This document shows positions 1-60,119 of a stretch of 60,119 bases of DNA, in pieces. The stretch lies in the NCBI GenBank assembly GCA_032718475.1, contig JAUCBJ010007483.1, positions 1-60,119 on the forward strand, read 5' to 3'. The stretch comes from Nemertoderma westbladi. Lineage: Eukaryota > Animalia > Xenacoelomorpha. The position numbers and the translations under genes were made by a program. Numbering within the stretch: position 1 is the stretch's first letter; every line of letters begins with the position of its first letter. The notes under the pieces were generated by a model. The model was not told where the DNA came from. It saw nothing but the letters and a program-made list of their open reading frames with translations, and did no database searches.

Positions 1-975
1 TGTGCAGCTACAGGTGGCACCTCCTTTATGCTGCATGGAGGTGGCAAGTTTTCTTGATCAATGACCTAGAATACCTGACCTGACCTGGCTACTACCTCTA
101 CAAACTTCCTGTGGGTGTCTAGATAGCCACCCTGCATAAAATTATCAGACAACTTTTTGAAATTTGTTCTCAATAAAATTTAATACTATTTATAACAAAC
201 CTAAAAAATTAGTATAAATTTGCAGCGCCACCTAGCGGTGCAGAATTATTTTCACAAAATTTCGCCTAATAGGTATGTTACCCCATCTTTGATCTATCAT
301 CTAAAAATTTCATGTGATTATCATGTTATTCACAACTGTAAAAGCCTTAGGGTTTTAAGTGCAACCAAGTTTTTTTGACCTGTCATGTAGATGAGCATCT
401 TATGTACCTATATTCCAAGTTATAGCCCAAACCAAAAAAAAATTTGAAACGCTGAGAGTGATAAATCGAAGAGTTGTCCGAAAATGGTGTACCGAACCGA
501 ACTTGCATGATATCATATTAAATTGTGCGAATTAAAATCGAAAATTGGTCTGCCCTTTTGGTGTAGCACTTCCCTATCCCCCCCCCCCCCCCCCCCCCGT
601 ATAACGTATTGTAATGACACACGCCGTTACGTACAGGTATATTGATCCGTGAATTAACCAACCAATCAGCTCACGGATCAATATTCCTGTTTTCATACAG
701 GAATTGTTGATCCATTCAGTAGGAGTTGTTCCCCAATTAATATTACTATCAAAGGAGTAGGTTAGTACTAACTGCGGTACTACCAATTCAAATGGCTTGT
801 CGATCTCATTCAAATCATTAGTTATGGTGGGCTGTGGAAAAACCCATTGTAATTTCAGGGACTGGCATCGAATCAAATCAAAAGAAATTTGTCGTTTTCG
901 ATTTCAATTTCCCATATGTGGGGGGCGGGGAGGGGGGGGGGGGGGGGGGATTCGCCACCCTCCTAATAGGATTAA

Positions 976-2124
976 TGTTCGCGCTTTCAAACCTTTAGCA
1001 GTTTAACCTGCCAAATTGGGATGTCTTCTAGATAATAGATCGTCTTTAGCCTATGACAAGTATTTGATACACTACATTAGCCGAAGCCAGTCTATGCGCG
1101 ATCATTCACCCGCTGGATATACCCGGGAGACTGGATTCGGAAGCCTAACCGTATTGCGGGGTAGGCCTACTGTATTATTCGACTGATCGAAATATATATA
1201 ATCTCTGACAAATATTATTCACTTTCGGGAAATATTAACAGTTCCTTTAGGACGTGGCGCTTTAAATATATAAACAGAGTTATGACTTAAACTAGACACA
1301 ACGGGATGGCTATAGATTCACGTATATGGCGCATTCTTTAGGAGATGCTTTGTTATCAGTCACGATCATACACAATACTGCACAATGCTGCACACTAATC
1401 TGCCGACCTTCACTAATTTTAGTCACATATAAGGAGAACAACAGACAATACATGTAGGGCCTATAAAATAGCATTAGATTCACTTCAAACCACTTAATGT
1501 AAGTCGCAATCGTTATATGTAACCGGTCTCTCTAACCTTTAGTATATCAAGAAGATTGGGGTGTCTGATTATTTATCAGTATTCCAAATATAATATTCCA
1601 TCAACAAATATAATGAATAACCGACAGTAAAAGCAGTAAAATGTTAAGGTATAAATTGATATGATCGATTTGGTTAGATAACGGATATACGTTCTATAAT
1701 TAAGCCTACTAATGTTGGGCTAAAGACTGAAACACGGAGGTTCCAAAGCCGGTGTTGTAGGCTGTGGACAAATCACATACTGACTCAACTCCACGAGTCT
1801 CTATACACAATCTCCAACACAGAGGCAAAAAACGCTCTGATTGGTCGACCGAACAAAGAAGGAACAGAGAACAAAGAACAAGCTCCACGTGTACAGCATC
1901 ACCATGGTAGCCATCGCCATGGTAGCTACACTGTTTACAGAGGATTTGGCGCATTGCGTCATAAAATTGCGAATCATGTCCGCTAAAGTACACATACAGA
2001 AGAAATAACTTTTATGTCCTCTAAAACACCAGTACAGTAAGGACACGGCTTTTTATGCCTGTTAAACCAACTACAGAGTACTTTACCGGGAAAATAACCG
2101 GCTAATTCCGCAAAAGCCTTTACA
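976..2124 (-). mobile_element. Solo LTR of the Bel/Pao-type family (variant C)
   Basis: TGT...ACA termini and 5-bp TSD ATTAA (971-975, 2125-2129). The left ~730 bp aligns with the LTRs at 9304 and 40613. Confidence 0.92.
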
Positions 2125-2559
2125 ATTAACATAGAAATCAATATTTATTTTATTTTATTATTTAATTATAATACCATACCAATACAAAACAATACCTCTA
2201 GTACACTTATATTTCGTGCATTTATTCGCAAACAAAAAAGCACGTTTCCACTTTTACTGGCTACTTTTTCTTTGTTTCTGATACTATATTTACTTCTTTT
2301 ATTTTCTAGAAGGCAAACTATCCCATTCAATTGGGATATAAATATTACCGGCACCACCGCGTGAAACATCTTGGTATTTATTGCTAGTTCAAAATATATT
2401 TTAGCGGTCAAAATGTTCTAGAAGGCCCTGATTTCAATGGTGTTAATTTGAGCTTTCTTGTGGATCTTATTAGTAATTAATTACATCTAACAATGTTTGT
2501 TGGATATGCTCGTGCTTATATTTAGCATTACTGGCTATTATCGGCCTACTGGTATATAT

Positions 2560-2599
2560 ATATATGCTGAGCGTAGAAAAGCGCTATATAAATAACCAA

Positions 2600-2625
<26 letters not shown>
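2560..2625 (+). mobile_element. Probable LINE/SINE 3' tail remnant
   Basis: aagcgctatataaat followed by an (ATT)n tail, resembling L2-clade 3' ends. Confidence 0.4.
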
Positions 2626-2630
<5 letters not shown>

Positions 2631-2794
2631 TCCAAATCCATAAAACCAAAATTAAATATAAAACTGCACCAGCATCCCACCACCAATCAGAACAAAACAA
2701 TTAAGGCAATAAAATTTAACATACAATTAATACAATCACCGAGGTGGCTGACTATACTATATCTCATTTTAATTTATTCGATATTTTATTTTAG

Positions 2795-3457
2795 ATCAAT
2801 GTAACTACACATCATGGTGGGTTTTGAACTTGAATAATGGTGGAAATGATAGACTAGATTCTCACAATGGTGAAATTGTTGGAACATTAAGCTACGTACC
2901 CGGACCAGGCGGTGTAGAAAACCAAGCGATAGACTTCACTAACGGTTACATATCAATCGCACATGATCAAAATGAGTTAACCTCAGAATCTCTTACAATG
3001 TTGGCCTTTATCAATACGCCTGGTCTAGGTGGCCCAATATTTGAGTTTTGCGACACTGTAAACGTTGGAACACATCTATGGATTTGGCCTGATCCTCGTC
3101 AATTGCACTATAATCCAATGTCGTCAACAGTTAAATTATTTCCCAACGCCATCACCACCAACGAATGGTATTTGGTTGCGGTTGGTGTGAGTGCTGCTAA
3201 TAAACAAACATTCCTCTACAGTCGAAGAGTTGATAGTGCAGATTACAGCAGAATGGAGTTTGACACTCCAAATACCCAGAGAGCAGCATTGGATAGCACT
3301 GTGAATCTGTATTTGGGGAAACGTATTAACAATCTCGCACCAGGGCAGATAAACTTCCCAGGCTACATCGCCCATGCTCGATATTACCCTTGTTCTCTCT
3401 CAGTGAAACAATTAGGAGAAGCATACGAGGAGCTCCTAAATTACACTACGTCTAACA
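2795..3457 (+). CDS. Host exon encoding a LamG/concanavalin-A-like (Laminin_G_3/pentraxin-like) domain
   Basis: Acceptor ttttattttag at 2784-2794 and donor gtgagt at 3458, both phase 1. The translation has jellyroll-type motifs (QAIDFTNGYISI, LTMLAFI, NEWYLVAV, LYLGKR, FPGYIAHARYYPCSLS). Confidence 0.8.
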
Positions 3458-3798
3458 GTGAGTTAACCAATAACGATTAAAATATTAAATAAAGATATAA
3501 ATAATGTAATGGTATTCCCACAGAGATAAAGATCAATCGTATATCTGGGAACTTTCCCTACAATTCGCTGTATTTCGCTCCTATTCCCTGTAAAACACCC
3601 GGAAAATAGTGAAAATATTGATCAGCAGGAAATTATGAATTATTAATTTATTATAGGAAATTATTATAATTGAACACATGTACTATACTAAATTGGTAAT
3701 CCTAAATGTACTCCTTAAGGGGATCAGTACAGGCATTTTTTCCATAATAACTACTATTAAGCCACGGTACCATTTTAGAACTCATCAGATTACTTAAG

Positions 3799-3987
3799 GC
3801 CGCGTTCACACTACCAAGTCAAAGTCAAAAGAAAATAAATATAGCTAGCTAGCAATAATTAACAATAATACATTATATAGGCCTAATACTATACATAATG
3901 GCGTTCTAGAAAAAAATTAATTTCTTGTTGTTTTTTTTACATTTTTTCTTTTGACTTTGACTTTGACTTTGACTCGGTAGTGTGAAC
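3799..3987. mobile_element. Harbinger/PIF-like MITE with damaged right end
   Basis: taa|ggccgcgttcacactacc...ggtagtgtgaac inverted ends with inverted (gtcaaa)/(tttgac) arrays. Confidence 0.55.
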
Positions 3988-4630
3988 TGTTCTTGCATTC
4001 CAGCCAGAATTTAATGGGCTTTCAGGTGAACCAATTTTTTTTTTAATTTAAATATTTTTTTCATATATTTAGCTTATTTTTTGAAAAATGGACCTAATTT
4101 TCAAAAAAAATAGCCGAAAAATTAGTGTCACAAACATTCAAATCACAATTCTGTGTTTATGCGTACATAATATAAAAAACTAATTGGTTTACGTTATTCT
4201 ACGGTAAAAAATGATCCTAGTGAGAAATTTTATAAGTCTATAACTCAAATAGCAGCTGAGAAAAATGTACCGAAAAAAATTGACAAATAAATACATTTTG
4301 AGAAAAATCCAGTTCAAATTTGTACCTTCCCGCGCAAAAACTGTCTGTTATTATGAATTAATTTCTGTCAATATATACATAGCAAAAAGAAAAGGTCAAA
4401 CCACCTCAGAGGGACAAACCAGCTAGTGAGGCTAGCAGCAGGGGGTGACACCAAGACGTCACCTTCAAGGCAGAACCCCCTAAGTCGATTTTTGTAGTTC
4501 TGAGATAATCGATAAAAACTGTTTATTTTTTAGAGAGATGCCTCAGTTTACTTGTTATTGTGTTTTTTGATAACTAAATATATATAGAATTTATATAACT
4601 AAACTTTCAATTTAATTTAGAATTACCTTT

Positions 4631-4820
4631 GAAATATATTGCGGTTTTTTTGTAAAAATTCGGACTTATGGTGTTTTGCCAAAACAAAGGGGAACACCAT
4701 TTTCTGGTATTATCCCGTAACTATACGATAGTTGCGGGGTATTGCCTAGAAAACAAGGTATCCTCAATTAGGCAAAACACCATAAGTCCGAATTTTTACA
4801 AAAAACACGCAAAATATATC
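4631..4820. repeat. ~190-bp imperfect palindrome
   Basis: tgtaaaaattcggacttatggtgttttgcc pairs with ggcaaaacaccataagtccgaatttttaca, centred near 4726. Confidence 0.9.
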
Positions 4821-5964
4821 AAATAGTAGCCAAGGCGTATCGTACGTCCTTAATAATTTAGTGCGTAGTGCGCACGTAATACATGTGCGCATTTGTTATT
4901 AGCTAATACGTGCTATCTAATATGTTAACTAGCACATGATCAGGTGTTAGTATTACCTGTAAACGCAATAATAACAAATAATCACATAACACACTTGCGC
5001 ACATGTTGGAAATTTTTGAATTCAAAATTCTAAAGGGCTCCATAAGTTTTTGATATTTTGGTATTAATTGCTTCTAAAATAAGTACGGGACTGTAGTTAG
5101 AATCATGTATCAATACAAATTGAACAAAATGTAGCCAAATGCAGAACTATAAGAACAAAATTTAGATTCAAGAAAGCGGAACTCTAAGTACAAAATATAG
5201 CCATGTGGTACTCTACAGTAAGAACAAAGTCTAGCTACAGGGTTACAGCTACGTTAAAGTTAAAGTAAAGTTAACTTACAGTACGTCATGTCGAATAATT
5301 AAAGACCTGTTTTTTCTACAGTACATTTTGAGCAACTCTATCAGCAACTTAGTGAGCATGTCAGGTTGCCGATCAAGTTGCTCTATGTAAACGCGAAGTT
5401 TGTTGCTATAAAATATGCCTCATATAACGGAGACTAAAAGTTAATGTTACTCAAATTAAGTTGCTAGTTGCTGACCAAATTGTCCAAAACGTCCGGCAAC
5501 CTAGAGTAACTTATATCAACTTGGACACAAACATTAAATGATGGACAGATATTTATCAGCGCCACAAACATTAATGTGGGACAAACATTAATTGCTTGCA
5601 TATATACCTTTTCCCTTCAACTGTCTTTGTTAGCTAATTAAATAGATTCATTTGGTAATGTAAATTAAATTTCACTGTATGTTGCTACATTATATTATTT
5701 TTATTTTTTATGTTTATTGATGTGCCTTCTATTTTGTGGCTTGGTTGTGAGTCAGCGCGCCCGTCGGTCTAGTATATTTTTATTTTATAAAGTTTATTGT
5801 TTACCATATATTTACAACTGTCACTCCTAGCAACACTAATCTGATATAATAACTAAGCTGGATATAGGGCCTTATCTGTCCGAATTGTTATTGTTATTGT
5901 CAATTGTCATAATGTGACCCTGTTAAGCTTAATTCAATATACAGTCCTACCGCTAGAGAAAAAA

Positions 5965-6560
5965 CATTAATCAGGGGGACAAACATTAATGTGGGACATA
6001 AACATTGATGTGGGATACAAACATTAATGAGGGACACAAACATTAATGAGGGACACAAACATTAATGTGGGACATAAACATTGATATAGGACACAAACAT
6101 TAATGAGGGACACAAATATTAATGAGGGACACAAATATTAATGAGGGACACAAACATTAATGAGGGACACAAACATTAATGAGGGACACAAATATTAATG
6201 AGGGACACAAATATTAATGAGGGACACAAATATTAATGAGGGACACAAACATTAATGAGGGACACAAACATTAATGAGGGACACAAATATTAATGAGGGA
6301 CACAAATATTAATGAGGGACACAAACATTAATGAGGGACACAAACATTAATGAGGGACACAAACATTAATGAGGGACACAAATATTAATGAGGGACACAA
6401 ACATTAAAGAGGTACACACACATTAATGAGGGACACAAACATTAATGAGATATACAAACATTAATGAGGGACACAAACATTAATGAGGTACACAAACATT
6501 AATGAGGGACACAAACAATAAACGAGGGACAGATATCAATCAAGGGCACAAACATTAATC
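5965..6560 (+). repeat. 19-bp minisatellite (gggacacaaacattaatga), about 30 copies
   Basis: Direct periodicity. Stray units lie at 5523-5590 and inverted units at 7145-7205. Confidence 0.95.
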
Positions 6561-7994
6561 ATGTGCACTATCGCCCTTCGCATTTAGTATGATTCATGTT
6601 ACCACCCATACACATACAATATATTACAGTATTACAATTCCCATTACTGTCAAGCAATAAAATAACAACAATAAATAATAACATATTAATCTGACCAAAC
6701 TAATAAACTATGTTATTACCAATTGAAGGAAAGGATCAGGTTACAGAGATGGTTTTTCTAACCAAAACAATAAACGATGTTGTTACTAAAAAGGGAAGGA
6801 GTAGGAGTTAAAAAATGATGAACATGAGGGGGAGACAGGAATGGGGGGAGGGGGGGGGGGGGGCATGGATGGTGGTGGTAGGAGGTAAATTGAAAATATG
6901 GGGGTATAACAGCCGGGGGGGGGGGGGGGCTGTAGCAGCAAAACAGGCAGCTGAACAACGTAACCGAACGTCGCTTTCAATTAATTTCCATCTAATTAGG
7001 AAGATGGAATGTATAAAAAACGGCGGTACTTTGATCGAAGCTCACGTTCCCATGGTAGTATTTTTTCCAGTTAATCACTTAATATCTGATCGTCTGATGG
7101 AAAGCATCACCATCGCTCATATTAATATCCATGGGCAACCATTGACCCCTATTAATGTTTTGTGTCCCACATTAATGTTTGTGTCCCTCGTTAATATTTG
7201 TGTCCTGGCCGCAATACAAACCAGTATATAAATGATAAATTACGGGGTTTTGCCAGGCTATTGTTTCTGATTTAAGGGGTTTTACAGGTTGTTATTTCTG
7301 ATTTAAGGGGTTTTGCCAGGTGGACTGAATTTCATATACTTGAATTTACGGTGTTTTGCAAGCCAATTATTGACTTGTGGGGTTCTGCCTCGAAGTGGGC
7401 ATAAGTTACGGGGAACTGTCTTTGGCTTATAACTCAAAAATGGATGGTAGAAAAGCTTCGGGGTTCTGCCAGACGAAAAAGCCGATATCGAATTACCCAA
7501 AAAGTCAAAAACATGAAAATCGAAAAAAATCGACTTAGGGGGTTCTGCCTTGAAGGTGACGAAGAGGGAGTGGCGAGACGAGAATTAATAGTTAAGCCAA
7601 TAGCTGGCAAGGAAGTAGATTGGGAGGATAGGAGCGCATCCATTGGGTACCAGAGGCCACACAGTAGTGTAGGGCTGAAACCAATATGTGTCAATTATAT
7701 AATCACTCTAATTACTGATTTCCGGTCAGTTGATTTCCTCACGGTTGCAGACCGGCATAGTTTTTAACCGTCGTCATTTATATTGTTGCTGCTAGTATAC
7801 TGTTATATATTATCTCATAATTAACAGTCTGACTGTGCTATTATCGCTGTGATCATTAATACTGAGAAACGAATTACATTATTTTCCATCGGCCTCGGGA
7901 AAAGATATTATCCAGCCCAGTCCAGCAGCCCAGCGACAAAGCGACGTATACGATATATACCGGTCGGGAGTTGAACTGCATCACTCCCGTCACA

Positions 7995-8729
7995 TTGTTT
8001 TTTCCTTTTTTCCTAGGCAGGAGAGGACTAAACAGCCATTTATAGTAATCATATCATTTTTAAATATTTTCCAATATATTTTACGCCCCCGAATACCTGT
8101 ATTGAAAAACAATTAGCCGAAAAATGTAACTTTCACTGTACATTTTTTCAAATTTTTTTTTGGTCGGATCCAGACTAGTGATACCTACCTACAAACAAAA
8201 CATAAGACGTTTTCGTAAATATTTGTAGATTTCTAGAGGGGGGGGGGGGGGGGGGGGGGGGTCAATATGACCCCGTCCCGGTATTTGTACAACATTTTAT
8301 AGCCCGGTACTAATAGGGTTAATTAAACTCCCATTACCATAGCAACTGGAGTTTTCTAGAACTGCTCGGTTTTACATCAAGATCCGGTTTATGATTCCAG
8401 GTGACATATATCGACTTCAATGCAGTTTTATTGAGTAGTTTATGTACAAAATAAATTATTGATTTGTTAAAACGTCTGTTTGGAGTGGTTGTCATGGAAA
8501 CTGGGAAATAGAGGAGATTGTCTTTTTCTAACTATTATGGTTTTGCTACAAATAGAGATAATATGAGTATAGACTTGAATGATATAGAATTAAATATACT
8601 CCCAGTTACCATGGTAACTATATATTTCTGGAATGTTTTGAGTTTCACTAAAAGTGTTTTAGTGAGTTTCACATGCCCAGTTTCGTAAAAATTTATCGCA
8701 AAGTCTATGTCCAAATGAGTTATTTTTGT
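7995..8729 (+). repeat. Duplicated junction: piggyBac-like right end plus flanking GTTACCATGGTAAC-containing repeat
   Basis: Near-identical to 27016-27792 across the taatagggttaa boundary, with small deletions. Confidence 0.85.
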
Positions 8730-9303
8730 TTAGCAGTAAGATTAGGCCGTAAGAATATACTCTGGAGTGTCAAGCCTCTCACACTACGTTTTAAGTAGCT
8801 TAGGGAGCCGATTCGGGTTTATTGTTTTGGTTATTCCCGCGTGGCTCATATATTCGAACAGTTAGCTCTCCATCGAGCGATCGGTAGAGAAAGGAACAAG
8901 CGATTTGCAGGAGCCGTATAAAAATTAGTAAAATATATTAGCGGACGGCAGGTTAGCGCCATCCAACGGTAAGTAGCGGTTTTGTATTTAGCAGTCCTAC
9001 AGTAGTAATAGCGCGCTCCTGATCACCCCCTGTTTAACAGTAAAGTACGTTCTGTTTTATTCACTGTTACTTCGTACAGTGAAGCACGTCTTTGTGTCCT
9101 TATCGGTTAGGCATGGGGTGGCCTGTTTAACACAGTTGCTACCGGTAAACTCTATTCCTCTTACCTCATTAATCAAGAAGATTGAGGGGTTTATGATTAT
9201 TTATCGGTATTCTCCAAATATAACATCAGTATCCATTAATATAACAACAATTAATACTATAAAACAGAAGTAAAATAGTGCGGTGATTCAGTAATATGCA
9301 GTC

Positions 9304-10579
9304 TGTACGCGCTTTTGAAGACCTTTAGCAGTTTAACCTGCCAAAATTTATATGTCTTTTGGTTTATAAATATACTTTAGAAGATGACAAATATTTAATA
9401 CCAATAAACACAACATTAGCAGAAGCCAGCCTAGTGCGCGTCCATTCACCCGCTGGATATTCCCGGGAGACTGGATTCTGAGGGCTTAGATTATTATTGC
9501 AGTGTAAGCTTACTGTACTGTATTATTCGATTGATCGTTAATAATTAATTTCTGACTAATATTATTCACTTTCGGGAAATATTAACAGTTCCTCTAGGAC
9601 GTGGCGCTCTATCTAAGTAAACAGAGATATGACTTATACTAATCACAACGGTAAGTCGGTAAGGCTTAAGATTCACGTATGAGGCGCATTCTTTAGGAAA
9701 TGCTTAGTTATCAGTCACAATCAGGCACACTACCGGTAACATACAATACTGCTCACTAATTTGCCGACCGTCAATGAATTTTATCATATATAAAGAGAAC
9801 AGCAATGGACCAATGTAGTGCTTATCAAATAGCATTAAATTCACTACAAACCACAACAATATAAGTCGCAATCGCTATATATAACCCGTCTCTCTAACCT
9901 GTAGTGTATCAAGAAAATTGGGAAATTTGGGTTCTTTATATATGTTCTCCAAATAATGTTCAACCAAACACAATAGTAAACAGCAGTATAATAATGTATA
10001 TTGAACCGATAATATAAAAATAGAAACCAGTTGATATGAATTGATATATGATGTGGACTGTTATGAACTGATAACAGTTATACGCTCTATAATTTAAGCC
10101 TACTAATGTTACTTCTAAAGTATGAAACGAATTGATTCTAGAGCCGTTGTTCCTGGCCTAGATAGCAAAAACACAAAGTATCAAGAAAAAACAGTAAGAC
10201 TGAACACTCTCCTTATGATCGGCCGAAAAGCTACACGTCGACAGGAAAAATCGCTCTGATTGGCTCAAGCCAAACAAAGAACCATGCGTCCAATGGCTGT
10301 TTCCATGTCAGCAACCAGCTGTTAGATGTCGTAATATGAATCATCACGGCTAAGCTGTGAAAGGTATTTGGTGCATTGCAGGTTTTTTGCCTTACCATGT
10401 CCGCTAAAACACGTATATAGCAGAATGACTTTTATGTCCGTTAAAACACCTGTAACGGTACCTTGCGGGCGAGGGGAATATATATACAGTTAGAGAACCT
10501 TTTTAGAGTATTCCAGCGCCTGGGGGGAAACTGGATTGCGAAGCAAAAGGGCCAGTTATATCCCACAGAAGCTTTTACA
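9304..10579 (-). repeat. 3' LTR of element 1 (1276 bp)
   Basis: Nearly identical to 22249-23531. Preceded on the minus strand by a short purine-rich tract GGGAGCGG (10580-10587). Confidence 0.95.
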
Positions 10580-10657
10580 CCGCTCCCAGAAAATGGGATT
10601 TGAGTCTATAAAATATACAAAATCACAGTTTCTAATATACGTAAATACTCTAAACAG

Positions 10658-13600
10658 TTAGTCTTTCTTGCGCGGATGGCGTTTACGCAGTTTTTTAAAG
10701 CTAGCCAGAGTCCTTTTCTCTTTGGGGCGAGCCACTTTACAAGGAGGGCTATAACTCCTGGGTGAAGGGTGCAATATGATTGCATCAGAGGGTGTAGGAT
10801 TATGGTCGGTGTATCCGCCAGTCGAAGTAGCGGGTTGATTGACATCAACGTCAGGTGAGAGGGGTCTAACGGCTTTGAGAGCTCGTTTCAAGACAGCCGC
10901 TCTTACGGGTCCTTTACGAGTGGTCTGAACGAGGGCCGTGGGTGGACCATAGGCAGTTAGAAACTTCCGGGGTTTAATGGTCCTTTCCAACTCGCGTTCG
11001 CGGGCTCGGTATTCGTAAGGCCTTCGATGTACTTCCTGCAACTCGGGGTGTGAGTTAACAAACAAGTCTCCATAGTCCGGATCCTGACGGATATAATTGA
11101 TTAAGTTATAGGAATGAAGGTCGCTAGGATTAACACTCCTGAGAAATTTGCGTACGAATTTAGTTGAAATACATTATCCGACGCGCTTCAGTAGCTCGTA
11201 ACTTGATATGCGTGATTTCTGTTCAACAGAAGCGAATAGATAAGGATGGAACGCATAAACTCCTTCGTAAGCGCGTCCGGGATAATAGCGATGGCGCGAA
11301 TCACAATGTAAATCAGCGTTCGCTTCCCAAGCTCTGATGTAACGCAGTGTGATCATTTCATCTACGCTTTCCAAATCGTGATTAAAAGGGCAGTCAAAAC
11401 TAGCATGTCCCTTTAGTTGACAATGGTGACATTGAGTCATAAATTGAGGGCAAACCGCAAAGATATGCAGGTTATTGAGTCTGCAATATGCGCAATAAAT
11501 TTCCATAGTCGGTTGTTCTTGGAAATAGGAACAGCGGACGTTGGTGTCCATGGGCGTATCGTGGTCTCTCGATGCGCATAACCGACAACGTTGCCTAGAA
11601 ACATAGTTGGCATGTCGATAATCGTACGCAGTGAGACACTGTGGACCTTGATACCATTCTATGATGTAATCGTTGTCGCTGTTCCGGGGCGCGATAGGCT
11701 GAATCTCTTCAGATTCTAGACATATTGGATCGTCTTCCAAGTGCATAGCTGAAGTTGGCGCGTCTGTCTCTTCAGGTGGACCTATTGTCTGAATTTCCAC
11801 GACAGAATAACCTGTGGGGATTCGAAGTCTTTGTATAACAGAGGAGTGCAAGTTCGATATACAAATCTCTTTGAAAATGGCGAATCCAGCGCTATCCAAC
11901 TTCTCTGCAGCTGAGTTTCTTAGGCTGAGTTTGGTCAAAGCGCGGTCTTTAAATTGGCTATCCACGTTGCGGAACGGGGTTAAAAATCTCTGGAAACATT
12001 CGAAACGGATGAATTTATTATGTTCATCTAGCTTAGCGAGTTTGGTCCCAAGTATTAATGGATGGGCGCGTATAGTACGACTGCACACATCGGCTAGCCA
12101 ACCGGCAAGTGCGGTGTTTTCAAAGATCGTGTATATAGCTAAGGAGGGACGGAGTGGAACACTCATGAAGCTATACACGGCGCCAGGTGCGGTCAATGGT
12201 CCATCAAAGTATAATCGAGAATAATGGTCTCCGTATACCTGTTGATAGTTAATGGGATTTCCGACTTTGAAATTCCATCCGTATTCCTGAAAGGCAAGAT
12301 GTCCGATGGAAGTTCGTTGCACCTTGGTAATGTTGCTAGACGTATTAGCATACATGGTGCGGAAGAAACCTCGACCTTCTGCCCAGGGAGCAATCAGCTG
12401 AGCATCAACGAAAGGGTATGGAATGTTCTCCATGTTCCTGTAGGATGACTAATATGTTTTCCGCCATTGATGGTAGTGGTAGAGAGCAGGGGAAGGCCTA
12501 TGTCGTATTAAGAAATATTCAGAAATACGATCTCAGTAGGAGGATTCAATCGTTCGAAGACTATCTCTAGATGAATTTATCCCTAGCGAGGAGGTAAATA
12601 CCAGTTCAAGGATATGTTTGTCTCAGTTGTTCTACATAAGATTTCTTTCTCCAATCATTGAGGAAGGTGAACAACCAGATTTATGACACATAATGGTACC
12701 AGTTGTTCACAAACTATCCTCGTGTCCTTTCAGTCCTTGTTTGTATCACTGTTGCGGACTTAAGGAAATTATTGGTGGTTGATTTTCTAATCAACAACGC
12801 GAGGGTGGAAGTTGATATCATAAATATCAACAGAATGTGAAATGTGACATGGACGAGAGGTGTGGACACCAATATGAGCATACAAATAAACAGTAAGGGG
12901 TGGGGGATTTATTAGGAGGCGGTATGATCCATACCACGATACGGCAATGATTGGTCGATCGTCTCCCAAAGCTCCGAGCACATTGGGAAGAGAAGGTGGT
13001 CGAAGTATGCTATATTTTCGATAGCGATGTATAGAGGGATAAAGGGAGTAAAGAGGAGGGAGGATATATGGTAGTATCCATAAGATACCACAATGGACAT
13101 GTTTCCGTCACATCATCATTCATTCTTGCCCTTTAATTGTGATACTGATCACAATAATTACAGGAAAACGATGAAGGAAGAGAAATTACAGCCTCCCGAA
13201 GGAGACCGCCCGCGAGCACCCGTGCCCCGGGGAAAAACTATTCACATCATGGACCCTAGACATTAACCCATGTCTCTTCTCCAGTGTTCTCCTCTATTTG
13301 TCTTTACAAGTTTTCTTCCACGTTCTATCTTTCGAGTTGTTCTCGAATAGAATTCTCGCGTTCCATTCTCGGTTTATCGTTACGACTCCGCTGGGTATGA
13401 TATTTAAATAGAACCATTTCCCTTTCTGTATCTACATCGTCCATATCATGTAAGTCGATGGGATGGCCAGTCGTTAGGAAGTCCATATACGTACCATTAC
13501 GATTCGTATAGCGAGTGGTGAATTTTCGATAGTCCAATTCACGCGCAAGTTGCTCTTGGGACATCGGCGGTTCGATATAACGACCATCGTCCTCCGTAAT

Positions 13601-13702
13601 GGTTGGATCGGCTTCACCGCATATCAAGCTATCCCCAAATACTTGTAAAGGTAGAGTATATCGCTCCCTGATACCAAGATCATCTTCTATCAACTCCGTC
13701 AT
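10658..13702 (-). pseudogene. Element 1 accessory ORF2: Cys/His-rich zinc-knuckle protein with basic C-terminus, interrupted
   Basis: ORFs 13325-13702, 11174-12433 and 10658-11065 share one frame. The TAA at 11174 is GAA in element 2. Motifs include CHHCQLKGHASFDC (CX2CX4HX4C), CAYC and CRLC, and the end KKLRKRHPRKKD. Confidence 0.75.
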
Positions 13703-15339
13703 ATCTGCTATCTGAGTTTATTAATATTGTAATGAGTTTATGTTTAGGCGAGTGGGCGGCGCTGCCTACCTCTCTTCGCCCCGGACAGTGGGATTCTCAG
13801 CGCCGATGTACCGTCGTCGCGGAGTTTACGCCAACATGTAGCAACATCACGACAACGATAACCGGCACAAGTCACTCCACTGTCCGTCCCAAAGGCTTGA
13901 ATCCACTTTAGGTTCTATCTATAGGAGAGTTGGGTTACTTTCACAATTGCGACTAGCTACTGTAAACATACTTTAGCAGTAACATTCACCTATAAACGCA
14001 CAAATTCCACACAACTGTCACCAATTGTACACATACAGGCCATTTTTCCGTTAGTCAGTGCCTTCCAGAATGTCACGTTATTACTGTGTATCCTTGGATA
14101 CTAACAGTGTGCTATGTATTCTCTATGCTATGCAATGGGACAAGCTTTCTATTGTTCTTTTAACTTGCTTCTAATTCTAGCGTGGGTGTTGCTATGGTGA
14201 CATTATGGAATGCTAGCGGTAGAATTAGGGTAATTCTCATGCATACAGATCTGGAATGCTATTTAATAATAATTCTTTAATTGTCAATATCCTCTTTATG
14301 TATGATTTTATTAATTTTATCGGCTATTGACTATATGTTGGAGATTCTCGCACTCTAATACACTCAATAGGATGAATCTCCGCTCCCATGATCTATTAAT
14401 TAATGGAATTTTGGGAATGTTATAAATTGCACAAAATGACAATTTATAAAATTCATTTAAAATATGAATTTAAATTTATTCCCGTGAATTTTATTATTTG
14501 ATGTTAAAATTGACACAATTTTTATTCCAGAGCATGTCTGGGGACTGAGGATCCTTAATTCTATAAAATTGTCCTTTAAGAGTATCGGTAAACGCTGCGA
14601 TATCTTAATTGACTAGAAATTTAAAGGATCTGAATTTTACAGAATTTTACTAAATATTAAATTAATATTTAAGATGGGCACCGATTTATTCCAGAACTTG
14701 TCTGGGGACGTTAACCACTGATTCTAGAATTTGTCTTTCAAGTATATCGGTGGGTGCCGCGATATCTTAATCGACTAGAATTACAGATGGTCAAAGGTTT
14801 AACAGATTTATTTGCGTTTTATGCTACTGTTAGAGGGACATCACGCTACTATATGTATTATTTAATATAAGGTAGAAGAGCAATATCGCACGAAGCAATG
14901 TCAGTGTGAAGAGGCAAGTCGTTTCCAAGGTCTACCCAGAGCTTGGTTTAGCTGAGACACGAGGATCTGAACTTTGCATTCCTAATACTCTGCCTACCAA
15001 TAATACTTAAATATAGTAGGAGCTTTATTGTACTTTAATAAGTACGGACATTTCATCTTACTGTAGTCACGTATTTATAATATGATACGGACACACGGAC
15101 AGTAAGGAAAGAGAAAAATAATTATTTTCTCGCCGTCGCACTAAATGTATATTATACGTAATTACGTACGTAATAAACACTAATATATTGCACTAATCTA
15201 CTAAATAATCACTAAAATAACATTCTACTAAATAAAATTAAAGAAAACGATTATAATAAAATTACATAATAATACATACATAAATATAAAATACAAACAA
15301 ATATAAAATGATATAGTCACACGCCCACTCCATATGTTA

Positions 15340-18300
15340 TTACGTTATGGAGTCCCTAGATATTTGTCGGATTAGGGAAGTGGTCGTAGGAAGAGTATCT
15401 TGCCTTCCATAGTTTCCGGACAGTTTTCGGTCTCTTTCCAGTAAACATAAACGACCAGCTAGGCGATTGAGTTGTTGTGTTACTTTCTCCGCTCCCTTGG
15501 CCTGTCTAATCTCCGCCGGGGTAAGATGAGGAGGCCATTCTTCTTCTTCTTTACTTAAGAAGTCGGATCCACCTAACCAGCCTGGAGTATCTATCAGTTC
15601 TTGAGGAGTTGCTCCTCTGGAAGCGATGTCGGCTGGATCAATCGTCCCAAGGCAATGTCTCCATTGATCTACATTGGAGTTAATATCGTCATTATCTGAG
15701 GAGTATGGTGTTCCCTCAGTTGGATCGTCCACATCACTGCTCTCCACTTCCCATTCGTTTACTTGGTATACCTGTTGTTGAGGTAATCTCTCTTTGAGAG
15801 TTCTACGGGAAGGGCCAGTGAAGTACCAACCTACTCTAGTTCTTACCGCATAGGTTTGTAGTGGCTGCGGTTGAGCAGGCCGTTTCTCCAATGTCTCGAG
15901 CGCCTCATGCGCGTTTTGGCCGATGAGTATTTGCACTCCAGGATAATCTGTCTGGAATCGAGGTATCTTAAGATGTTGGATGCTCTCATCCTCGTCCCAA
16001 TTATAAAGGTCTGCTTGGGTAGTAGCGAAGTTCTTTATAGCCACCATTTTTACCGACCTTATACCTTGTGCTCCTAATTTATCCTGGGGGGTGGACAACA
16101 CACCTACATAGTAGTCTGCCGTTAGGGTAGATTTCCAAACCTGCATAATTCCTGACATATTTAATTTAGTCCGGAATTTGGGTTGTCCAGCAAAGATATC
16201 TTCGGCTAGTTCTTGATCGATGAATGTTCCTGTGCTGCCGGAGTCAAGGAGGGCGTTCACTATGTAACTTTTGTTAGGACCATGAACTCTTACCTGCACT
16301 ACAGGAAATTCTCTGATTCCTACGTTGGAAGTTGGAGCTTTCCAAGATGGTTGTCTGGCAAAAGTAGTTGGGGGGAACTCATTGTCGGTGTCCTTTTCAT
16401 AAGTAAGTGCTCGATACACTGAGGTATTTATTAGGTAACAGGATTCGTTGGCGTCGGAGAATTCGTCCGTATAGAATCCTTCCATCTCAGACTCTTGATC
16501 AGTGTCATTTACATCACTGAATTGGACATGTAGTTCGGGCTCACTTACCTGACTCGGGTTGTCTCGTTCGAACTCACTGTGTAACAAGATGTGATGTTTC
16601 GCGCCACACTTTGCACACTTTACGTCGGAGTAACAGGTTCGCCGTTGGTGTCCTGATCTGAGGCAATTATAGCATAACCGCTTATTCCACAGGACTGTAC
16701 GTCTGTCTACAGGGGATTTCTTTAGAAATTCAGCACACGCACTCAAACGGTGGGGCCCGTCGCACAGCGCACATTTTGGTTGGATGTTACTCACCTTACT
16801 TAACGTTACCTTTGGGTAACGTTATGCACTCTCGTTCTTTCTTCGGGCTTTCTTCCGTGAATTCTCTTAGGAGACGTAGGAGGAGTTGTTGTTACCTGTT
16901 CTCTCCTGTCACTGGTTCGAGACTTGTATTTACTTACGTCTTTATAGGTCTTGTTGTCATAGTAAGATTTTGCTGTGTCTTTCCCGCTGTCCTCTTCTTG
17001 AGAAGCTTGGCTTTCGCCGTCGTCAGTATAACACACTGGTATTATCCTTCTCCTAGAAGGGAGTTTCTCACTTACCTTATTTTCCGATGTTTTCTCTCTG
17101 GACTGCTTTATGAGTTGTAATTTTACTTCACTATCTAAGAAGGACATGAGATCAGTCATGGTAGGGCTTCGTCGTTGCTGCTCATTCATATACAACACTT
17201 TCTTGTCCCGGCGTGTACATACTCCACCCTTTGGTAAAGTAGAGACTACTGCTCCAATAACCATGGAACTCTGATATTCATGAGACTTACCTAACCAGTC
17301 CAATTGTCTACAGATCTCTTGAATCTCATCGGAAAACTCTATAATCCCGCTACTAAGGAAGTGTCGGGGGGCTACTAATTTGGCATACAAATACTTAGCT
17401 ATGTTATCCTTGTTACCATACCTGATGTTTAATGTATCCCAAACTTGTCTTAATCCTTCTGGATGTCCAATAAACTTTAACGCCATTAACTTGGGAGGTC
17501 CTTCCAAGCACTTGATGAGGAACCTAAGTTTCTCTCCGTTAGATAGTACAGAGTTCTGTATGCTATCTTTGTAATATTCATTGAAAGGTAACCATTTCAT
17601 CTCATCTCCATTGAATTTGACGATCTCTCCCACTTTGACCACTTGGCGGGCTTCTGTTCTAGCCATCTGACGCGTAAAGCTTTCTTGGGCCATCGTGTTA
17701 TTTAATATCGAATTATCGGTATATAAATTTCTCGGATCATTATCAGGTCTATAGGGAATATCATTAATAACAGGTCTATAATCACCCTTAATAGGGTTTG
17801 CTATAGGAGTTTCTACTTCACTAGCAGTATAGATGCGTGTAGGCTCCACACCTTGCGCATGTAATACTTCAGACCTAACAGGTTGACACAATGTTACAGG
17901 GGGTATTGGTATGCCCTTTTGTATATTGACTAACTTGTCGCGTTCCAGTGCGATACTTTGCTGCACTTCTTGCAACTCTGCTCTACCTTCCCTTACTGTT
18001 CCCTTAAGCTGGTGGACAGTCTCCTGCATCTGTCCGAGCAGGAGATTCATCCCCCGCCGTCCCTCCTCTACCCACTCGACCCCCGAAGCGGGAGTCGCCA
18101 ACATTGTAGCGGGCTGACGTGGGACGACGGGAGACAAATCTTTGATTTCTCTCTCAGCTTCCAGGACAGGAATATTCTCATGGACTGTTCTACCGGGTAC
18201 AGGCAGTGTAGTACTGTGTAAAGGGAACTTAGAGTTAAGCTCTGGAAGTACAGGGGTCTCTAGCACAGGTGTGACTTTTGGAACGACAGGCCTAATTATT

Positions 18301-20015
18301 TCAGGCTCATCAACTATTGTTGGGAGTCTTTTGACCTGAATAGTTTGGTATGTGGATTCCGTACTACCTAAGTCTGCGCTAGCTAGCTGTCTTCTAACAG
18401 CTGGGGGCAAATCAGGCAATTTGTGACGGTGAGCTGTTTTTCTACGCCTGCTTAGACGAGATCTATTTCCTCCGCCTTCAGGATCGGTGGTTTCGCTTTC
18501 CTCCGATGATGTGTATCCCTGGCGTTTGGGAGTAGATCGTCTCATCATCTGCATTTGACTAGCAGTTAACTGTTTATTTATGTTGTCTTGCGTCTCTTGC
18601 AGATTTTCCAACTCCAGTTGGGTAGTCTGCTCAGACGCTCTCCGTTCTGCTTCTGCCACTGCCCTTTCCGCCTTTGCTTCTGCCGCCGCTGCCTTTCTTT
18701 TTGCTTCTGCTTCTGCCGCTGCTGCCCTTGCTGCTATTCTTTCTGCTTCTACTTCTGCCGCCGCTGCTTTTCTTTCTGCTTCTACTTCTGCCGCCGCTGC
18801 TTTTCTTTCTGCTTCTGCTTCTGCCGTAGCCGCCGCCTTTTGTTCCTCTATCCGTCTTTTCTTTACTTTTTCTTCTTGGACTCTAGCGAGGCGGAGTTTT
18901 TCATCAAATTCTGCTTGGTTAGCAGCTAACATTTCAGCATCGATTGAATCCAACACACGCTGGGTTCCTTCACTATTGGGGGAAAGTCCAGACAGCCGTC
19001 TCCTCAACTCTTCGTCTCCTAGGAATCGCTGATAGTCGGACAGATAAATGTCTATGGCGTCTCTCGTTCGTGGTTTCTCTGAGGTCTCTTCGCCTTCCAC
19101 TTGAGAAAGGGTGGCATCGGTTGGTTCTTCATAAGTTAGTCTCTCAGACAGCTGGGATTTCCACTGGCCCGTTTCTTGTACTTTGCGACCTACCCGCTGG
19201 AACCAAGTTTTGACAGCAACCTGCAGCGACGTGTCCTGTCTTCTTTTGGAAGTTTCCTCAAAAGCTGATAAGATTAGTCGAATGCGTAGGGTTCTTTCGC
19301 GTACTTGATATAGCAGTTCTTCCTGCTCTTGAGGTCCTAGGGGTTGTCGAAACAGTTGTTCTTCTAATCGCTCTAAGGAGCCGAAGAATCCCTACACATA
19401 TCCTGCTGACGACCTCTTCCAAACAGCTGGATCCATCGTATCTTTAGCCACTCCCATCCTGTATATATCTTCCCAAGTAGCCTCGGACAGATCTAATGGG
19501 AGTCCGGGTCCGGGAAAGTTCCATTGTGACTCGACAATAGACATCAATTCTTCCCTGGCGTATCCCGCATAATTATCTTGGGTCGCTCGCTTATTTCTCA
19601 CCCAATCTGCTTGATGTTCCTCCACCGCAATCAATATAGTTGTTAGCACTGCGGCAGGAAGGGTGAGAAGGGGGTCCGAGTAGGCTTTAGCCGTCGTCTG
19701 CACTCCGCGTTCGGGGGTCAGCTCTACAGTATCCGAACTACTGGAGCTATCGGATCGCTGGGAACAAGTTTCTTGACTAGGATGTTGCTGCTGTTGGACA
19801 GCTGGTTCCTGGTTCCGTTTGACTTGGGCCCGAGTGCCGATGATAGACCTACGGTGTTGGATTAGCTTAGGGTCTGATACTACTACTGGAGGGATGACCT
19901 TTCTTTCAGTAGGAGGTGAGCTGAACTCCTTTCTTAATCGCTCAACACTCCTATCTGTGTCACAGATGGTTGTATCGATTAGGCTGTCTGACAGGTTTTG
20001 CTGAGTGTCAGACAT
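15340..20015 (-). pseudogene. gag: Element 1 Gag-protease ORF, disrupted
   Basis: Colinear with the intact 44954-49603 ORF. CAG>TAG stop at 19392-19394 and a frameshift near 16800. Confidence 0.92.
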
Positions 20016-21329
20016 GTTTAGCTATACAGTTGAATGCTTACTGCTATAGTTACAGTTAAAGCAAGTCTAGTAATTCAGTATGACCGTTGGCCTAGTACCG
20101 GTAATTTATTGCAGTATATTAGAATACCGGTATGCACTTATAATATATATAAGTATTGTAAACTAGTTTTGTCACAGAGTACCGGTATATAAATTTAGCA
20201 CAAATATATATAAATATATAATAGGCCTATCGTGAATACCGGTATACAGCTTACACTTATAGTATATATAAGTATAATTATGAACTAGAATTATTACAGA
20301 ATACCGGTATGATTTCAGCTCAAATTTATAGAAATAAATATAATAAGCCTATGGTAAATACCGGTATGTCAATTATTTTAGAATAATTGAATTTCTGAAT
20401 ATTTTAGGGTTACTTGGTTACTTTAACTTACTTTAATACCGTTATTTAAGCAGTAGTCCAACTGATATTGAGACCTAGTTGTTGTATGGCAGGCCTACTA
20501 TTTATAAATCGTTTGAGTTGATTTATAATAGATATATACCCGTTTAAAATGGGTTTTTGTCAATATTTGAAATAAATGTTATTATTTCTGGGGGGTCACT
20601 ACACAGAAGCTGTGCGCTCTCAGTGAAGTGCTATTTATTTGACACTAAAACTGATAATTCTAATTTACCTAAGTTACTTAATACTACAAATTACTTACGA
20701 TACGGGAGATTAATTCTCTAATTAAACACAACAAAAATATTACGTACGAATTTTTAGGGTAATTTTACAGGAAGTCTACAAACCAGTCTAACAAAGGGTT
20801 AGAATTCTGGTTATTACAACGGACAGGGTACTACGGTATTTGAAAATAATAAGTAGTAGTAAATATATTGCACTGTCCAGATAGGAAAATACCACCGCCT
20901 GACGACCTATAACCGTATCGCTATAGGTACTACGTTATGTATCACGGAGTGTTCCTACCTAGAAGTTAATTACTGCGGACTACCAGATCCAGCGTGCCTA
21001 TTAACCACTTTACAACACAAATATACTGCCCACACACTAATTACTTTCGGAAAGCACTGTACACTAAACCCTAAATTAGGTACAAGTACTAGTACAACAA
21101 ATAATCAGTAGTTAAATATACTTGAACAGTTAAAAGAACCACGGCATCTGCTGGAGTGACCAGAGCACAAAGTCACCAGTCTTGTCCTACGCCAAGCAGC
21201 CCGTGTAGTACCGGGGTTAATTTAACTATAACGGTATGTGTAACAAACACAATTACTGTAGGAATAAACTTGGGGACATGTATGTTGCGAATAATCGCAT
21301 AAACTCTGAACAATAAATATTACGCTACC

Positions 21330-21900
21330 CGTACAGAATACTCAAACAGAATACAAACCAAACGCTGGCAGACTACCACCAAGCCTAAATAAACTACAGT
21401 ATGTGTAGATTCCAAAATGGTTAGTTAGTATGCGTTCTAACACGGTAGTACGACTTATTCTTTAAGAGGGGATTGACATTACAGCTATGGCTGCCCCAAC
21501 TTACTAACTGGCACTCTATCGGACAAACTCTACACACGCAGCAATCTCTTCAGACCTAATAATAGCTAGACAACAATCCAGCCTACAAAATATCTGAGTA
21601 ATAACTATTACAGTACCTGAACAGACCACACAAACAAACACAGGCCAAAACGCTGGCAGAATACTGTCAAGCCTAAATAAACCACAGTATGTGCAGATTC
21701 CAAAATTGTTAGTTAGTATGCGTTCTAACACGGTAGTACGACTTATTCTTTAAGAGGGGATTGACCTTACAGCTATGGCTGCCCCAACTTACTAACTGGC
21801 ACTCTATCGGACAAACTCTACACACGCCGTAATCTCTCCAAACCCAACAACAATCTAACAGCAGTCCGGCCTACAATTATCTGAACAATCTGAGCAGACT
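21330..21900. repeat. ~288-bp tandem duplication in the element 1 leader (also ~50930-51500 in element 2)
   Basis: The block aaacgctggcaga...gctgccccaacttactaac occurs twice. Confidence 0.9.
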
Positions 21901-22054
21901 TACACGTCTTCAGCTCAATATTAACTTACATGTAAATAAAACCGACAGAAATAAGTAAAATCTCAATAAAAAATCAGGGCTGCAGTCCCTGATTAAATAC
22001 TAAGACCTACCGGTATACAATAATCAAAATCGAATAATACTAATGTACTTATAC

Positions 22055-22185
22055 TGGAAGTACCGGTTAGGACAGTTGGGCCTACGGACCTACAGAAGTA
22101 CCGGTTCTGGCAGTTGGACCTACGGACCTACAGCAGTACCGGTTCTGGCAGTTGGGCCTACTGACCTACAGAAGTACCGGTTCAG
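22055..22185. repeat. 38-bp tandem repeat, about 3.5 copies, in the leader next to the 5' LTR (also 51652-51782)
   Basis: taccggtt at 22061, 22099, 22137 and 22175. Confidence 0.9.
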
Positions 22186-22237
22186 GTTTACCGGTCGACC
22201 GGTACTTTCAACTTTATTGCTTACTGCAATAAAGTCA

Positions 22238-22248
22238 ATGACTGTTAT
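22238..22248 (-). promoter_or_regulatory. Non-tRNA primer-binding site candidate, element 1
   Basis: Abuts the 5' LTR, lacks TGG, and is 10/11 complementary to the LTR 11-mer at 23016-23026. Confidence 0.6.
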
Positions 22249-23531
22249 TGTACGCGCTTTTGAAGACCTTTAGCAGTTTAACCTGCCAAAATTTATATGT
22301 CTTTTGGTTTATAAATATACTTTAGAAGATGACAAATATTTAATACCAATAAACACAACATTAGCAGAAGCCAGCCTAGTGCGCGTCTATTCACCCGCTG
22401 GATATTCCCGGGAGACTGGATTCTGAGGGCTTAGATTATTATTGCAGTGTAAGCTTACTGTACTGTATTATTCGATTGATCGTTAATAATTAATTTCTGA
22501 CTAATATTATTCACTTTCGGGAAATATTAACAGTTCCTTTAGGACGTGGCGCTCTATCTAAGTAAACAGAGATATGACTTATACTAATCACAACGGTAAG
22601 TCGGTAAGGCTTAAGATTCACGTATGAGGCGCATTCTTTAGGAAATGCTTAGTTATCAGTCACAATCAGGCACTCTACCGGTAACATACAATACTGCTCA
22701 CTAATTTGCCGACCGTCAATGATTTTTATCATATATAAAGAGAACAGCAACGGACCAATGTAGTGCTTATCAAATAGCATTAAATTCACTACAATACACA
22801 ATAATGTAAGTCGCAATCGCTATATATAACCCGTCTCTCTAACCTGTAGTGTATCAAGAAAATTGGGAAATTTGGGTTCTTTATATATGTTCTCCAAATA
22901 ATGTTCAACCAAACACAATAGTAAACAGCAGTATAATAATGTATATTGAACCGATAATATAAAAATAGAAACCAGTTGTTATGAATTGATATATGATGTG
23001 GACTGTTATGAACTGATAACAGTTATACGCTCTATAATTTAAGCCTACTAATGTTTCTTCTAAAGTATGAAACGAATTGATTCTAGAGCCGTTGTTCCTG
23101 GCCTAGATAGCAAAAACACAAAGTATCAAGAAAAAACAGTAAGACTGAACAGTGAACACTCTCCTTATGATCGGCCGAAAAGCTACACGTCGACAGGAAA
23201 AATCGCTCTGATTGGCTCAAGCCAAACAAAGAACCATGCGTCCAATGGCTGTTTCCATGTCAGCAACCAGCTGTTAGATGTCGTAATATGAATCATCACG
23301 GCTAAGCTGTGAAAGGTATTTGGTGCATTGCAGGTTTTTTGCCTTACCATGTCCGCTAAAACACGTATATAGCAGAATGACTTTTATGTCCGTTAAAACA
23401 CCTGTAACGGTACCTTGCGGGCGAGGGGAATATATATACAGTTAGAGAACCTTTTTAGAGTATTCCAGCGCCTGGGGGGAAACTGGATTGCGAAGCAAAA
23501 GGGCCAGTTATATCCCACAGAAGCTTTTACA
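22249..23531 (-). repeat. 5' LTR of element 1 (1283 bp)
   Basis: Differs from the 3' LTR by about a dozen substitutions (by eye) and a 7-bp insertion. Confidence 0.95.
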
Positions 23532-24197
23532 CAGTCAGTTAATGACAAGTGTAAAATGAGTTGAATTGAATTGTTAATAGATTTACGCTCTTATAACCAA
23601 GGCCATCTGATGTTCCTAGGCCGAAGTCTGAAACTTCCGCACAGAAGCACAGAAAATTCTGAGTTGGTTCTGATGCTCAGAAAATAGTAAACAAAGACCG
23701 AAATGCATTGCGCGAGTTTCCATAGGTTTCTGTTAGAAATAAAGTGAAGATTGCTCTGATTGGCTGAGTAAGACAGAACAAAGAACTTCCACATCCACAA
23801 AGAATCAGCTGACAGATTTCGTCATCTTGGTTCTAATTCCTTCCCGTCGCGTAGTTGGATAAATTTAGGGCTATTTTAGAGTATTCTGTGCATTGCGTAA
23901 AAATGACTTGTTATGTCCGCAAAAGCTTTTACAGTCACCGTCCACGAAAACCTACATAGGGAATTATTTTAGACAGATAGTTTGCTTTTTATTGACGGAC
24001 AGACATACTGACGGACAAACCGACATTCAATCGGACAGACAGCCAAATCTCGAGAAGTAAGATAGATATTTCTAAACGGTTTTCAAATTTGGAATCTTCA
24101 TAAAAATCTGCTCTAAATGAAACAGATAAAAAAATTTGAAAAAAAAATGTGAATGCCTGTACTGATCCCCTGAAGTAATCAGAGTAAAAGATAGGGA

Positions 24198-24301
24198 AAC
24201 TATAACTATAAACTATATATATATAACTATTTAACTTTATATAACTTAACTATAATAATTTAACTATAATTATATAACTATAACTATAACTGAAACTATA
24301 A
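24198..24301 (+). repeat. (TAACTA)n degenerate microsatellite
   Basis: Directly visible. Confidence 0.8.
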
Positions 24302-24919
24302 ACCCCCCGAAAAACAGTGAAAAAATAATCAGCATTAAACTTTACCTATATGCTTCCGAAAAGTAAATTGAAAGGGTCTAATATACGCAGAAAGCATTGT
24401 CGCCAGGTTCTATCTTTTCTGGTTTTGATAAAAATAGAGTTATGAATATAGACTTGAATGATATAGACTTTAATAAACTCCAGTTACCATGGTAACTTGA
24501 TATTTCTGGAATGTTTTGAGTTTCACTAAAAGTTCCAACACATGCCCAGTTTTTAAAGGCTAGTTTTTCCTGGAATCAAAAAACCCCAAATCTGCTCCAT
24601 ACAAGTAAAATAGCCCACTATGAATACACCATCTCAGCTAAGGAAAAACTTTCTTAGCGAAAGTAGTTGATTTTCCTTAACTTCGTGGACTTTGTTAGGG
24701 GAGTTAGCTGAGAAAATCATGGCGTTAGTAATAATATACTAGAAAGGCATTTCCTAAAGGAAATGCAACCACGAAGCTAAGGAAAATTAAACACACTTTG
24801 ACTCATCAGTTTAATTTAATCGGTGGGTAAATATTATAAAAGTAATACTTTCAGTGTTCATAAATCACAATAAAATGTATATTAAATATATATAGTCCAG
24901 GTGCCGGAAGAGGTGCTAT

Positions 24920-25711
24920 CTAGCTGCCTAGGATATCGAATAGGCCCTCTGACGGAGATTCAACTGTACCGAGGACAGCGGCCGAGTTCCCAACAAGTAT
25001 TGCGACCGCGATGCGCTGAAGCAGGAAACGATGGGAGCGAGGATCCTGTGTCGATAAATGTATCCTCCTACTGACCTCCTTCAGGAAAACTTCCGTTGCC
25101 GGACCGGGGCGACCAAACGTTTCAAAGGCGACTGGCGTGAACAGGAAACGCTGGTCAATATTTTCCTGACATTTCCTGATCTTGAGGGTTTCCTGGTTTT
25201 CAGCAGCACGTCCGCCGGTATGTATGCTTGTTGCCAGGTGGCTTTGGGCGAGTGGGTGTACAACCGTGGCGTCCCATGTCAACGTTTTGCACCTGGACCA
25301 GGGGACTAGGGACATCCCGTCTACTCGTTTGCCATCCCCTCGGCATAGACTCGGTGGTTCTAGGATGGATGGCACATGTGGATGTGCCCGCTTTACGATC
25401 TCATTGATCATTGTGTGGCGAGACAACCGGCCAGCGCTTCGTTGGCACGAGAGTCCGTGTAGGCCATCAGCTTCAACAGCAGTGCCACACCTGGTACACT
25501 CATGGGGATCGGTAACCCAGCATCCGAGGCGGGTCGCAATGGAGATCCTGAACTGAGCATCCGTTAACTTGAGACCCAAAGCAGAACTTGGAATAGCATC
25601 GAGCCAACAACCTGCGGTTGGGTCTTCCACCGAGTTGAGCCAGGCAATATCGTGGGGTAAGGCGGAGGTGTGAAGCGAAGCAAGGTTGACTTTGTGGATT
25701 GGTGTTGTCAA
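24920..25711 (-). mobile_element. 5'-truncated CRE-clade non-LTR retrotransposon (zinc finger plus restriction-like endonuclease)
   Basis: Motifs WLDAIPSSALGL, CTRCG...HGLSC, RH, DGKRVDG...WDATV, PVAFETFG, QRIAVAI..GN. Confidence 0.85.
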
Positions 25712-25869
25712 GATTTCTGGTTGGTGTTAGTTGGTGGCACTGATTCCGGTGTGACTGAGGATTTCCATAGATCCATTTCGATTTCCAATGTTTGGTCTGG
25801 GCTGCGCTGAGAAGCGGTGAAGAGTCTCATCAGTTCATTAGTTTACCTGTTAAAAGTCATATGTCTTAA

Positions 25870-27377
25870 ACCTATTAAACCCGGGGGGGGGGGTCAATTT
25901 GACTCCCTCCGTGGTTTTTTTGTTATAATTCTGAAACAAACGCAGTTGGGTGTCTGGAAATTTGTGACTTTTCATAAAATTCTATTGTCTTCCTAGTTGT
26001 GAAAACCGTTTTCAAAAATATTGGGTAGTTTTCGAGTTATAGCACCATTTTTTAACCCTACTTTTTTGGTGTTAGCAATTGGATGGAATTCATATAAATT
26101 GATTTAGAAATTTCAAACTTGTTTTTTTCGGCGGGTGCAAAATTTTGGTGCCAGCACCAAATTTTGAAATTTGTAATTTTTGTAAATTGATTGATTGAAA
26201 CTTGTTTTTTACGCAATTGGGCTTTTTCGGGGTTATGGTTTCGATGGAATATATAAGTGTTGCACCAGGCGTATCAAAGCCATCGCGCATCCACCAAGGC
26301 GCATCAAACCAAGGCGCATCAGGCGTTTTCGGAGCTGTGTGCAAATTTTGGTGCTAGCACTAAATTTTGAAAATCCATTCAATAGATCAAATTGCTTGTG
26401 ACGATTTATTTCTTGCGTTTTAGAGGTTTATGGCTGTTCTGAATTCAATGGAATATATAATTATCGAACTAGACATCTCAAACTTGTATTTTTCGGAAGT
26501 GGGTGTAAAATATGGTGCATGCTATAGCACCAAATTTTGAAAACCATCAAATATATCAATTGATTCTGTCACCTTTTTTCTTGCGTTATACGGGTTTGTG
26601 AGGGTTCTGAATTCAGTGGAATCAGTAAAAATTTCATAAGAGTTTTCGAACTTGAATTTTTCGGAGGTGGGTGAAAATTGTTGTGCCAGCACCAAATTTT
26701 TGAAAATAATATTGATCAGTAGATAGTATCATATTCTTTCTTGCGTTATACGGGTTAATGAGGGTCCTGAATCCGATGGAATCAATAAAAACAGCACTGG
26801 ACATCGCAAACTTGTACTTTTTGGTGATGGGTACGAAATTTGGTGCTAGCACCAAAATTTGCCAAATTACGCCGAAAAATACAAGCAGCAATGATCTGGC
26901 ATATTTGAAATGTATTCCATTAGAATCAGCGCCCGAGAAAACCTGAAAATGTGAATTTATAGCATCGTATAAGTGAATTAAAAATTTTGTGTTCTAACTG
27001 AAATGTGCTGGCTACTTGTTTTTTTCATTTTTTTCCTAGGCAGGAGAGGACTAAACAGCCATTTATAGTAATCATATCATTTTTAAATATTTTCCAATGT
27101 ATTTTGCGCCCCCGAATACCTGTATTGAAAAACAATTAGCCGAAAAATGTAACTTTCAAATTTTGTGAAAATTATGCACTACTTGTAATTATTGGTGCTC
27201 CAATATAACCATCCCAGTACATTTTTTCAAAAATGTTATTTTTCGGTCGGATCCAGACTAGTGATACCTACGTACAAACAAAAAATCAGACGTTTTCGTA
27301 AATATTTGTAGATTTTAGAGGGGAGGGGGGGGGGAATATGACTCCCCCCCCCCCCCCCGGTATTTGTACTAATAGGG
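25870..27377 (+). mobile_element. piggyBac-like non-autonomous element, copy A
   Basis: TTAA-(a)cctatta...taataggg-TTAA termini, subterminal gggtcaatttgac palindromes and internal ~130-bp repeats. It is the reverse complement of 38329-39893. Confidence 0.85.
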
Positions 27378-28002
27378 TTAATTAAACTCTCATTACCATA
27401 GCAACTGGAGTTTTCTAGAACTGCTCGGTTTTACATCAAGATCCGGTTTATGATTCCAGGTGACATATATCGACTTCAATTCAGTTTTATTGAGTAGTTT
27501 ATGTCCAAAATTAATTATTGATTTGTTAAAACGTCTGTTTGGAGTGGTTGTCATGGAAACTGGGAAATAGAGGTGATTGTGTTTTTCTAACTATTATGGT
27601 TTTGCTACAAATAGAGATTTGAGTATTGACTTGAATGATATAGAATTAAATATACTCCCAGTTACCATGGTAACTAGATATTTCTGGAAATGTTTTGAGT
27701 TTCACTAAAAGTTCCAACTAGTGGTCCAGATAACACATGCCCAGTTTCGTAAAAATTTATCGCGAAGTCTATGTCCAAATGAGTTATTTTTGTGTCAAAA
27801 CATCTGTTTTCAGCGGTAGTCATGATAACTGCAAAATTGAACAATGAAATTTGAATGCAGAATAAGTCATATAGTGGGTGTAGGGCTTGGTCCCAAGTCA
27901 CAATACTATTAAGTTGTGCTTCAAATTATCATTTTATAAATTTTAACTTCTTTTTAGTCTGGTTGCTATGGTAACTGGATTTTCTAATTATAATAATATA
28001 AC

Positions 28003-31000
28003 AATAATTTGTTAGGGAGTTAGCTGAGAAAATCTTGGCGTTAGTAAATAATATAACAATACTTTGTTAGGGAAGTTAGCTGAGAAAATCTTGGAGTTGT
28101 TAGTAAAAATATAACAATTCTTTGTTAGGGGAGTTAGCTGAGAAAATCTTGGCATTAGTAAATAATATAGCAATACTTTGTTAGGGAGTTAGGTGAGAAA
28201 ATCTTGGAGTTGTTAGTAAAAATATAACAATACTTTGTTAGGGGAGTTAGCTGAGAAAATCTTGGCGTTAGTACTACTACTACAGTACTAGGATCGGCAT
28301 GCTGCATTGCAGCTGCATTTTTAAGAATGCTGTGCCGGCTTGTCAACAAAATTGCACCGCCACAACTCCCTATCACCCATGACATTTGCTAGATCATCCG
28401 CATCTTTAAGGCCAGTGTCCTTTAAGATGCGTCTCAAGAAAGTCATGGGCTGTCCACCATGCTTATTCACTCCATGAGGCTGCCAAAGTACAAGATTATG
28501 CACTAGCTGGTCCTCACGGCGAAAGCAATGTCCTGCAAAGCGGAGGCGATTTTGTTCTAGTGTCAAGCTTGGGGGAACCAATGAGACACCTCCAATGTTA
28601 TATAGTGTCTGGTTGGAGATGTGTGCATTGTACATGACTTGTATTGTATTGGACTTGTCTTGGCGTTAGTAAATAATATAACAATACTTTGTTAGGGGAG
28701 TTAGCTGAGAAAATCTTGGAGTTGTTAGTAAAAATATAACAATACTTTGTTAGGGGAGTTAGCTAAGAAAATATTGGCGTTAGTAAATAATATAACAATA
28801 CTTTGTTAGGGGGGTTAGCTGAGAAAATATTGGCGTTAGATAAAATGTAACAATACTTTGTTAGGGGAGTTAGCTGAGAAAATCTTGGCGTTAGTAAAAA
28901 TATAACAATAATTTGTTAGAGGAGTTTGCTGAGAAAATCTTGGCGTTAGTAAATAATATAACAATACTTTGTTAGGGGAGTTAGCTGAGAATGTCATGGC
29001 ATTAGTAAATAATATAACAATACTTTGTAAGGGGAGTTAGCTGAGAAAATCTTGGCGTTAGTAAAAATATAACAATAATTTGTTAAAGGAGTTTGCTGAG
29101 AAAATCTTGGCGTTAGTAAATAATATAACAATACTTTGTTAGGGGAGTTAGGTGATAAAATCTTGGCGTTAGTAAATACTGTAATATAAAAATACTTTGT
29201 TAGGGGAGCTAGGTGAGAAAATCTTGGCGTTAGTAAATAATATAACAATACTTTGTAAGGGGAGTTAGCTGAGAAAATCTTGGCGTTAGTAAAAATATAA
29301 CAATAATTTGTTAGGGGAGTTAGTTGAGAAAATCTTGGCGTTAGTAAAAATGTAACAATACTTTGTTAGGGGAGTTAGCGGAGAAAATCTTGGCGTTAGT
29401 AAAAATATAACAATAATTTGTTAGGGGAGTTAGATAAGAAAATCTTGGCGTTAGTAAAAATGTAACAATACTTTGTTAGGGGAGTTAGCGGAGAAAATCT
29501 TGGCGTTAGTAAAAATATAACAATAATTTGGTAGGGGAGTTGGCTGAGAAAATCTTGGCGTTAGTAAAAATATAACAATAATTTGGTAGGGGAGTTGGCT
29601 GAGAAAATCTTGGCGTTAGTAAAAATATAACAATACTTTGTTAGGGGAGTTAGCTAAGAAAATCTTGGCGTTAGTAAAAATATAACAATACTTTGTTAGG
29701 GGAGTTAGCTAAGAAAATCTTGGCGTTAGTAAAAATGTAACAATACTTTGTTAGGGGAGTTAGCTGAGAAAATCTTGGCGTTAGTAAAAATATAACAATA
29801 CTTTGTTAGGGGAGTTAGCTAAGAAAATCTTGGCGTTAGTAAAAATATAAATATACTTTGTAAGGGGAGTTAGCTGAGAAAATCTTGGCGTTAGTAAAAA
29901 CATAACAATAATTTGTTAGGGGAGTTAGTTGATAAAATCTTGGCGTTAGTAAAAATGTAACAATACTTTGTTAGGGGAGTTAGCGGAGAAAATCTTGGCG
30001 TTAGTAAAAATATAACAATAATTTGTTAGGGGAGTTAGATAAGAAAATCTTGGCGTTAGTAAAAATGTAACAATACTTTGTTAGGGGAGTTAGCGGAGAA
30101 AATCTTGGCGTTAGTAAAAATATAACAATAATTTGTTAGGGGAGTTAGATAAGAAAATCTTGGCGTTAGTAAAAATGTAACAATACTTTGTTAGGGGAGT
30201 TAGCGGAGAAAATCTTGGCGTTAGTAAAAATATAACAATAATTTGGTAGGGGAGTTGGCTGAGAAAATCTTGGCGTTAGTAAAAATATAACAATACTTTG
30301 TTAGGGGAGTTAGCTAAGAAAATCTTGGCGTTAGTAAAAATGTAACAATACTTTGTTAGGGGAGTTAGCGGAGAAAATCTTGGCGTTAGTAAAAATATAA
30401 CAATAATTTGGTAGGGGAGTTGGCTGAGAAAATCTTGGCGTTAGTAAAAATATAACAATAATTTGTTAGGGGAGTTAGTTGAGAAAATCTTGGCGTTAGT
30501 AAAAATGTAACAATACTTTGTTAGGGGAGTTAGCGGAGAAAATCTTGGCGTTAGTAAAAATATAACAATAATTTGGTAGGGGAGTTGGCTGAGAAAATCT
30601 TGGCGTTAGTAAAAATATAACAATAATTTGTTAGGGGAGTTAGTTGAGAAAATCTTGGCGTTAGTAAATAATATAACAATACTTTGTAAGGGGAGTTAGC
30701 TGAGAAAATCTTGGCGTTAGTAAAAATATAACAATAATTTGTTAGGGGAGTTAGTTGAGAAAATCTTGGCGTTAGTAAAAATGTAACAATACTTTGTTAG
30801 GGGAGTTAGTTGAGAAAATCTTGGCGTTAGTAAAAATGTAACAATACTTTGTAAGGGGAGTTAGCTAAGAAAATCTTGGCGTTAGTAAAAATATAAAAAT
30901 ACTTTGTAAGGGGAGTTAGCTGAGAAAATCTTGGCGTTAGTAAAAACATAACAATAATTTGTTAGGGGAGTTAGTTGAGAAAATCTTGGCGTTAGTAAAA

Positions 31001-33757
31001 ATGTAACAATACTTTGTTAGGGGAGTTAGCGGAGAAAATCTTGGCGTTAGTAAAAATATAACAATAATTTGTTAGGGGAGTTAGATAAGAAAATCTTGGC
31101 GTTAGTAAAAATGTAACAATACTTTGTTAGGGGAGTTAGCGGAGAAAATCTTGGCGTTAGTAAAAATATAACAATAATTTGTTAGGGGAGTTAGATAAGA
31201 AAATCTTGGCGTTAGTAAAAATATAACAATAATTTGTTAGGGGAGTTAGTTGAGAAAATCTTGGCGTTAGTAAAAATGTAACAATACTTTGTTAGGGGAG
31301 TTAGTTGAGAAAATCTTGGCGTTAGTAAAAATGTAACAATACTTTGTAAGGGGAGTTAGCTAAGAAAATCTTGGCGTTAGTAAAAATATAACAATACTTT
31401 GTTAAGGGAGTTAGCTAAGAAAATCTTGGCGTTAGTAAAAATATAACAATACTTTGTTAGGGGAGTTAGCTAAGAAAATCTTGGCGTTAGTAAAAATGTA
31501 ACAATACTTTGTTAGGGGAGTTAGCTGAGAAAATCTTGGCGTTAGTAAAAATATAACAATACTTTGTTAGGGGAGTTAGCTAAGAAAATCTTGGCGTTAG
31601 TAAAAATGTAACAATACTTTGTTAGGGGAGTTAGCTAAGAAAATCTTGGCGTTAGTAAAAATATAACAATAATTTGTTAGGGGAGTTAGATAAGAAAATC
31701 TTGGCGTTAGTAAAAATGTAACAATACTTTGTTAGGGGAGTTAGCGGAGAAAATCTTGGCGTTAGTAAAAATATAACAATAATTTGGTAGGGGAGTTGGC
31801 TGAGAAAATCTTGGCGTTAGTAAAAATATAACAATAATTTGGTAGGGGAGTTGGCTGAGAAAATCTTGGCGTTAGTAAAAATATAACAATACTTTGTTAG
31901 GGGAGTTAGCTAAGAAAATCTTGGCGTTAGTAAAAATATAACAATACTTTGTTAGGGGAGTTAGCTAAGAAAATCTTGGCGTTAGTAAAAATGTAACAAT
32001 ACTTTGTTAGGGGAGTTAGCTGAGAAAATCTTGGCGTTAGTAAAAATATAACAATACTTTGTTAGGGGAGTTAGCTAAGAAAATCTTGGCGTTAGTAAAA
32101 ATATAAATATACTTTGTAAGGGGAGTTAGCTGAGAAAATCTTGGCGTTAGTAAAAACATAACAATAATTTGTTAGGGGAGTTAGTTGATAAAATCTTGGC
32201 GTTAGTAAAAATGTAACAATACTTTGTTAGGGGAGTTAGCGGAGAAAATCTTGGCGTTAGTAAAAATATAACAATAATTTGTTAGGGGAGTTAGATAAGA
32301 AAATCTTGGCGTTAGTAAAAATGTAACAATACTTTGTTAGGGGAGTTAGCGGAGAAAATCTTGGCGTTAGTAAAAATATAACAATAATTTGTTAGGGGAG
32401 TTAGATAAGAAAATCTTGGCGTTAGTAAAAATGTAACAATACTTTGTTAGGGGAGTTAGCGGAGAAAATCTTGGCGTTAGTAAAAATATAACAATAATTT
32501 GGTAGGGGAGTTGGCTGAGAAAATCTTGGCGTTAGTAAAAATATAACAATACTTTGTTAGGGGAGTTAGCTAAGAAAATCTTGGCGTTAGTAAAAATGTA
32601 ACAATACTTTGTTAGGGGAGTTAGCGGAGAAAATCTTGGCGTTAGTAAAAATATAACAATAATTTGGTAGGGGAGTTGGCTGAGAAAATCTTGGCGTTAG
32701 TAAAAATATAAAAATACTTTGTAAGGGGAGTTAGCTGAGAAAATCTTGGCGTTAGTAAAAACATAACAATAATTTGTTAGGGGAGTTAGTTGAGAAAATC
32801 TTGGCGTTAGTAAAAATGTAACAATACTTTGTTAGGGGAGTTAGCGGAGAAAATCTTGGCGTTAGTAAAAATATAACAATAATTTGTTAGGGGAGTTAGA
32901 TAAGAAAATCTTGGCGTTAGTAAAAATGTAACAATACTTTGTTAGGGGAGTTAGCGGAGAAAATCTTGGCGTTAGTAAAAATATAACAATAATTTGTTAG
33001 GGGAGTTAGATAAGAAAATCTTGGCGTTAGTAAAAATGTAACAATACTTTGTTAGGGGAGTTAGCGGAGAAAATCTTGGCGTTAGTAAAAATATAACAAT
33101 AATTTGGTAGGGGAGTTGGCTGAGAAAATCTTGGCGTTAGTAAAAATATATAATAATTTGGTAGGGGAGTTGGCTGAGAAAATCTTGGCGTTAGTAAAAA
33201 TATAACAATACTTTGTTAAGGGAGTTAGCTAAGAAAATCTTGGCGTTAGTAAAAATATAACAATACTTTGTTAGGGGAGTTAGCTAAGAAAATCTTGGCG
33301 TTAGTAAAAATGTAACAATACTTTGTTAGGGGAGTTAGCTGAGAAAATCTTGGCGTTAGTAAAAATATAACAATACTTTGTTAGGGGAGTTAGCTAAGAA
33401 AATCTTGGCGTTAGTAAAAATATAACAATACTTTGTTAGGGGAGTTAGCTAAGAAAATATTGGCGTTAGTAAAAATGTAACAATAATTTGTTAGGGGAGT
33501 TAGCTAAGAAAATCTTGGCGTTAGTAAAAATGTAACAATACTTTGTTAGGGGAGTTAGCTGAGAAAATCTTGGCGTTAGTAAAAATATAACAATAATTTG
33601 GTAGGGGAGTTGGCTGAGAAAATCTTGGCGTTAGTAAAAATATAACAATAATTTGTTAGGGGAGTTAGCTAAGAAAATATTGGCGTTAGTAAAAATATAA
33701 CAATACTTTGTTAGGGGAGTTAGCTTAGAAAATCTTGGGATTAGTAAAAATATAACA
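28003..33757 (+). repeat. 55-bp satellite array, about 100 monomers
   Basis: Unit ttaggggagttagctgagaaaatcttggcgttagtaaaaatataacaatactttg. A single monomer also lies at 24690-24738. Confidence 0.98.
28274..28657 (-). mobile_element. Short 5'-truncated RTE-like LINE inserted in the satellite
   Basis: Almost identical to 35937-36288, with a (TAG)n tail and flanking duplication tcttggcgttagta. Confidence 0.9.
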
Positions 33758-34424
33758 TATGTATTACAACATATGCATTAAGGTAAGGATTCAGTCGCCA
33801 GGCATTAACATCAATCTGTATGTCGTTGAAGTTCATAACATCATCATCGTGATTGTGAGTTACCATTTCGGAGATGTTTGAACCTCCAAATTCAGATGAT
33901 TTTTCAACTGTAGCAAATGCATTTGTCACATGGAAATTTTCCATTGTCCTGGTGGCTTTGGGTTCTATGGGAGGTCTATAAGCGAATCCTTTGAACCTAT
34001 CTCCCATTTTACACTTTAAAATTTGATCTGCAGCCTGTGGTCCATATAATGGACACTGGACAGGTTGCGATACTTGCTTCCTTGTCCAAAAATTGGACTA
34101 ACTCAGGCATACCCGGATCTATTCATTGTTTTAGTCGGGACTTATACACATATACACTATACAGCCCCCTTAGTCAGTATAGAATTAGACAAATTTGCTG
34201 CAACTTTCTGAATGAAGTCGATCTTCACGGATCCCAAGAGGGTTGAAATTTTGAGCCTTCGCGATGCACCATAATGAAATTTATAACAATATAACACATT
34301 GATGTAAGATCAATGACTCAAGAAAGAACTTCCTGCTTGCATCAAATGTCATCAAATGGATCCAAACTTAGATAGATTCCCAAATTTTGATTTTGGGACC
34401 AAGGTAAGTAGTGCCACAGGTACA

Positions 34425-34604
34425 TGGCCAGAACCTAATATTTGGTGCAAGTGACTTTTATTCTCAATTTTAGCTATGGACAACTGGCCAGAACCTAATA
34501 TTTGGTGCAAGTGACTTTTATTCTCAATTTTAGCTATGGACAACTGGCCAGAACCTAATATTTGGTGCAAGTGACTTTTATTCTCAATTTTAGCTATGGA
34601 CAAC
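34425..34604 (+). repeat. Perfect 60-bp triplication
   Basis: tggccagaacc...ctatggacaac occurs three times. Confidence 0.95.
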
Positions 34605-34605
34605 T

Positions 34606-37353
34606 CATAGTTCTCCTATGCATTTAATTCCATCGACCGCTCACAAATGTTTGCTGAAGTCAGGGAACACTTGCCCTCTCTTTCCGCATGGGTGGAGGCA
34701 TGTTACGGAATCTAGGCTGTCCTCTGGCTTGGTGACCGACAAATCTTCAGCTGCTCCGGCATCCAACAAGGTGATCCTTTGGGCCCCCTCCTTTTTGCCA
34801 TAACTTTACACCCTGTGGCCAAGATTATTCGGGCGAAAGTCCCTTCTCTTGTAATTAATGCCTGGTATTTGGACGATGGTTCACTGGTTGGATCCCCAGA
34901 CGACTTGTCAAAAGCCTTAGCCATATTAGAACAGGAAGGCCCCTTGAGACACCTTCAACTCAACCACGCCAAATCCCAAGTCTTCATCCCTACTGGCTCC
35001 TCAGTTCATTCGAATCCACTACCACCCTCCATTCCCATCCTCTCCAATGGTCTAACCATACTTGGCTCCCCGATTGGTTCCTCTCAATACTGCGAGGAGA
35101 CCATTATGCTAAGAGTGGCCAAAGTCCGCTCCATCACTGAATGCCTTTCTGACCTTCAGGATTCCCAGATGGAATCTACCCTTCTTCGATCATGCCTTTC
35201 TTTACCCAAAGTAGTCTTTGCCCTCCGCTGCTGTCCCCCCTCCATGATTCCGGACTCCTCGCTACAGTTCGATCTTGTCATGTGGGATACCCTGTCTGAT
35301 CTGGTTGGGGGCTCCCTGAGTGACTGGTCGTACAACAAAGCTTGCCTTCCAGTCTCGATGGGTGGTCTGGGCCTTAGAAAAGCCGTAAACCATTCCCCGG
35401 CCGCATATATTGCTTCTGTCTCCCAGTCAGAAACCCTGGTCACTAGAATCCTAGGCCACTCCCCAGGTAACCGTCACCTCCCCTCTGCACCGGCCTCCTT
35501 GTCCGAGCATGCCGATAAACCAGATTGGACCTCCTTGGAAGACCTTCCAACACCCATCACCCAACACAATCTATCCCACTCAGTTGACATCTCCTCCTAC
35601 GAACGGCTCCTGTCCTCTGCCCGTGACAACAGGTCCCGAGCCCTTCTACACTCCACTTCTCTTGGCCACGCTGGTGACTGGTTACATGCCATTCCTTCTG
35701 AGTCCCTTGGTCTCCATTTTCTGGATGTTGAGCACAGACTCTCCTTGTGTTACTGGTTAGGTGTCCGACTATCCTCTAGCTCATCTCCCTGTGCCTCTTG
35801 CTCCCTCCCTGCTGACCCATTTGGGGACCATCACGTTGGCTGTGGTGGGGACTCAGACAGGATCGCACACCATGACTCCCTCCGGGATGCCATTTTCCAA
35901 GCTGCACAATCTGCAGCTCTGGCGCCCCGGAGAGAACTACTACTAGGATCGGCATGCTGCATTGCAGCTGCATTTTTAAGAATGCTGTGCCGGCTTGTCA
36001 ACAAAATTGCACCGCCACAACTCCCTATCACCCATGACATTTGCTAGATCATCCGCATCTTTAAGGCCAGTGTCCTTTAAGATGCGTCTCAAGAAAGTCA
36101 TGGGCTGTCCACCATGCTTATTCACTCCATGAGGCTGCCAAAGTACAAGATTATGCACTGGCTGGTCCTCACGGCGAAAGCAATGTCCTGCAAAGCGGAG
36201 GCGATTTTGTTCTAGTGTCAAGCTTGGGGGAACCAATGAGACACCTCCAATGTTATATAGTGTCTGGTTGGAGATGTGTGCATTGTACTTGACACAATGT
36301 ACCCGGCGTAGCATTCTTGTGAATGTGCCATCCAGAGATTTGGTGTCCTCAGCAGTTAGAGCCCAGCATGGACTCCCGTAGAGGAGTAATGGAACTACTG
36401 CTGCTCTAAATAATCGGACCTTAAGTTTCCGATTAATTCTAGGTGACTTCCAAATCCTGGAAAGCCTATTCAAGGCTGCCCATGCCTTTCCCTTACGTAT
36501 TCGAAGGTCCTCACCTGACTTCCGGATCCATGATCCCAGGTAACAGAAGTCGTCCACATGCTCAAGCATACCATCCTTTGAGCTTATGCTCATCCGATCA
36601 GAGAATTGCTGAGGACTTTCAAAGTTAACTGTCAGAATTTTGGTCTTTCTGGAGTTAATAAAAAGACCAACACTAGAAGCAGCATGTTCTAATGAGCTGA
36701 GGAGCCGCTGGGCTCCCTCTAATGATTCTGAGAGTACTCCTAAGTCATCAGCAAAGTCTAGATCAGTTAGGTACTTGGCAGGATTTCCTCGACTTCTGGA
36801 GCCAGTAGGTGGAGTTATCATCACCCCATCATCATTATGATGATCTAAGGACATGCGTAGAACATGCGGAGAGAAGTCCCTGGGTGGATTCCTGGCTTCT
36901 GCAGCAGACCGGCAGATATCTTCCTCCCCAAATGGAGACGGGGACAGCCCATGGCCCTGGACGTAATGGTGATCTCACCGCTTCAATCCAGAACCATTAA
37001 CTGCGCTGCGTCCACCCCAGGCTCTGCCCTTACCGTTGCACGTGAACGTAAGCTAGCCGCCCACCTAGATGAGTGCCGATCCTCAGGCGTGGGCTTCCCC
37101 CCCCCCCCCCCCTGGCTCTTGATGCACTTGGGGGCTGGGACTTCCACTCCACCTCAATCATCTCCGAGATTGGACGTCTGCAGAGTCTCCGTCGCAGTAT
37201 CCCTGCCAAAGAAGCCGTCAGGCATCTATTCCAGCGCCTTTTCAGTGTGTCTGTGGCAAGGAAACGCTGCAATGTGGCTCCGTAGAAGCTCGAGCCTCCC
37301 TCCCTGGGTGGGTAGATGGCATTATGTAAGCGCTTTCTTCCCCTAGGCAAAAT
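34606..37353 (+). mobile_element. 5'-truncated CRE-clade non-LTR retrotransposon (RT plus RLE), interrupted
   Basis: AFNSIDR, QQGDPLGPLLF, AWYLDDG, GGLGLR and CxxC...HxxxC, then after the insertion RPADIFLP...ALDV and ALDALGGW. Confidence 0.9.
35937..36866 (-). mobile_element. 5'-truncated RTE-like LINE (RT C-terminal half) nested in the CRE element
   Basis: DLDFADD, FCYLGS, LLYGS and RLRFAGHC motifs, (TAG)n tail, and 9-bp TSD cggagagaa (35928-35936, 36867-36875). Confidence 0.92.
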
Positions 37354-38328
37354 TTATTTTCCTAGTGCAATTTTGTGTTTTAATTTCATTTAATAAAATA
37401 AAAAGTTTGTGGGTATAATTTGTACAACGCAAAAAAAACACATATATTATGCTCATTATATCCGCAATGACCGATTTAGTGGGGGTAGACACCATCAAAA
37501 CAAGCACAGAGCGAATAGTTATTGAGATATTGCAGACAATGTTAAGTCCGGCACAAGTCAACATGAGTGCCTTGATGATTTATAGATAAATACACTAAAA
37601 TTTTTACATCTAATTATCTTAAAGCATCAAAACTATACACATCATTGCAACGAATTGATTTAGTGTTTACAGACACCTTCAATGTGAAAGAGTAGTGGTT
37701 AGTTGACTATAGTTTTTGTACAAAATGTGTGGAATGGGTCAACTCAATATCAAGTATCAATTTGTGGACATAGCCTTGACATTTTGTAAAATAATTCAAG
37801 AACTAATCACTCTATACTCTTATTTGTGTCTACACCCACTACATCGATCATTTTCTGTGATGTGTCTATTCTTGATTCCTTGAGATAGTTAAAAGTATCA
37901 TTTTTAGTGTATTTGTCCATATCACATCAAGGCGGTAATGTAGACTCGCGCCGGACTTCACATTCTCTGCGATATCTCAAGAACTATTCGCTCTACAAAC
38001 GTACAAACCCCCACTAAATCGGTCATTGAGGTTCTAATGAGCATAATATTAATACAGTAGGAGAAATAAAAGTTGGCCATCGTGAAAATTGAGAATAATC
38101 GTCATTTGTGCCAAAGGGTAGGTTCTGGCTATGTGCCTGTGGCACTAGTTCCCTTGATCTAAAAATTAAAATTTTGGTATCTAACTAAGTTTGGACCCAT
38201 TTGATGACTTGATGCATGCAAGAAGTTTTTTCTTGAGTCATTGATCTTTCAGTAATGTATTATATTGCTATAAATTTCATTGTGGTGCATCACGAAGGCT
38301 CAAAATTTTAACCCTTTTATTCTTTTAA

Positions 38329-39893
38329 CCCTATTAGTACCGGGATATAAAATGTTGTACAAATACCGGGGGGGGGGGGTCATATTGACCTCCCCCCCTC
38401 TAAAATCTACAAATTTTTACGAAAACGTCTGTTTTTTTGTTTGTACGTAGGTATCACTAGTCAGGATCCGACTGAAAAAAAAAAATTTCGAAAAAATGTA
38501 CTGGGGTGGTTATATTGCAGCACCAAATTTACAAGTAGTGCACAATTTTCAGAAAATTTGAAAGTTACATTTTTCGTCTAATTGTTTTTCAATACAGGTT
38601 TTCTGGGGCGCAAAATACATTGGAAAATATTTAAAAATGATATGATTACTATAAATGACTGTTTAGTCCTCTCTGCGTAGGAAAAAAATGAAAAAAACAA
38701 GTAACCAGCACTTTTCAGTTAGAACACAAATTTTTTAATTCACTTATACGATGCTATAAATTCACATTTTCAGGTTTTCTAGGGCGCTGATTCTAATGGA
38801 ATACATTTCTAAAATGCCCCATCATTGCTACTTGTATTTTTCGGCGTAATTTGGCAAATTTTGGTGCTAGGACCAAATTTCGTACCCATCACCAAAAAGT
38901 ACAAGTTTGCGATGTCCAGTGCTGTTTTTATTGATTCCATCGGATTCAGGACCCTCATAAACCCGTATAACGCAATAAACAAGATGATACTATCTACTGA
39001 TCAATTTGCTTATTTTCCAAAATTTGGTGCTGGCACAACAATTTTCACCCACCGGCGAAAAATACAAGTTTGAAAACTCTTATGAAATTTTTACTGATTT
39101 CATTGAATTCAGAACCCTCACAAACCCGTATAACGCAAGAAACAAGGTGACACAATCAATTTATATATTTGATGGTTTTCAAAATTTGGTGCTAGAACCA
39201 CATTTTGCACCCACTTCCGAAAAATACAAGTTTGAGATGCCTAGTTCGAAAATTATATATTTCATTCAATTCAGAATAGCCATAAACCTCTAAAACGTAA
39301 GAAATAAATTGTCACAAACAATTTTATCAATTGAATGGATTTTCAACATTTCGTGCTAGCACCAAAATTTGCACCCACCACCGAAAAATACAAGTTTGAT
39401 ACGCTTGGTGCAACTCGTATATATTTCATCGAAACCAGAACCCCAAAAAACCCCAATTGCGTAAAAAACAAGTTTCACACAATCAATTTACAAAATTGAC
39501 ATATTTCAAAATTTGGTGCTGGCACCAAAAATTGGCACCCACCGAAAAAAACAAGTTTGAAATTTCTAAATCAATTTATATGAATTCCATCCAATTTCTA
39601 ACACCAAAAAACCGGTGTAAATCAAAAATAGAGATGTTACAATTCATATTTAATGAAATGTAATTTTCAAAAAACGTCTCAAAAAAAGAGCCAAAAGTAG
39701 GGTTCAAAAATGGTGCTATAACTCGAAAACTACCAAATATTTTTGAAAACGGTTTTCACTACTAGGAAGACAATAGATTTTTAGGAAAAGTCATAAAATT
39801 TCAGATTCCCAACTGCGTTTGTTTCAGAATTATAATAAAAAAAACACGGATGGGGTCATATTGACCCCCCCCCCCCCCCCGGGTTTAATAGGG
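38329..39893 (-). mobile_element. piggyBac-like non-autonomous element, copy B
   Basis: TTAA-ccctatta...taataggg-TTAA termini. Inverted homolog of copy A. Confidence 0.88.
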
Positions 39894-40612
39894 TTAACTT
39901 TTATTCTTGCGGAGTTGTTCTTCTGACCAGGAAAGTACAGTCAAAATCGTGTCACATTTGGTAGGTGGAGAATCAATCAAAGGCCCAAAAGGAACTGAGT
40001 AGGTCCTTCGGGTATATGGCCGTCTTCTTGTGATTTACATTGTATGCAATCTGACAATTCCATTTGAGTTGTTACACTGTTATGGTGAACTGATGATACA
40101 CACCAAGAGACATCAGTTTTCAATGCTGAGTTTAAGATTTAACAGTTTCAAAAATCAAATGGGAAGATTGCTGTTGGTAAACAAATGCTGGTGGTAATGG
40201 TTTTATTTCCCCCATTGAATGGAAGAGAATCGATAGCAGTTAGATTTCTTACCCTTAATGAGTTTAATTCCTTTTTACTATATGTTCTAGGAATGTTTAT
40301 TTCACATGGTTTAGCACTGCCTCCACTTGATAGCTGTGTGAACTCTGAAGCTGTTACTGCATTTCTCGACATCCATTTGGTGTATAAACTTGTAAATCAA
40401 AATTATCACACCACACACTAATTATATTTGGACTATCATTGAATACATCTTTGAAACTGGAATATGTGGCCGATTTGCGAAATCTTAACACTTCATCAAA
40501 ACTAGCAACGTATCCATTCGAGTGTAAAATATCAATATGTTGCCTGGGTCCAAACTGGAAGTGTAGCTTTATAGCCAAACCAAGCATGGTCTGATTATAA
40601 GATTTACAGACT

Positions 40613-41805
40613 TGTTCGCGCTTTTGAAGACCTTTAGCAGTTTAACCTGCCAAAATTTATATGTCTTTTAGTTAATTAACACACCTTTAGCATACGACAA
40701 TATTTTATGCTAATAAACAAAACATTAGCCGAAGCCAGCCCATGCGCGATCATTCACCCGATGGATACACCCGGGAGACTGAATTCGGATGCTTAGATTT
40801 TATTATTGCAGTGTAAGGTTGCAGTGTAAGCCTACTGTATTATTCGATTGATCGCTAATATGTAATTTCTGACAGATATTATTAACTTTCGGGAAATATT
40901 AACAGTTCCTTTAGGACGTGGCGCTCTATCTATTTAAACAGAGCTAGGACTTATACTAAACGCAACGATAAGGCTTATGATTAAAGTATAAGGCGCATTC
41001 TTTAGGAAATGCTTTGTTACCAGTCACATCACACTCACAATCATGCACACTATTCTGCCGACCGTCAGTATATTTGATCACACATAAAGAGAACAGCAAT
41101 TGACTCAGGTAGTGTCTACTAAATAACATTAGATTCAATACACACCACATTGATATAAATCGCAATTGTTATATATAGCCTGTCTCTCTAACCTGTAGTG
41201 TATCAAGAAATTGGGAAACTTGGGTGATTTATCAATATTCTCCAAATGACAATATTTCATCAACAAATCGATACAATTAATAACTGACGGTAAATAGCAG
41301 TACAAACAATATGATTAGTGCAGTTAAATTAAGTGAGGTAACACCGCCGGTAACAGTTATACTTTCTATAATCTAAGCAGTTTTTGCTAGAGTTGTTCCA
41401 AAAGCCGGTGTTATGGCGAAAAATGGGAACACAACAACAGAATCCTATAAAGAATCATATGACTACATGACTATACGAGGATACCAACTACCCTTATTCC
41501 CCGAAGCTCCCGTCCAACACAGAGGATGAGCATACAGATAGGAAATTCAGTTCAGTAGCTCTGGGATAGGTCAAAATCAACGCCCACTCAAATTCTATTG
41601 GCAGATACGGACAGCAGGGCTGAGGCAACCTCCCTAAGCTGGTTGGCCGATCGAACAGCACCCAGATCCCTTCGCACAGCAAATCAGCCAATCAGCCGGT
41701 AGCTTGCATTATTCTAGCTAGATATCCCTTTTTTAGAGTATTCAGCGACTGGGGGGAACTGGTTAGCAAAGCAAATGAATCAGTTATCCCATAAAAGCTT
41801 TTACA
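40613..41805 (-). repeat. 3' LTR of element 2
   Basis: TGT...ACA, matches 51848-53040 with few substitutions, and has the same GGGAGCGG tract adjacent. Confidence 0.95.
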
Positions 41806-41883
41806 CCGCTCCCAGAAAATGGGATTTAAGTCTATAAAATATACAAAATCACAGTTTCTAAAATATAAAAATACTCTAAACAG

Positions 41884-43333
41884 TTAGTCTTTCTTGCGCG
41901 GACGGCGTTTACGCAGTTTTTTAAAGCTAGCCAGAGTCTTTTTCTCTTTGGGGCGAGCCACTTTACAAGGAGGGCTATAACTCCTGGGTGAAGGGTGCAA
42001 TATGATTGCATCAGAGGGTATAGGATTATGGTCGGTGTATCCGCCAGTCGAAGTGCCGAGTTGATTGACATCAACGTCGGGGGAGAGGGGTCTAACGGCC
42101 TTTAGAGCGCGTTTTAGGACAGCCGCTCTTACGGGTCCTTTACGAGTGGTCTGAACGAGAGCCGTAGGTGGACCATAGGCAGTTAGAAACTTCCTGGGTT
42201 TAATGGTTCTTTCCAACTCGCGTTCGCGGGCTCGGTATTCGTAAGGCCGTCGATATACTTCCTGTAACTCGGGGTATGAGTTAACAAATAAGTCTCCATA
42301 GTCCGGGTCCTGACGGATATAACTGATTAAGTTATAGGAATGAAGGTTGCTAGGATTAACCCTCCTGAGAAATTTGCGTACGAACTTGGTTGAAATACAT
42401 TCTCCGACGCGCTTCAGTAGTTCGTAACTCGATATGCGTGATTTCTGTTCGACAGAAGCGAATAGATAAGGATGGAACGCATAAACTCCTTCGTAAGCGC
42501 GTCCAGGATAATAACGATGGCGCGAATCACAATGTAAATCAGCGTTCGCTTACCAAGCTCTGATGTAACGTAGCGTGATCATTTCATCTACGCTTTCCAA
42601 ATCGTGATTAAAAAGGGCAATGGAAACTGGCGCGTCCCTTTAGTTGACACTGGTGACATTGAGTCATAAATTGAGGGCAAACCGCAAAAATGTGCAAGTT
42701 ATTGAGTCTGTAATACGCGCAATAAATTTCCATCGTCGGTTGTTCGTGGAAATAGGAACAGCGGACGTTTGTGTCCATGGGCGTAACATGGTCTCTCGAT
42801 GCGCATAACCGACAACGTTGCCGAGAAACATAGTTGGCATGGCGATAATCGTACGCAGTGAGACACTGTGGACCTTGATATCATTCTAGGAGGTAATCGT
42901 TGTCGTTGTTCCGGGCGCGATAGGCTGAATCTCCTCAGATTCTAGGCATATTGGTTCGTCTTCCCAGTCTGTTACGAATAGAATTTTCGTGATCTATTCT
43001 CGGTTTATCGTTACGACGCCGCTGGGTATGATATTTAAATAGAACCATTTCCCTTTTGGTGTCTACATCGTCCGTATCATGTAAATCGATAGGATGGCCG
43101 GTAGTTAGGAGGTCAATATACGTATTATTACGATTCGTATAGCGAGCGGTGAATTTTCGATAGTCCAATTCACGCGTAAGTTGCTCTTGGGACATCGGCG
43201 GTTCGATATAGCGACCATCGTCCTCCGTAATGGTTGGATCGGTTTCACCGCGTATCAAGCTATCCACAAATGCTTGTAAAGGTAGAGTATATCGCTCTCT
43301 AATACCAAGGTCATCTTCTATCAATTCCGTCAT
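41884..43333 (-). pseudogene. Element 2 accessory ORF2, internally deleted and frameshifted
   Basis: Homologous to 10658-11680 and 13335-13702. About 1.65 kb is missing at a junction near 42965. Confidence 0.8.
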
Positions 43334-44953
43334 ATCTGCTATCTGAGTTTATTAATATCAGTATGAGATAATATTTAGGCAAGCGGGCGTCGCTGCCTAC
43401 TAGTCTTTGCCCCCGGACAGTGGGTTTCTCAGCGCCGATGTACCGTCGTCGCGGTGTTTACACCAACATGTAGCAACAGCACGACAACGATAACCGGCAC
43501 AAGTCCCACCACTGTCCGTCCCAAAGGCTTGAATCCACTTGAGGTTATCTCGGTAGAGTTAGGGCTACTTTACAATTGCGATTAGCTACTGTAAACACAC
43601 TTTAGTAGTAACATTCACCTATAAACGCACAAATTCCATACAATCATTACTTACTGCACACATGCAGGCCATTTGTCCGTTAATCAGTGTCTTCCAGAAT
43701 GTCACGTTATTACTATGTATCCTTGGATACTAATAGTGCGCTATGTATATTCTTATGCTACGCAATGGGGCAAGCTTTTTATTGTTCCTTTAACTTGCTT
43801 CTAATTCTAGCGTGGGTGTTGCCATGGTGACATTATGGAAAACTAGCGGTAGAATTAGGGTAATTCTCATGCATACAGATCTGGGATGCTATTTAATAGT
43901 AATTCTTTAATTGTCAATATCCTCTTTATGCATGATTTTATAAATTTTATCGGCTATTGACTATATGTTGGAGATTCTCGCACTCTAGTACACTCAATAT
44001 GAATCTCCGCTCCCATGATCTATTAATTACTGGAATTTTGGGAATGTTATAAATTGCACAAAATGACAATTTATGAAATTCATTTAAATATGAATTTAAA
44101 TTTATTCCCGTGAATTTTATTATTTGATGTTAAATTGACACCAATTTTATTCCAGAGCATATCTGGGGACTTAGGATCCTTGATTCTATAAAATAGTCCT
44201 TCTAAGAATATCGGTAAATACTGCGATATCTTAATTGACTAGAAATTTTAAAGGATCGGGATTTTACAGATTTTAATAAATATTAAATTAATATTTAGGA
44301 TGAGCACCGATTTATTCCAGAACTTGTCTGGGGACGTTAACCACTGATTCTAGAATTTGTCTTTCAAGTATATCGGTGGGTGCCACGATATCTTAATCGA
44401 CTAGAATTACAGATGGTCAAAAAGTTTAACAGATTTATTTGCGATTTACGCTACTGTTAGAGGGACATCACGCTACTATATGTATTATTTGTTATAAGGT
44501 AGAAGAGCAATATCGCACGAAGCAATGTCAGTGTGAAGAGGCAAGTCGTTTCCAAGGTCTACCCAGAGCTTGGTTTAGCCGAGACACGAGGATCTGAACT
44601 TTGCATTCCTAATACTCTGCCTACCAATAATACTTTAATATAGTAGTGGCTTTATTGTACTTTAATAAGTACTGACATGTCATCTTACTATAGTCTCGCA
44701 TTTATAATATAATACGGACAGTAAGGAAAGAGAAAAATAAATATTTCTTGCCGTCGCACTAAATATATTGTAAGTAATTAAATACGTAATAAACACTAAT
44801 ATATTGCACTAATTTACTAAATATTCTAAAATAACATTCTACTAAATAAAATTAAAGAAAACGATTATAATAAAATTACATAATAATACATACATAAATA
44901 TAAAATAAAAACAAATATAAAATGATATAGTCACACGCCCACTCCATATGTTA

Positions 44954-47900
44954 TTACGTTATGGAGTCCCTAGATATTTGTCGGATTAGGGAAGTGGTCG
45001 TAGGAAGAGTATCTTGCCTTCCATAGTTTCCGGACAGTTTTCGGTCTCTTTCCAGTAAACATAAACGACTAGCTGGGCGATTGAGTTGTTGTGTTAGTTT
45101 CTCCGCTCCCTTGGCCTGTCTACTCTCCGCCGTGGTAAGATGAGGAGGCCATTCTTCTTCTTCTTTACTTAAGAAGTCGGATCCACCTAACCAGCTTGGA
45201 GTATCTATCAGTTCTTGAGGAGTTGCTCCTCTGGAAGCGATGTCGGCTGGATTAATCGTCCCAAGGCAATGTCTCCATTGATCTACATCGGAGTTAATAT
45301 CGTCATTATCTGAGGAGTATGGTGTTCCCTCAGTTGGATCGTCCACATCACTGCTCTCCACTTCCCATTCCTTTACTTGGTATACCTGTTGTTGAGGTAA
45401 TCTCTCTTTGAGAGTTCTACGGGAAGGGCCAGTGAAGTACCAACCTACTCTAGTTCTTACCGCATAGGTTTGTAGTGGCTGCGGTTGAGCAGGCCGTTTC
45501 TCCAATGTCTCGAGCGCCTCATGCGCGTTTTGGCCGATGAGTATTTGCACTCCAGGATAATCTGTCTGGAATCGAGGTATCTTAAGATGTTGGATGCTCT
45601 CATCCTCGTCCCAATTATAAAGGTCTGCTTGGGTAGTAGCGAAGTTCTTTATAGCCACCATTTTTACCGACCTTATACCTTGTGCTCCTAATTTATCCTG
45701 GGGGGTGGACAACACACCTACATAGTAATCTGCCGTTAGGGTAGATTTCCAAACCTGCATAATTCCTGACATATTCAATTTAGTCCGGAACTTGGGTTGT
45801 CCAGCAAAGATATCTTCGGCTAGTTCTTGATCGATGAATGTTCCTGTGCTGCCGGAGTCAAGGAGGGCGTTCACTATGTAGCTTTTGTTAAGACCGTGAA
45901 CTCTTACTTGAACTACAGGAAATTCTCTGATTCCTACGTTGGAAGCTGGAGCTTTCCAAGATGGTTGTTTGGCGAAAGTAGTTGGGGGAAACTCATCGTT
46001 GATGTCCTTTTCGTAAGTAAGTGCTCGATACACTGCGGTATTTATTAGATAACAGGATTCATTGGTGTCGGAGAATTCGTCAGTATAGAATCCTTCCATC
46101 TCAGACTCTTGATCAGTGTCGTTTACGTCACTGAATTGGACATGTAGTTCGGGCTCACTTACCTGACTCTGTCTGTCTCGTTCGAACTCACTGTGTAACA
46201 AGATGTGATGTTTCGCGCCACACTTTGCACACTTTATGTCGGAGTAACAGGTTCGCCGTTGATGTCCTGGTCTGAGGCAATTATAGCATAACCGCTTGTC
46301 CCACAGGACTGTACGTCTGTCTACAAGGGATTTCTTTAGAAATTCAGCACACGCACTCAAACGGTGGGGCCCGTCGCACAGCGCACATTTTGGTTTGATG
46401 TTACTCACCTTAACTTGGTTAACGTTATGCAATCTCGTTCTTTCTTCGGGCTTTCTTCCGTGAATTCTCTTAAGAGACGTAGGAGGAGTTGTTGTTACCT
46501 GTTCTCTCCTGTCACTGGTTCGAGACTTGTATTTACTTACGTCTTTATAGGTCTTGTTGTCATAGTAAGATTTTGCTGTGTCTTTCCCGCTGTCCTCTTC
46601 TTGGGAAGCTTGGCTTTCGCCGTCGTCAGTGTAACACACCGGTGTTACTCTTCTCCTAGAAGTGGGTTTCTCACTTACCTTATTTTCCGATGTTTTCTCT
46701 CTGGACTGCTTGATGAGTTGTAGTTTTACTTCACTATCTAAGAAGGACATGAGATCAGCCATGGTAGGACTTCGTCGTTGTTGTTCATTCATGTACAACA
46801 CTTTCTTGTCCCAGCGTGTACATACTCCACCCTTTGGTAAAGTAGAGACTACGGCTCCAATAACCATGGAACTCTGATATTCATGCGACTTACCTAACCA
46901 GTCCAGTTGTCTACAGATCTCTTGAATTTCATCGGAAAACTCTATAATCCCGCTACTAAGGAAGTGTCGGGGGGCTACTAATTTTGCATACAAATACTTA
47001 GCTATGTTATCCTTGTTACCATACCTGATGTTTAATGTATCCCAAACTTGTCTTAATCCATCTGGATGTCCAATAAACTTTAACGCCATTAACTTGGGAG
47101 GTCCTTCCAAGCACTTGATGAGGAATCTAAGTTTCTCTCCGTTAGATAGTACAGAGTTCTGTATGCTATCTTTGTAATATTCGTTGAAAGGTAACCATTT
47201 CATCTCATCTCCATTGAATTTGACGATCTCTCCCACTTTGACCGCTTGGCGGGCTTCTGTTCTAGCCATCTGACGCGTAAAGCTTTCTTGGGCCATCGTG
47301 TTATTTAATATCGAATTATCGGTATATAAATTTCTCGGATCATTATCAGGTCTATAGGGAATATCATTAATAACAGGTCTATAATCACCCTTAATAGGGT
47401 TTGTTATAGGAGTTTCAACTTCACTAGCAGTATAGATGCGTGTAGGCTCCACACCTTGCGCATGTAATACTTCAGGCCTAACAGGTTGACACAATGTTAC
47501 AGGGGGTATTGGTATGCCCTTTTGGATATTGACTAATTTGTCGCGTTCTAGTGCGATACTTTGCTGCACTTCTTGCAACTGTGCTCTACCTTCCCTCACT
47601 GTTCCCTTAAGTTGGTGGACAGTCTCCTGCATCTGTCCTAGCAGGAGATTCATCCCCCGCCGTCCCTCTTCTACCCACTCAACCGCCGAAGCGGGAGTCG
47701 CCAACATAGTAGCGGGCTGACGCGGGACGACGGGAGACAAATCTTTGATTTCTCTCTCTGCTATCCGGACAGGGATATTCTCTTGGACTGTTCTACCGGG
47801 TACAGGCAGTGTAGTACTATGTAAAGGGAATTTAGAGTTAAGCTCTGGAAGTACAGGGGTCTCTAACACAGAAGTGACTTTGGGAACGACAGGCCTAATT

Positions 47901-49603
47901 ATTTCAGGCTCATCAACTATTGTAGGGAGTCTTTTGACCTTAATACTTTGGGCTGTAGGTTCTATACTACTCAAGTCTGTGCTAGCTAGCTGTCTTCTAA
48001 CAGCTGGGGGCAAATCAGGCAATTTGCGACGGTAAGATGTTTTTCTACGCCTACTTAGATGAGATCTATTTCCTCCGCCTTCAGGATCGGTGGTCTCGCC
48101 TTCCTCCGAGGATGTGTATCCCTGGCGCTTGGGAGTAGATTTTCTCATCATCTGCATTTGATTAGCAGTAAACTGTTTATTTATACTGTCTTGCGTCTCT
48201 TGCAGATTTTCCAACTCCAGTTGGATAGTCTCCTCAGAAGCTCTCCGTTCTGCTTCTGCCACTGCTGCTTTTCTTTCTGCTTCTGCTTCTGCCGCCTTTC
48301 TTTCGGCTTCTGCTTCTGCTTCTGCCGACTTTCTTTCGGCTTCTGCTTCTGCTTCTGCCGACTTTCTTTCGGCTTCTGCTTCTGCCGACTTTCTTTCGGC
48401 TTCTGCTTCTGCCGCCGCTGCTGCTGCCACCTTTCTTTTCTCTATCCATTCTTTCTTTACTTGTTCTTCTCGGACTCTAGTGAGGCGGAGTTTTTCATCA
48501 CATTCAGCTTGGTTTGCAGCTAACATTTCGGCATCGATTGAGTCCAACACAAGCTTGGTTCCTTCACTATTAGGGGAAAGTCCAGACAGCCGTCTCCTCA
48601 ACTCTTCGTCTCCTAGGAATCGCTGATAGTCGGACAAATAAATGTCGATAGCGTCTCTAGTTCGCGGTTTCTCGGCGGTCTCTTCGCTTTCCGCTTGAGA
48701 AAGGGTGACATCAGTTTGTTCTTCATAGGGTGATCTCTCAGCCAGCTGGGATTTCCACTGGGCCGTTTCCTGTACTTTGAGATCTACCCGATGTAACCAA
48801 GTTTTGACAGCAACTTGCAGCGACGTGTCCTGTCTTCTCTTGGAAGTTTCCTCAAAGGCTGAGAGGATTAGTCGAATGCGTAGGGTTCTTTCGCGTACTT
48901 GGTATAGCAGCTCTTCCTGCTCTTGAGGTCCTTGAAGTTGTCGAAACAGTTGTTCTTCCAATCGCTCCAAGGAGCCGAAGAATCCCTGCACATATCCTGC
49001 TGCCGACCTCTTCCAAACAGCTGGATCCATTGTATCTTTAGCCACTCCCATCCTGTGTATATCTTCCCAAGTAGCCTCGGACAGATCCAACGGGAGTCCG
49101 AGTCCGGGAAAGTTCCATTGTGACTCGACAATAGACATCAATTCTTCCCTGGCGTATCCCGCATAATTATCTTGGGTCGCTCGCTTATTCCTCGCCCAGT
49201 CGGCTTGATGTTCCTCCACCGCAATGAATATAGTAGTTAGCACTGCAGCAGGAAGGGTAAGAAGGGGGTCCGAGTAGACTGTAGCAGCCATCTGCACTCC
49301 GCTTTCGGGGGTTAGCTCTACCGTATCTGAACTACTGGAGCTATCGGGTCGCTGGGAAGTAGGTTCTTGACCAAGATGTTGCTGCGATGGGACAACTGCC
49401 TCTTGGTTCCATTTGACCTGTGCCCGAGTGCCTATGATGGACCTATGGTGGATTAGCCTAGGGTCTGATACTACTGGAGGGATGACCTTTCTTGCAGTAG
49501 GAGGTGAGCTGAACTCCTTTCTTAATCGCTCCACACTCCTATCTGTGTCACAGATAGTTGTATCGATCAGACTGTCTGACAGGTTTTGCTGAGTGTCAGA
49601 CAT
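44954..49603 (-). CDS. gag: Intact 1549-aa Bel/Pao Gag-aspartic protease fused to an RNase H C-terminal remnant
   Basis: Coiled-coil N-terminus, DUF1759-like KFNGDEMKW...EKLRFLIKCLEG, triple zinc knuckle (CALCDGPHRLSAC, CYNCLRPGHQRRTC, CAKCGAKHHILLH), protease ALLDSGS/ILIG/RTRVGW, then QWRHCLGTINPADIASRG...WP. Confidence 0.93.
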   Translation of the reverse strand: MSDTQQNLSDSLIDTTICDTDRSVERLRKEFSSPPTARKVIPPVVSDPRLIHHRSIIGTRAQVKWNQEAVVPSQQHLGQEPTSQRPDSSSSSDTVELTPESGVQMAATVYSDPLLTLPAAVLTTIFIAVEEHQADWARNKRATQDNYAGYAREELMSIVESQWNFPGLGLPLDLSEATWEDIHRMGVAKDTMDPAVWKRSAAGYVQGFFGSLERLEEQLFRQLQGPQEQEELLYQVRERTLRIRLILSAFEETSKRRQDTSLQVAVKTWLHRVDLKVQETAQWKSQLAERSPYEEQTDVTLSQAESEETAEKPRTRDAIDIYLSDYQRFLGDEELRRRLSGLSPNSEGTKLVLDSIDAEMLAANQAECDEKLRLTRVREEQVKKEWIEKRKVAAAAAAEAEAERKSAEAEAERKSAEAEAEAERKSAEAEAEAERKAAEAEAERKAAVAEAERRASEETIQLELENLQETQDSINKQFTANQMQMMRKSTPKRQGYTSSEEGETTDPEGGGNRSHLSRRRKTSYRRKLPDLPPAVRRQLASTDLSSIEPTAQSIKVKRLPTIVDEPEIIRPVVPKVTSVLETPVLPELNSKFPLHSTTLPVPGRTVQENIPVRIAEREIKDLSPVVPRQPATMLATPASAVEWVEEGRRGMNLLLGQMQETVHQLKGTVREGRAQLQEVQQSIALERDKLVNIQKGIPIPPVTLCQPVRPEVLHAQGVEPTRIYTASEVETPITNPIKGDYRPVINDIPYRPDNDPRNLYTDNSILNNTMAQESFTRQMARTEARQAVKVGEIVKFNGDEMKWLPFNEYYKDSIQNSVLSNGEKLRFLIKCLEGPPKLMALKFIGHPDGLRQVWDTLNIRYGNKDNIAKYLYAKLVAPRHFLSSGIIEFSDEIQEICRQLDWLGKSHEYQSSMVIGAVVSTLPKGGVCTRWDKKVLYMNEQQRRSPTMADLMSFLDSEVKLQLIKQSREKTSENKVSEKPTSRRRVTPVCYTDDGESQASQEEDSGKDTAKSYYDNKTYKDVSKYKSRTSDRREQVTTTPPTSLKRIHGRKPEERTRLHNVNQVKVSNIKPKCALCDGPHRLSACAEFLKKSLVDRRTVLWDKRLCYNCLRPGHQRRTCYSDIKCAKCGAKHHILLHSEFERDRQSQVSEPELHVQFSDVNDTDQESEMEGFYTDEFSDTNESCYLINTAVYRALTYEKDINDEFPPTTFAKQPSWKAPASNVGIREFPVVQVRVHGLNKSYIVNALLDSGSTGTFIDQELAEDIFAGQPKFRTKLNMSGIMQVWKSTLTADYYVGVLSTPQDKLGAQGIRSVKMVAIKNFATTQADLYNWDEDESIQHLKIPRFQTDYPGVQILIGQNAHEALETLEKRPAQPQPLQTYAVRTRVGWYFTGPSRRTLKERLPQQQVYQVKEWEVESSDVDDPTEGTPYSSDNDDINSDVDQWRHCLGTINPADIASRGATPQELIDTPSWLGGSDFLSKEEEEWPPHLTTAESRQAKGAEKLTQQLNRPASRLCLLERDRKLSGNYGRQDTLPTTTSLIRQISRDSIT

Positions 49604-51836
49604 GTTTAGCTATACGGTTGAATGTCTACTACTATAGTTTCAGTTAAAGCAGGTCTGGTAATTCAGTATGACCGCAAGCCTAGCGATTTATTACCTATAC
49701 CGTTACTCGGTGTAACGTGATATATATACAATATATTAGAATACCGGTATGCTTATAATATATATATAAGTATTATTACAGACTAGATTTGTCACAGAGT
49801 ACCGGTATATAATTTTAGCACAAATATATATAAATATATAATAGGCCTATCGTGAATACCGGTAGACAGCTTACACTTATAGTATATATAAGTATAATTA
49901 TGAACTAGAATTAATTACAGAATACCGGTATGATTTCAGCTCAAATTTATAGAAATAAATATAATAAGCCTATGGTAAGTACCGGTATGTCAATTATTTT
50001 TAGAATAATTGAATTTCTGAATATTTTAGGGTTACTTGGTTACTTTAACTTACTTTATTACCGTTATTTAAGCAGTAGTCCAACTGATATTGAGACCTAG
50101 TTGTTGTATGGCAGGCCTACTATTTATAAATCGTTTGAGTTGATTTATAATATATATATACCCGTTTAAATGGGTTTTTGTCAATATTTGAAATAAATGT
50201 TATTATTTCTGGGGGGTCACTACACAGAAGCTGTGCGCTCTCAGTGAAGTGCTATTTAGTTGACACTAAAACTGATAATTCTAATTTACCTAAGTTACTT
50301 AATACTACAAATTACTTACGATATGGGTGAGATTAATTCTCTAATTAAACACAACAAAATATTACGTACGAAATTTTTAGGGTAATTTTACAGGAAGTCT
50401 ACAAACCAGACTAACAAAGGGTTAGATTACTGGTTATTACAACGGACAGGGTACTACGGTATTTGAAATAATAAGTAGCAGTAAATATATTGCGTTGTCC
50501 AGATAGGAAAATACCACCACCTGACGACCTATAACAGTATCGCTATAGGTACTACGTTATGTATCACGGAGTGTTCCTACCTAGAAGTTAATAGTGCTAA
50601 CGAATGTGCCTATCAACCACTTTACAACACAAATATACTAATTACTTCGGAAAGCACTGTACACTAAACCCTAAATTAGGTACAAGTACCGGTATAACCA
50701 ATAATCAGTAGTTAAATATACTTGAACAGTTAAAAGAACCACGGCATCTGCTGGAGTGACCAGAGCACAAAGTCACCAGTCTTGTCCTACGCCAAGCAGC
50801 CCGTGTAGTACCGGGGTTAATTTAACTATAACGGTATGTATAACAAGCACAATTACTGTAGGAATAAACTTGGGGACATGAATGTTGCGAATAATCGCAT
50901 AAACTCTGAATAATAAATATTACGCTACCCGTACAGAATACTCAAACAAAATACAAACCAAACGCTGGCAGACTACCACCAAGCCTAAATAAACTACCGT
51001 ACGTGTAGATTCTGAAATTGTTAGTTAGTATGCGTTCTAACACGGTAGTACAACTTATTCTTTAAGAGGGGATTGACCTTACAGCATATGGCTGCCCCAA
51101 CTTACTAACGGCACTTTGTCAGACAAACTCCACACACCCAGCAATCTCTTCAGACCTAATAATAGCTAGACAACAATCCAGCCTACAAAATATCTGAGTA
51201 ATAACTATTACGGTACCTGAACAGACCACACAAACAAACACAGGCTAAAACGCTGGCAGACTACGATCAAGCCTAAATAAACTACAGTATATGCAGATTC
51301 TGAAACAGTTAGTTAGTATGCGTTCTAACACGGTAGTACGACTTATTCTTTAAGAGGGGATTGACCTTACAGCATATGGCTGCCCCAACTTACTAACGGC
51401 ACTTTATCAGACAAACTCTACACACGCCGTAATCTCTCCAAACCCAACAACAGTCAGACAGCAGTTCAGCCTACAATTATCTGAACAATCTGAACAGACT
51501 TACACGTCTTCAGCTCAATATTAACTTACTAGGAAATAAAACCGACAGAAATAAGTAAAATCTCAATAAAAACCAGGGCGGCCGTCCCTGATAAATACTA
51601 AGACCTACCGGTATACAATAATCAAATTCGAATAATACTAATGTACTTATACAGCAGTACCGGTTAGGACAGTTGGGCCTACAGACCTACAGAAGTACCG
51701 GTTCTGGCAGTTGGACCTACGGACCTACAGCAGTACCGGTTCTGGCAGTTGGGCCTACTGACCTACAGAAGTACCGGTTCAGGTTTACCGGTCACTACGG
51801 TATTTTGCAACCTTATTGCTTACTGCAATAAGATCG

Positions 51837-51847
51837 ATAACTGTTAC
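51837..51847 (-). promoter_or_regulatory. Non-tRNA primer-binding site candidate, element 2
   Basis: ataactgttac is the exact reverse complement of gtaacagttat at 52585-52595 in the LTR. Confidence 0.65.
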
Positions 51848-53040
51848 TGTTCGCGCTTTTGAAGACCTTTAGCAGTTTAACCTGCCAAAATTTATATGTC
51901 TTTAAGTTAATTAACACACCTTTAGCATACGACAATATTTTATGCTAATAAACAAAACATTAGCCGAAGCCAGCCCATGCGCGATCATTCACCCGATGGA
52001 TACACCCGGGAGGCTAAATTCGGATGCTTAGATTTTATTATTGCAGTGTAAGGTTGCAGTGTAAGCCTACTGTATTATTCGATTGATCGCTAATATGTAA
52101 TTTCTGACAGATATTATTAACTTTCGGGAAATATTAACAGTTCCTTTAGGACGTGGCGCTCTATCTATTTAAACAGAGCTAGGTCTTATACTAAACGCAA
52201 CGATAAGGCTTATGATTAAAGTATAAGGCGCATTCTTTAGGAAATGCTTTGTTACCAGTCACATCACACTCACAATCATGCACACTATTCTGCCGACCGT
52301 CAGTATATTTGATCACACATAAAGAGAACAGCAATTGACTCAGGTAGTGTCTACTAAATAACATTAGATTCAATACACACCACATTGATATAAATCGCAA
52401 TTGTTATATATAGCCTGTCTCTCTAACCTGTAGTGTATCAAGAAATTGGGAAATTTGGGTGATTTATCAATATTCTCCAAATGACAATATTTCATCAACA
52501 AATCGATACAATTAATAACTGACGGTAAATAGCAGTACAAACAATATGATTAGTGCAGTTAAATTAAGTGAGGTAACACCGCCGGTAACAGTTATACTTT
52601 CTATAATCTAAGCAGTTTTTGCTAGAGTTGTTCCAAAAGCCGGTGTTATGGCGAAAAATGGGAACACAACAACAGAATCCTATAAAGAATCATATGACTA
52701 CATGACTATACGAGGATACCAACTACCCTTATTCCCCGAAGCTCCCGTCCAACACAGAGGATGAGCATACAGATAGGAAATTCAGTTCAGTAGCTCTGGG
52801 ATAGGTCAAAATCAACGCCCACTCAAATTCTATTGGCCGATACGGACAGCAGGGCTGAGGCAACCTCCCTAAGCTGGTTGGCCGATCGAACAGCACCCAG
52901 ATCCCTTCGCACAGCAAATCAGCCAATCAGCCGGTAGCTTGCATTATTCTAGCTAGATATCCCTTTTTTAGAGTATTCAGCGACTGGGGGGAACTGGTTA
53001 GCAAAGCAAATGAATCAGTTATCCCACAAAAGCTTTTACA
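51848..53040 (-). repeat. 5' LTR of element 2
   Basis: TGT...ACA, near-identical to 40613-41805. Confidence 0.95.
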
Positions 53041-53984
53041 AGACTTGTGATTGTATTGATTGAGCGAGACATATACTCTCCCTGGACAAATCACCACCTG
53101 ACTTAAGGTTGAAAGGATTTCCAATAATGTTGGGCTTGTGAATTGAAGAGCACTTTCCTTTGAGAAATTTCTCAACCTGTAAGAAGTTTAGGTGTCAATA
53201 TATTTCCTAAATATAAGGGAGACTAACGGGTTTGTAACTTCAGTACAAATTTTGTGGCATATAATGGCGATGTCAGTTCTCTCCGCACCATTATTACTGG
53301 TCACCAGTTTTATAGCACCTGGTAACCTGGTAACGCCTCTTTAAAACAAATTAATGAAGCACATTCCTCTATTTTCAAATTAACTTGCCCATTTCCAAAA
53401 TGGTCTTTTAACAGATTAATCAGCTCGAAGCGATCTTTCCGAATCTTTGAAGAACATGATTATCATGTTCTGAAACATAATAAATAGTTGAAATCATCAA
53501 CGCACGGAAAAAGATTAAATATTGTAAATAATGAAGTAATTATAATAAATTATGTATAGAGTAAATATTAAACCAGTAAATAGTAAACTAGTAAACTAGT
53601 AAATATTAAAGTATTCAATGAATGAAGGACTGTAAAAAATTAAAGTTTGCAAGATGAACAGTTTTCCAAGAAACTTGGCAGTATTACTGCCGCTTCTATG
53701 GGTACTTTTATTGTAAGTATAAGAAATATACTAACAACAAAAGTACTCATTCTCACTATTATGTAAATCTCACCTGTAATGTTTCTAGATTAACTCTTAA
53801 ACAAATCGTAAAGTTCAACAGAAGTCCATATCGCCGATGGTTTGTGGTGCGTTTCTTCTAAAATACGATCAAATGCTTGTGCTGTGGAATTACTAGCAAC
53901 ATGATCTCTGTCCTCAAAAACATTATCATTAAATATATATTATGTTATAGTACATTTTGATAATGCTCTCCATAGCAAAAAATA

Positions 53985-54120
53985 TCATTATTAATATTAA
54001 TATTAATATTATCATTATTATTATAATAATAATATTGGGGCTCGAACCCGGTACCTAGGTTTCAAACTTCCGGTTATCATCAGGCGGGTTTGTGTCCTAA
54101 GACAGCTGAGCTACTGGGAT
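53985..54120 (-). ncRNA. Pol III (A/B box) short element containing a degenerate type I hammerhead-like core
   Basis: Minus strand reads TAGCTCAGCTG (A box)...AACCCGC CTGATGA TAACCGGAAGTTT GAAA CCTAGG TA CCGGGTT CGAGCCC (B box), then an AT-rich tail. Confidence 0.55.
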
Positions 54121-54619
54121 GGATGACGATTTATTCGCTATGGAGTCGGCTATCATATTTTGGCCTTTTACAGTCACTCAAAGTAAATTACAACGTTTTT
54201 TTTACCAATCTTCATATTCTTTCTTAACTTTTGACGGTCTATATACATACCAAGTTTCGTTTAATTTCATCAAGGAATAACCGAGTTATTAGCGATCAAA
54301 TATTTTCGACGACAGACAACTCGTTAATGGCACACATATGCTAAGGCATCGCTCACTTCGTGGCTCGCCCCACAATGTTATGTTGGTATAATAAATTCTT
54401 AAATAACCTTCTGGAGCACACACTTAATCATGTTATTATATTATCCACCACTGTATAACGGTATATCCAACATGGTATGTCAGGGAATACGTTCTAAACT
54501 ATTTATTGTCTATTTTGTTAGAACTGGACTCAGCAATAAGGGCCATATTATAAATGTCTCTGGGGTGTGTATTGGCGTGTGTGTTCCGGAGGGGATAATT
54601 TATGCATTCTGATTCACAC

Positions 54620-54685
54620 AACACACATGCGGCATACACACACACATGCGGCATACACACACACATGCGGCATACACACACACAT
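54620..54685 (+). repeat. 19-bp tandem repeat, 3 copies
   Basis: Unit acacacatgcggcatacac. Confidence 0.85.
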
Positions 54686-54957
54686 CGGGCATTTAGGGGG
54701 TGGTGTGGTATGATTGTTTGTGTTCACTGGTGGCTTGCACGAACATGCACGTCGGTCATACACATTCGTGCCACCATGGAAATTGAATCAAGTAATAAAT
54801 TCATAATGCTCAAATATTCAACAATTTATTTAATAATTATTATTAGTTAATCTGTTGATACATACTAAAACATCAGACAAACTGAAAAGACCTGAAACAA
54901 CCTATCCCATGCTTAGAGGTGGAATGTACTGAAAGGAATACAGAACTAATACCGTGC

Positions 54958-55214
54958 TATACCGACCTATAAAATAGCTACTAAAAGCTATACCGACCTA
55001 TAAAATGGCTACTAAAAGCTATACCGACCTATAAAATAGCTACTAAAAGCTATACCGACCTATAAAATGGCTACTAAAAGCTATACCGACCTATAAAATG
55101 GCTACTAAAAGCTATACCGACCTATAAAATGGCTACTAATAGCTATACCGACCTATAAAATGGCTACTAAAAGCTATACCGACCTATAAAATGGCTACTA
55201 AAAGCTATACCGAC
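54958..55214 (+). repeat. 31-bp minisatellite, about 8 copies
   Basis: Unit tataccgacctataaaatggctactaaaagc. Confidence 0.95.
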
Positions 55215-55784
55215 TACGTAAAACCCTTGTCTACACCGGCCTATACCGAGCTAAAACCTGCCCATACCCGCCTAGATCGAGCTATAACTTTGCAAAACAA
55301 AGCTATAATGGCACGTTTCACGGTAAAGTACGTGACTGTCAGAGACAGTCTTTTGCAAATTACATATACAGCATACAGTATCGTCCCTTTCATGCACTTT
55401 TCCTGTAAAACGGCATTTTCGATTTTAATTTTGTTTGAAAGTAATATTCCAGGATTTTGGTCTTATTTACTTTTAAATCCATTAAATGTAACGATTTTAA
55501 ACAAAAACAGTTATGGTATTGGAATTGTGTAACATATTAGGTAGGAAACTATGTATAGGGATATAGGTTGTTTAAAAAAAATATTACATTTTTTACAATG
55601 ATTACTCAAAAAGCATTAAAACCCTTAGACAAATTCGATTATTAAGTTTGAAAAATATAAATCAAATCTCCCTCTTTCATAATAAACAACAATTCTAGCT
55701 CCTGATTCGTTGTTTCCAATTTTATATCAACGTTTCCCGGGCTTACCTTATTTATAATAGTAAAATGTATTATATAGGTTGTTT

Positions 55785-56058
55785 TAAAAGTAAAAGTAAA
55801 TTTTCTTCGGCCGCTAGGCCAGGGATTACGCACAAAGTCTGACGACTTATTTCCAGTGTGGTCCCCCCAGAACTTTACTCCCCAGAGGAAACTCCAGTAC
55901 TCATTTAGCTACCACTTAAGGATGCAAGGCAGAGATGCGCCCTGGCTGGTCCCTTTAAAGCATTCGTGCCGAAACGAAAACTGCCCTGGCCCATGTGAGG
56001 ATCGAACCCACGACCTACGGGAGATGTGAATTCAATGCAACCACTACACCAAGGTGGA
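55785..56058 (-). mobile_element. tRNA-derived SINE
   Basis: Minus-strand A box TGGTGTAGTGG, B box GGTTCGATCC, central aatgagtactgg motif and (TTTTAC)n tail. Confidence 0.8.
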
Positions 56059-56951
56059 ACCAAGGTGGAAAAAAAAATTATTTATAATGCAGTCTATGCA
56101 AAACTGGCATATAGGTTAAACGCAAAATATCTTAGTTATACGTGGGAGCATGGCCTTCTAAGTGTGATAATCGGATTCAGAATACATTTTAACAAAGAAA
56201 TGCAGCAATCTCCATTTCGGCAAAAATGGCATATAGGTGGTTTCAAAATGAAAGGGACGATATAACAGTCTTCATAGAGCTACACGTTTAGTATAAATAG
56301 AAGCAAATTACATATACAGCATATAACAGTCTTCATAGAGCATTAACTTGTGATATTCTGAGAGACAAAGTATTCTGCTACACGTTTAGTATACAAGCTA
56401 AACTTCTTAGTGTAAATGGCGTTAGTAATCATCAACGCAGAAATATTAAAATGTATTTTTTTTAAGTCCAAAAATTCAGCGTATTGAGCACCTTGAGGAA
56501 ATAAATGAGTTCACAGCAGCCAAGAGGTAATATTGCTGTTTCCAAAACAGCCTTTAGTGACATTTCAAACCTAACGAAATTCAGGGAACTTGATGTAAAA
56601 CAAAGTATAGTCGGTGACATGGCTAAGTAAAGTATGTGACCCATACTATTTCATTCGAATATCCAAATCTATTTCACCCCGCTGCCATGCCGCTATATAT
56701 TTTTACAACACAATTTGTTAAGGGAATCACCTAGAAACAGATTCTATCATATTTTTAATGACAGGGCGATTGAAAACAATAATCTAATAATAATCAAATT
56801 TGATTCGAGTAGTATGTAATGCTAATAAATTTATTGGAGAAAACATATTGATGAAATTGAAAATATATCACATACTTGTAAAGTCATAGTTTATAATGTG
56901 GTACTGGAAAAAACCTTATTTGTAACTATCAACATTAATTTATTTCTACAG

Positions 56952-58418
56952 ATGCATTACCCAGTCCTGCAACATCAACACCACCAACTACAGCATCAAA
57001 TTCAGCATCACCTTCAACAACAGCATCACCATCAACTACGGCATCACCATCAACAACGGCATCACCGTCAACAACAGCATCACCTTCAACTACAGCATCA
57101 CCTTCAACAACGGCATCACCTTCAACTATGGCATCACCTTCGACAACAGCATCACCTTCAACAACGGCATCACCTTCAACTACAGCAACACCTTCAACAA
57201 CGGCATCACCTTCAACTACAGCATCACCTTCAACAACATCATCACCTCCAACAACGACATCACCTTCAACTACAGCATCACTTTCAACAATGGCATCACC
57301 TTCAACTACGACATCACCTTCAACTACAGCATCACCTTCAACAACAACATCACCTTCAACTACGGCAACACCTTCGACAACAGCATCACCTTCAACTACG
57401 GCATCACTTTCAACAACAGCATCACCTTCAACAACAACATCACCTTCAACTACAGCATCACCTTCAACAACAACATCACCTTCAACTACGGCAACACCTT
57501 CGACAACAGCATCACCTTCAACTACGGCATCACTTTCAACAACAGCATCACCTTCAACAACAACATCACCTTCAACTACAGCATCACCTTCAACAACAGC
57601 ATCACCTTCAACTACGGCAACACCTTCGACAACAGCATCACCTTCAACAACAGCATTACCTTCAACTACAGCATCACCTTCAACAACGGCATCACCTTCA
57701 ACTACGGCATCACCTTTGACAACACCATCACCTTCAACAACGGCATCACATTCAACTACAGCAACACCTTCAACAACGGCATCACCTTCAACTACAGCAA
57801 CACCTTCAACAACGGCATCACCTTCAACTACGGCATCACCTTCAACAACAGCTTCACCTTCAACTACGGCATCACTTTCAACAACAGCATCACCTTCAAC
57901 AACAACATCACCTTCAACAACAGCATCACCTTCAACTACGGAATCACCTTCAACAACAGCATCACCTTCAACTACAGCATCACCTTCAACAACGACATCA
58001 CCATCAACTATGGCATCACCTTCAACAACAGCTTCACCTTCAACTATGGCATCACTTTCAACAACATCATCAACTACAGCAGCTACCACAGAGGCATCTA
58101 CAGTGCCAACAACAATGGCAATTCACCAGCCCCCCACTACAACATTTTTCCAAGCATCTTTTCATGGAAATTGCGATGTAGTTACAAGTAATGCTATCAC
58201 ACAAGCTGATGTAATATCACAATATGTTAATTTTGTCATAAACACATTGCAGAGTGTTGGAGAAATTACTGTGACAGTTCAAAATATCACTTGCGGCTCA
58301 ATAATTCTACCTACTGCAATAACTGTATCAGATGGTGATATGAGTACTCAAGATTTAAGCGAGTCAGTGGAATCTATCTTACAACAGGAATCTTCTAACT
58401 GGCCACCAATCACATCTG
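56952..58418 (+). CDS. Host exon encoding a mucin-like (TTASPS)n PTS region followed by an SEA-like domain
   Basis: Acceptor tatttctacag ends at 56951 (phase 1, in frame with ORF 57128-58426) and candidate donor gtgagt is at 58419. Roughly 60 18-bp Thr/Ser/Pro repeats precede a domain with NITCGSII, resembling the SEA GSVVV motif. Confidence 0.75.
57003..58080 (+). repeat. Coding 18-bp tandem repeat (acagcatcaccttcaact-like)
   Basis: Directly visible periodicity that keeps several reading frames open. Confidence 0.95.
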
Positions 58419-60119
58419 GTGAGTGAAACTCTTTCATTCAAAGGCACCATATATCCGATAATCTTTAAGTATAATATCACCTACAGTCCATGTCGAGAAG
58501 TCACCGATAGGTAATATTGAAACCGCAATTAAATCAGAGTTTTGGCTCAGTTGGTCAATTGGTTATCGACGTTGCTAGACGCTGGATGGATGTTATAATG
58601 CCGGAATTATTTATGGTATAAGATCAATTTCTATGTTGGTTTATGAGAATGCGAAACCCATTCTCCAGGATGGCTTTGATGATGGTTTTGTACAATTTGT
58701 AAACGAAGGTGATTTGCAAATCGCTTTCGCATCAGAGGGAGTGGCTATGTTTGTCCATGATATCATACGTGGATCCAATGCTACAACTATTCCACTACCA
58801 TCAACAACTACTGCCATCGTCACAGAGGAAATCTCAACCACCATCTACGGAACCTGGAACAATGGAAACTACAGAGTCAGCTGCAACAACATATGAAACT
58901 TCAACAAAGTTTCATATATTAATAGCTGGATTTCTTTGGAAACTCTTTTAATCTTCGGGCAATTATTGTTGCTTTGATATTTCACTTTAGTTGAAGGTGT
59001 AATTGTCTATGACTCTGAACTTGATATGTTCAGCATTTATTTATATTATATTATATACAATATAATATATATATGTGAGTGTGTGTCTGTGTAAATATTC
59101 CATATTGTTGAATACAGTCCCTATCTCATTCTGAATATTATTTCTCAAACTGGGTATCATTTCTCAAACCTTTTACTAATGATAGTCAACGGAGAATTTC
59201 AGTAGGTAAGACTGGGGTAAGAGTTGAGAAATCAGAAAGATGCAGCCAGCTCAATCTAACTCAAACTAGAGTCTGGCGCCATGGTTTGAGTTAGGTTGAC
59301 TTCCAACTGTGTCATACTCAGCATTACTCTTCCTGTACGGGATGGATAATTACTCTGGTTGAGTGAGGCACCACATGGGGAAGGGGCCTCTGTCTGTTGC
59401 TTGGGCTCTTGAGTTAATGGGTTGAATTACATAAGCTGGGCAGGCCGGCTTGCGTGTGTCTCATAAAAGACATGTCAATCACGCAGTTCCTTTGTGGGCT
59501 TTACTAAATGTATGTTGTTAACTAAACCACACTGGCTCGGTCTGTTTGTAGAGAAAGTTTTAATTCTGGGAATATTGTTGTGGGAAATTGGTGCTCTGTT
59601 GTCTGTCTGTTTGATGTCAATTGGTGCCTTACAAGACATATCAGTTTAAAAATCTAATGGTTAATTAAGAATTATTAGTGCATATGGGACCTCGCAACAC
59701 CCCCCCCCCCCCCCCCCCTCCCATAAATATGGCCCTGTCTATAATTACAGAGGTTTCCTCTGGCCCCTTTGCCCGGTATCCCACCCACACCCGGATGTAT
59801 TGCGAATAATTGTGTTGACGATGTAATAGAGAATTAAACATTAGTAAAACATTAAAGTTAAACATTAGAAACATTAGCGAAATATACGCGACATTAAAAT
59901 AAATTTATAAAATTGGTTGGTTATATTATATGGTTATATTTTAATGTAAAATAACGTTAATATGTTATGAGTCATACATACTTAATAAATGTAATAAAAA
60001 TTAATAAATCTTCAGTTTAATAATTTAGCATATAATTTTTTTATTCTGAAATTTAAAAATAAATTGAGTCACTGAGTCTGCAACTTAATTCTCACTGTCT
60101 ACTGGAGTTAATTACACAC

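Follow-up and report, generated by a model that had tools for sequence, protein, structure and literature searches.

Orphan ORFs in the env slot of LTR retrotransposons are a known pattern. Additional ORFs occur in plant LTR elements (PMC7264820), and bdelloid rotifer elements carry non-Env ORF3s (PMC5408684). The Cer1 element of C. elegans has a non-Env ORF in the env position, which makes up CERV's C-terminal half, and CERV is needed for the export of the genomic RNA (PMC10309623). The ways in which animal LTR elements get unspliced RNA past nuclear retention and silencing are known for few cases, CERV among them. According to PMC2774666, BEL/Pao elements are described from animals only. Their env-slot genes are of several types, namely the GN/GC of Atlas, the F-like gene of Roo, and a chuvirus gB-like gene (PMC9094657, PMC13524379, PMC3118150), and the accessible text of PMC3118150 names only env as an extra BEL/Pao gene. 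I found no orphan ORF in this slot described for BEL/Pao, nor a non-Env or knuckle-type third ORF of BEL/Pao in the literature; supplements and repeat catalogues may hold one.

Here, a 60,119-nucleotide contig of Nemertoderma westbladi (JAUCBJ010007483.1; the whole stretch is called the window) was analysed. An earlier note, made from the letters of this DNA, had placed a zinc-knuckle ORF of about 1000 codons in the env position of an LTR element. The features of the two copies of this element are as follows.

9304-23531, minus strand: element 1, an LTR element with TG...CA ends and a 5-bp target duplication of its own
22249-23531, minus strand: 5′ LTR of element 1, differing from the 3′ LTR at 11 of 1283 columns and bounded by TG...CA; the same 5 bp flanks the element
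20022-22248, minus strand: 5′ leader of element 1, 2.2 kb, with 38-, 288-, and 122-bp tandem repeats
15340-20021, minus strand: gag-protease frame of element 1, BEL/Pao type, broken by one stop and one frameshift
13703-15339, minus strand: spacer of element 1, AT-rich and non-coding (GC 0.35; 30-47 stops per frame in the six frames)
13325-13702, minus strand: piece A, 125 codons, acidic, open in both elements, weakly supported as coding
12434-13324, minus strand: the middle, 292 codons, not coding in this copy, with 15 stops; the other two frames have 12 and 16
10658-12433, minus strand: piece B, the accessory gene itself, which runs for 591 codons from its ATG at 12433, with one stop at 11174-11176
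11387-11587, minus strand: three Cys/His knuckles in B (CX2CX4HX9C, CX2CX5HX4C, CX2CX4HX4C)
10661-11000, minus strand: basic tail of B, proline-rich, ending in a Lys/Arg cluster that is NLS-like by eye
9304-10579, minus strand: 3′ LTR of element 1, with a short purine tract before it
40613-53040, minus strand: element 2, of the same family, with an open 1551-codon gag-pro frame, the same pol loss, and a 5-bp target duplication

The two elements belong to BEL/Pao. A BEL-type Gag (DUF1759, with E=4e-12 and 8e-12 in the first ORF of the two elements), knuckles, and an aspartyl protease, the match to which is weak, share one frame. The 44 homologues of gag-pro are BEL/Pao-type polyproteins, with 21-33% identity where at least a fifth of the query aligns, and 42 of them carry PF05380, the Pao peptidase. 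In both elements, the match to full-length relatives leaves off at target residue 898, resumes at 1476, and ends at residue 1521 of 2053. Thus, the reverse transcriptase, most of the RNase H, and the integrase have been lost in the same way in both copies. A tblastn search with three full-length relatives likewise recovered only gag, protease, and a pol piece of about 50 residues from each element. In element 2, the pol loss is in frame (44954-49609), and gag-protease continues into a 50-residue piece from the RNase H side. The tail after this piece resembles, by eye, the integrase end of the relatives, and the single 1551-codon frame is kept. As read from the translations, the Gag of both elements bears three knuckles of its own. 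The N-terminal part of Gag (about 770 residues; 47300-49606 and 17700-20021) has Ala/Glu/Arg coiled-coil repeats, which are not the same in the two copies; it matches no Pfam family above the cut-off and shows purifying selection, with a 0-fold/4-fold ratio of 0.38. A TGG-type primer site is absent directly behind the 5′ LTR in both leaders (20022-22248 and 49610-51847). Donor-like words in these long leaders number 10 in sense versus 0 and 2 in antisense, which is not above shuffled sequences.

The frame from 13702 to 10658 on the minus strand spans 1015 codons and is interrupted by 17 stops ahead of the final one. As had been noticed, three open pieces in this one frame lie before the 3′ LTR, at 13702-13325 (125 aa), 12448-11174 (424 aa), and 11173-10658 (171 aa). 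The chance of a stop-free run of 424 codons is about 7e-11 at the local stop density. It was also correct that the stop at 11174 is read as sense in element 2. The stop at 11174-11176 is private to element 1, and the full depth of four sequencing runs agrees in showing another letter there. The length of about 1000 codons, however, is not confirmed, given the internal stops; decay since insertion cannot account for the 15 in the middle, where the mismatch between the LTRs predicts only about 4 changes. A and B are not joined into one ORF in this copy, and the gene here has about 590 codons. It starts about 3 kb past the gag-pro stop.

Might A and B nevertheless be parts of one ORF of 700-1000 codons in the common form of the family, with the middle of element 1 decayed or replaced? 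This is possible but doubtful, and it would be compatible with all functional readings given below. A and B share one frame, and a CX2CX3H...C motif lies in the middle in that same frame. TAA is scarce among the middle stops, with 2 of 15 against 41% expected (p=0.023). Contigs of three or four sequencing runs depart from the element 1 sequence at 12435-12438 and at 13343-13344. Thus, other copies differ from element 1 between A and B. On the other hand, the stop density of the middle equals that of the other frames, and the break in conservation comes 5 nt before the ATG of B, where the edge of a gene would be expected to put it. Indels whose lengths are not divisible by three are concentrated in the middle: the 12 indels listed of 15 over the whole region fall 7 in the middle, 2 in B, 0 in A, and 3 upstream, and the two in B are a compensating pair 3 nt apart. 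For the middle alone, all 12 listed indels (of 13) are not multiples of three. Third-position bias is also absent. Among 85 variant places, 40 were listed; two in A were dropped, and the 38 used in the middle fall 11/17/10 on the three codon positions (p=0.32).

The substitution pattern between the two elements indicates that B is a real gene under purifying selection. Over 356 shared codons, the dN/dS of B is 0.135, against 1.6, 1.1, and 2.3 in shifted or antisense frames. B differs at 15 of 669 0-fold sites and at 19 of 150 4-fold sites (ratio 0.18, p=5e-7). These tests cover the 3′ 356 codons of B kept by element 2; the 5′ 230 codons are missing from that copy. The signal is found in each subregion, namely the knuckles (p=0.011), the probably helical part (p=0.0008), and the tail (0-fold 5/206 versus 4-fold 7/61, p=0.007). 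Simple counting proved lenient, as one frame of the non-coding spacer also yielded a dN/dS of 0.49 (p=0.0015), and the 0-fold/4-fold test was relied on. In this test, neither the spacer nor the leader used as controls was significant, and the spacer showed no codon bias. For piece A, the dN/dS is 0.335 and the 0-fold/4-fold ratio is 0.49 (p=0.14).

Is the gene kept in the copies that lost pol, as had been proposed? Neither of the two copies in the window is intact. The third gene of element 2 lacks what corresponds to positions 11743-13343 of element 1 (a 1.6-kb deletion), and the rest has one frameshift and two stops. Two knuckle ligands are lost, and 15 of 18 Cys/His residues are kept. The LTRs of element 2 have TG...CA ends and differ at 7 of 1193 sites; together with the 11 mismatches in 1283 columns of element 1, this indicates that both insertions are recent. 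Only about 3 changes in 1068 nt are expected in the element 2 gene since insertion, and this gene was probably already dead at the last move of the copy. Thus, it would be dispensable in cis. Near-identical LTRs and an open gag-pro frame beside a dead gene count against retention. In addition, the gag-pro C-terminal half, which holds the pol deletion, differs between the elements at 7 of 311 4-fold sites, compared with 19 of 150 in B. The divergence of B and the selection on it may therefore predate the Pol-less form, B having been recombined in. The gag N-terminal half differs at 52 of 346 4-fold sites. The two elements are mosaics. Their divergence is 1-15% in internal 500-nt bins and 17-23% in the LTRs, each of which also has a block of about 500 nt that can hardly be aligned. 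It is likely that LTRs or modules were recently swapped between subfamilies.

The window contains further repeats. A third, more distant LTR-like piece (972-1756) is 74-77% like the LTRs of both elements and may be the solo LTR of a related family. A 55-bp satellite extends from 28658 to 33757 in 92.5 copies, and related 58/113-bp units lie at 27991-28273. A pair of inverted repeats of about 1.5 kb (89%) is located at 25866-27369 and 38357-39897, with internal 163-bp units. Pieces of non-LTR retrotransposons (34716-37346 and 24920-25726) contain two RT fragments (RVT_1, DUF6451), one on each strand; their tails look like a restriction-like endonuclease by eye, with no Pfam match. An open frame of 235 codons (2773-3480, plus strand) is LamG/lectin-like by eye, has no Pfam match, and is possibly a host exon. 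A 36-bp tandem repeat (56996-58072, about 30 copies) is open in several frames and could be a Thr/Ser-rich coding repeat.

The product of B begins with an N-terminal domain of about 217 residues, followed by an acidic linker and the three knuckles. After these come about 130 residues that are probably helical and then a tail of 114 residues. An LRR-like pattern was seen by eye in the first domain and has no Pfam support. The earlier note had described clustered CxxC/H motifs including a perfect CCHC knuckle, a Lys/Arg-rich NLS-like tail, and the lack of a signal peptide or TM helix, and all of these hold. Two knuckle variants (codons 706-724 and 737-751) are followed by a perfect CX2CX4HX4C (758-771). 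Lys/Arg make up 24% of the last 114 residues, and Pro makes up 13%. In a simple scan, the highest 19-residue hydropathy is 0.64 for A and 1.10 for B, and therefore neither has a signal or membrane segment. An RxK/RR site is absent in A and B, and there are 2 glycosylation sequons. Two single-sequence AlphaFold models gave mean pLDDT values of 32.7 and 32.3, too low for either to be usable. Taken together, the translated sequence supports an anatomy like that of a nucleic-acid-binding protein. AG sites sit ahead of both ATGs. Splice-donor-like words were not enriched compared with 200 shuffles in any of 8 segments, and they were slightly depleted in the 3′ region of element 1 (9 of 200 shuffles at or below).

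Relatives of B were looked for. With X put in for the stop, the frame had no relative in a set of 1.84 billion protein representatives, and this search found no host gene of origin either. There was no match among 1089 candidates, nor among 6787 candidates at E≤1. Metagenome and viral contigs gave 41 and 1 pattern matches, respectively, none of which was confirmed as a related locus. The whole B frame had one PDB match (E=1.4), and Pfam gave only a sub-threshold knuckle (zf-CCHC_3, E=0.0092, below the curated cut-off). With an 81-residue sub-query of the knuckle segment, the best match was Air2 (2lli_A, E=0.021 over 39 residues), a weak and post hoc match, as the sub-query was picked after the motif was seen. 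The same sub-query matched a thrombospondin domain, NCp10, and Copia Gag at E=0.6-0.8. Atlas matches all scored below 0.9 and are leads only; they include knuckle/DUF8363 clusters at 0.75-0.82. Homology to a known Env or host gene, which would speak against a non-Env accessory gene, was thus sought in Pfam, the PDB, BEL polyproteins, and the protein representatives, and none was found. Contigs of one run labelled as from a second organism (X4) are 80-97% like piece B (searched with 10560-13900 of the window). The family may span more than one species, or the sample may be mixed.

By analogy, B may encode an accessory protein that binds RNA in the nucleus, operates as CERV does for Cer1 in C. 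elegans, and acts in trans, a reading which I hold tentatively and with somewhat less than even confidence. The tandem knuckle pair of B, with the spacing of the second and third knuckles in the Air2 construct 2lli, speaks for this reading, as does the purifying selection; in Air2, knuckles 2-4 are the RNA-binding ones (PMC3384339). The message for B would be spliced or started internally, and the protein would enter the nucleus via its basic tail. Its knuckles would bind the RNA of the element itself. Unspliced full-length RNA might thereby escape nuclear retention or decay, as CERV enables for Cer1. Pol-less copies with a dead gene would move using the proteins of other copies. The damage in element 2, with its deletion, frameshift, stops, and lost ligands against the few changes expected, supports such action in trans.

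Could B instead be a second nucleocapsid-like chaperone, in the cytoplasm or the particle, that packages RNA or helps to prime reverse transcription? A perfect retroviral-type CCHC knuckle and a basic tail would suit this role, as would the missing TGG-type primer site next to the 5′ LTR, and the weak NCp10 and Copia Gag knuckle scores (E=0.7-0.8) fit a nucleocapsid-like role too. It is nevertheless unlikely, since Gag already has three knuckles in both elements, a capsid-domain match is absent, and element 2 moved with its copy of the gene probably dead.

A decoy is a somewhat less probable alternative. A mimic of Air1/2-type knuckle adaptors might protect the RNA of the element against nuclear surveillance or silencing by small RNAs. 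The best solved-structure match of the knuckle segment is Air2, which serves TRAMP as its RNA-binding subunit (PMC3384339). Against this, the match is weak and confined to two knuckles, and a host gene of origin was not found among the protein representatives. Membership of B in the Air1/Air2 type itself was rejected, because B has three knuckles rather than five and the match covers 39 residues only.

B as a passenger, that is, a captured gene of the host or of a foreign transposon, such as an F-box/LRR-type or gag-like ORF, is very unlikely. The first 217 residues do lead to nematode F-box/FTH/LRR Atlas clusters (0.85-0.89), but with only 116-132 shared features, scores under 0.9, and no support from Pfam or HMMER. 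Moreover, a 0-fold/4-fold ratio as low as that of B would not persist in a passenger among mobile copies. Finally, a divergent envelope gene is hardly credible and for A and B largely refuted: apart from hydrophobic stretches (2.1-2.3) in other frames of the middle, it has only its position in its favour in a superfamily that captured several unrelated fusogens (PMC13524379, PMC9094657), whereas A and B have neither a signal nor a membrane segment, no RxK/RR site, only the two sequons, and no Env match in Pfam, the PDB, or BEL polyproteins. As the BEL/Pao env-slot genes in these two sources are membrane fusogens, the low hydropathy of B argues that it is no Env. The non-Env reading of the earlier note thus agrees with the purifying selection, the nucleic-acid-binding anatomy, and the absence of a match to a known Env.

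The reading of B as a CERV-like accessory protein can be extended. In one BEL/Pao lineage, the env slot might have been taken over by a new family of Air2-like knuckle proteins, which would bind the RNA of the element in the nucleus and shield or export it. Such a protein would be a shared good among recombining Pol-less copies that keep Gag and exchange this module, selected while copies with a dead gene ride along. I regard this wider scenario as decidedly doubtful. A knuckle gene that is under selection and has no membrane segment, in a superfamily whose env-slot genes in the sources above are fusogens, would represent an independent and testable way past nuclear retention and silencing.

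How does this locus compare with the known systems? For now, the third ORF is an orphan, with two broken copies, no relatives, and no fold. Like B, CERV of Cer1 involves a non-Env ORF between the pol position and the 3′ LTR, with a Cys finger and an NLS candidate. However, Cer1 is an autonomous Ty3/Gypsy element, whereas the element here is BEL/Pao and Pol-less. CERV has a C4-type loop and exons shared with gag, while B has CCHC knuckles, and sequence similarity between the two was not found in the search of 1.84 billion representatives, which was not pairwise. The env genes of BEL/Pao occupy the same slot in the same superfamily, but they encode membrane glycoproteins, which B, with no membrane or signal segment and no match, does not resemble. 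The rotifer ORF3s are GDSL or DEDDy enzymes in other superfamilies (PMC5408684). The orphan nuclear ORFs of plants, likewise in other superfamilies, are mostly antisense in the available part of PMC7264820, while B is in sense. Air2 has the same tandem spacing as B (CX2CX5HX4C followed by CX2CX4HX4C), but it has five knuckles and is a host TRAMP subunit. The TR-GAG elements of plants have kept their LTRs and gag, have lost the enzymes, and are still inserting (PMC8704663). They have one ORF, whereas the BEL/Pao element described here also keeps the protease and a third gene.

Follow-up and report, generated by a model that had tools for sequence, protein, structure and literature searches.

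Two pol-less Bel/Pao elements sharing a fused Gag-protease frame in the genome of Nemertoderma westbladi

How does an LTR element fare whose long open frame leads from Gag and protease straight into a remnant of pol? The question is raised by a stretch of 60,119 nucleotides of Nemertoderma westbladi DNA (contig JAUCBJ010007483.1 of assembly GCA_032718475.1; hereafter the window), which harbors two such elements, E1 and E2. Non-autonomous LTR elements are usually seen as coding-free (LARD, TRIM) or Gag-only (TR-GAG) shells. The reading we favor, with a probability of about 0.72, is that E1 and E2 are a pol-less Bel/Pao pair with a shared fused frame, from which reverse transcriptase (RT), the RNase H core and integrase (IN) were excised, and that the family likely borrows these enzymes.

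Independent insertion of the two elements

Both elements are located on the minus strand, E2 at 40613-53040 (12,428 bp) and E1 at 9304-23531 (14,228 bp). These lengths agree with the 12-14 kb given in a preliminary description of the locus. Their ends and the non-coding parts of E2 are:

51848-53040, minus strand: E2 5′ LTR, 1193 bp, TGT..ACA
40613-41805, minus strand: E2 3′ LTR, with a short purine-rich tract just before it (41806-41813)
53041-53045 and 40608-40612: E2 target-site duplication AGACT
49604-51847, minus strand: E2 leader, non-coding, 2.2 kb, with tandem repeats
42976-44953, minus strand: E2 non-coding spacer, without profile or Pfam match
22249-23531, minus strand: E1 5′ LTR
9304-10579, minus strand: E1 3′ LTR
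23532-23536 and 9299-9303: E1 target duplication CAGTC

The leader of E2 contains tandem repeats of 38 bp (51650-51780), 288 bp (50905-51489) and 123 bp (49761-49987). A TGG-type primer-binding site was not found in the first bases after the 5′ LTR of E2, nor were tRNA genes for a primer-binding-site match detected within the window.

The TG..CA LTR ends and the short target duplication sought as Bel/Pao features were present in both elements, the ends being TGT..ACA and the duplications being 5 bp long and of different sequence. The norm for Bel/Pao is 4-6 bp. Within each element the LTRs are nearly identical (99.4% over 1193 columns in E2, 98.6% over 1284 columns in E1). An LTR of E1 can be aligned to one of E2 only in the R-U5 half (82%) and in the first ~80 nt; the likeness over aligned columns is 77%, and gap columns number approximately 265-275. 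This bears out the earlier statement that the U3 regions differ. E1 and E2 are independent insertions, because their target duplications and flanks differ and their LTRs have diverged from each other. As the preliminary description had proposed from separate duplications and LTR pairs, the pol-less form has thus inserted at least twice.

An origin of E1 and E2 as dead deletion derivatives, spread by segmental duplication or produced by an assembly error, is hardly credible. They do share their orientation and the same 60-kb window, and other repeats flank them (e.g., 8123-8729 vs 27202-27793), but such an origin is at odds with the different duplications and flanks, with LTRs that are much closer within a copy than between copies, and with the strong codon-position bias described below. 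Furthermore, sequencing runs of four studies contain thousands of distinct contigs that match the family, many of them crossing a deletion joint.

The fused reading frame and its deletion joints

The long frame of E2 (ORF1) begins with an ATG at 49603 and is open to 44954 (1551 aa from stop to stop); that all 1549 codons are open, as stated earlier, was confirmed. Its parts and its counterpart in E1 are:

44954-49603, minus strand: E2 ORF1, Gag-protease-pol-remnant fusion, 1549 codons and stop
47255-49603, minus strand: Gag N-terminal extension, ~785 residues, no known family
46832-47218, minus strand: Gag core, DUF1759, residues 798-926 (Pfam and custom profile)
46193-46387, minus strand: three zinc knuckles, residues 1075-1139, aligning to P0002, P0004 and P0005
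45407-45967, minus strand: aspartic protease, residues 1215-1401
45293-45406, minus strand: acidic linker, residues 1402-1439, outside the profile alignment (between positions 649 and 1201)
45092-45292, minus strand: pol island, 67 residues (1440-1506), WRH..NPAD..SRG..W..G..FL..WP
44954-45091, minus strand: final 45 codons with stop, weakly matching the extreme C-terminus of Bel/Pao Pol (end of DUF5641)
15340-20021, minus strand: E1 ORF1, architecture and two joints as in E2

In E1 the frame is interrupted twice, by a stop (19389-19391) and by an 11-bp frameshift (near 16812).

The domains were assigned by Pfam, by BLASTP and by a custom profile made from eight full-length Bel/Pao proteins (1791 positions), which was compared with 1373 six-frame pieces of the window. 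This profile gave six domain matches, all of them inside the two ORF1s and covering its positions 111-349 (the Gag core), 325-649 (knuckles and protease, E 1.4e-36) and 1201-1267 (the tail part). DUF1759 was recognized in E2 with an E-value of 8.3e-12 (45.8 bits vs a cut-off of 25.4). The N-terminal extension carries an AEAEAERK-type repeat around 48248-48417, and its best score in an atlas look-up (0.78) is a lead only. The protease, whose D-S-G motif corresponds to residues 1251-1253 (45851-45859), gave an E-value of 7e-19 in BLASTP to P0002 and a weak Asp_protease_2 match in Pfam (residues 1233-1267, 16.2 bits, under its cut-off); by sequence it had no match in PDB with E < 0.3. Hence a DUF1759 Gag followed by CCHC knuckles and, after Gag, a retroviral-type aspartic protease (custom profile and BLASTP) were found in the same order as in full-length Bel/Pao proteins (Belpaoviridae; P0002, P0004, P0005). 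The latter also have RVT_1, Peptidase_A17 (the RNase H-like region), Integrase_H2C2, rve and DUF5641, which, except for the end of DUF5641, are missing here, whereas ~480 extra N-terminal Gag residues, the 2.2 kb leader, a spacer of ~3 kb and a second gene are peculiar to the elements of the window. Among the relatives found, none exceeded 27% protein identity.

The loss of pol became apparent from the BLASTP alignment of E2 ORF1 with P0002. Residues 1075-1396, comprising the knuckles and the protease, align to residues 510-768, and the next aligned block, residues 1440-1488, corresponds to 1336-1384. The jump between the two blocks omits approximately 570 residues of RT and RNase H, and there is no integrase after the second. 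That no RT or integrase exists between the LTRs, a central claim of the preliminary description, held in both elements by every method applied. The custom profile, which served as the all-frame HMM scan suggested as a check, gave no match at positions 650-1200 and 1268-1791 in any of the 1373 six-frame pieces, tblastn with nine Bel/Pao proteins over the whole window revealed no RT or IN at E < 1 inside E1 or E2, and a Pfam scan of 16 ORF pieces disclosed no remnant of either. No autonomous partner came to light, nor does the window contain an RT or IN of this kind. Since RT, Peptidase_A17 and integrase, in this order the hallmark of a Bel/Pao Pol, are absent in all six frames, the element is to be classed, as judged from its sequence, as a Bel/Pao derivative and not as a complete member.

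The structure of the remnant departs from the first account in several respects. Both copies do join the protease through an acidic linker to the NPAD stretch. Its counterpart in full-length relatives, to which WR(H/Y)..NPAD..SRG..W.GP.FL..WP is 45% identical, follows the RNase H-like domain and precedes the zinc domain of integrase. Instead of a single in-frame pol deletion there are two, flanking the 67-residue island, the first joint being located at the downstream end of the acidic linker (about 45285-45297) and the second at about 45091. Nor does the frame stop right after the WP motif; 45 codons follow, whose weak match to the extreme Pol C-terminus scores 8.0, a value reached by none of 1000 shuffles (highest 7.8). 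Both joints are gap-free in the alignment of E1 and E2, and therefore the deletions are older than the split of the two copies.

Searches for relatives of the whole arrangement yielded little. In a collection of 5.8 billion proteins, 9 of 4161 candidates of near lengths matched the Gag-protease-tail protein (best 27% identical), and none of 2716 shorter candidates contained the protease-tail part. Viral and metagenome contigs did not include a relative of the element, and an exact search of contigs for 28 bases of the protease sequence gave no match.

Selection on ORF1 and the second gene

Over the 1550 codons of ORF1, E1 and E2 differ by 129.7 silent and 146.3 replacement changes, distributed 78/66/133 over the codon positions, in line with the earlier impression that many differences are synonymous. 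The comparison of dN/dS that had been proposed as a check gave 0.31 overall (Fisher p 1e-20), a value which rests on two copies only and is not near 1. By region, dN/dS amounted to 0.30-0.35 in the N-terminal extension, 0.17 in Gag (residues 790-1070, p 5e-6) and 0.08 in the protease (p 7e-4; an estimate from nine differences). The island and tail showed nine replacement and no silent differences, and the contrast between protease and tail was significant (p 0.002). Non-coding controls were flat by codon position (47/42/46 and 40/34/38). A similar picture emerged from the indels: ORF1 has four events in 4650 bp, three of them in frame, vs 22 events in 2244 bp of the leader and 14 in 1974 bp of the spacer, of which 3 and 2, respectively, are multiples of three. 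By these measures Gag and protease are evidently under purifying selection since the deletion, and the pol remnant, i.e., island plus tail, shows no apparent sign of constraint. The values of dN/dS below 1 suggest a possible cis role for the element's own products.

An alternative origin of this signal has to be weighed. The elements might be mobilized in trans with no need for their own proteins, the selection having been imported by template switching with co-packaged helper RNA, which would continually replace Gag-protease by sequence selected in the helper. The divergence between E1 and E2 is in fact a mosaic, ranging from 1% to 20% per 300 bp, with the N-terminal repeat region reaching 20% and the block from protease to tail standing at ~1%, and the interiors are 93-95% alike as compared with 77% for the LTRs; recombination would give both patterns. 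Moreover, silent sites of ORF1 have diverged more (0.136) than non-coding sequence (~0.05-0.07), so that recombination or uneven mutation may be shaping the selection signal. However, the island next to the protease exhibits the opposite pattern of substitution though it would have been overwritten too, the N-terminal extension and the second gene are constrained as well, and both joints are intact in both copies. We therefore regard imported selection as an unlikely explanation and retain the reading of a pol-less pair whose Gag and protease are themselves maintained.

The second gene (ORF2) is situated near the 3′ LTR:

10658-12448, minus strand: E1 ORF2, ~596 codons, one in-frame stop (11171-11173) that is absent from E2
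41884-42968, minus strand: E2 ORF2 remnant, N-terminal part gone, two 1-bp indels

ORF2 is nearly whole in E1, whereas a 1.6-kb deletion in E2 has removed its first 40%. With a dN/dS of 0.135 (p 8e-14) and differences of 14/11/40 by codon position, ORF2 is apparently under strong purifying constraint. It is this gene, encoding an orphan zinc-knuckle protein, that is new. Thus, of the earlier designation of the element as Gag-protease-only, the retention of its own capsid and protease stands, but the word "only" has to be dropped.

The ORF2 product contains a triple module of CCHC and CCHC-like knuckles. None of 1125 candidates from the 5.8 billion proteins matched it; among 1.84 billion representatives there was one match (E 2.8e-4), a distant protein without a Pfam family that has the triple zinc-knuckle module in common with ORF2. 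The best score in the atlas look-up (0.83) is again a lead only, and an AlphaFold model computed without alignment was unusable (mean pLDDT 29). We considered whether ORF2 could be env-like and rejected this, as a hydrophobic segment is lacking (highest 19-residue Kyte-Doolittle mean 1.1). A copy of the ORF1 knuckles was rejected likewise (best BLASTP E 0.28).

Both ORF2 and the N-terminal extension are conserved, neither can be assigned to a known family, and one of them could in principle be an unrecognised polymerase or integrase, making the element autonomous after all. We consider this extremely improbable, because the sole recognisable feature of ORF2 is the triple knuckle module, Pfam and profiles gave no polymerase or DDE-type match, and E2, whose ORF1 is intact, lacks the first 40% of ORF2.

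Borrowed enzymes, known analogues and abundance

If Pol is borrowed from a helper, as we infer, the following course can be envisaged. The 5′ LTR would drive the genomic RNA, and ORF1 would give rise to a Gag-protease polyprotein that builds and matures the particle. RT and integrase would be supplied by the Gag-Pol of a related autonomous element and packed into the same particles. The sites for the helper's enzymes would be marked by the conserved LTR ends, the tract beside the 3′ LTR and the 5-bp duplications. The ORF2 protein would be a putative nucleic-acid-binding accessory factor.

Comparable elements are known from other retroelement families. PMC4350172 describes TR-GAG elements of plants as short (<4 kb) LTR elements with a single Gag-only ORF, whose Gag is related to Copia and Gypsy. 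The likeness to TR-GAG claimed in the preliminary description holds as a functional analogy: the element is non-autonomous, keeps its own Gag and lacks mobility enzymes, yet there are signs of activity (young LTR pairs, many contigs sharing a joint), as TR-GAG also appears active according to the same text. It does not extend to the features that define TR-GAG there, since our elements measure 12,428 and 14,228 bp, are of the Bel/Pao kind, have protease as well as pol remnants in their frame, and possess ORF2.

A further parallel is offered by the mouse IAP 1-delta-1 proviruses. In PMC6466679, a 1.9 kb deletion is reported to remove part of gag and pol, leaving other pol functions, and to create a novel fusion ORF; this element is non-autonomous and makes most new insertions nonetheless, needs the proteins of full-length relatives in trans, and its own product acts in cis. 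An internal in-frame deletion giving a fusion ORF is present here too, with protease, island and Pol C-terminus in one frame. The differences are the retroelement family and the extent of the loss, Gag and protease being whole here and RT, RNase H and IN lost by two deletions. LARD, TRIM and the tandem-repeat LTR elements of Culex are, according to PMC3286476, coding-free and occur in many copies without an identified master copy. They resemble our elements in these copy features, in the absence of RT and IN and in the tandem repeats between the LTRs, but differ in coding capacity, two long frames being maintained by purifying selection here. Full-text searching of limited extent did not retrieve a Gag-protease-only Bel/Pao lineage from the literature.

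The lineage may indicate which functions a hyper-parasitic retroelement retains, with capsid, protease and the ORF2 zinc-knuckle protein selected and the pol remnant drifting, and would amount to a natural dissection of cis and trans functions in a little-studied retroelement family. LTR annotation pipelines based on RT would miss or mislabel such a family, which seems to occupy a sizeable part of the host genome.

The abundance was estimated from assembled contigs of four public runs, each from a different study (X1, X3, X4 and X5, the last only guessed to be RNA). At a likeness of at least 85%, 109,636 contigs of X1, 27,234 of X3, 1,016 of X4 and 688 of X5 were placed on E2. Position 45289, inside the first joint, was covered by at least 66, 14, 9 and 2 distinct contigs, respectively; among the contigs listed, number 19 of X4 and number 28 of X5 extend across it by more than 31 letters in either direction. 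In X1 the summed depth at 45289 was 442,464, while a mismatch-free flank contig had 29.1. Contig depth is not copy number, and the sample behind the window's assembly may have supplied the best DNA run. Short of a census, these figures point roughly to thousands of copies. Taken together, the contigs portray a very abundant family in which many sequence-distinct copies share the first joint.

A more far-reaching interpretation, which we regard as tentative and rather doubtful, is that of a two-gene Bel/Pao "satellite" that keeps a private capsid, a private protease and ORF2 under purifying selection, with ORF2 as a new accessory factor for hijacking helper Pol. With thousands of copies it would have outgrown its helper and rank among the most abundant repeats of the host, and it would be the first lineage of this type described for Belpaoviridae.

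Near the first joint the contig depth dips, with loose ends and joints. Eight contigs of X1 break off at 45297, and in X5 one breaks off at 45299 (255 loose letters) and two at 45285 (98 loose letters). At the second joint, 45091, loose contig ends occur in both directions. Contigs ending at the joints are a hint that fuller relatives may exist.

Two insertions of a Bel/Pao-type element

By self-comparison of the window, two Bel/Pao-type LTR elements, E1 and E2, were delimited.

9304-23531 (14,228 bp), minus strand: E1, LTR pair of 1.28 kb, 98.6% alike, target duplication CAGTC
40613-53040 (12,428 bp), minus strand: E2, LTR pair of 1.19 kb, 99.4% alike, target duplication AGACT

All LTRs end in TGT..ACA, and the pairs are young. 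While the internal regions of E1 and E2 are 93-95% alike, their LTRs are much more diverged (merely 77% alike, with ~265-275 gap columns), and BLAST aligned these solely in the R-U5 half (82%) and the first ~80 nt. Since each element also has its own flanks and target duplication, we concluded that E1 and E2 are two independent insertions from two sub-lineages and no duplicated block. The separate target duplications, near-identical LTR pairs and different U3s noted in the preliminary description were thus corroborated.

The bases adjoining the 5' LTR (51818-51847 in E2, 22219-22248 in E1) differ between the elements and lack a TGG start in both. No usual primer-binding site was evident beside either 5' LTR, and the site is therefore predicted to be of an unusual kind or located elsewhere. 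At 972-1641, a region resembling the R-U5 half of each of the four LTRs (78-79% alike) probably represents a solo LTR, or a truncated one, from a related family.

Architecture of ORF1 and the missing pol

As had been described, the long frame ORF1 is fully open in E2, where its 1549 codons begin with an ATG at 49603 and are closed by the stop codon 44954-44956 (minus strand). It comprises:

first ~785 residues: N-terminal extension, no known family
residues 798-926: Gag (Pfam DUF1759, E 8.3e-12)
after Gag: three zinc knuckles
after the knuckles: aspartic protease with D-S-G, weak Pfam match

Full-length Bel/Pao proteins for comparison were obtained as nine matches among 4161 candidates (best identity 27%). 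BLASTP aligned residues 1075-1396 (knuckles, protease) to positions 510-768 of one such protein, P0002, and residues 1440-1488 to its positions 1336-1384 with 45% identity. In full-length proteins the latter stretch follows Pfam's Peptidase_A17, which is the RNase H-like region downstream of RT, and precedes the zinc domain of integrase. None of 16 ORF pieces from both elements gave a Pfam match to RT or IN. Inside the elements, tblastn with the nine proteins (E<1) matched just Gag, the knuckles, the protease and an island of 67 pol residues (1440-1506, NPAD..SRG..WP); two weak matches lay outside, at 55068-55322 (E 0.13) and 58529-58609 (E 0.2). An unfiltered search of 1373 stop-to-stop six-frame pieces used a custom profile of eight full-length proteins (1791 positions). 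Its six domain matches at E<1 (profile positions 111-349, 325-649 and 1201-1267) all fell in the two ORF1s, and positions 650-1200 and 1268-1791 matched none of the pieces. These scans affirmed the reported lack of RT and integrase between the LTRs.

The island ends at residue 1506, and the stretch of 62 residues that follows the WP motif (1490-1551) weakly matched the extreme Pol C-terminus (end of DUF5641) with a score of 8.0, reached by none of 1000 shuffles (highest 7.8). Therefore, the in-frame loss of pol proposed earlier stands, and it comprises two deletions flanking the island instead of one. The proposed order of protease, acidic linker, NPAD..SRG..WP tail and stop also holds, except that the stop is preceded by the weak C-terminal match. 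The frame thus reads protease, linker, island, Pol C-terminus, stop, with RT and the core of RNase H lost before the island and integrase lost after it. Both joints (~45285-45297 and ~45091) are in frame; because E1 and E2 align without gaps across both, the deletions are older than the split of the two elements.

Constraint on ORF1 and on a second gene

Over 1550 codons, ORF1 of E1 and E2 shows 129.7 silent and 146.3 replacement differences (78/66/133 by codon position), in agreement with the earlier impression that many differences are synonymous. Estimated from these two copies only, dN/dS was 0.31 for the whole ORF1 (Fisher p 1e-20), 0.30-0.35 for the N-terminal extension (p 3e-9 and 6e-7), 0.17 for Gag (p 5e-6) and 0.08 for the protease (7 silent, 2 replacement; p 7e-4). 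Residues 1400-1551, with nine replacement differences (one within the NPAD motif) and no silent one, are compatible with neutrality (p 0.22) and unlike Gag plus protease (p 6e-4) or the protease alone (p 0.002). The indels tell the same story as dN/dS: four events, three of which preserve the frame, occur in the 4650 bp of ORF1, against 22 in the 2244-bp leader and 14 in the 1974-bp spacer, where single-base events predominate.

Along the alignment, E1 and E2 diverge in a mosaic fashion, by 1-20% per 300 bp, and silent divergence (0.136) exceeds non-coding divergence. With only two copies compared, recombination with relatives has therefore to be reckoned with as a rival explanation for part of the selection signal. 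The block from protease to tail diverges by ~1%, the surroundings of the AEAEAERK repeat by 20% and the segment 43448-43747 by 12%; the overall pattern hints at recombination among sub-lineages.

Near the 3' LTR lies a second gene, ORF2. In E1 its frame (12448 to 10658) spans the boundary of 1.6 kb absent from E2 (13343-11742) and consists of 424 codons, one stop not common to E2, and 171 further codons. The 357 codons common to both elements differ at 14/11/40 sites by codon position, with 40 silent versus 21 replacement differences (dN/dS 0.135, p 8e-14), and non-coding controls for the codon-position test were flat. Thus, the lineage carried two constrained genes, and the earlier designation as Gag-protease-only is right in that Gag and protease are kept, but not in the word "only". 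ORF2 is nearly whole in E1, where one stop and a frameshift of 11 bp disrupt ORF1; in E2 the reverse holds. The ORF2 protein has no Pfam family and no membrane segment, and structure prediction without alignment gave no usable fold (pLDDT 29). A single distant relative was found among 1.84 billion representatives (E 2.8e-4), sharing a triple zinc-knuckle module and the subsequent motif. Derivation of ORF2 as a copy of the ORF1 knuckles was rejected on comparison of the two.

Copies in public runs, mode of spread and other repeats

Seven of the eight listed sequencing runs contain part of ORF1. Four of these seven, from four studies, were compared with E2: X1, X3 and X4 (organism A) and X5 (organism B).

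Contigs matching E2 and summed depth in public runs
Run: contigs at >=85% likeness; on 44954-45800; distinct over 45289; summed depth at 45289
X1: 109,636; 9,807; at least 66; 442,464
X3: 27,234; 2,253; at least 14; 142,017
X4: 1,016; 138; at least 9; -
X5: 688; 81; at least 2; -

Many distinct copies thus carry the first joint, within which 45289 lies; it is bridged by X4 contig 19 (45226-45379) and X5 contig 28 (45215-45343). Mismatch-free single flank contigs had depths of 29.1 (X1) and 23.6 (X3), which on a rough reading gives thousands of copy-equivalents, depth not being a copy number. The window itself may have been assembled from the sample behind the best DNA run. On 40400-53300, 133 of the 688 contigs of X5, guessed to be RNA, are at least 99% alike to the element; because this run bears another species label, the family is common to, or was very recently exchanged between, the two labelled organisms.

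Depth drops within the acidic linker (45331-45417). Loose ends at 45343 (26 contigs in X1, 3 in X3, 1 in X5) and at 45392-45401 pair with the X4 joints 45343>45409 and 45336>45409, and were read as marking sub-families whose linker is shorter or different. A few other contigs match E2 up to a joint and diverge beyond it: eight in X1 at 45297, one in X5 at 45299 (255 loose letters) and two at 45285 (98 loose letters), with loose ends in both directions at 45091. These places coincide with the breakpoints that the protein alignments had implied, consistent with relatives carrying extra sequence there.

The original observation is confirmed as real, and its first interpretation is largely right, though incomplete. 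RNA would be transcribed from the 5' LTR, and the Gag-protease polyprotein of ORF1 would build and mature particles, into which RT and integrase from the Gag-Pol of a related autonomous element would be assembled; the ORF2 product may be an accessory nucleic-acid-binding factor. Of the proposed non-autonomous 12-14 kb lineage, the constraint on its own capsid and protease was verified; the borrowing of Pol is likely but inferred, and no helper was found in the protein collections and viral or metagenome contigs searched.

The lineage derives from Bel/Pao elements, yet without Pol is no complete member. The suggested likeness to plant TR-GAG elements (PMC4350172) holds for the way of working and not for membership, since E1 and E2 are 12-14 kb long, have two genes and keep the protease. 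The nearest animal analogue is mouse IAP 1-delta-1 (PMC6466679), a fusion ORF from an internal deletion that is non-autonomous but gives rise to most new insertions, with a product working in cis. In Culex, LTR elements are known that contain tandem repeats, encode no protein and have no identified master copy (PMC3286476). No Gag-protease-only Bel/Pao lineage was among the papers listed by full-text searches.

Between E1 and E2 lies a 55-bp satellite (28658-33757, also 27991-28273) of 92.5 copies that match at 92%; G strongly outweighs C in it (GC skew up to 0.52). Two open frames, 34716-36047 (plus) and 35976-36974 (minus), partially match Pfam RVT_1 (E 1.9e-7 and 2e-5, respectively) and are fragments of other retroelements, unmatched by the Bel/Pao profile. 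The segment 28279-28638 matches 35936-36293 (98.9% alike), which places a copy of this region directly beside the satellite. Satellite and RT fragments are bracketed by a ~1.5 kb inverted repeat (25866-27369 and 38357-39897, 90-93% alike), part of which is a ~163-bp tandem repeat (38855-39562). A separate dispersed family outside E1 and E2 forms a direct repeat (8123-8729 and 27202-27793, 87.6% alike). At 56996-58072, a 36-bp tandem repeat (29.9 copies) remains open in several frames of both strands, giving ORFs of 296-495 aa; the repeat is of low complexity and not evidently a gene. Short tandem arrays lie at 5962-6531 (19 bp x 30), 54956-55214 (31 bp x 8.4) and 34425-34605 (60 bp x 3, 100% identity).

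Follow-up and report, generated by a model that had tools for sequence, protein, structure and literature searches.

Two LTR retrotransposons of the BEL/Pao superfamily, located in a 60,119-nucleotide stretch of Nemertoderma westbladi DNA that is referred to here as the window, probably prime reverse transcription with their own RNA. We put the probability of this reading at roughly 0.7. Priming would be Tf1-like, with a primer-binding site (PBS) that can pair with 11 nt in the LTR of the same element, and the pairings around the U5/PBS junction that were flagged in an earlier, sequence-only reading would be the helices flanking the primer duplex. Directly visible in the DNA are the lack of a tRNA-type site, the 11-nt complement, its conservation, matched changes between copies and, by complementarity, candidate helices next to the PBS.

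Two Non-Autonomous BEL/Pao Elements

In this A+T-rich window, the minus strand carries two LTR elements; a solo LTR is also present. Element 2 (40613..53040, minus strand) and its sister, element 1 (9304..23531, minus strand), each have a 5-bp target duplication, and the solo LTR, called C (976..2124, minus strand), has one of its own. The LTRs of element 1 (9304-10579 and 22249-23531) are 99.1% identical and those of element 2 are 99.4% identical, from which it follows that both elements moved recently and that some primer was needed. The 5′ LTR of element 2 (51848..53040, minus strand) runs from TG to CA over 1193 bp. In both elements the BEL/Pao hallmarks are present, i.e., TG...CA terminal repeats, a 5-bp target duplication and a polypurine tract (PPT), which in element 2 lies upstream of the 3′ LTR (41806..41813, minus strand). 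A short inverted repeat overlapping this tract (41806-41830, minus strand) was seen by eye in both elements.

As the ORFs lie on the minus strand, the RNA is the minus strand. The coding region of element 2 (44957..49609, minus strand) specifies a Gag with DUF1759, three zinc knuckles and a DSG protease, which is followed directly by the C-terminal motif of RNase H. DUF1759 was recognized by Pfam (E 8e-12 and 4e-12), and the protein matches carry the BEL/Pao Pfam set, the closest proteins being only about 30-45% identical. Compared to full-length relatives, about 550 residues including the RT are gone, and no integrase is found downstream. Elements 1 and 2 are non-autonomous, RT-less BEL/Pao derivatives. 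After pol there is an extra ORF with CCHC-like zinc knuckles (10661-12448, minus strand), which has one stop in element 1 and is partly deleted at 41887-42880. It matched no Pfam family and no homologue, and the atlas leads point to zf-CCHC with scores below 0.9.

The LTRs are mosaic and sit on element bodies that are 92-97% alike. The U3 of element 2 (52696-53040) has little in common with that of element 1 (23127-23531), with 49% identity for these approximate bounds, and part of the element 1 U3 resembles the U3 of solo C (1790-2124, approximate). Several other repeats occur in the window. A 55-bp satellite with strong G skew is present in 92 copies (28658-33757), and two reverse-transcriptase fragments (RVT_1) on opposite strands, probably non-LTR remnants, are found at 34716-36974. 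An inverted repeat of 1.3-1.5 kb (25866-27369 and 38357-39897; 89%) contains internal 163-bp units, and a 36-bp tandem array (56996-58072) has several open frames, which would be Ser/Thr-rich if coding.

The PBS Matches the Element's Own LTR

According to the ICTV, the PBS of BEL/Pao elements is 18 nt complementary to tRNA-Arg or tRNA-Gly, in a family whose replication is poorly understood (PMC8742986). Neither window element has such an 18-nt site for a tRNA 3′ end. TGG, the mark of a tRNA-type PBS, is absent from the first 30 nt after either 5′ LTR, and ARAGORN found no tRNA genes in the window or in 79 distant BEL/Pao loci.

The 11 nt directly after the LTR of element 2 (51837..51847, minus strand), which lack TGG, are the perfect complement of 52585..52595 (minus strand), a conserved island in a diverged part of the LTR. 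This candidate self-primer lies 748 nt upstream of the PBS and has a copy at 41350-41360. A match of 11/11 contiguous pairs at offset 0 was reached by 6/2000 Markov sequences, 0/270 other leader 11-mers and 1/300 shuffles. In element 1 the PBS (22238..22248, minus strand) forms 10/11 pairs, eight of them contiguous, with the homologous LTR site (23016-23026; copy at 10071-10081), for which the corresponding counts were 60/2000 Markov sequences and 4/270 other leader 11-mers. The first base is compensatory between the elements, G:C at the priming end of one duplex corresponding to A:U in the other; elsewhere the element 1 duplex carries a C.A mismatch. The primer is 10/11 identical between both elements, compared to 57-61% identity in its flanks.

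Solo C provides a third version of the primer site (1678-1688), which differs from element 2 at primer positions 4, 6 and 11 and at position 11 has the letter of element 1. Since C is unlike both elements at positions 4 and 6, matching changes in its PBS were predicted. Among public contigs aligned to the end of solo C, a PBS variant with C's letter was found for position 4 in run X3 (five contigs, agreement 0.87) and for position 6 in run X4 (two contigs, agreement 0.8). Neither run shows both changes in these unphased data, and the other loose ends at this edge look like insertion flanks. The prediction was borne out in part.

It could be argued that a fragment of a host tRNA primes at a short internal match, in the way of the half-tRNAs of Copia elements, and that the helices described below serve packaging, dimerisation, polyadenylation control or translation. 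Six letters of the PBS could pair with the anticodon loop of tRNA-Asn, which amounts to six pairs compared to 10-11 with the own LTR. Moreover, PBS and LTR site change jointly from copy to copy, which would not be possible with an invariable host tRNA, and in the distant loci unrelated PBS sequences each match their own LTR. Although the ICTV calls the family tRNA-primed (PMC8742986), half-tRNA priming is known in Copia lineages (PMC6317226, in part) and the palindromes of the leader, 12-13 ACCGGT sites, could be packaging or dimer signals, we consider priming by a tRNA fragment improbable, and priming by the own LTR is the reading we retain.

Other matches of the PBS were considered as well. 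A primer at 52135-52142, behind a TATA-like box, was rejected, as this match spans only 7-8 bp, is invariant in C, is predicted to pair locally and reaches a duplex probability of 0.0. The segment is the 5′ arm of a conserved interrupted hairpin (52069..52142, minus strand; lower bound approximate). A primer made by splicing within the window's own LTRs was likewise rejected, the best match being contiguous. As judged by eye, all three LTR lineages have a conserved pyrimidine tract that runs into a splice-acceptor-like site (around 52420-52450, minus strand); no conserved splice donor was found for it.

The LTR of element 1 additionally holds a 9-nt exact copy of the element's own PBS, mismatched base included, 6 nt downstream of the primer site (23002-23010, with a copy in the 3′ LTR). 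Through this copy, a local 8-bp hairpin can cover the primer. It is possibly a regulator or a by-product of replication.

Candidate Helices on Both Sides of the PBS

On one side, the PBS is adjoined by the U5-terminal arm of the helix that was flagged earlier (51848..51856, minus strand), a U5-IR-like position. Its internal partner (51979..51987, minus strand) lies in the loop of a long stem (51964..52023, minus strand), in which 52011-52023 and 51964-51976 form 12/13 pairs around a 4-bp inner hairpin. Without guidance, RNAalifold recovers this stem, in the loop of which the partner stays unpaired. As a consequence of this position, the U5-end helix crosses the long stem and has to be a pseudoknot or an alternative fold; by its geometry, the combination would be an H-type pseudoknot if both form together. 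In pseudoknot-free folding the probability of the U5-end helix is 0.01-0.27, and the helix forms once the 5′ arm of the long stem is omitted (z -3.6 and -2.1). The long stem alone has z-values of -0.2 to -1.5 on the minus strand, which is not significant compared to shuffles. A partner with 8/9 pairs was found within 300 nt in 35-51/2000 Markov sequences, i.e., about 2%, and across the whole LTR in 30-61/500, i.e., 6-12%. Taken alone, the partner of the U5 end is modest to weak evidence.

On the other side, a leader hairpin of 12 bp in element 2 (51808..51836, minus strand) is flush with the 3′ edge of the PBS. This hairpin, 12-13 bp over both elements, has a z-value of about -6 and was matched by 0/200 shuffles. 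The same leader region can pair with the LTR over a long distance (LTR arms at 52038..52058, minus strand). Leader bases 17-26 (51822-51831) pair with 52038-52047, a homologous pairing that is present in both elements. In element 2 only, a second helix of 10 bp joins 51806-51815 with 52049-52058 and rests on element-2-specific letters on both sides. The leader hairpin and the leader:LTR helix are mutually exclusive and the pairing of each is kept in both elements, which suggests that they might form a switch. The energy of the leader:U5 duplex (RNAduplex) is no better than that of shuffles (945 and 311 of 1000). The PBS would in this way be flanked by the U5-end helix on one side and by the leader hairpin or the leader:LTR helix on the other.

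The first 55 bases of the leader (51793..51847, minus strand) diverge with the LTR and not with the body of the element. Their identity between the elements is 75%, compared to 81-83% for the LTR, 100% for the next 100 bases and about 95% for the rest, and the differences at 13/53 sites in leader bases 1-55 compared to 0/100 in the next stretch are significant (p 4e-6). The best reading is that the LTR and these 55 bases travel or co-adapt as a unit, with faster local evolution as the alternative. The leaders as a whole are 2.2 kb long (49600-51847 and 20010-22248) and contain 12 and 13 palindromic ACCGGT sites, compared to one in 17 kb outside. These sites, partly within a 38-bp tandem repeat, are possible packaging or dimer signals. 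Duplications of 288 bp and 122 bp are also present in the leaders.

Conservation and Covariation

The sequence-only reading had claimed that both the pairing of the LTR terminus and the hairpin past the PBS covary. All strings on which it relied are present, for the LTR terminus and its partner (9304/9436, 51848/51979 and 976/1096), for the long stem (1081-1093/1128-1140) and for the hairpin (22213-22233 and 51812-51832), and the weakening substitution that it reported in the LTR copy at 22381 was located at 22388. The terminal pairing exists and has one two-sided change, but it comprises 8/9 pairs and its covariation is thin, as the five LTR copies represent only three lineages (E1, E2 and solo C). 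The hairpin has one two-sided change as well, but it is longer than described, with 12-13 bp, and the site next to it is not a tRNA PBS.

For the named structure as a whole, 99.6% of 244 cells are paired over the five LTR copies, i.e., three lineages, with one failing. In 3/56 pairs both sides change, once per helix (long stem, U5-end helix and leader hairpin), and this count was matched by 120/500 shuffles. The covariation score exceeds that of 500/500 shuffles, with a warning by the tool that relatedness inflates this score, and RNAalifold gave no net covariation bonus (+0.76). Covariation by itself is too thin for significance. The one-sided changes in the long stem all give G.U pairs on the minus strand and would give C.A on the plus strand. 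Paired columns vary less than unpaired ones (7/88 compared to 58/197, Fisher p 3e-5, for helices chosen from the same sequences). Among 40 of 157 variant rows, the three variants inside the proposed helices (52013, 52016 and 52043) retain pairing on the minus strand, and none of these 40 rows falls in the U5-end helix or the PBS.

These figures bear on whether the pairings are chance or functionless leftovers, i.e., short complementarities in A+T-rich sequence that were chosen post hoc from three related lineages. Each helix has one two-sided change only, the U5-end partner appears in about 2% of null sequences and in 6-12% over the whole LTR, and the energies of the long stem and the leader duplex are not significant compared to shuffles. 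The 11/11 match at offset 0, the conservation of paired columns (p 3e-5), the z-value of the hairpin (about -6), the co-diverging 55-nt module and the self-matches in 7/7 distant loci all argue against chance, and so does the recent movement of both elements, for which some primer was needed. Chance is in our view very improbable, and self-priming with flanking helices accounts for the pairings better.

Self-cleavage, for which an in vitro assay had been proposed, found no support. At gathering score the window matched none of the Rfam covariance models, and between 51600 and 52600 E-values up to 5 brought up two weak non-ribozyme matches but no ribozyme. A ribozyme was rejected on these grounds and on the lack of a conserved hammerhead or HDV core by eye.

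A Possible Priming Mechanism

By analogy with Tf1, transcription would begin at the primer site or a short way upstream of it. The primer would then fold back onto the PBS and be held there by the U5-end helix, which would either form a pseudoknot with the long stem or alternate with it, and by the leader helix or hairpin. An autonomous relative would provide the RT in trans. The RNase H of this RT would cleave the RNA behind primer position 11, and the resulting 3′ end would be extended into U5. The mutually exclusive hairpin and long-range leader helix may act as a switch in this process.

Folding predictions give a varied picture. When the RNA of element 2 starts at the primer, the primer:PBS duplex has a probability of 0.96 (826 nt) or 0.42 (806 nt), and with 20-40 upstream bases this drops to 0.0-0.40; for element 1 the values are 0.29 or 0.12 and 0.0 with upstream bases added, all of these being unstable values that depend on the 3′ end and exclude pseudoknots. 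The two extra duplexes of the Tf1 type are present by complementarity only (U5-end helix 8/9, leader helix at least 10 bp), with folding probabilities that are low or unstable.

Self-priming could also occur without fold-back of the 5′ end. The primer would then be internal, or be supplied in trans by the 3′ LTR copy or by a second packaged RNA, and the U5-end helix and hairpin would only present the PBS. In favor of this variant, the primer lies 713-778 nt from the LTR end, and no TATA box was found about 30 nt upstream of it. The primer site is present in both LTRs, and in distant loci the primer is at an exon joint and need not consist of the first nucleotides. However, the families are 78-88% identical downstream of the site but only 62-69% upstream, as expected near a U3/R border, and 20-40 additional upstream bases weaken or abolish the predicted duplex. 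We therefore hold this variant to be unlikely and prefer fold-back of a 5′-terminal primer, although the latter implies an R-U5 of about 750 nt, whereas that of the distant loci measures 107-210 nt once spliced.

Self-Matching PBS Sequences in Distant BEL/Pao Loci

In a metagenome scan, 79 distant BEL/Pao loci were kept, 26 with and 53 without a terminal repeat. Eleven loci have repeats lacking a usable LTR edge. Eight have a repeat that apparently fixes the 5′ LTR end, one of which (L072) was left out as its LTR copy lies within pol. In all seven remaining loci (7/7), a site of 10-13 nt is complementary to a canonical GT-AG splice junction of the locus's own LTR. These sites lie 0-3 nt after the LTR, each was reached by 0-1/300 shuffles, and none of the seven loci has TGG at the LTR end. 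As L046 and L047 are one family and L071 has the same 11 letters, this represents five or six independent cases. Seven more loci, in which only the LTR start is fixed, gave three spliced matches (one in the L046 family), one contiguous match and three without a match, with a null of 1-3/40. The loci whose PBS matches a GT-AG splice joint of their own LTR are L021, L046, L047, L048, L058, L064, L071, L051, L054 and L079, with the site mostly 3 nt after the LTR end.

Several distant loci end in a local U5-terminal hairpin, which is the short-range counterpart of the U5-end helix in the window. With only 30-50% likeness in protein, the distant loci bear on the superfamily and not on the family of the window elements. 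The LTR pattern had no matches in metagenome contigs, and a search for BEL/Pao in viral contigs gave 25 pattern matches, none of them confirmed.

A wider proposal can be made. Self-priming might be widespread in BEL/Pao, a third LTR superfamily, with a full pretzel over about 800 nt, a pseudoknot that locks U5, a hairpin-or-helix switch gating initiation, joint inheritance of the LTR and 55 leader bases, and relatives that splice their primer. We see this as a serious possibility that falls somewhat short of even odds.

Comparison With Known Self-Priming Systems

Self-priming has been demonstrated only for Tf1 and is predicted for its group and for one Copia lineage. In the literature covered, no report of self-priming in BEL/Pao was found. 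The terms PBS, primer and tRNA did not occur in a term search of a large BEL/Pao survey (PMC3118150), nor did the consulted part of PMC8220671 hold anything further on BEL/Pao priming. If the proposed reading is true, a third superfamily self-primes with the same three-helix design, which bears on whether self-priming or tRNA priming is the ancestral state and implies that PBS-based annotation tools miss such elements. To this, the window adds the helices around the PBS, a 55-nt leader module that co-diverges with the LTR, and a comparison with independent metagenome loci. From it, the proposed RNA start, cut site and folds can be assigned exact coordinates that lend themselves to testing.

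In retroviruses, the U5-IR and U5-leader stems are helices that flank the primer duplex on both sides. The retroviral primer is a tRNA, in contrast to the candidate primer of the window elements, which is their own LTR. The sequence-only reading had compared the window structure to the U5 stems of both Tf1 and retroviruses. An initiation structure like that of Tf1 is still the best reading, with the hairpin abutting the primer helix, but the primer would be the LTR segment 52585-52595 and not a tRNA.

In Tf1, the first 11 bases are the primer and RNase H cuts between bases 11 and 12 (PMC7175516, in part), and a 'pretzel' of three duplexes is required (PMC10085805, in part). Self-priming is described for Tf1/sushi elements and predicted for Tcn1 and the TAR lineage of Copia (PMC6317226, PMC4600332, PMC2864245 and PMC3601003, each in part). 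Tf1 and Tf2 of Schizosaccharomyces pombe, Tj1, Tosmo1-3 and the Tf1/sushi group share with the window elements an LTR-adjacent PBS of 11 nt that is complementary to the own LTR (PMC7175516, PMC10085805 and PMC4600332, each in part). Tf1/sushi is also alike in two further duplexes, between PBS-adjacent sequence and the LTR downstream of the primer (PMC10085805, in part). However, Tf1/sushi elements are Ty3/gypsy chromoviruses, and the window elements are BEL/Pao by protein and so are not members. Unlike in Tf1, some 750 nt separate the window primer from the LTR end, the U5 end has its partner inside a long stem's loop, the leader hairpin competes with the third duplex, and RT and RNase H must come in trans. 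The 5′-end position of the primer and its cleavage by RNase H have been shown for Tf1; for the window elements both are proposed by analogy.

With BEL/Pao (Belpaoviridae, Semotivirus), known from animals only (PMC3601003, in part), the window elements share the DUF1759 Gag, three zinc knuckles, DSG protease, C-terminal RNase H motif, TG...CA LTRs, 5-bp duplication and short PPT. Unlike standard members, they have no 18-nt tRNA PBS, have lost RT and integrase and carry an extra zinc-knuckle ORF. For the TAR lineage (Houba, Osr-1; Ty1/copia) and the Tcn1 clade, self-priming was predicted from sequence by a complementarity of at least 10 bp, 0-5 bp after the 5′ LTR (PMC6317226, in part). Element 2 fits this rule with 11 contiguous pairs, whereas element 1 has only eight. 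These elements belong to other superfamilies, of plants and fungi, and flanking helices are not described for them in the consulted part of that source. The Conserved Hairpin Site of fungal GalEa Copia elements is a hairpin at the PBS position without a tRNA site, for which the consulted part of the paper records no LTR complement found by its authors (PMC5445492), while the window hairpin follows an 11-nt site that does have one. The window feature is real, and it probably represents a BEL/Pao derivative that works like Tf1 outside the Tf1 group.

Follow-up and report, generated by a model that had tools for sequence, protein, structure and literature searches.

Reverse transcription primed by an element's own RNA has been reported or predicted for the Tf1/sushi and Tcn1 groups of the gypsy superfamily and for TAR, Houba and Osr-1 of the copia superfamily (passages of PMC6317226, PMC4600332, PMC5341516 and PMC6934838). 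The annealing, cut and extension of Tf1 serve here as the model for analogy, as set out in parts of PMC7175516 and PMC10085805. The ICTV profile of the Belpaoviridae describes an 18-nt tRNA-Arg or tRNA-Gly primer-binding site (PBS) and priming by host tRNA, and it calls the replication of BEL/Pao elements poorly understood (PMC8742986). No report of BEL/Pao self-priming was found in titles and the beginnings of abstracts, and a prior note outside this scope is possible. A term search of three BEL/Pao papers (PMC3118150, PMC554778 and PMC6238403) gave no PBS or tRNA text, PMC10886601 contains no text on self-priming, and according to a passage of PMC3601003 BEL/Pao LTRs were left out of the LTR modelling in that study.

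The stretch of DNA analyzed in this study (the window) comprises 60,119 nucleotides of contig JAUCBJ010007483.1 of Nemertoderma westbladi. It holds two sister LTR elements (elements 1 and 2) and a solo LTR of the same family (solo C), all on the minus strand (Table 1). Unlike the elements in the ICTV description, those in the window have no 18-nt tRNA site, and their pol is deleted. It is probable that these elements prime reverse transcription with a stretch of RNA derived from their own LTR and not with a tRNA. The first-pass annotation had proposed such tRNA-independent self-priming for a BEL/Pao lineage, and the proposal is supported here by contigs of the family and by 14 other families with a swap control.

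Anatomy and coding content of the elements

Elements 1 and 2 are young non-autonomous BEL/Pao copies. Paired TG...CA LTRs, a purine-rich tract (PPT) and a short target duplication are all present, and the insertions are recent because the two LTRs of each element are still nearly identical (Table 1). The internal regions of the two elements are 92% alike, so they are not independent observations. The family is highly repeated in the host, with 14,281 contigs of run X1 aligning to a 1.6-kb solo LTR stretch. U3 is a mosaic, and its middle in element 2 (52960-52650) is unrelated to that of element 1 (23450-23100) and solo C (2050-1760). Additionally, the 2.2-kb leader of both elements contains 288-bp and 38-bp tandem repeats (21360-21884 and 22057-22183; 50960-51484 and 51650-51780).

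Table 1. Positions of the features discussed, numbered along the window
Feature	Position	Strand	Remarks
Element 2, non-autonomous BEL/Pao LTR retrotransposon	40613..53040	-	5-bp target duplication AGACT
Element 2 5' LTR	51848..53040	-	1193 nt, TG...CA; 1186/1193 identity to 3' LTR
Element 2 3' LTR	40613..41805	-	holds second 11-mer copy, 41360-41350
PPT before element 2 3' LTR	41806..41813	-	purine-rich; identical in element 1 (10587-10580)
Element 2 ORF	44954..49600	-	1548 aa; Gag (DUF1759), triple Cys-His box, aspartic protease, post-RNase H remnant
Element 2 11-mer at primer-site position	51837..51847	-	GTAACAGTTAT; no TGG
Element 2 LTR 11-mer, candidate self-primer 3' end	52585..52595	-	ATAACTGTTAC; exact complement of GTAACAGTTAT
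LTR-internal site predicted to pair with positions 7-12 from 11-mer start	52250..52260	-	alternative fold
Predicted hairpin directly after PBS	51808..51836	-	compensatory changes preserve the stem in element 1
Predicted U5 hairpin	51869..51888	-	stem identical in elements 1, 2 and solo C; PBS unpaired in local fold
TATA-like motif (52684) and initiator-like motif (A at 52659)	52655..52684	-	candidate upstream start
Element 1, sister copy of element 2	9304..23531	-	5-bp target duplication CAGTC
Element 1 5' LTR	22249..23531	-	1283 nt; against 3' LTR (9304-10579) 1265/1276 and a 7-nt indel
Element 1 11-mer at primer-site position	22238..22248	-	ATAACAGTCAT; PBS position 9 mismatched to partner
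Element 1 LTR 11-mer	23016..23026	-	ATAACTGTTAT; 10/11 complement of ATAACAGTCAT
Second Cys/His-rich ORF, sense strand	10658..13717	-	in pieces before 3' LTR; element 2 copy at 43348-41884
Solo LTR C, same family	976..2124	-	74-77% alike; 5-bp target duplication; variant 11-mer at 1688-1678

The Gag domain of element 2 was recognized as PF03564 (E 8e-12), and three Cys-His boxes are found in the translation (CX2CX3HX4C, CX2CX4HX4C, and CX2CX3HX4H with an HH doublet). A triple Cys-His box together with an LLDSG...LIG protease has been described for Pao-like elements (in a passage of PMC554778). Beyond this protease the ORF skips ahead to a short post-RNase H motif, after which it ends, so that the protease is what remains of the PR-RT-RH-IN pol of BEL/Pao and the rest is deleted but for that motif. 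Homologous proteins carried PF05380 throughout (26 of 26 matches, 10 of 10 representatives scanned), were all BEL/Pao polyproteins, and had best local identities of 21-42%. Ty3/gypsy chromovirus ancestry, which would be expected of a Tf1/sushi element, does not apply, since every relative scanned is BEL/Pao.

When four BEL/Pao polyproteins were searched against the window by tblastn, RT, RNase H and integrase were all missing. The first-pass annotation was silent on autonomy, and this has to be corrected: all three activities are absent from both elements, which are therefore non-autonomous and require an autonomous partner. In element 1 the Gag-protease frame is interrupted twice, a stop codon occurring near 19393 and the reading frame shifting near 16810. 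No longer, autonomous relative was found among proteins of 2710-5000 aa, which is weak evidence, and no close relative was found among representatives. The second Cys/His-rich ORF occupies the env position and is broken in both element copies; neither a Pfam family nor a homolog was found for it.

Other repeats share the window with these elements. A 55-bp satellite of ~92 copies (28658-33757 and 27992-28273) is interrupted by a 360-nt piece that is also present at 35936-36293. Two reverse transcriptase fragments on opposite strands at 34716-36974 (RVT_1, one with DUF6451) are not BEL/Pao by tblastn and are probably remnants of other retroelements. A 36-bp tandem array at 57003-58072 is open in several frames, and the Pfam matches found there (Bactofilin, BNR) probably stem from the repeat. 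Two palindromic elements and an inverted repeat pair with 162-bp subunits (37444-38049, 4628-4823, and 25866-27369 against 39897-38357) are probably non-autonomous DNA transposons.

The 11-nt match, its variation and its predicted folding

The LTR of element 2 ends in ...CGAACA at 51848 and is followed directly by GTAACAGTTAT (51847-51837). It had been claimed that no tRNA-type TGG site follows either 5' LTR, and the letters confirm this; both elements thus lack the 18-nt tRNA-Arg/tRNA-Gly PBS of BEL/Pao. The claimed complementarity was also found as described, with 11 of 11 positions in element 2 (51847-51837 against 52595-52585, the next base being unpaired on both sides) and 10 of 11 in element 1 (22248-22238 against 23026-23016). 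As in Tf1-type elements, the PBS abuts the LTR and is complementary to a stretch of it, and the matched 11-mer lies at the homologous LTR position in elements 1 and 2. In both of them the candidate primer ends in AC or AT and the PBS begins 0-3 nt past the LTR, as in the relatives described below. The 11-mer of solo C ends in AC or AT as well, and the base that follows the 11-mer is C in all three LTR types. When the LTR of element 2 was shuffled with dinucleotides preserved, an 11/11 site appeared anywhere in it in 2 of 5000 shuffles, and the corresponding number for a 10/11 site in element 1 was 123 of 5000. Perfect LTR complements were found for 3 of 2990 internal 11-mers in each element.

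Two parts of the earlier description needed revision. The 11-mer was thought to mark a single border between conserved and divergent LTR sequence, but it lies at the end of a conserved island of ~30 nt, both flanks of which diverge; conservation becomes steady ~120 nt further along. The covariation of the LTR-proximal pair does exist (G-C in element 2, A-U in element 1), but as an argument it is weakened because the same base covaries with a partner inside the LTR. This second site, ~360 nt downstream of the 11-mer at 52250-52260, has a G/A change that tracks the C/T at position 11 of the 11-mer in all three LTR types, which suggests that the RNA may adopt an alternative fold.

The contigs of the family were aligned to 51795-51885 (805 from run X1, 284 from X3, 7 from X4 and none from X7). 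The frequencies are shares of summed depth, which is not copy number, and the variant table covers only differences away from contig ends. Inside the PBS (51837-51847), the sole substitution listed for X1 and X3 was C>T at 51847 (36% and 24% of summed depth, respectively), which is the difference between elements 1 and 2; X4 had one low-depth change, at 51837. Just outside the PBS, 51835 varied at 50-67% and 51836 at 6-21% of depth, and because these neighbors vary so strongly, the conserved block is exactly the 11 pairing nucleotides. The PBS mismatch of element 1 is probably private to that copy, as it is absent from the listed contig variants. A variant with an extra A after 51838 accounted for 22% of depth in X3 and 1% in X1 and was seen in one contig of X4; in it the last two pairs would fall out of register, barring a matching change in its LTR.

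These data bear on the possibility that the match is a by-product, either of chance or of a near-palindromic transcription factor motif that is present twice, the 11-mer being presumably of the Myb type. The core of the 11-mer is an interrupted palindrome, so that the PBS and the 11-mer are also direct copies at 8 of 11 positions, and a shorter similar site (9/11) occurs at 53022. However, the variable base tracks complementarity and not direct identity, shuffled LTRs rarely reproduce the match, the conserved block in the contigs has exactly the length of the duplex, and relatives keep the arrangement with unrelated letters. A by-product is therefore considered very improbable.

Several further observations were made around these sites. 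Element 1 has a near-copy of the PBS at 23009-23001, 18 nt past the 11-mer start, with which the 11-mer could form a local hairpin, and the equivalent position in element 2 holds a repeat of the 3' half of the 11-mer. A conserved 23-nt U5 motif had no matches in metagenome and viral contigs. At 51853, nine X1 contigs and one X3 contig share the PBS and hairpin and diverge six bases into the LTR, so they have a different U5 end and possibly belong to another subfamily or to the autonomous partner.

Full-length relatives of solo C had been expected to carry a PBS fitting its variant 11-mer. No such PBS was seen, as the changes at 51840 and 51842 were not among the variants listed for the family contigs at the 2% level. 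The 11-mer of solo C pairs poorly with either PBS (-2.7 and -2.4 kcal/mol), and solo C differs from nearly all aligned depth at many places (40 of 289 differences examined). Solo C may have decayed, or it may be too divergent for contigs of its relatives to align. The family contigs diverge from it at 1675-1677, just 3' of the 11-mer, an observation that counts in favor of self-priming.

When the transcript was folded from 52595 with an 80-nt tail, the mean pairing probability predicted for the duplex was 0.96. It fell to 0.61 with a 60-nt tail, to 0.20 in element 1, and to 0.10 or less with a start 30 or 100 nt upstream. Support from predicted folds is thus unstable and folding is not decisive, and the low values with upstream starts count against the upstream-start version of the model in particular. 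Among the predicted R-U5 pairs compared in three sequences (n=141), 10 were compensatory, 11 one-sided and 35 broken. In a comparison with the pretzel structure of Tf1, the U5 end was predicted to pair with the upstream LTR in both elements, with different partners, and the 3' flank formed a local hairpin. Pairing of the U5 motif with the PBS looked possible by eye and was rejected, as U5 folds on itself.

The duplex might be real and yet structural, acting as a packaging or translation switch while another primer is used. Such a role would accommodate the second covarying partner at 52260-52250, the structured R-U5 and the position of the 11-mer far from the LTR end. However, the point where the duplex stops coincides with the end of the LTR, as it has to for a primer (0-3 nt in the relatives), and a site for another primer is absent. 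We regard a purely structural duplex as unlikely and self-priming as the better reading of the match.

Self-complementary primer sites in BEL/Pao relatives

An alignment of 30 BEL/Pao proteins was used to collect 79 metagenome loci. LTR pairs were sought in 41 of them and both ends could be fixed in 7, of which 2 had TGG, 4 were self-complementary and 1 was assigned to neither class. A scan for self-complementarity covered 38 loci (37 in a first pass; a second pass under a relaxed rule took in 20, including one not scanned before) and yielded 14 self-complementary families, 3 duplicates of these, 5 TGG loci and 16 loci in neither class (including L075, L014 and L071). In the 14 families, a complement of 10-15 nt begins 0-3 nt past the LTR. 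The match is contiguous in L007 and L017, and in the other 12 (L001, L005, L011, L016, L019, L037, L042, L054, L056, L059, L073 and L079) it runs across a GT-AG junction in the LTR with a near-consensus donor; L001 and L011 were first seen by eye and scored afterwards. L001, which has the intron, and its close relative L017, which does not, have the last 7 primer bases in common.

When the non-TGG sites were compared with their own LTRs, 14 of 16 had a match of at least 10 nt, whereas none of 238 pairs with a foreign LTR did. The exceptions were L001, which was missed by the acceptor filter (11 nt when scored separately), and element 1 (8 contiguous nucleotides). With TGG loci included, 3 foreign pairs reached 10 nt. 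For the eight families of the unconstrained scan, 30 shuffles of each locus reproduced the observed length between 0 and 8 times. All eight matches of that scan end in AC or AT, and in 10 of the 14 relatives the primer stretch is followed by C. One caveat is that 4 of the 14 were found with the AC/AT rule imposed and that the LTR end of 10 was chosen from CA and the match, not from an LTR pair; because these ends are inferred, a selection bias remains. The distance from the 11-mer to the LTR end is 702-767 nt in the window LTRs, compared with 46-155 nt in 13 relatives, a difference that counts against self-priming in the window family.

A fragment of a host tRNA or another small host RNA could in principle prime, with the LTR match being secondary. 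The near-invariant PBS core of the window family is what a host primer would also demand, and the six central bases of the 11-mer equal a tRNA-Asn anticodon loop. Primers made of half tRNAs do exist in copia lineages (a passage of PMC6317226). The window itself contains no tRNA gene. However, each of the 14 relatives has a different PBS that fits its own LTR only, as the swap control indicates, and Rfam gave no significant match over 50800-53100, where two matches (E 1.9 and 3.5) are attributable to chance. Priming by a host RNA is accordingly given very little probability, and a self-derived primer remains the preferred reading.

In a tree of RT-RNase H from 46 loci, the TGG and self-complementary loci fell on different sides, with support of 0.996 for the TGG side. 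The best phmmer matches of the window Gag-protease were L002/L001 and L017. In a Gag-protease tree the window sequence formed a long branch that came out between the self-complementary loci and the TGG loci (support 79/83), and a quick tree placed it in an open node with TGG rows. Its grouping with L001, L017, L007 and L037 was not rejected (AU p 0.22). A splice-built primer was also considered for the window family, but none of the 2191 GT-AG joins in element 2 or the 2778 in element 1 beats the contiguous match, the best of them reaching 10 nt and using a weak donor that lies within the 11-mer. For this reason the window family is taken to be an intron-less form, like L017 beside the intron-bearing L001.

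Two of the collected loci have peculiarities of their own. L002:1-15890 contains tandem BEL/Pao copies that have LTRs in common and are 100% identical across the repeated 745 nt. The LTR pair of L075 (595-1160 and near 1517) ends without CA and is followed by sequence starting with GT, and a TGG site ~390 nt further on perhaps belongs to a nested element.

Transcript start, proposed priming and comparison with known systems

Each LTR type has an initiator-like motif 23-25 nt after a TATA-like motif, both degenerate, and this pair precedes the 11-mer by 64 nt in element 2, 120 nt in element 1 and 93 nt in solo C. In element 1 and solo C a CCAAT precedes the TATA-like motif by 39-46 nt. Among the relatives, clear TATA boxes lie 142 nt (L016) and 171 nt (L005) before the donor, L059 has an acceptor-like tract 8 nt before the donor, and 5 of the 11 spliced cases that were scored have a pyrimidine as the first base of the paired stretch. 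That the 11-mer forms the first 11 nt of the mRNA, as in Tf1, is doubtful because of the promoter-like motifs 64-120 nt upstream and because the relatives look internally primed. A start at the 11-mer is favored by folding, and the T that precedes it in all three LTR types fits an initiator. On these motifs we lean somewhat towards a start 64-120 nt upstream, with a longer 5' fragment as the primer. Conserved splice-site-like motifs (AG/GT) are also present in R-U5 at 52428-52422 and 51882-51876; an intron of about 545 nt between them would shorten the long leader, but with spliced RNA as the template such an intron could not persist in U5.

If priming proceeds as in Tf1, folding of the transcript's 5' region would bring the 11-mer into a duplex with the PBS, with a hairpin on either side. 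Cleavage behind the terminal AC or AT, made in trans by the RNase H of the autonomous partner, would free a 3'-OH that could then be extended over U5. With an upstream start, the primer would be a longer 5' fragment that anneals through its final 11 nt. Splicing of an LTR intron would assemble the primer stretch in 12 of the 14 relatives, whereas the intron-less window family would carry it ready-made. An intron upstream of the cut could persist in the spliced relatives by being copied from the unspliced copy in the 3' LTR. If plus-strand synthesis copies the primer, the PBS and the 11-mer would be homogenised in each cycle, which would also yield covariation. A broader proposal, to which we give an even chance, is that a large branch of animal BEL/Pao elements swapped the tRNA for an internal self-primer ending in AC or AT, usually splice-assembled from an LTR intron, and that the window family is an intron-less form mobilised in trans in which an RNA switch can hide the primer.

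If BEL/Pao elements do prime themselves, this would be the third independent origin of self-priming, after gypsy and copia, and it would be in animals. Such elements might escape control by tRNA 3' fragments, and they would be invisible to annotation tools that seek a tRNA PBS. Host splicing would gate reverse transcription, unlike in Tf1, if the primer is internal and, in the relatives, splice-built.

The window elements share with the Belpaoviridae (Semotivirus) of the ICTV a Gag with DUF1759, a triple Cys-His box, an LLDSG...LIG protease, a PPT, a 5-bp target duplication and TG...CA LTRs of ~1.2 kb. They share with Tf1 and Tf2 of S. pombe, Tj1, Tosmo1-3 and the Tf1/sushi and Tcn1 groups the lack of a tRNA site, an 11-nt PBS abutting the 5' LTR and its complement in the LTR; Tf1/sushi-type systems also have structured flanks, and the sister families of Tf1/Tf2 and Tosmo likewise have a mosaic U3 (parts of PMC7175516, PMC10085805 and PMC4600332). 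However, the Tf1 group belongs to gypsy, whereas the window family is BEL/Pao and non-autonomous. Unlike the three-duplex pretzel of Tf1, the sequence after the PBS is predicted to fold on itself and not with the LTR, and the 11-mer may be internal, whereas Tf1 uses its first 11 nt. The window family also differs from the Tf1 group in the ~740 nt from primer to LTR end, and its relatives in appearing to build the stretch by splicing. For the TAR lineage, Houba and Osr-1 of plant Ty1/copia, self-priming was predicted because at least 10 nt of the sequence following the LTR match a stretch of the LTR, which puts that evidence on a par with the evidence here; these differ in superfamily and host, and the splice-built form is not mentioned in the passages concerned (PMC6317226). 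The feature in the window is real and likely reflects self-priming, which here would be a variant on a mechanism already known outside BEL/Pao.
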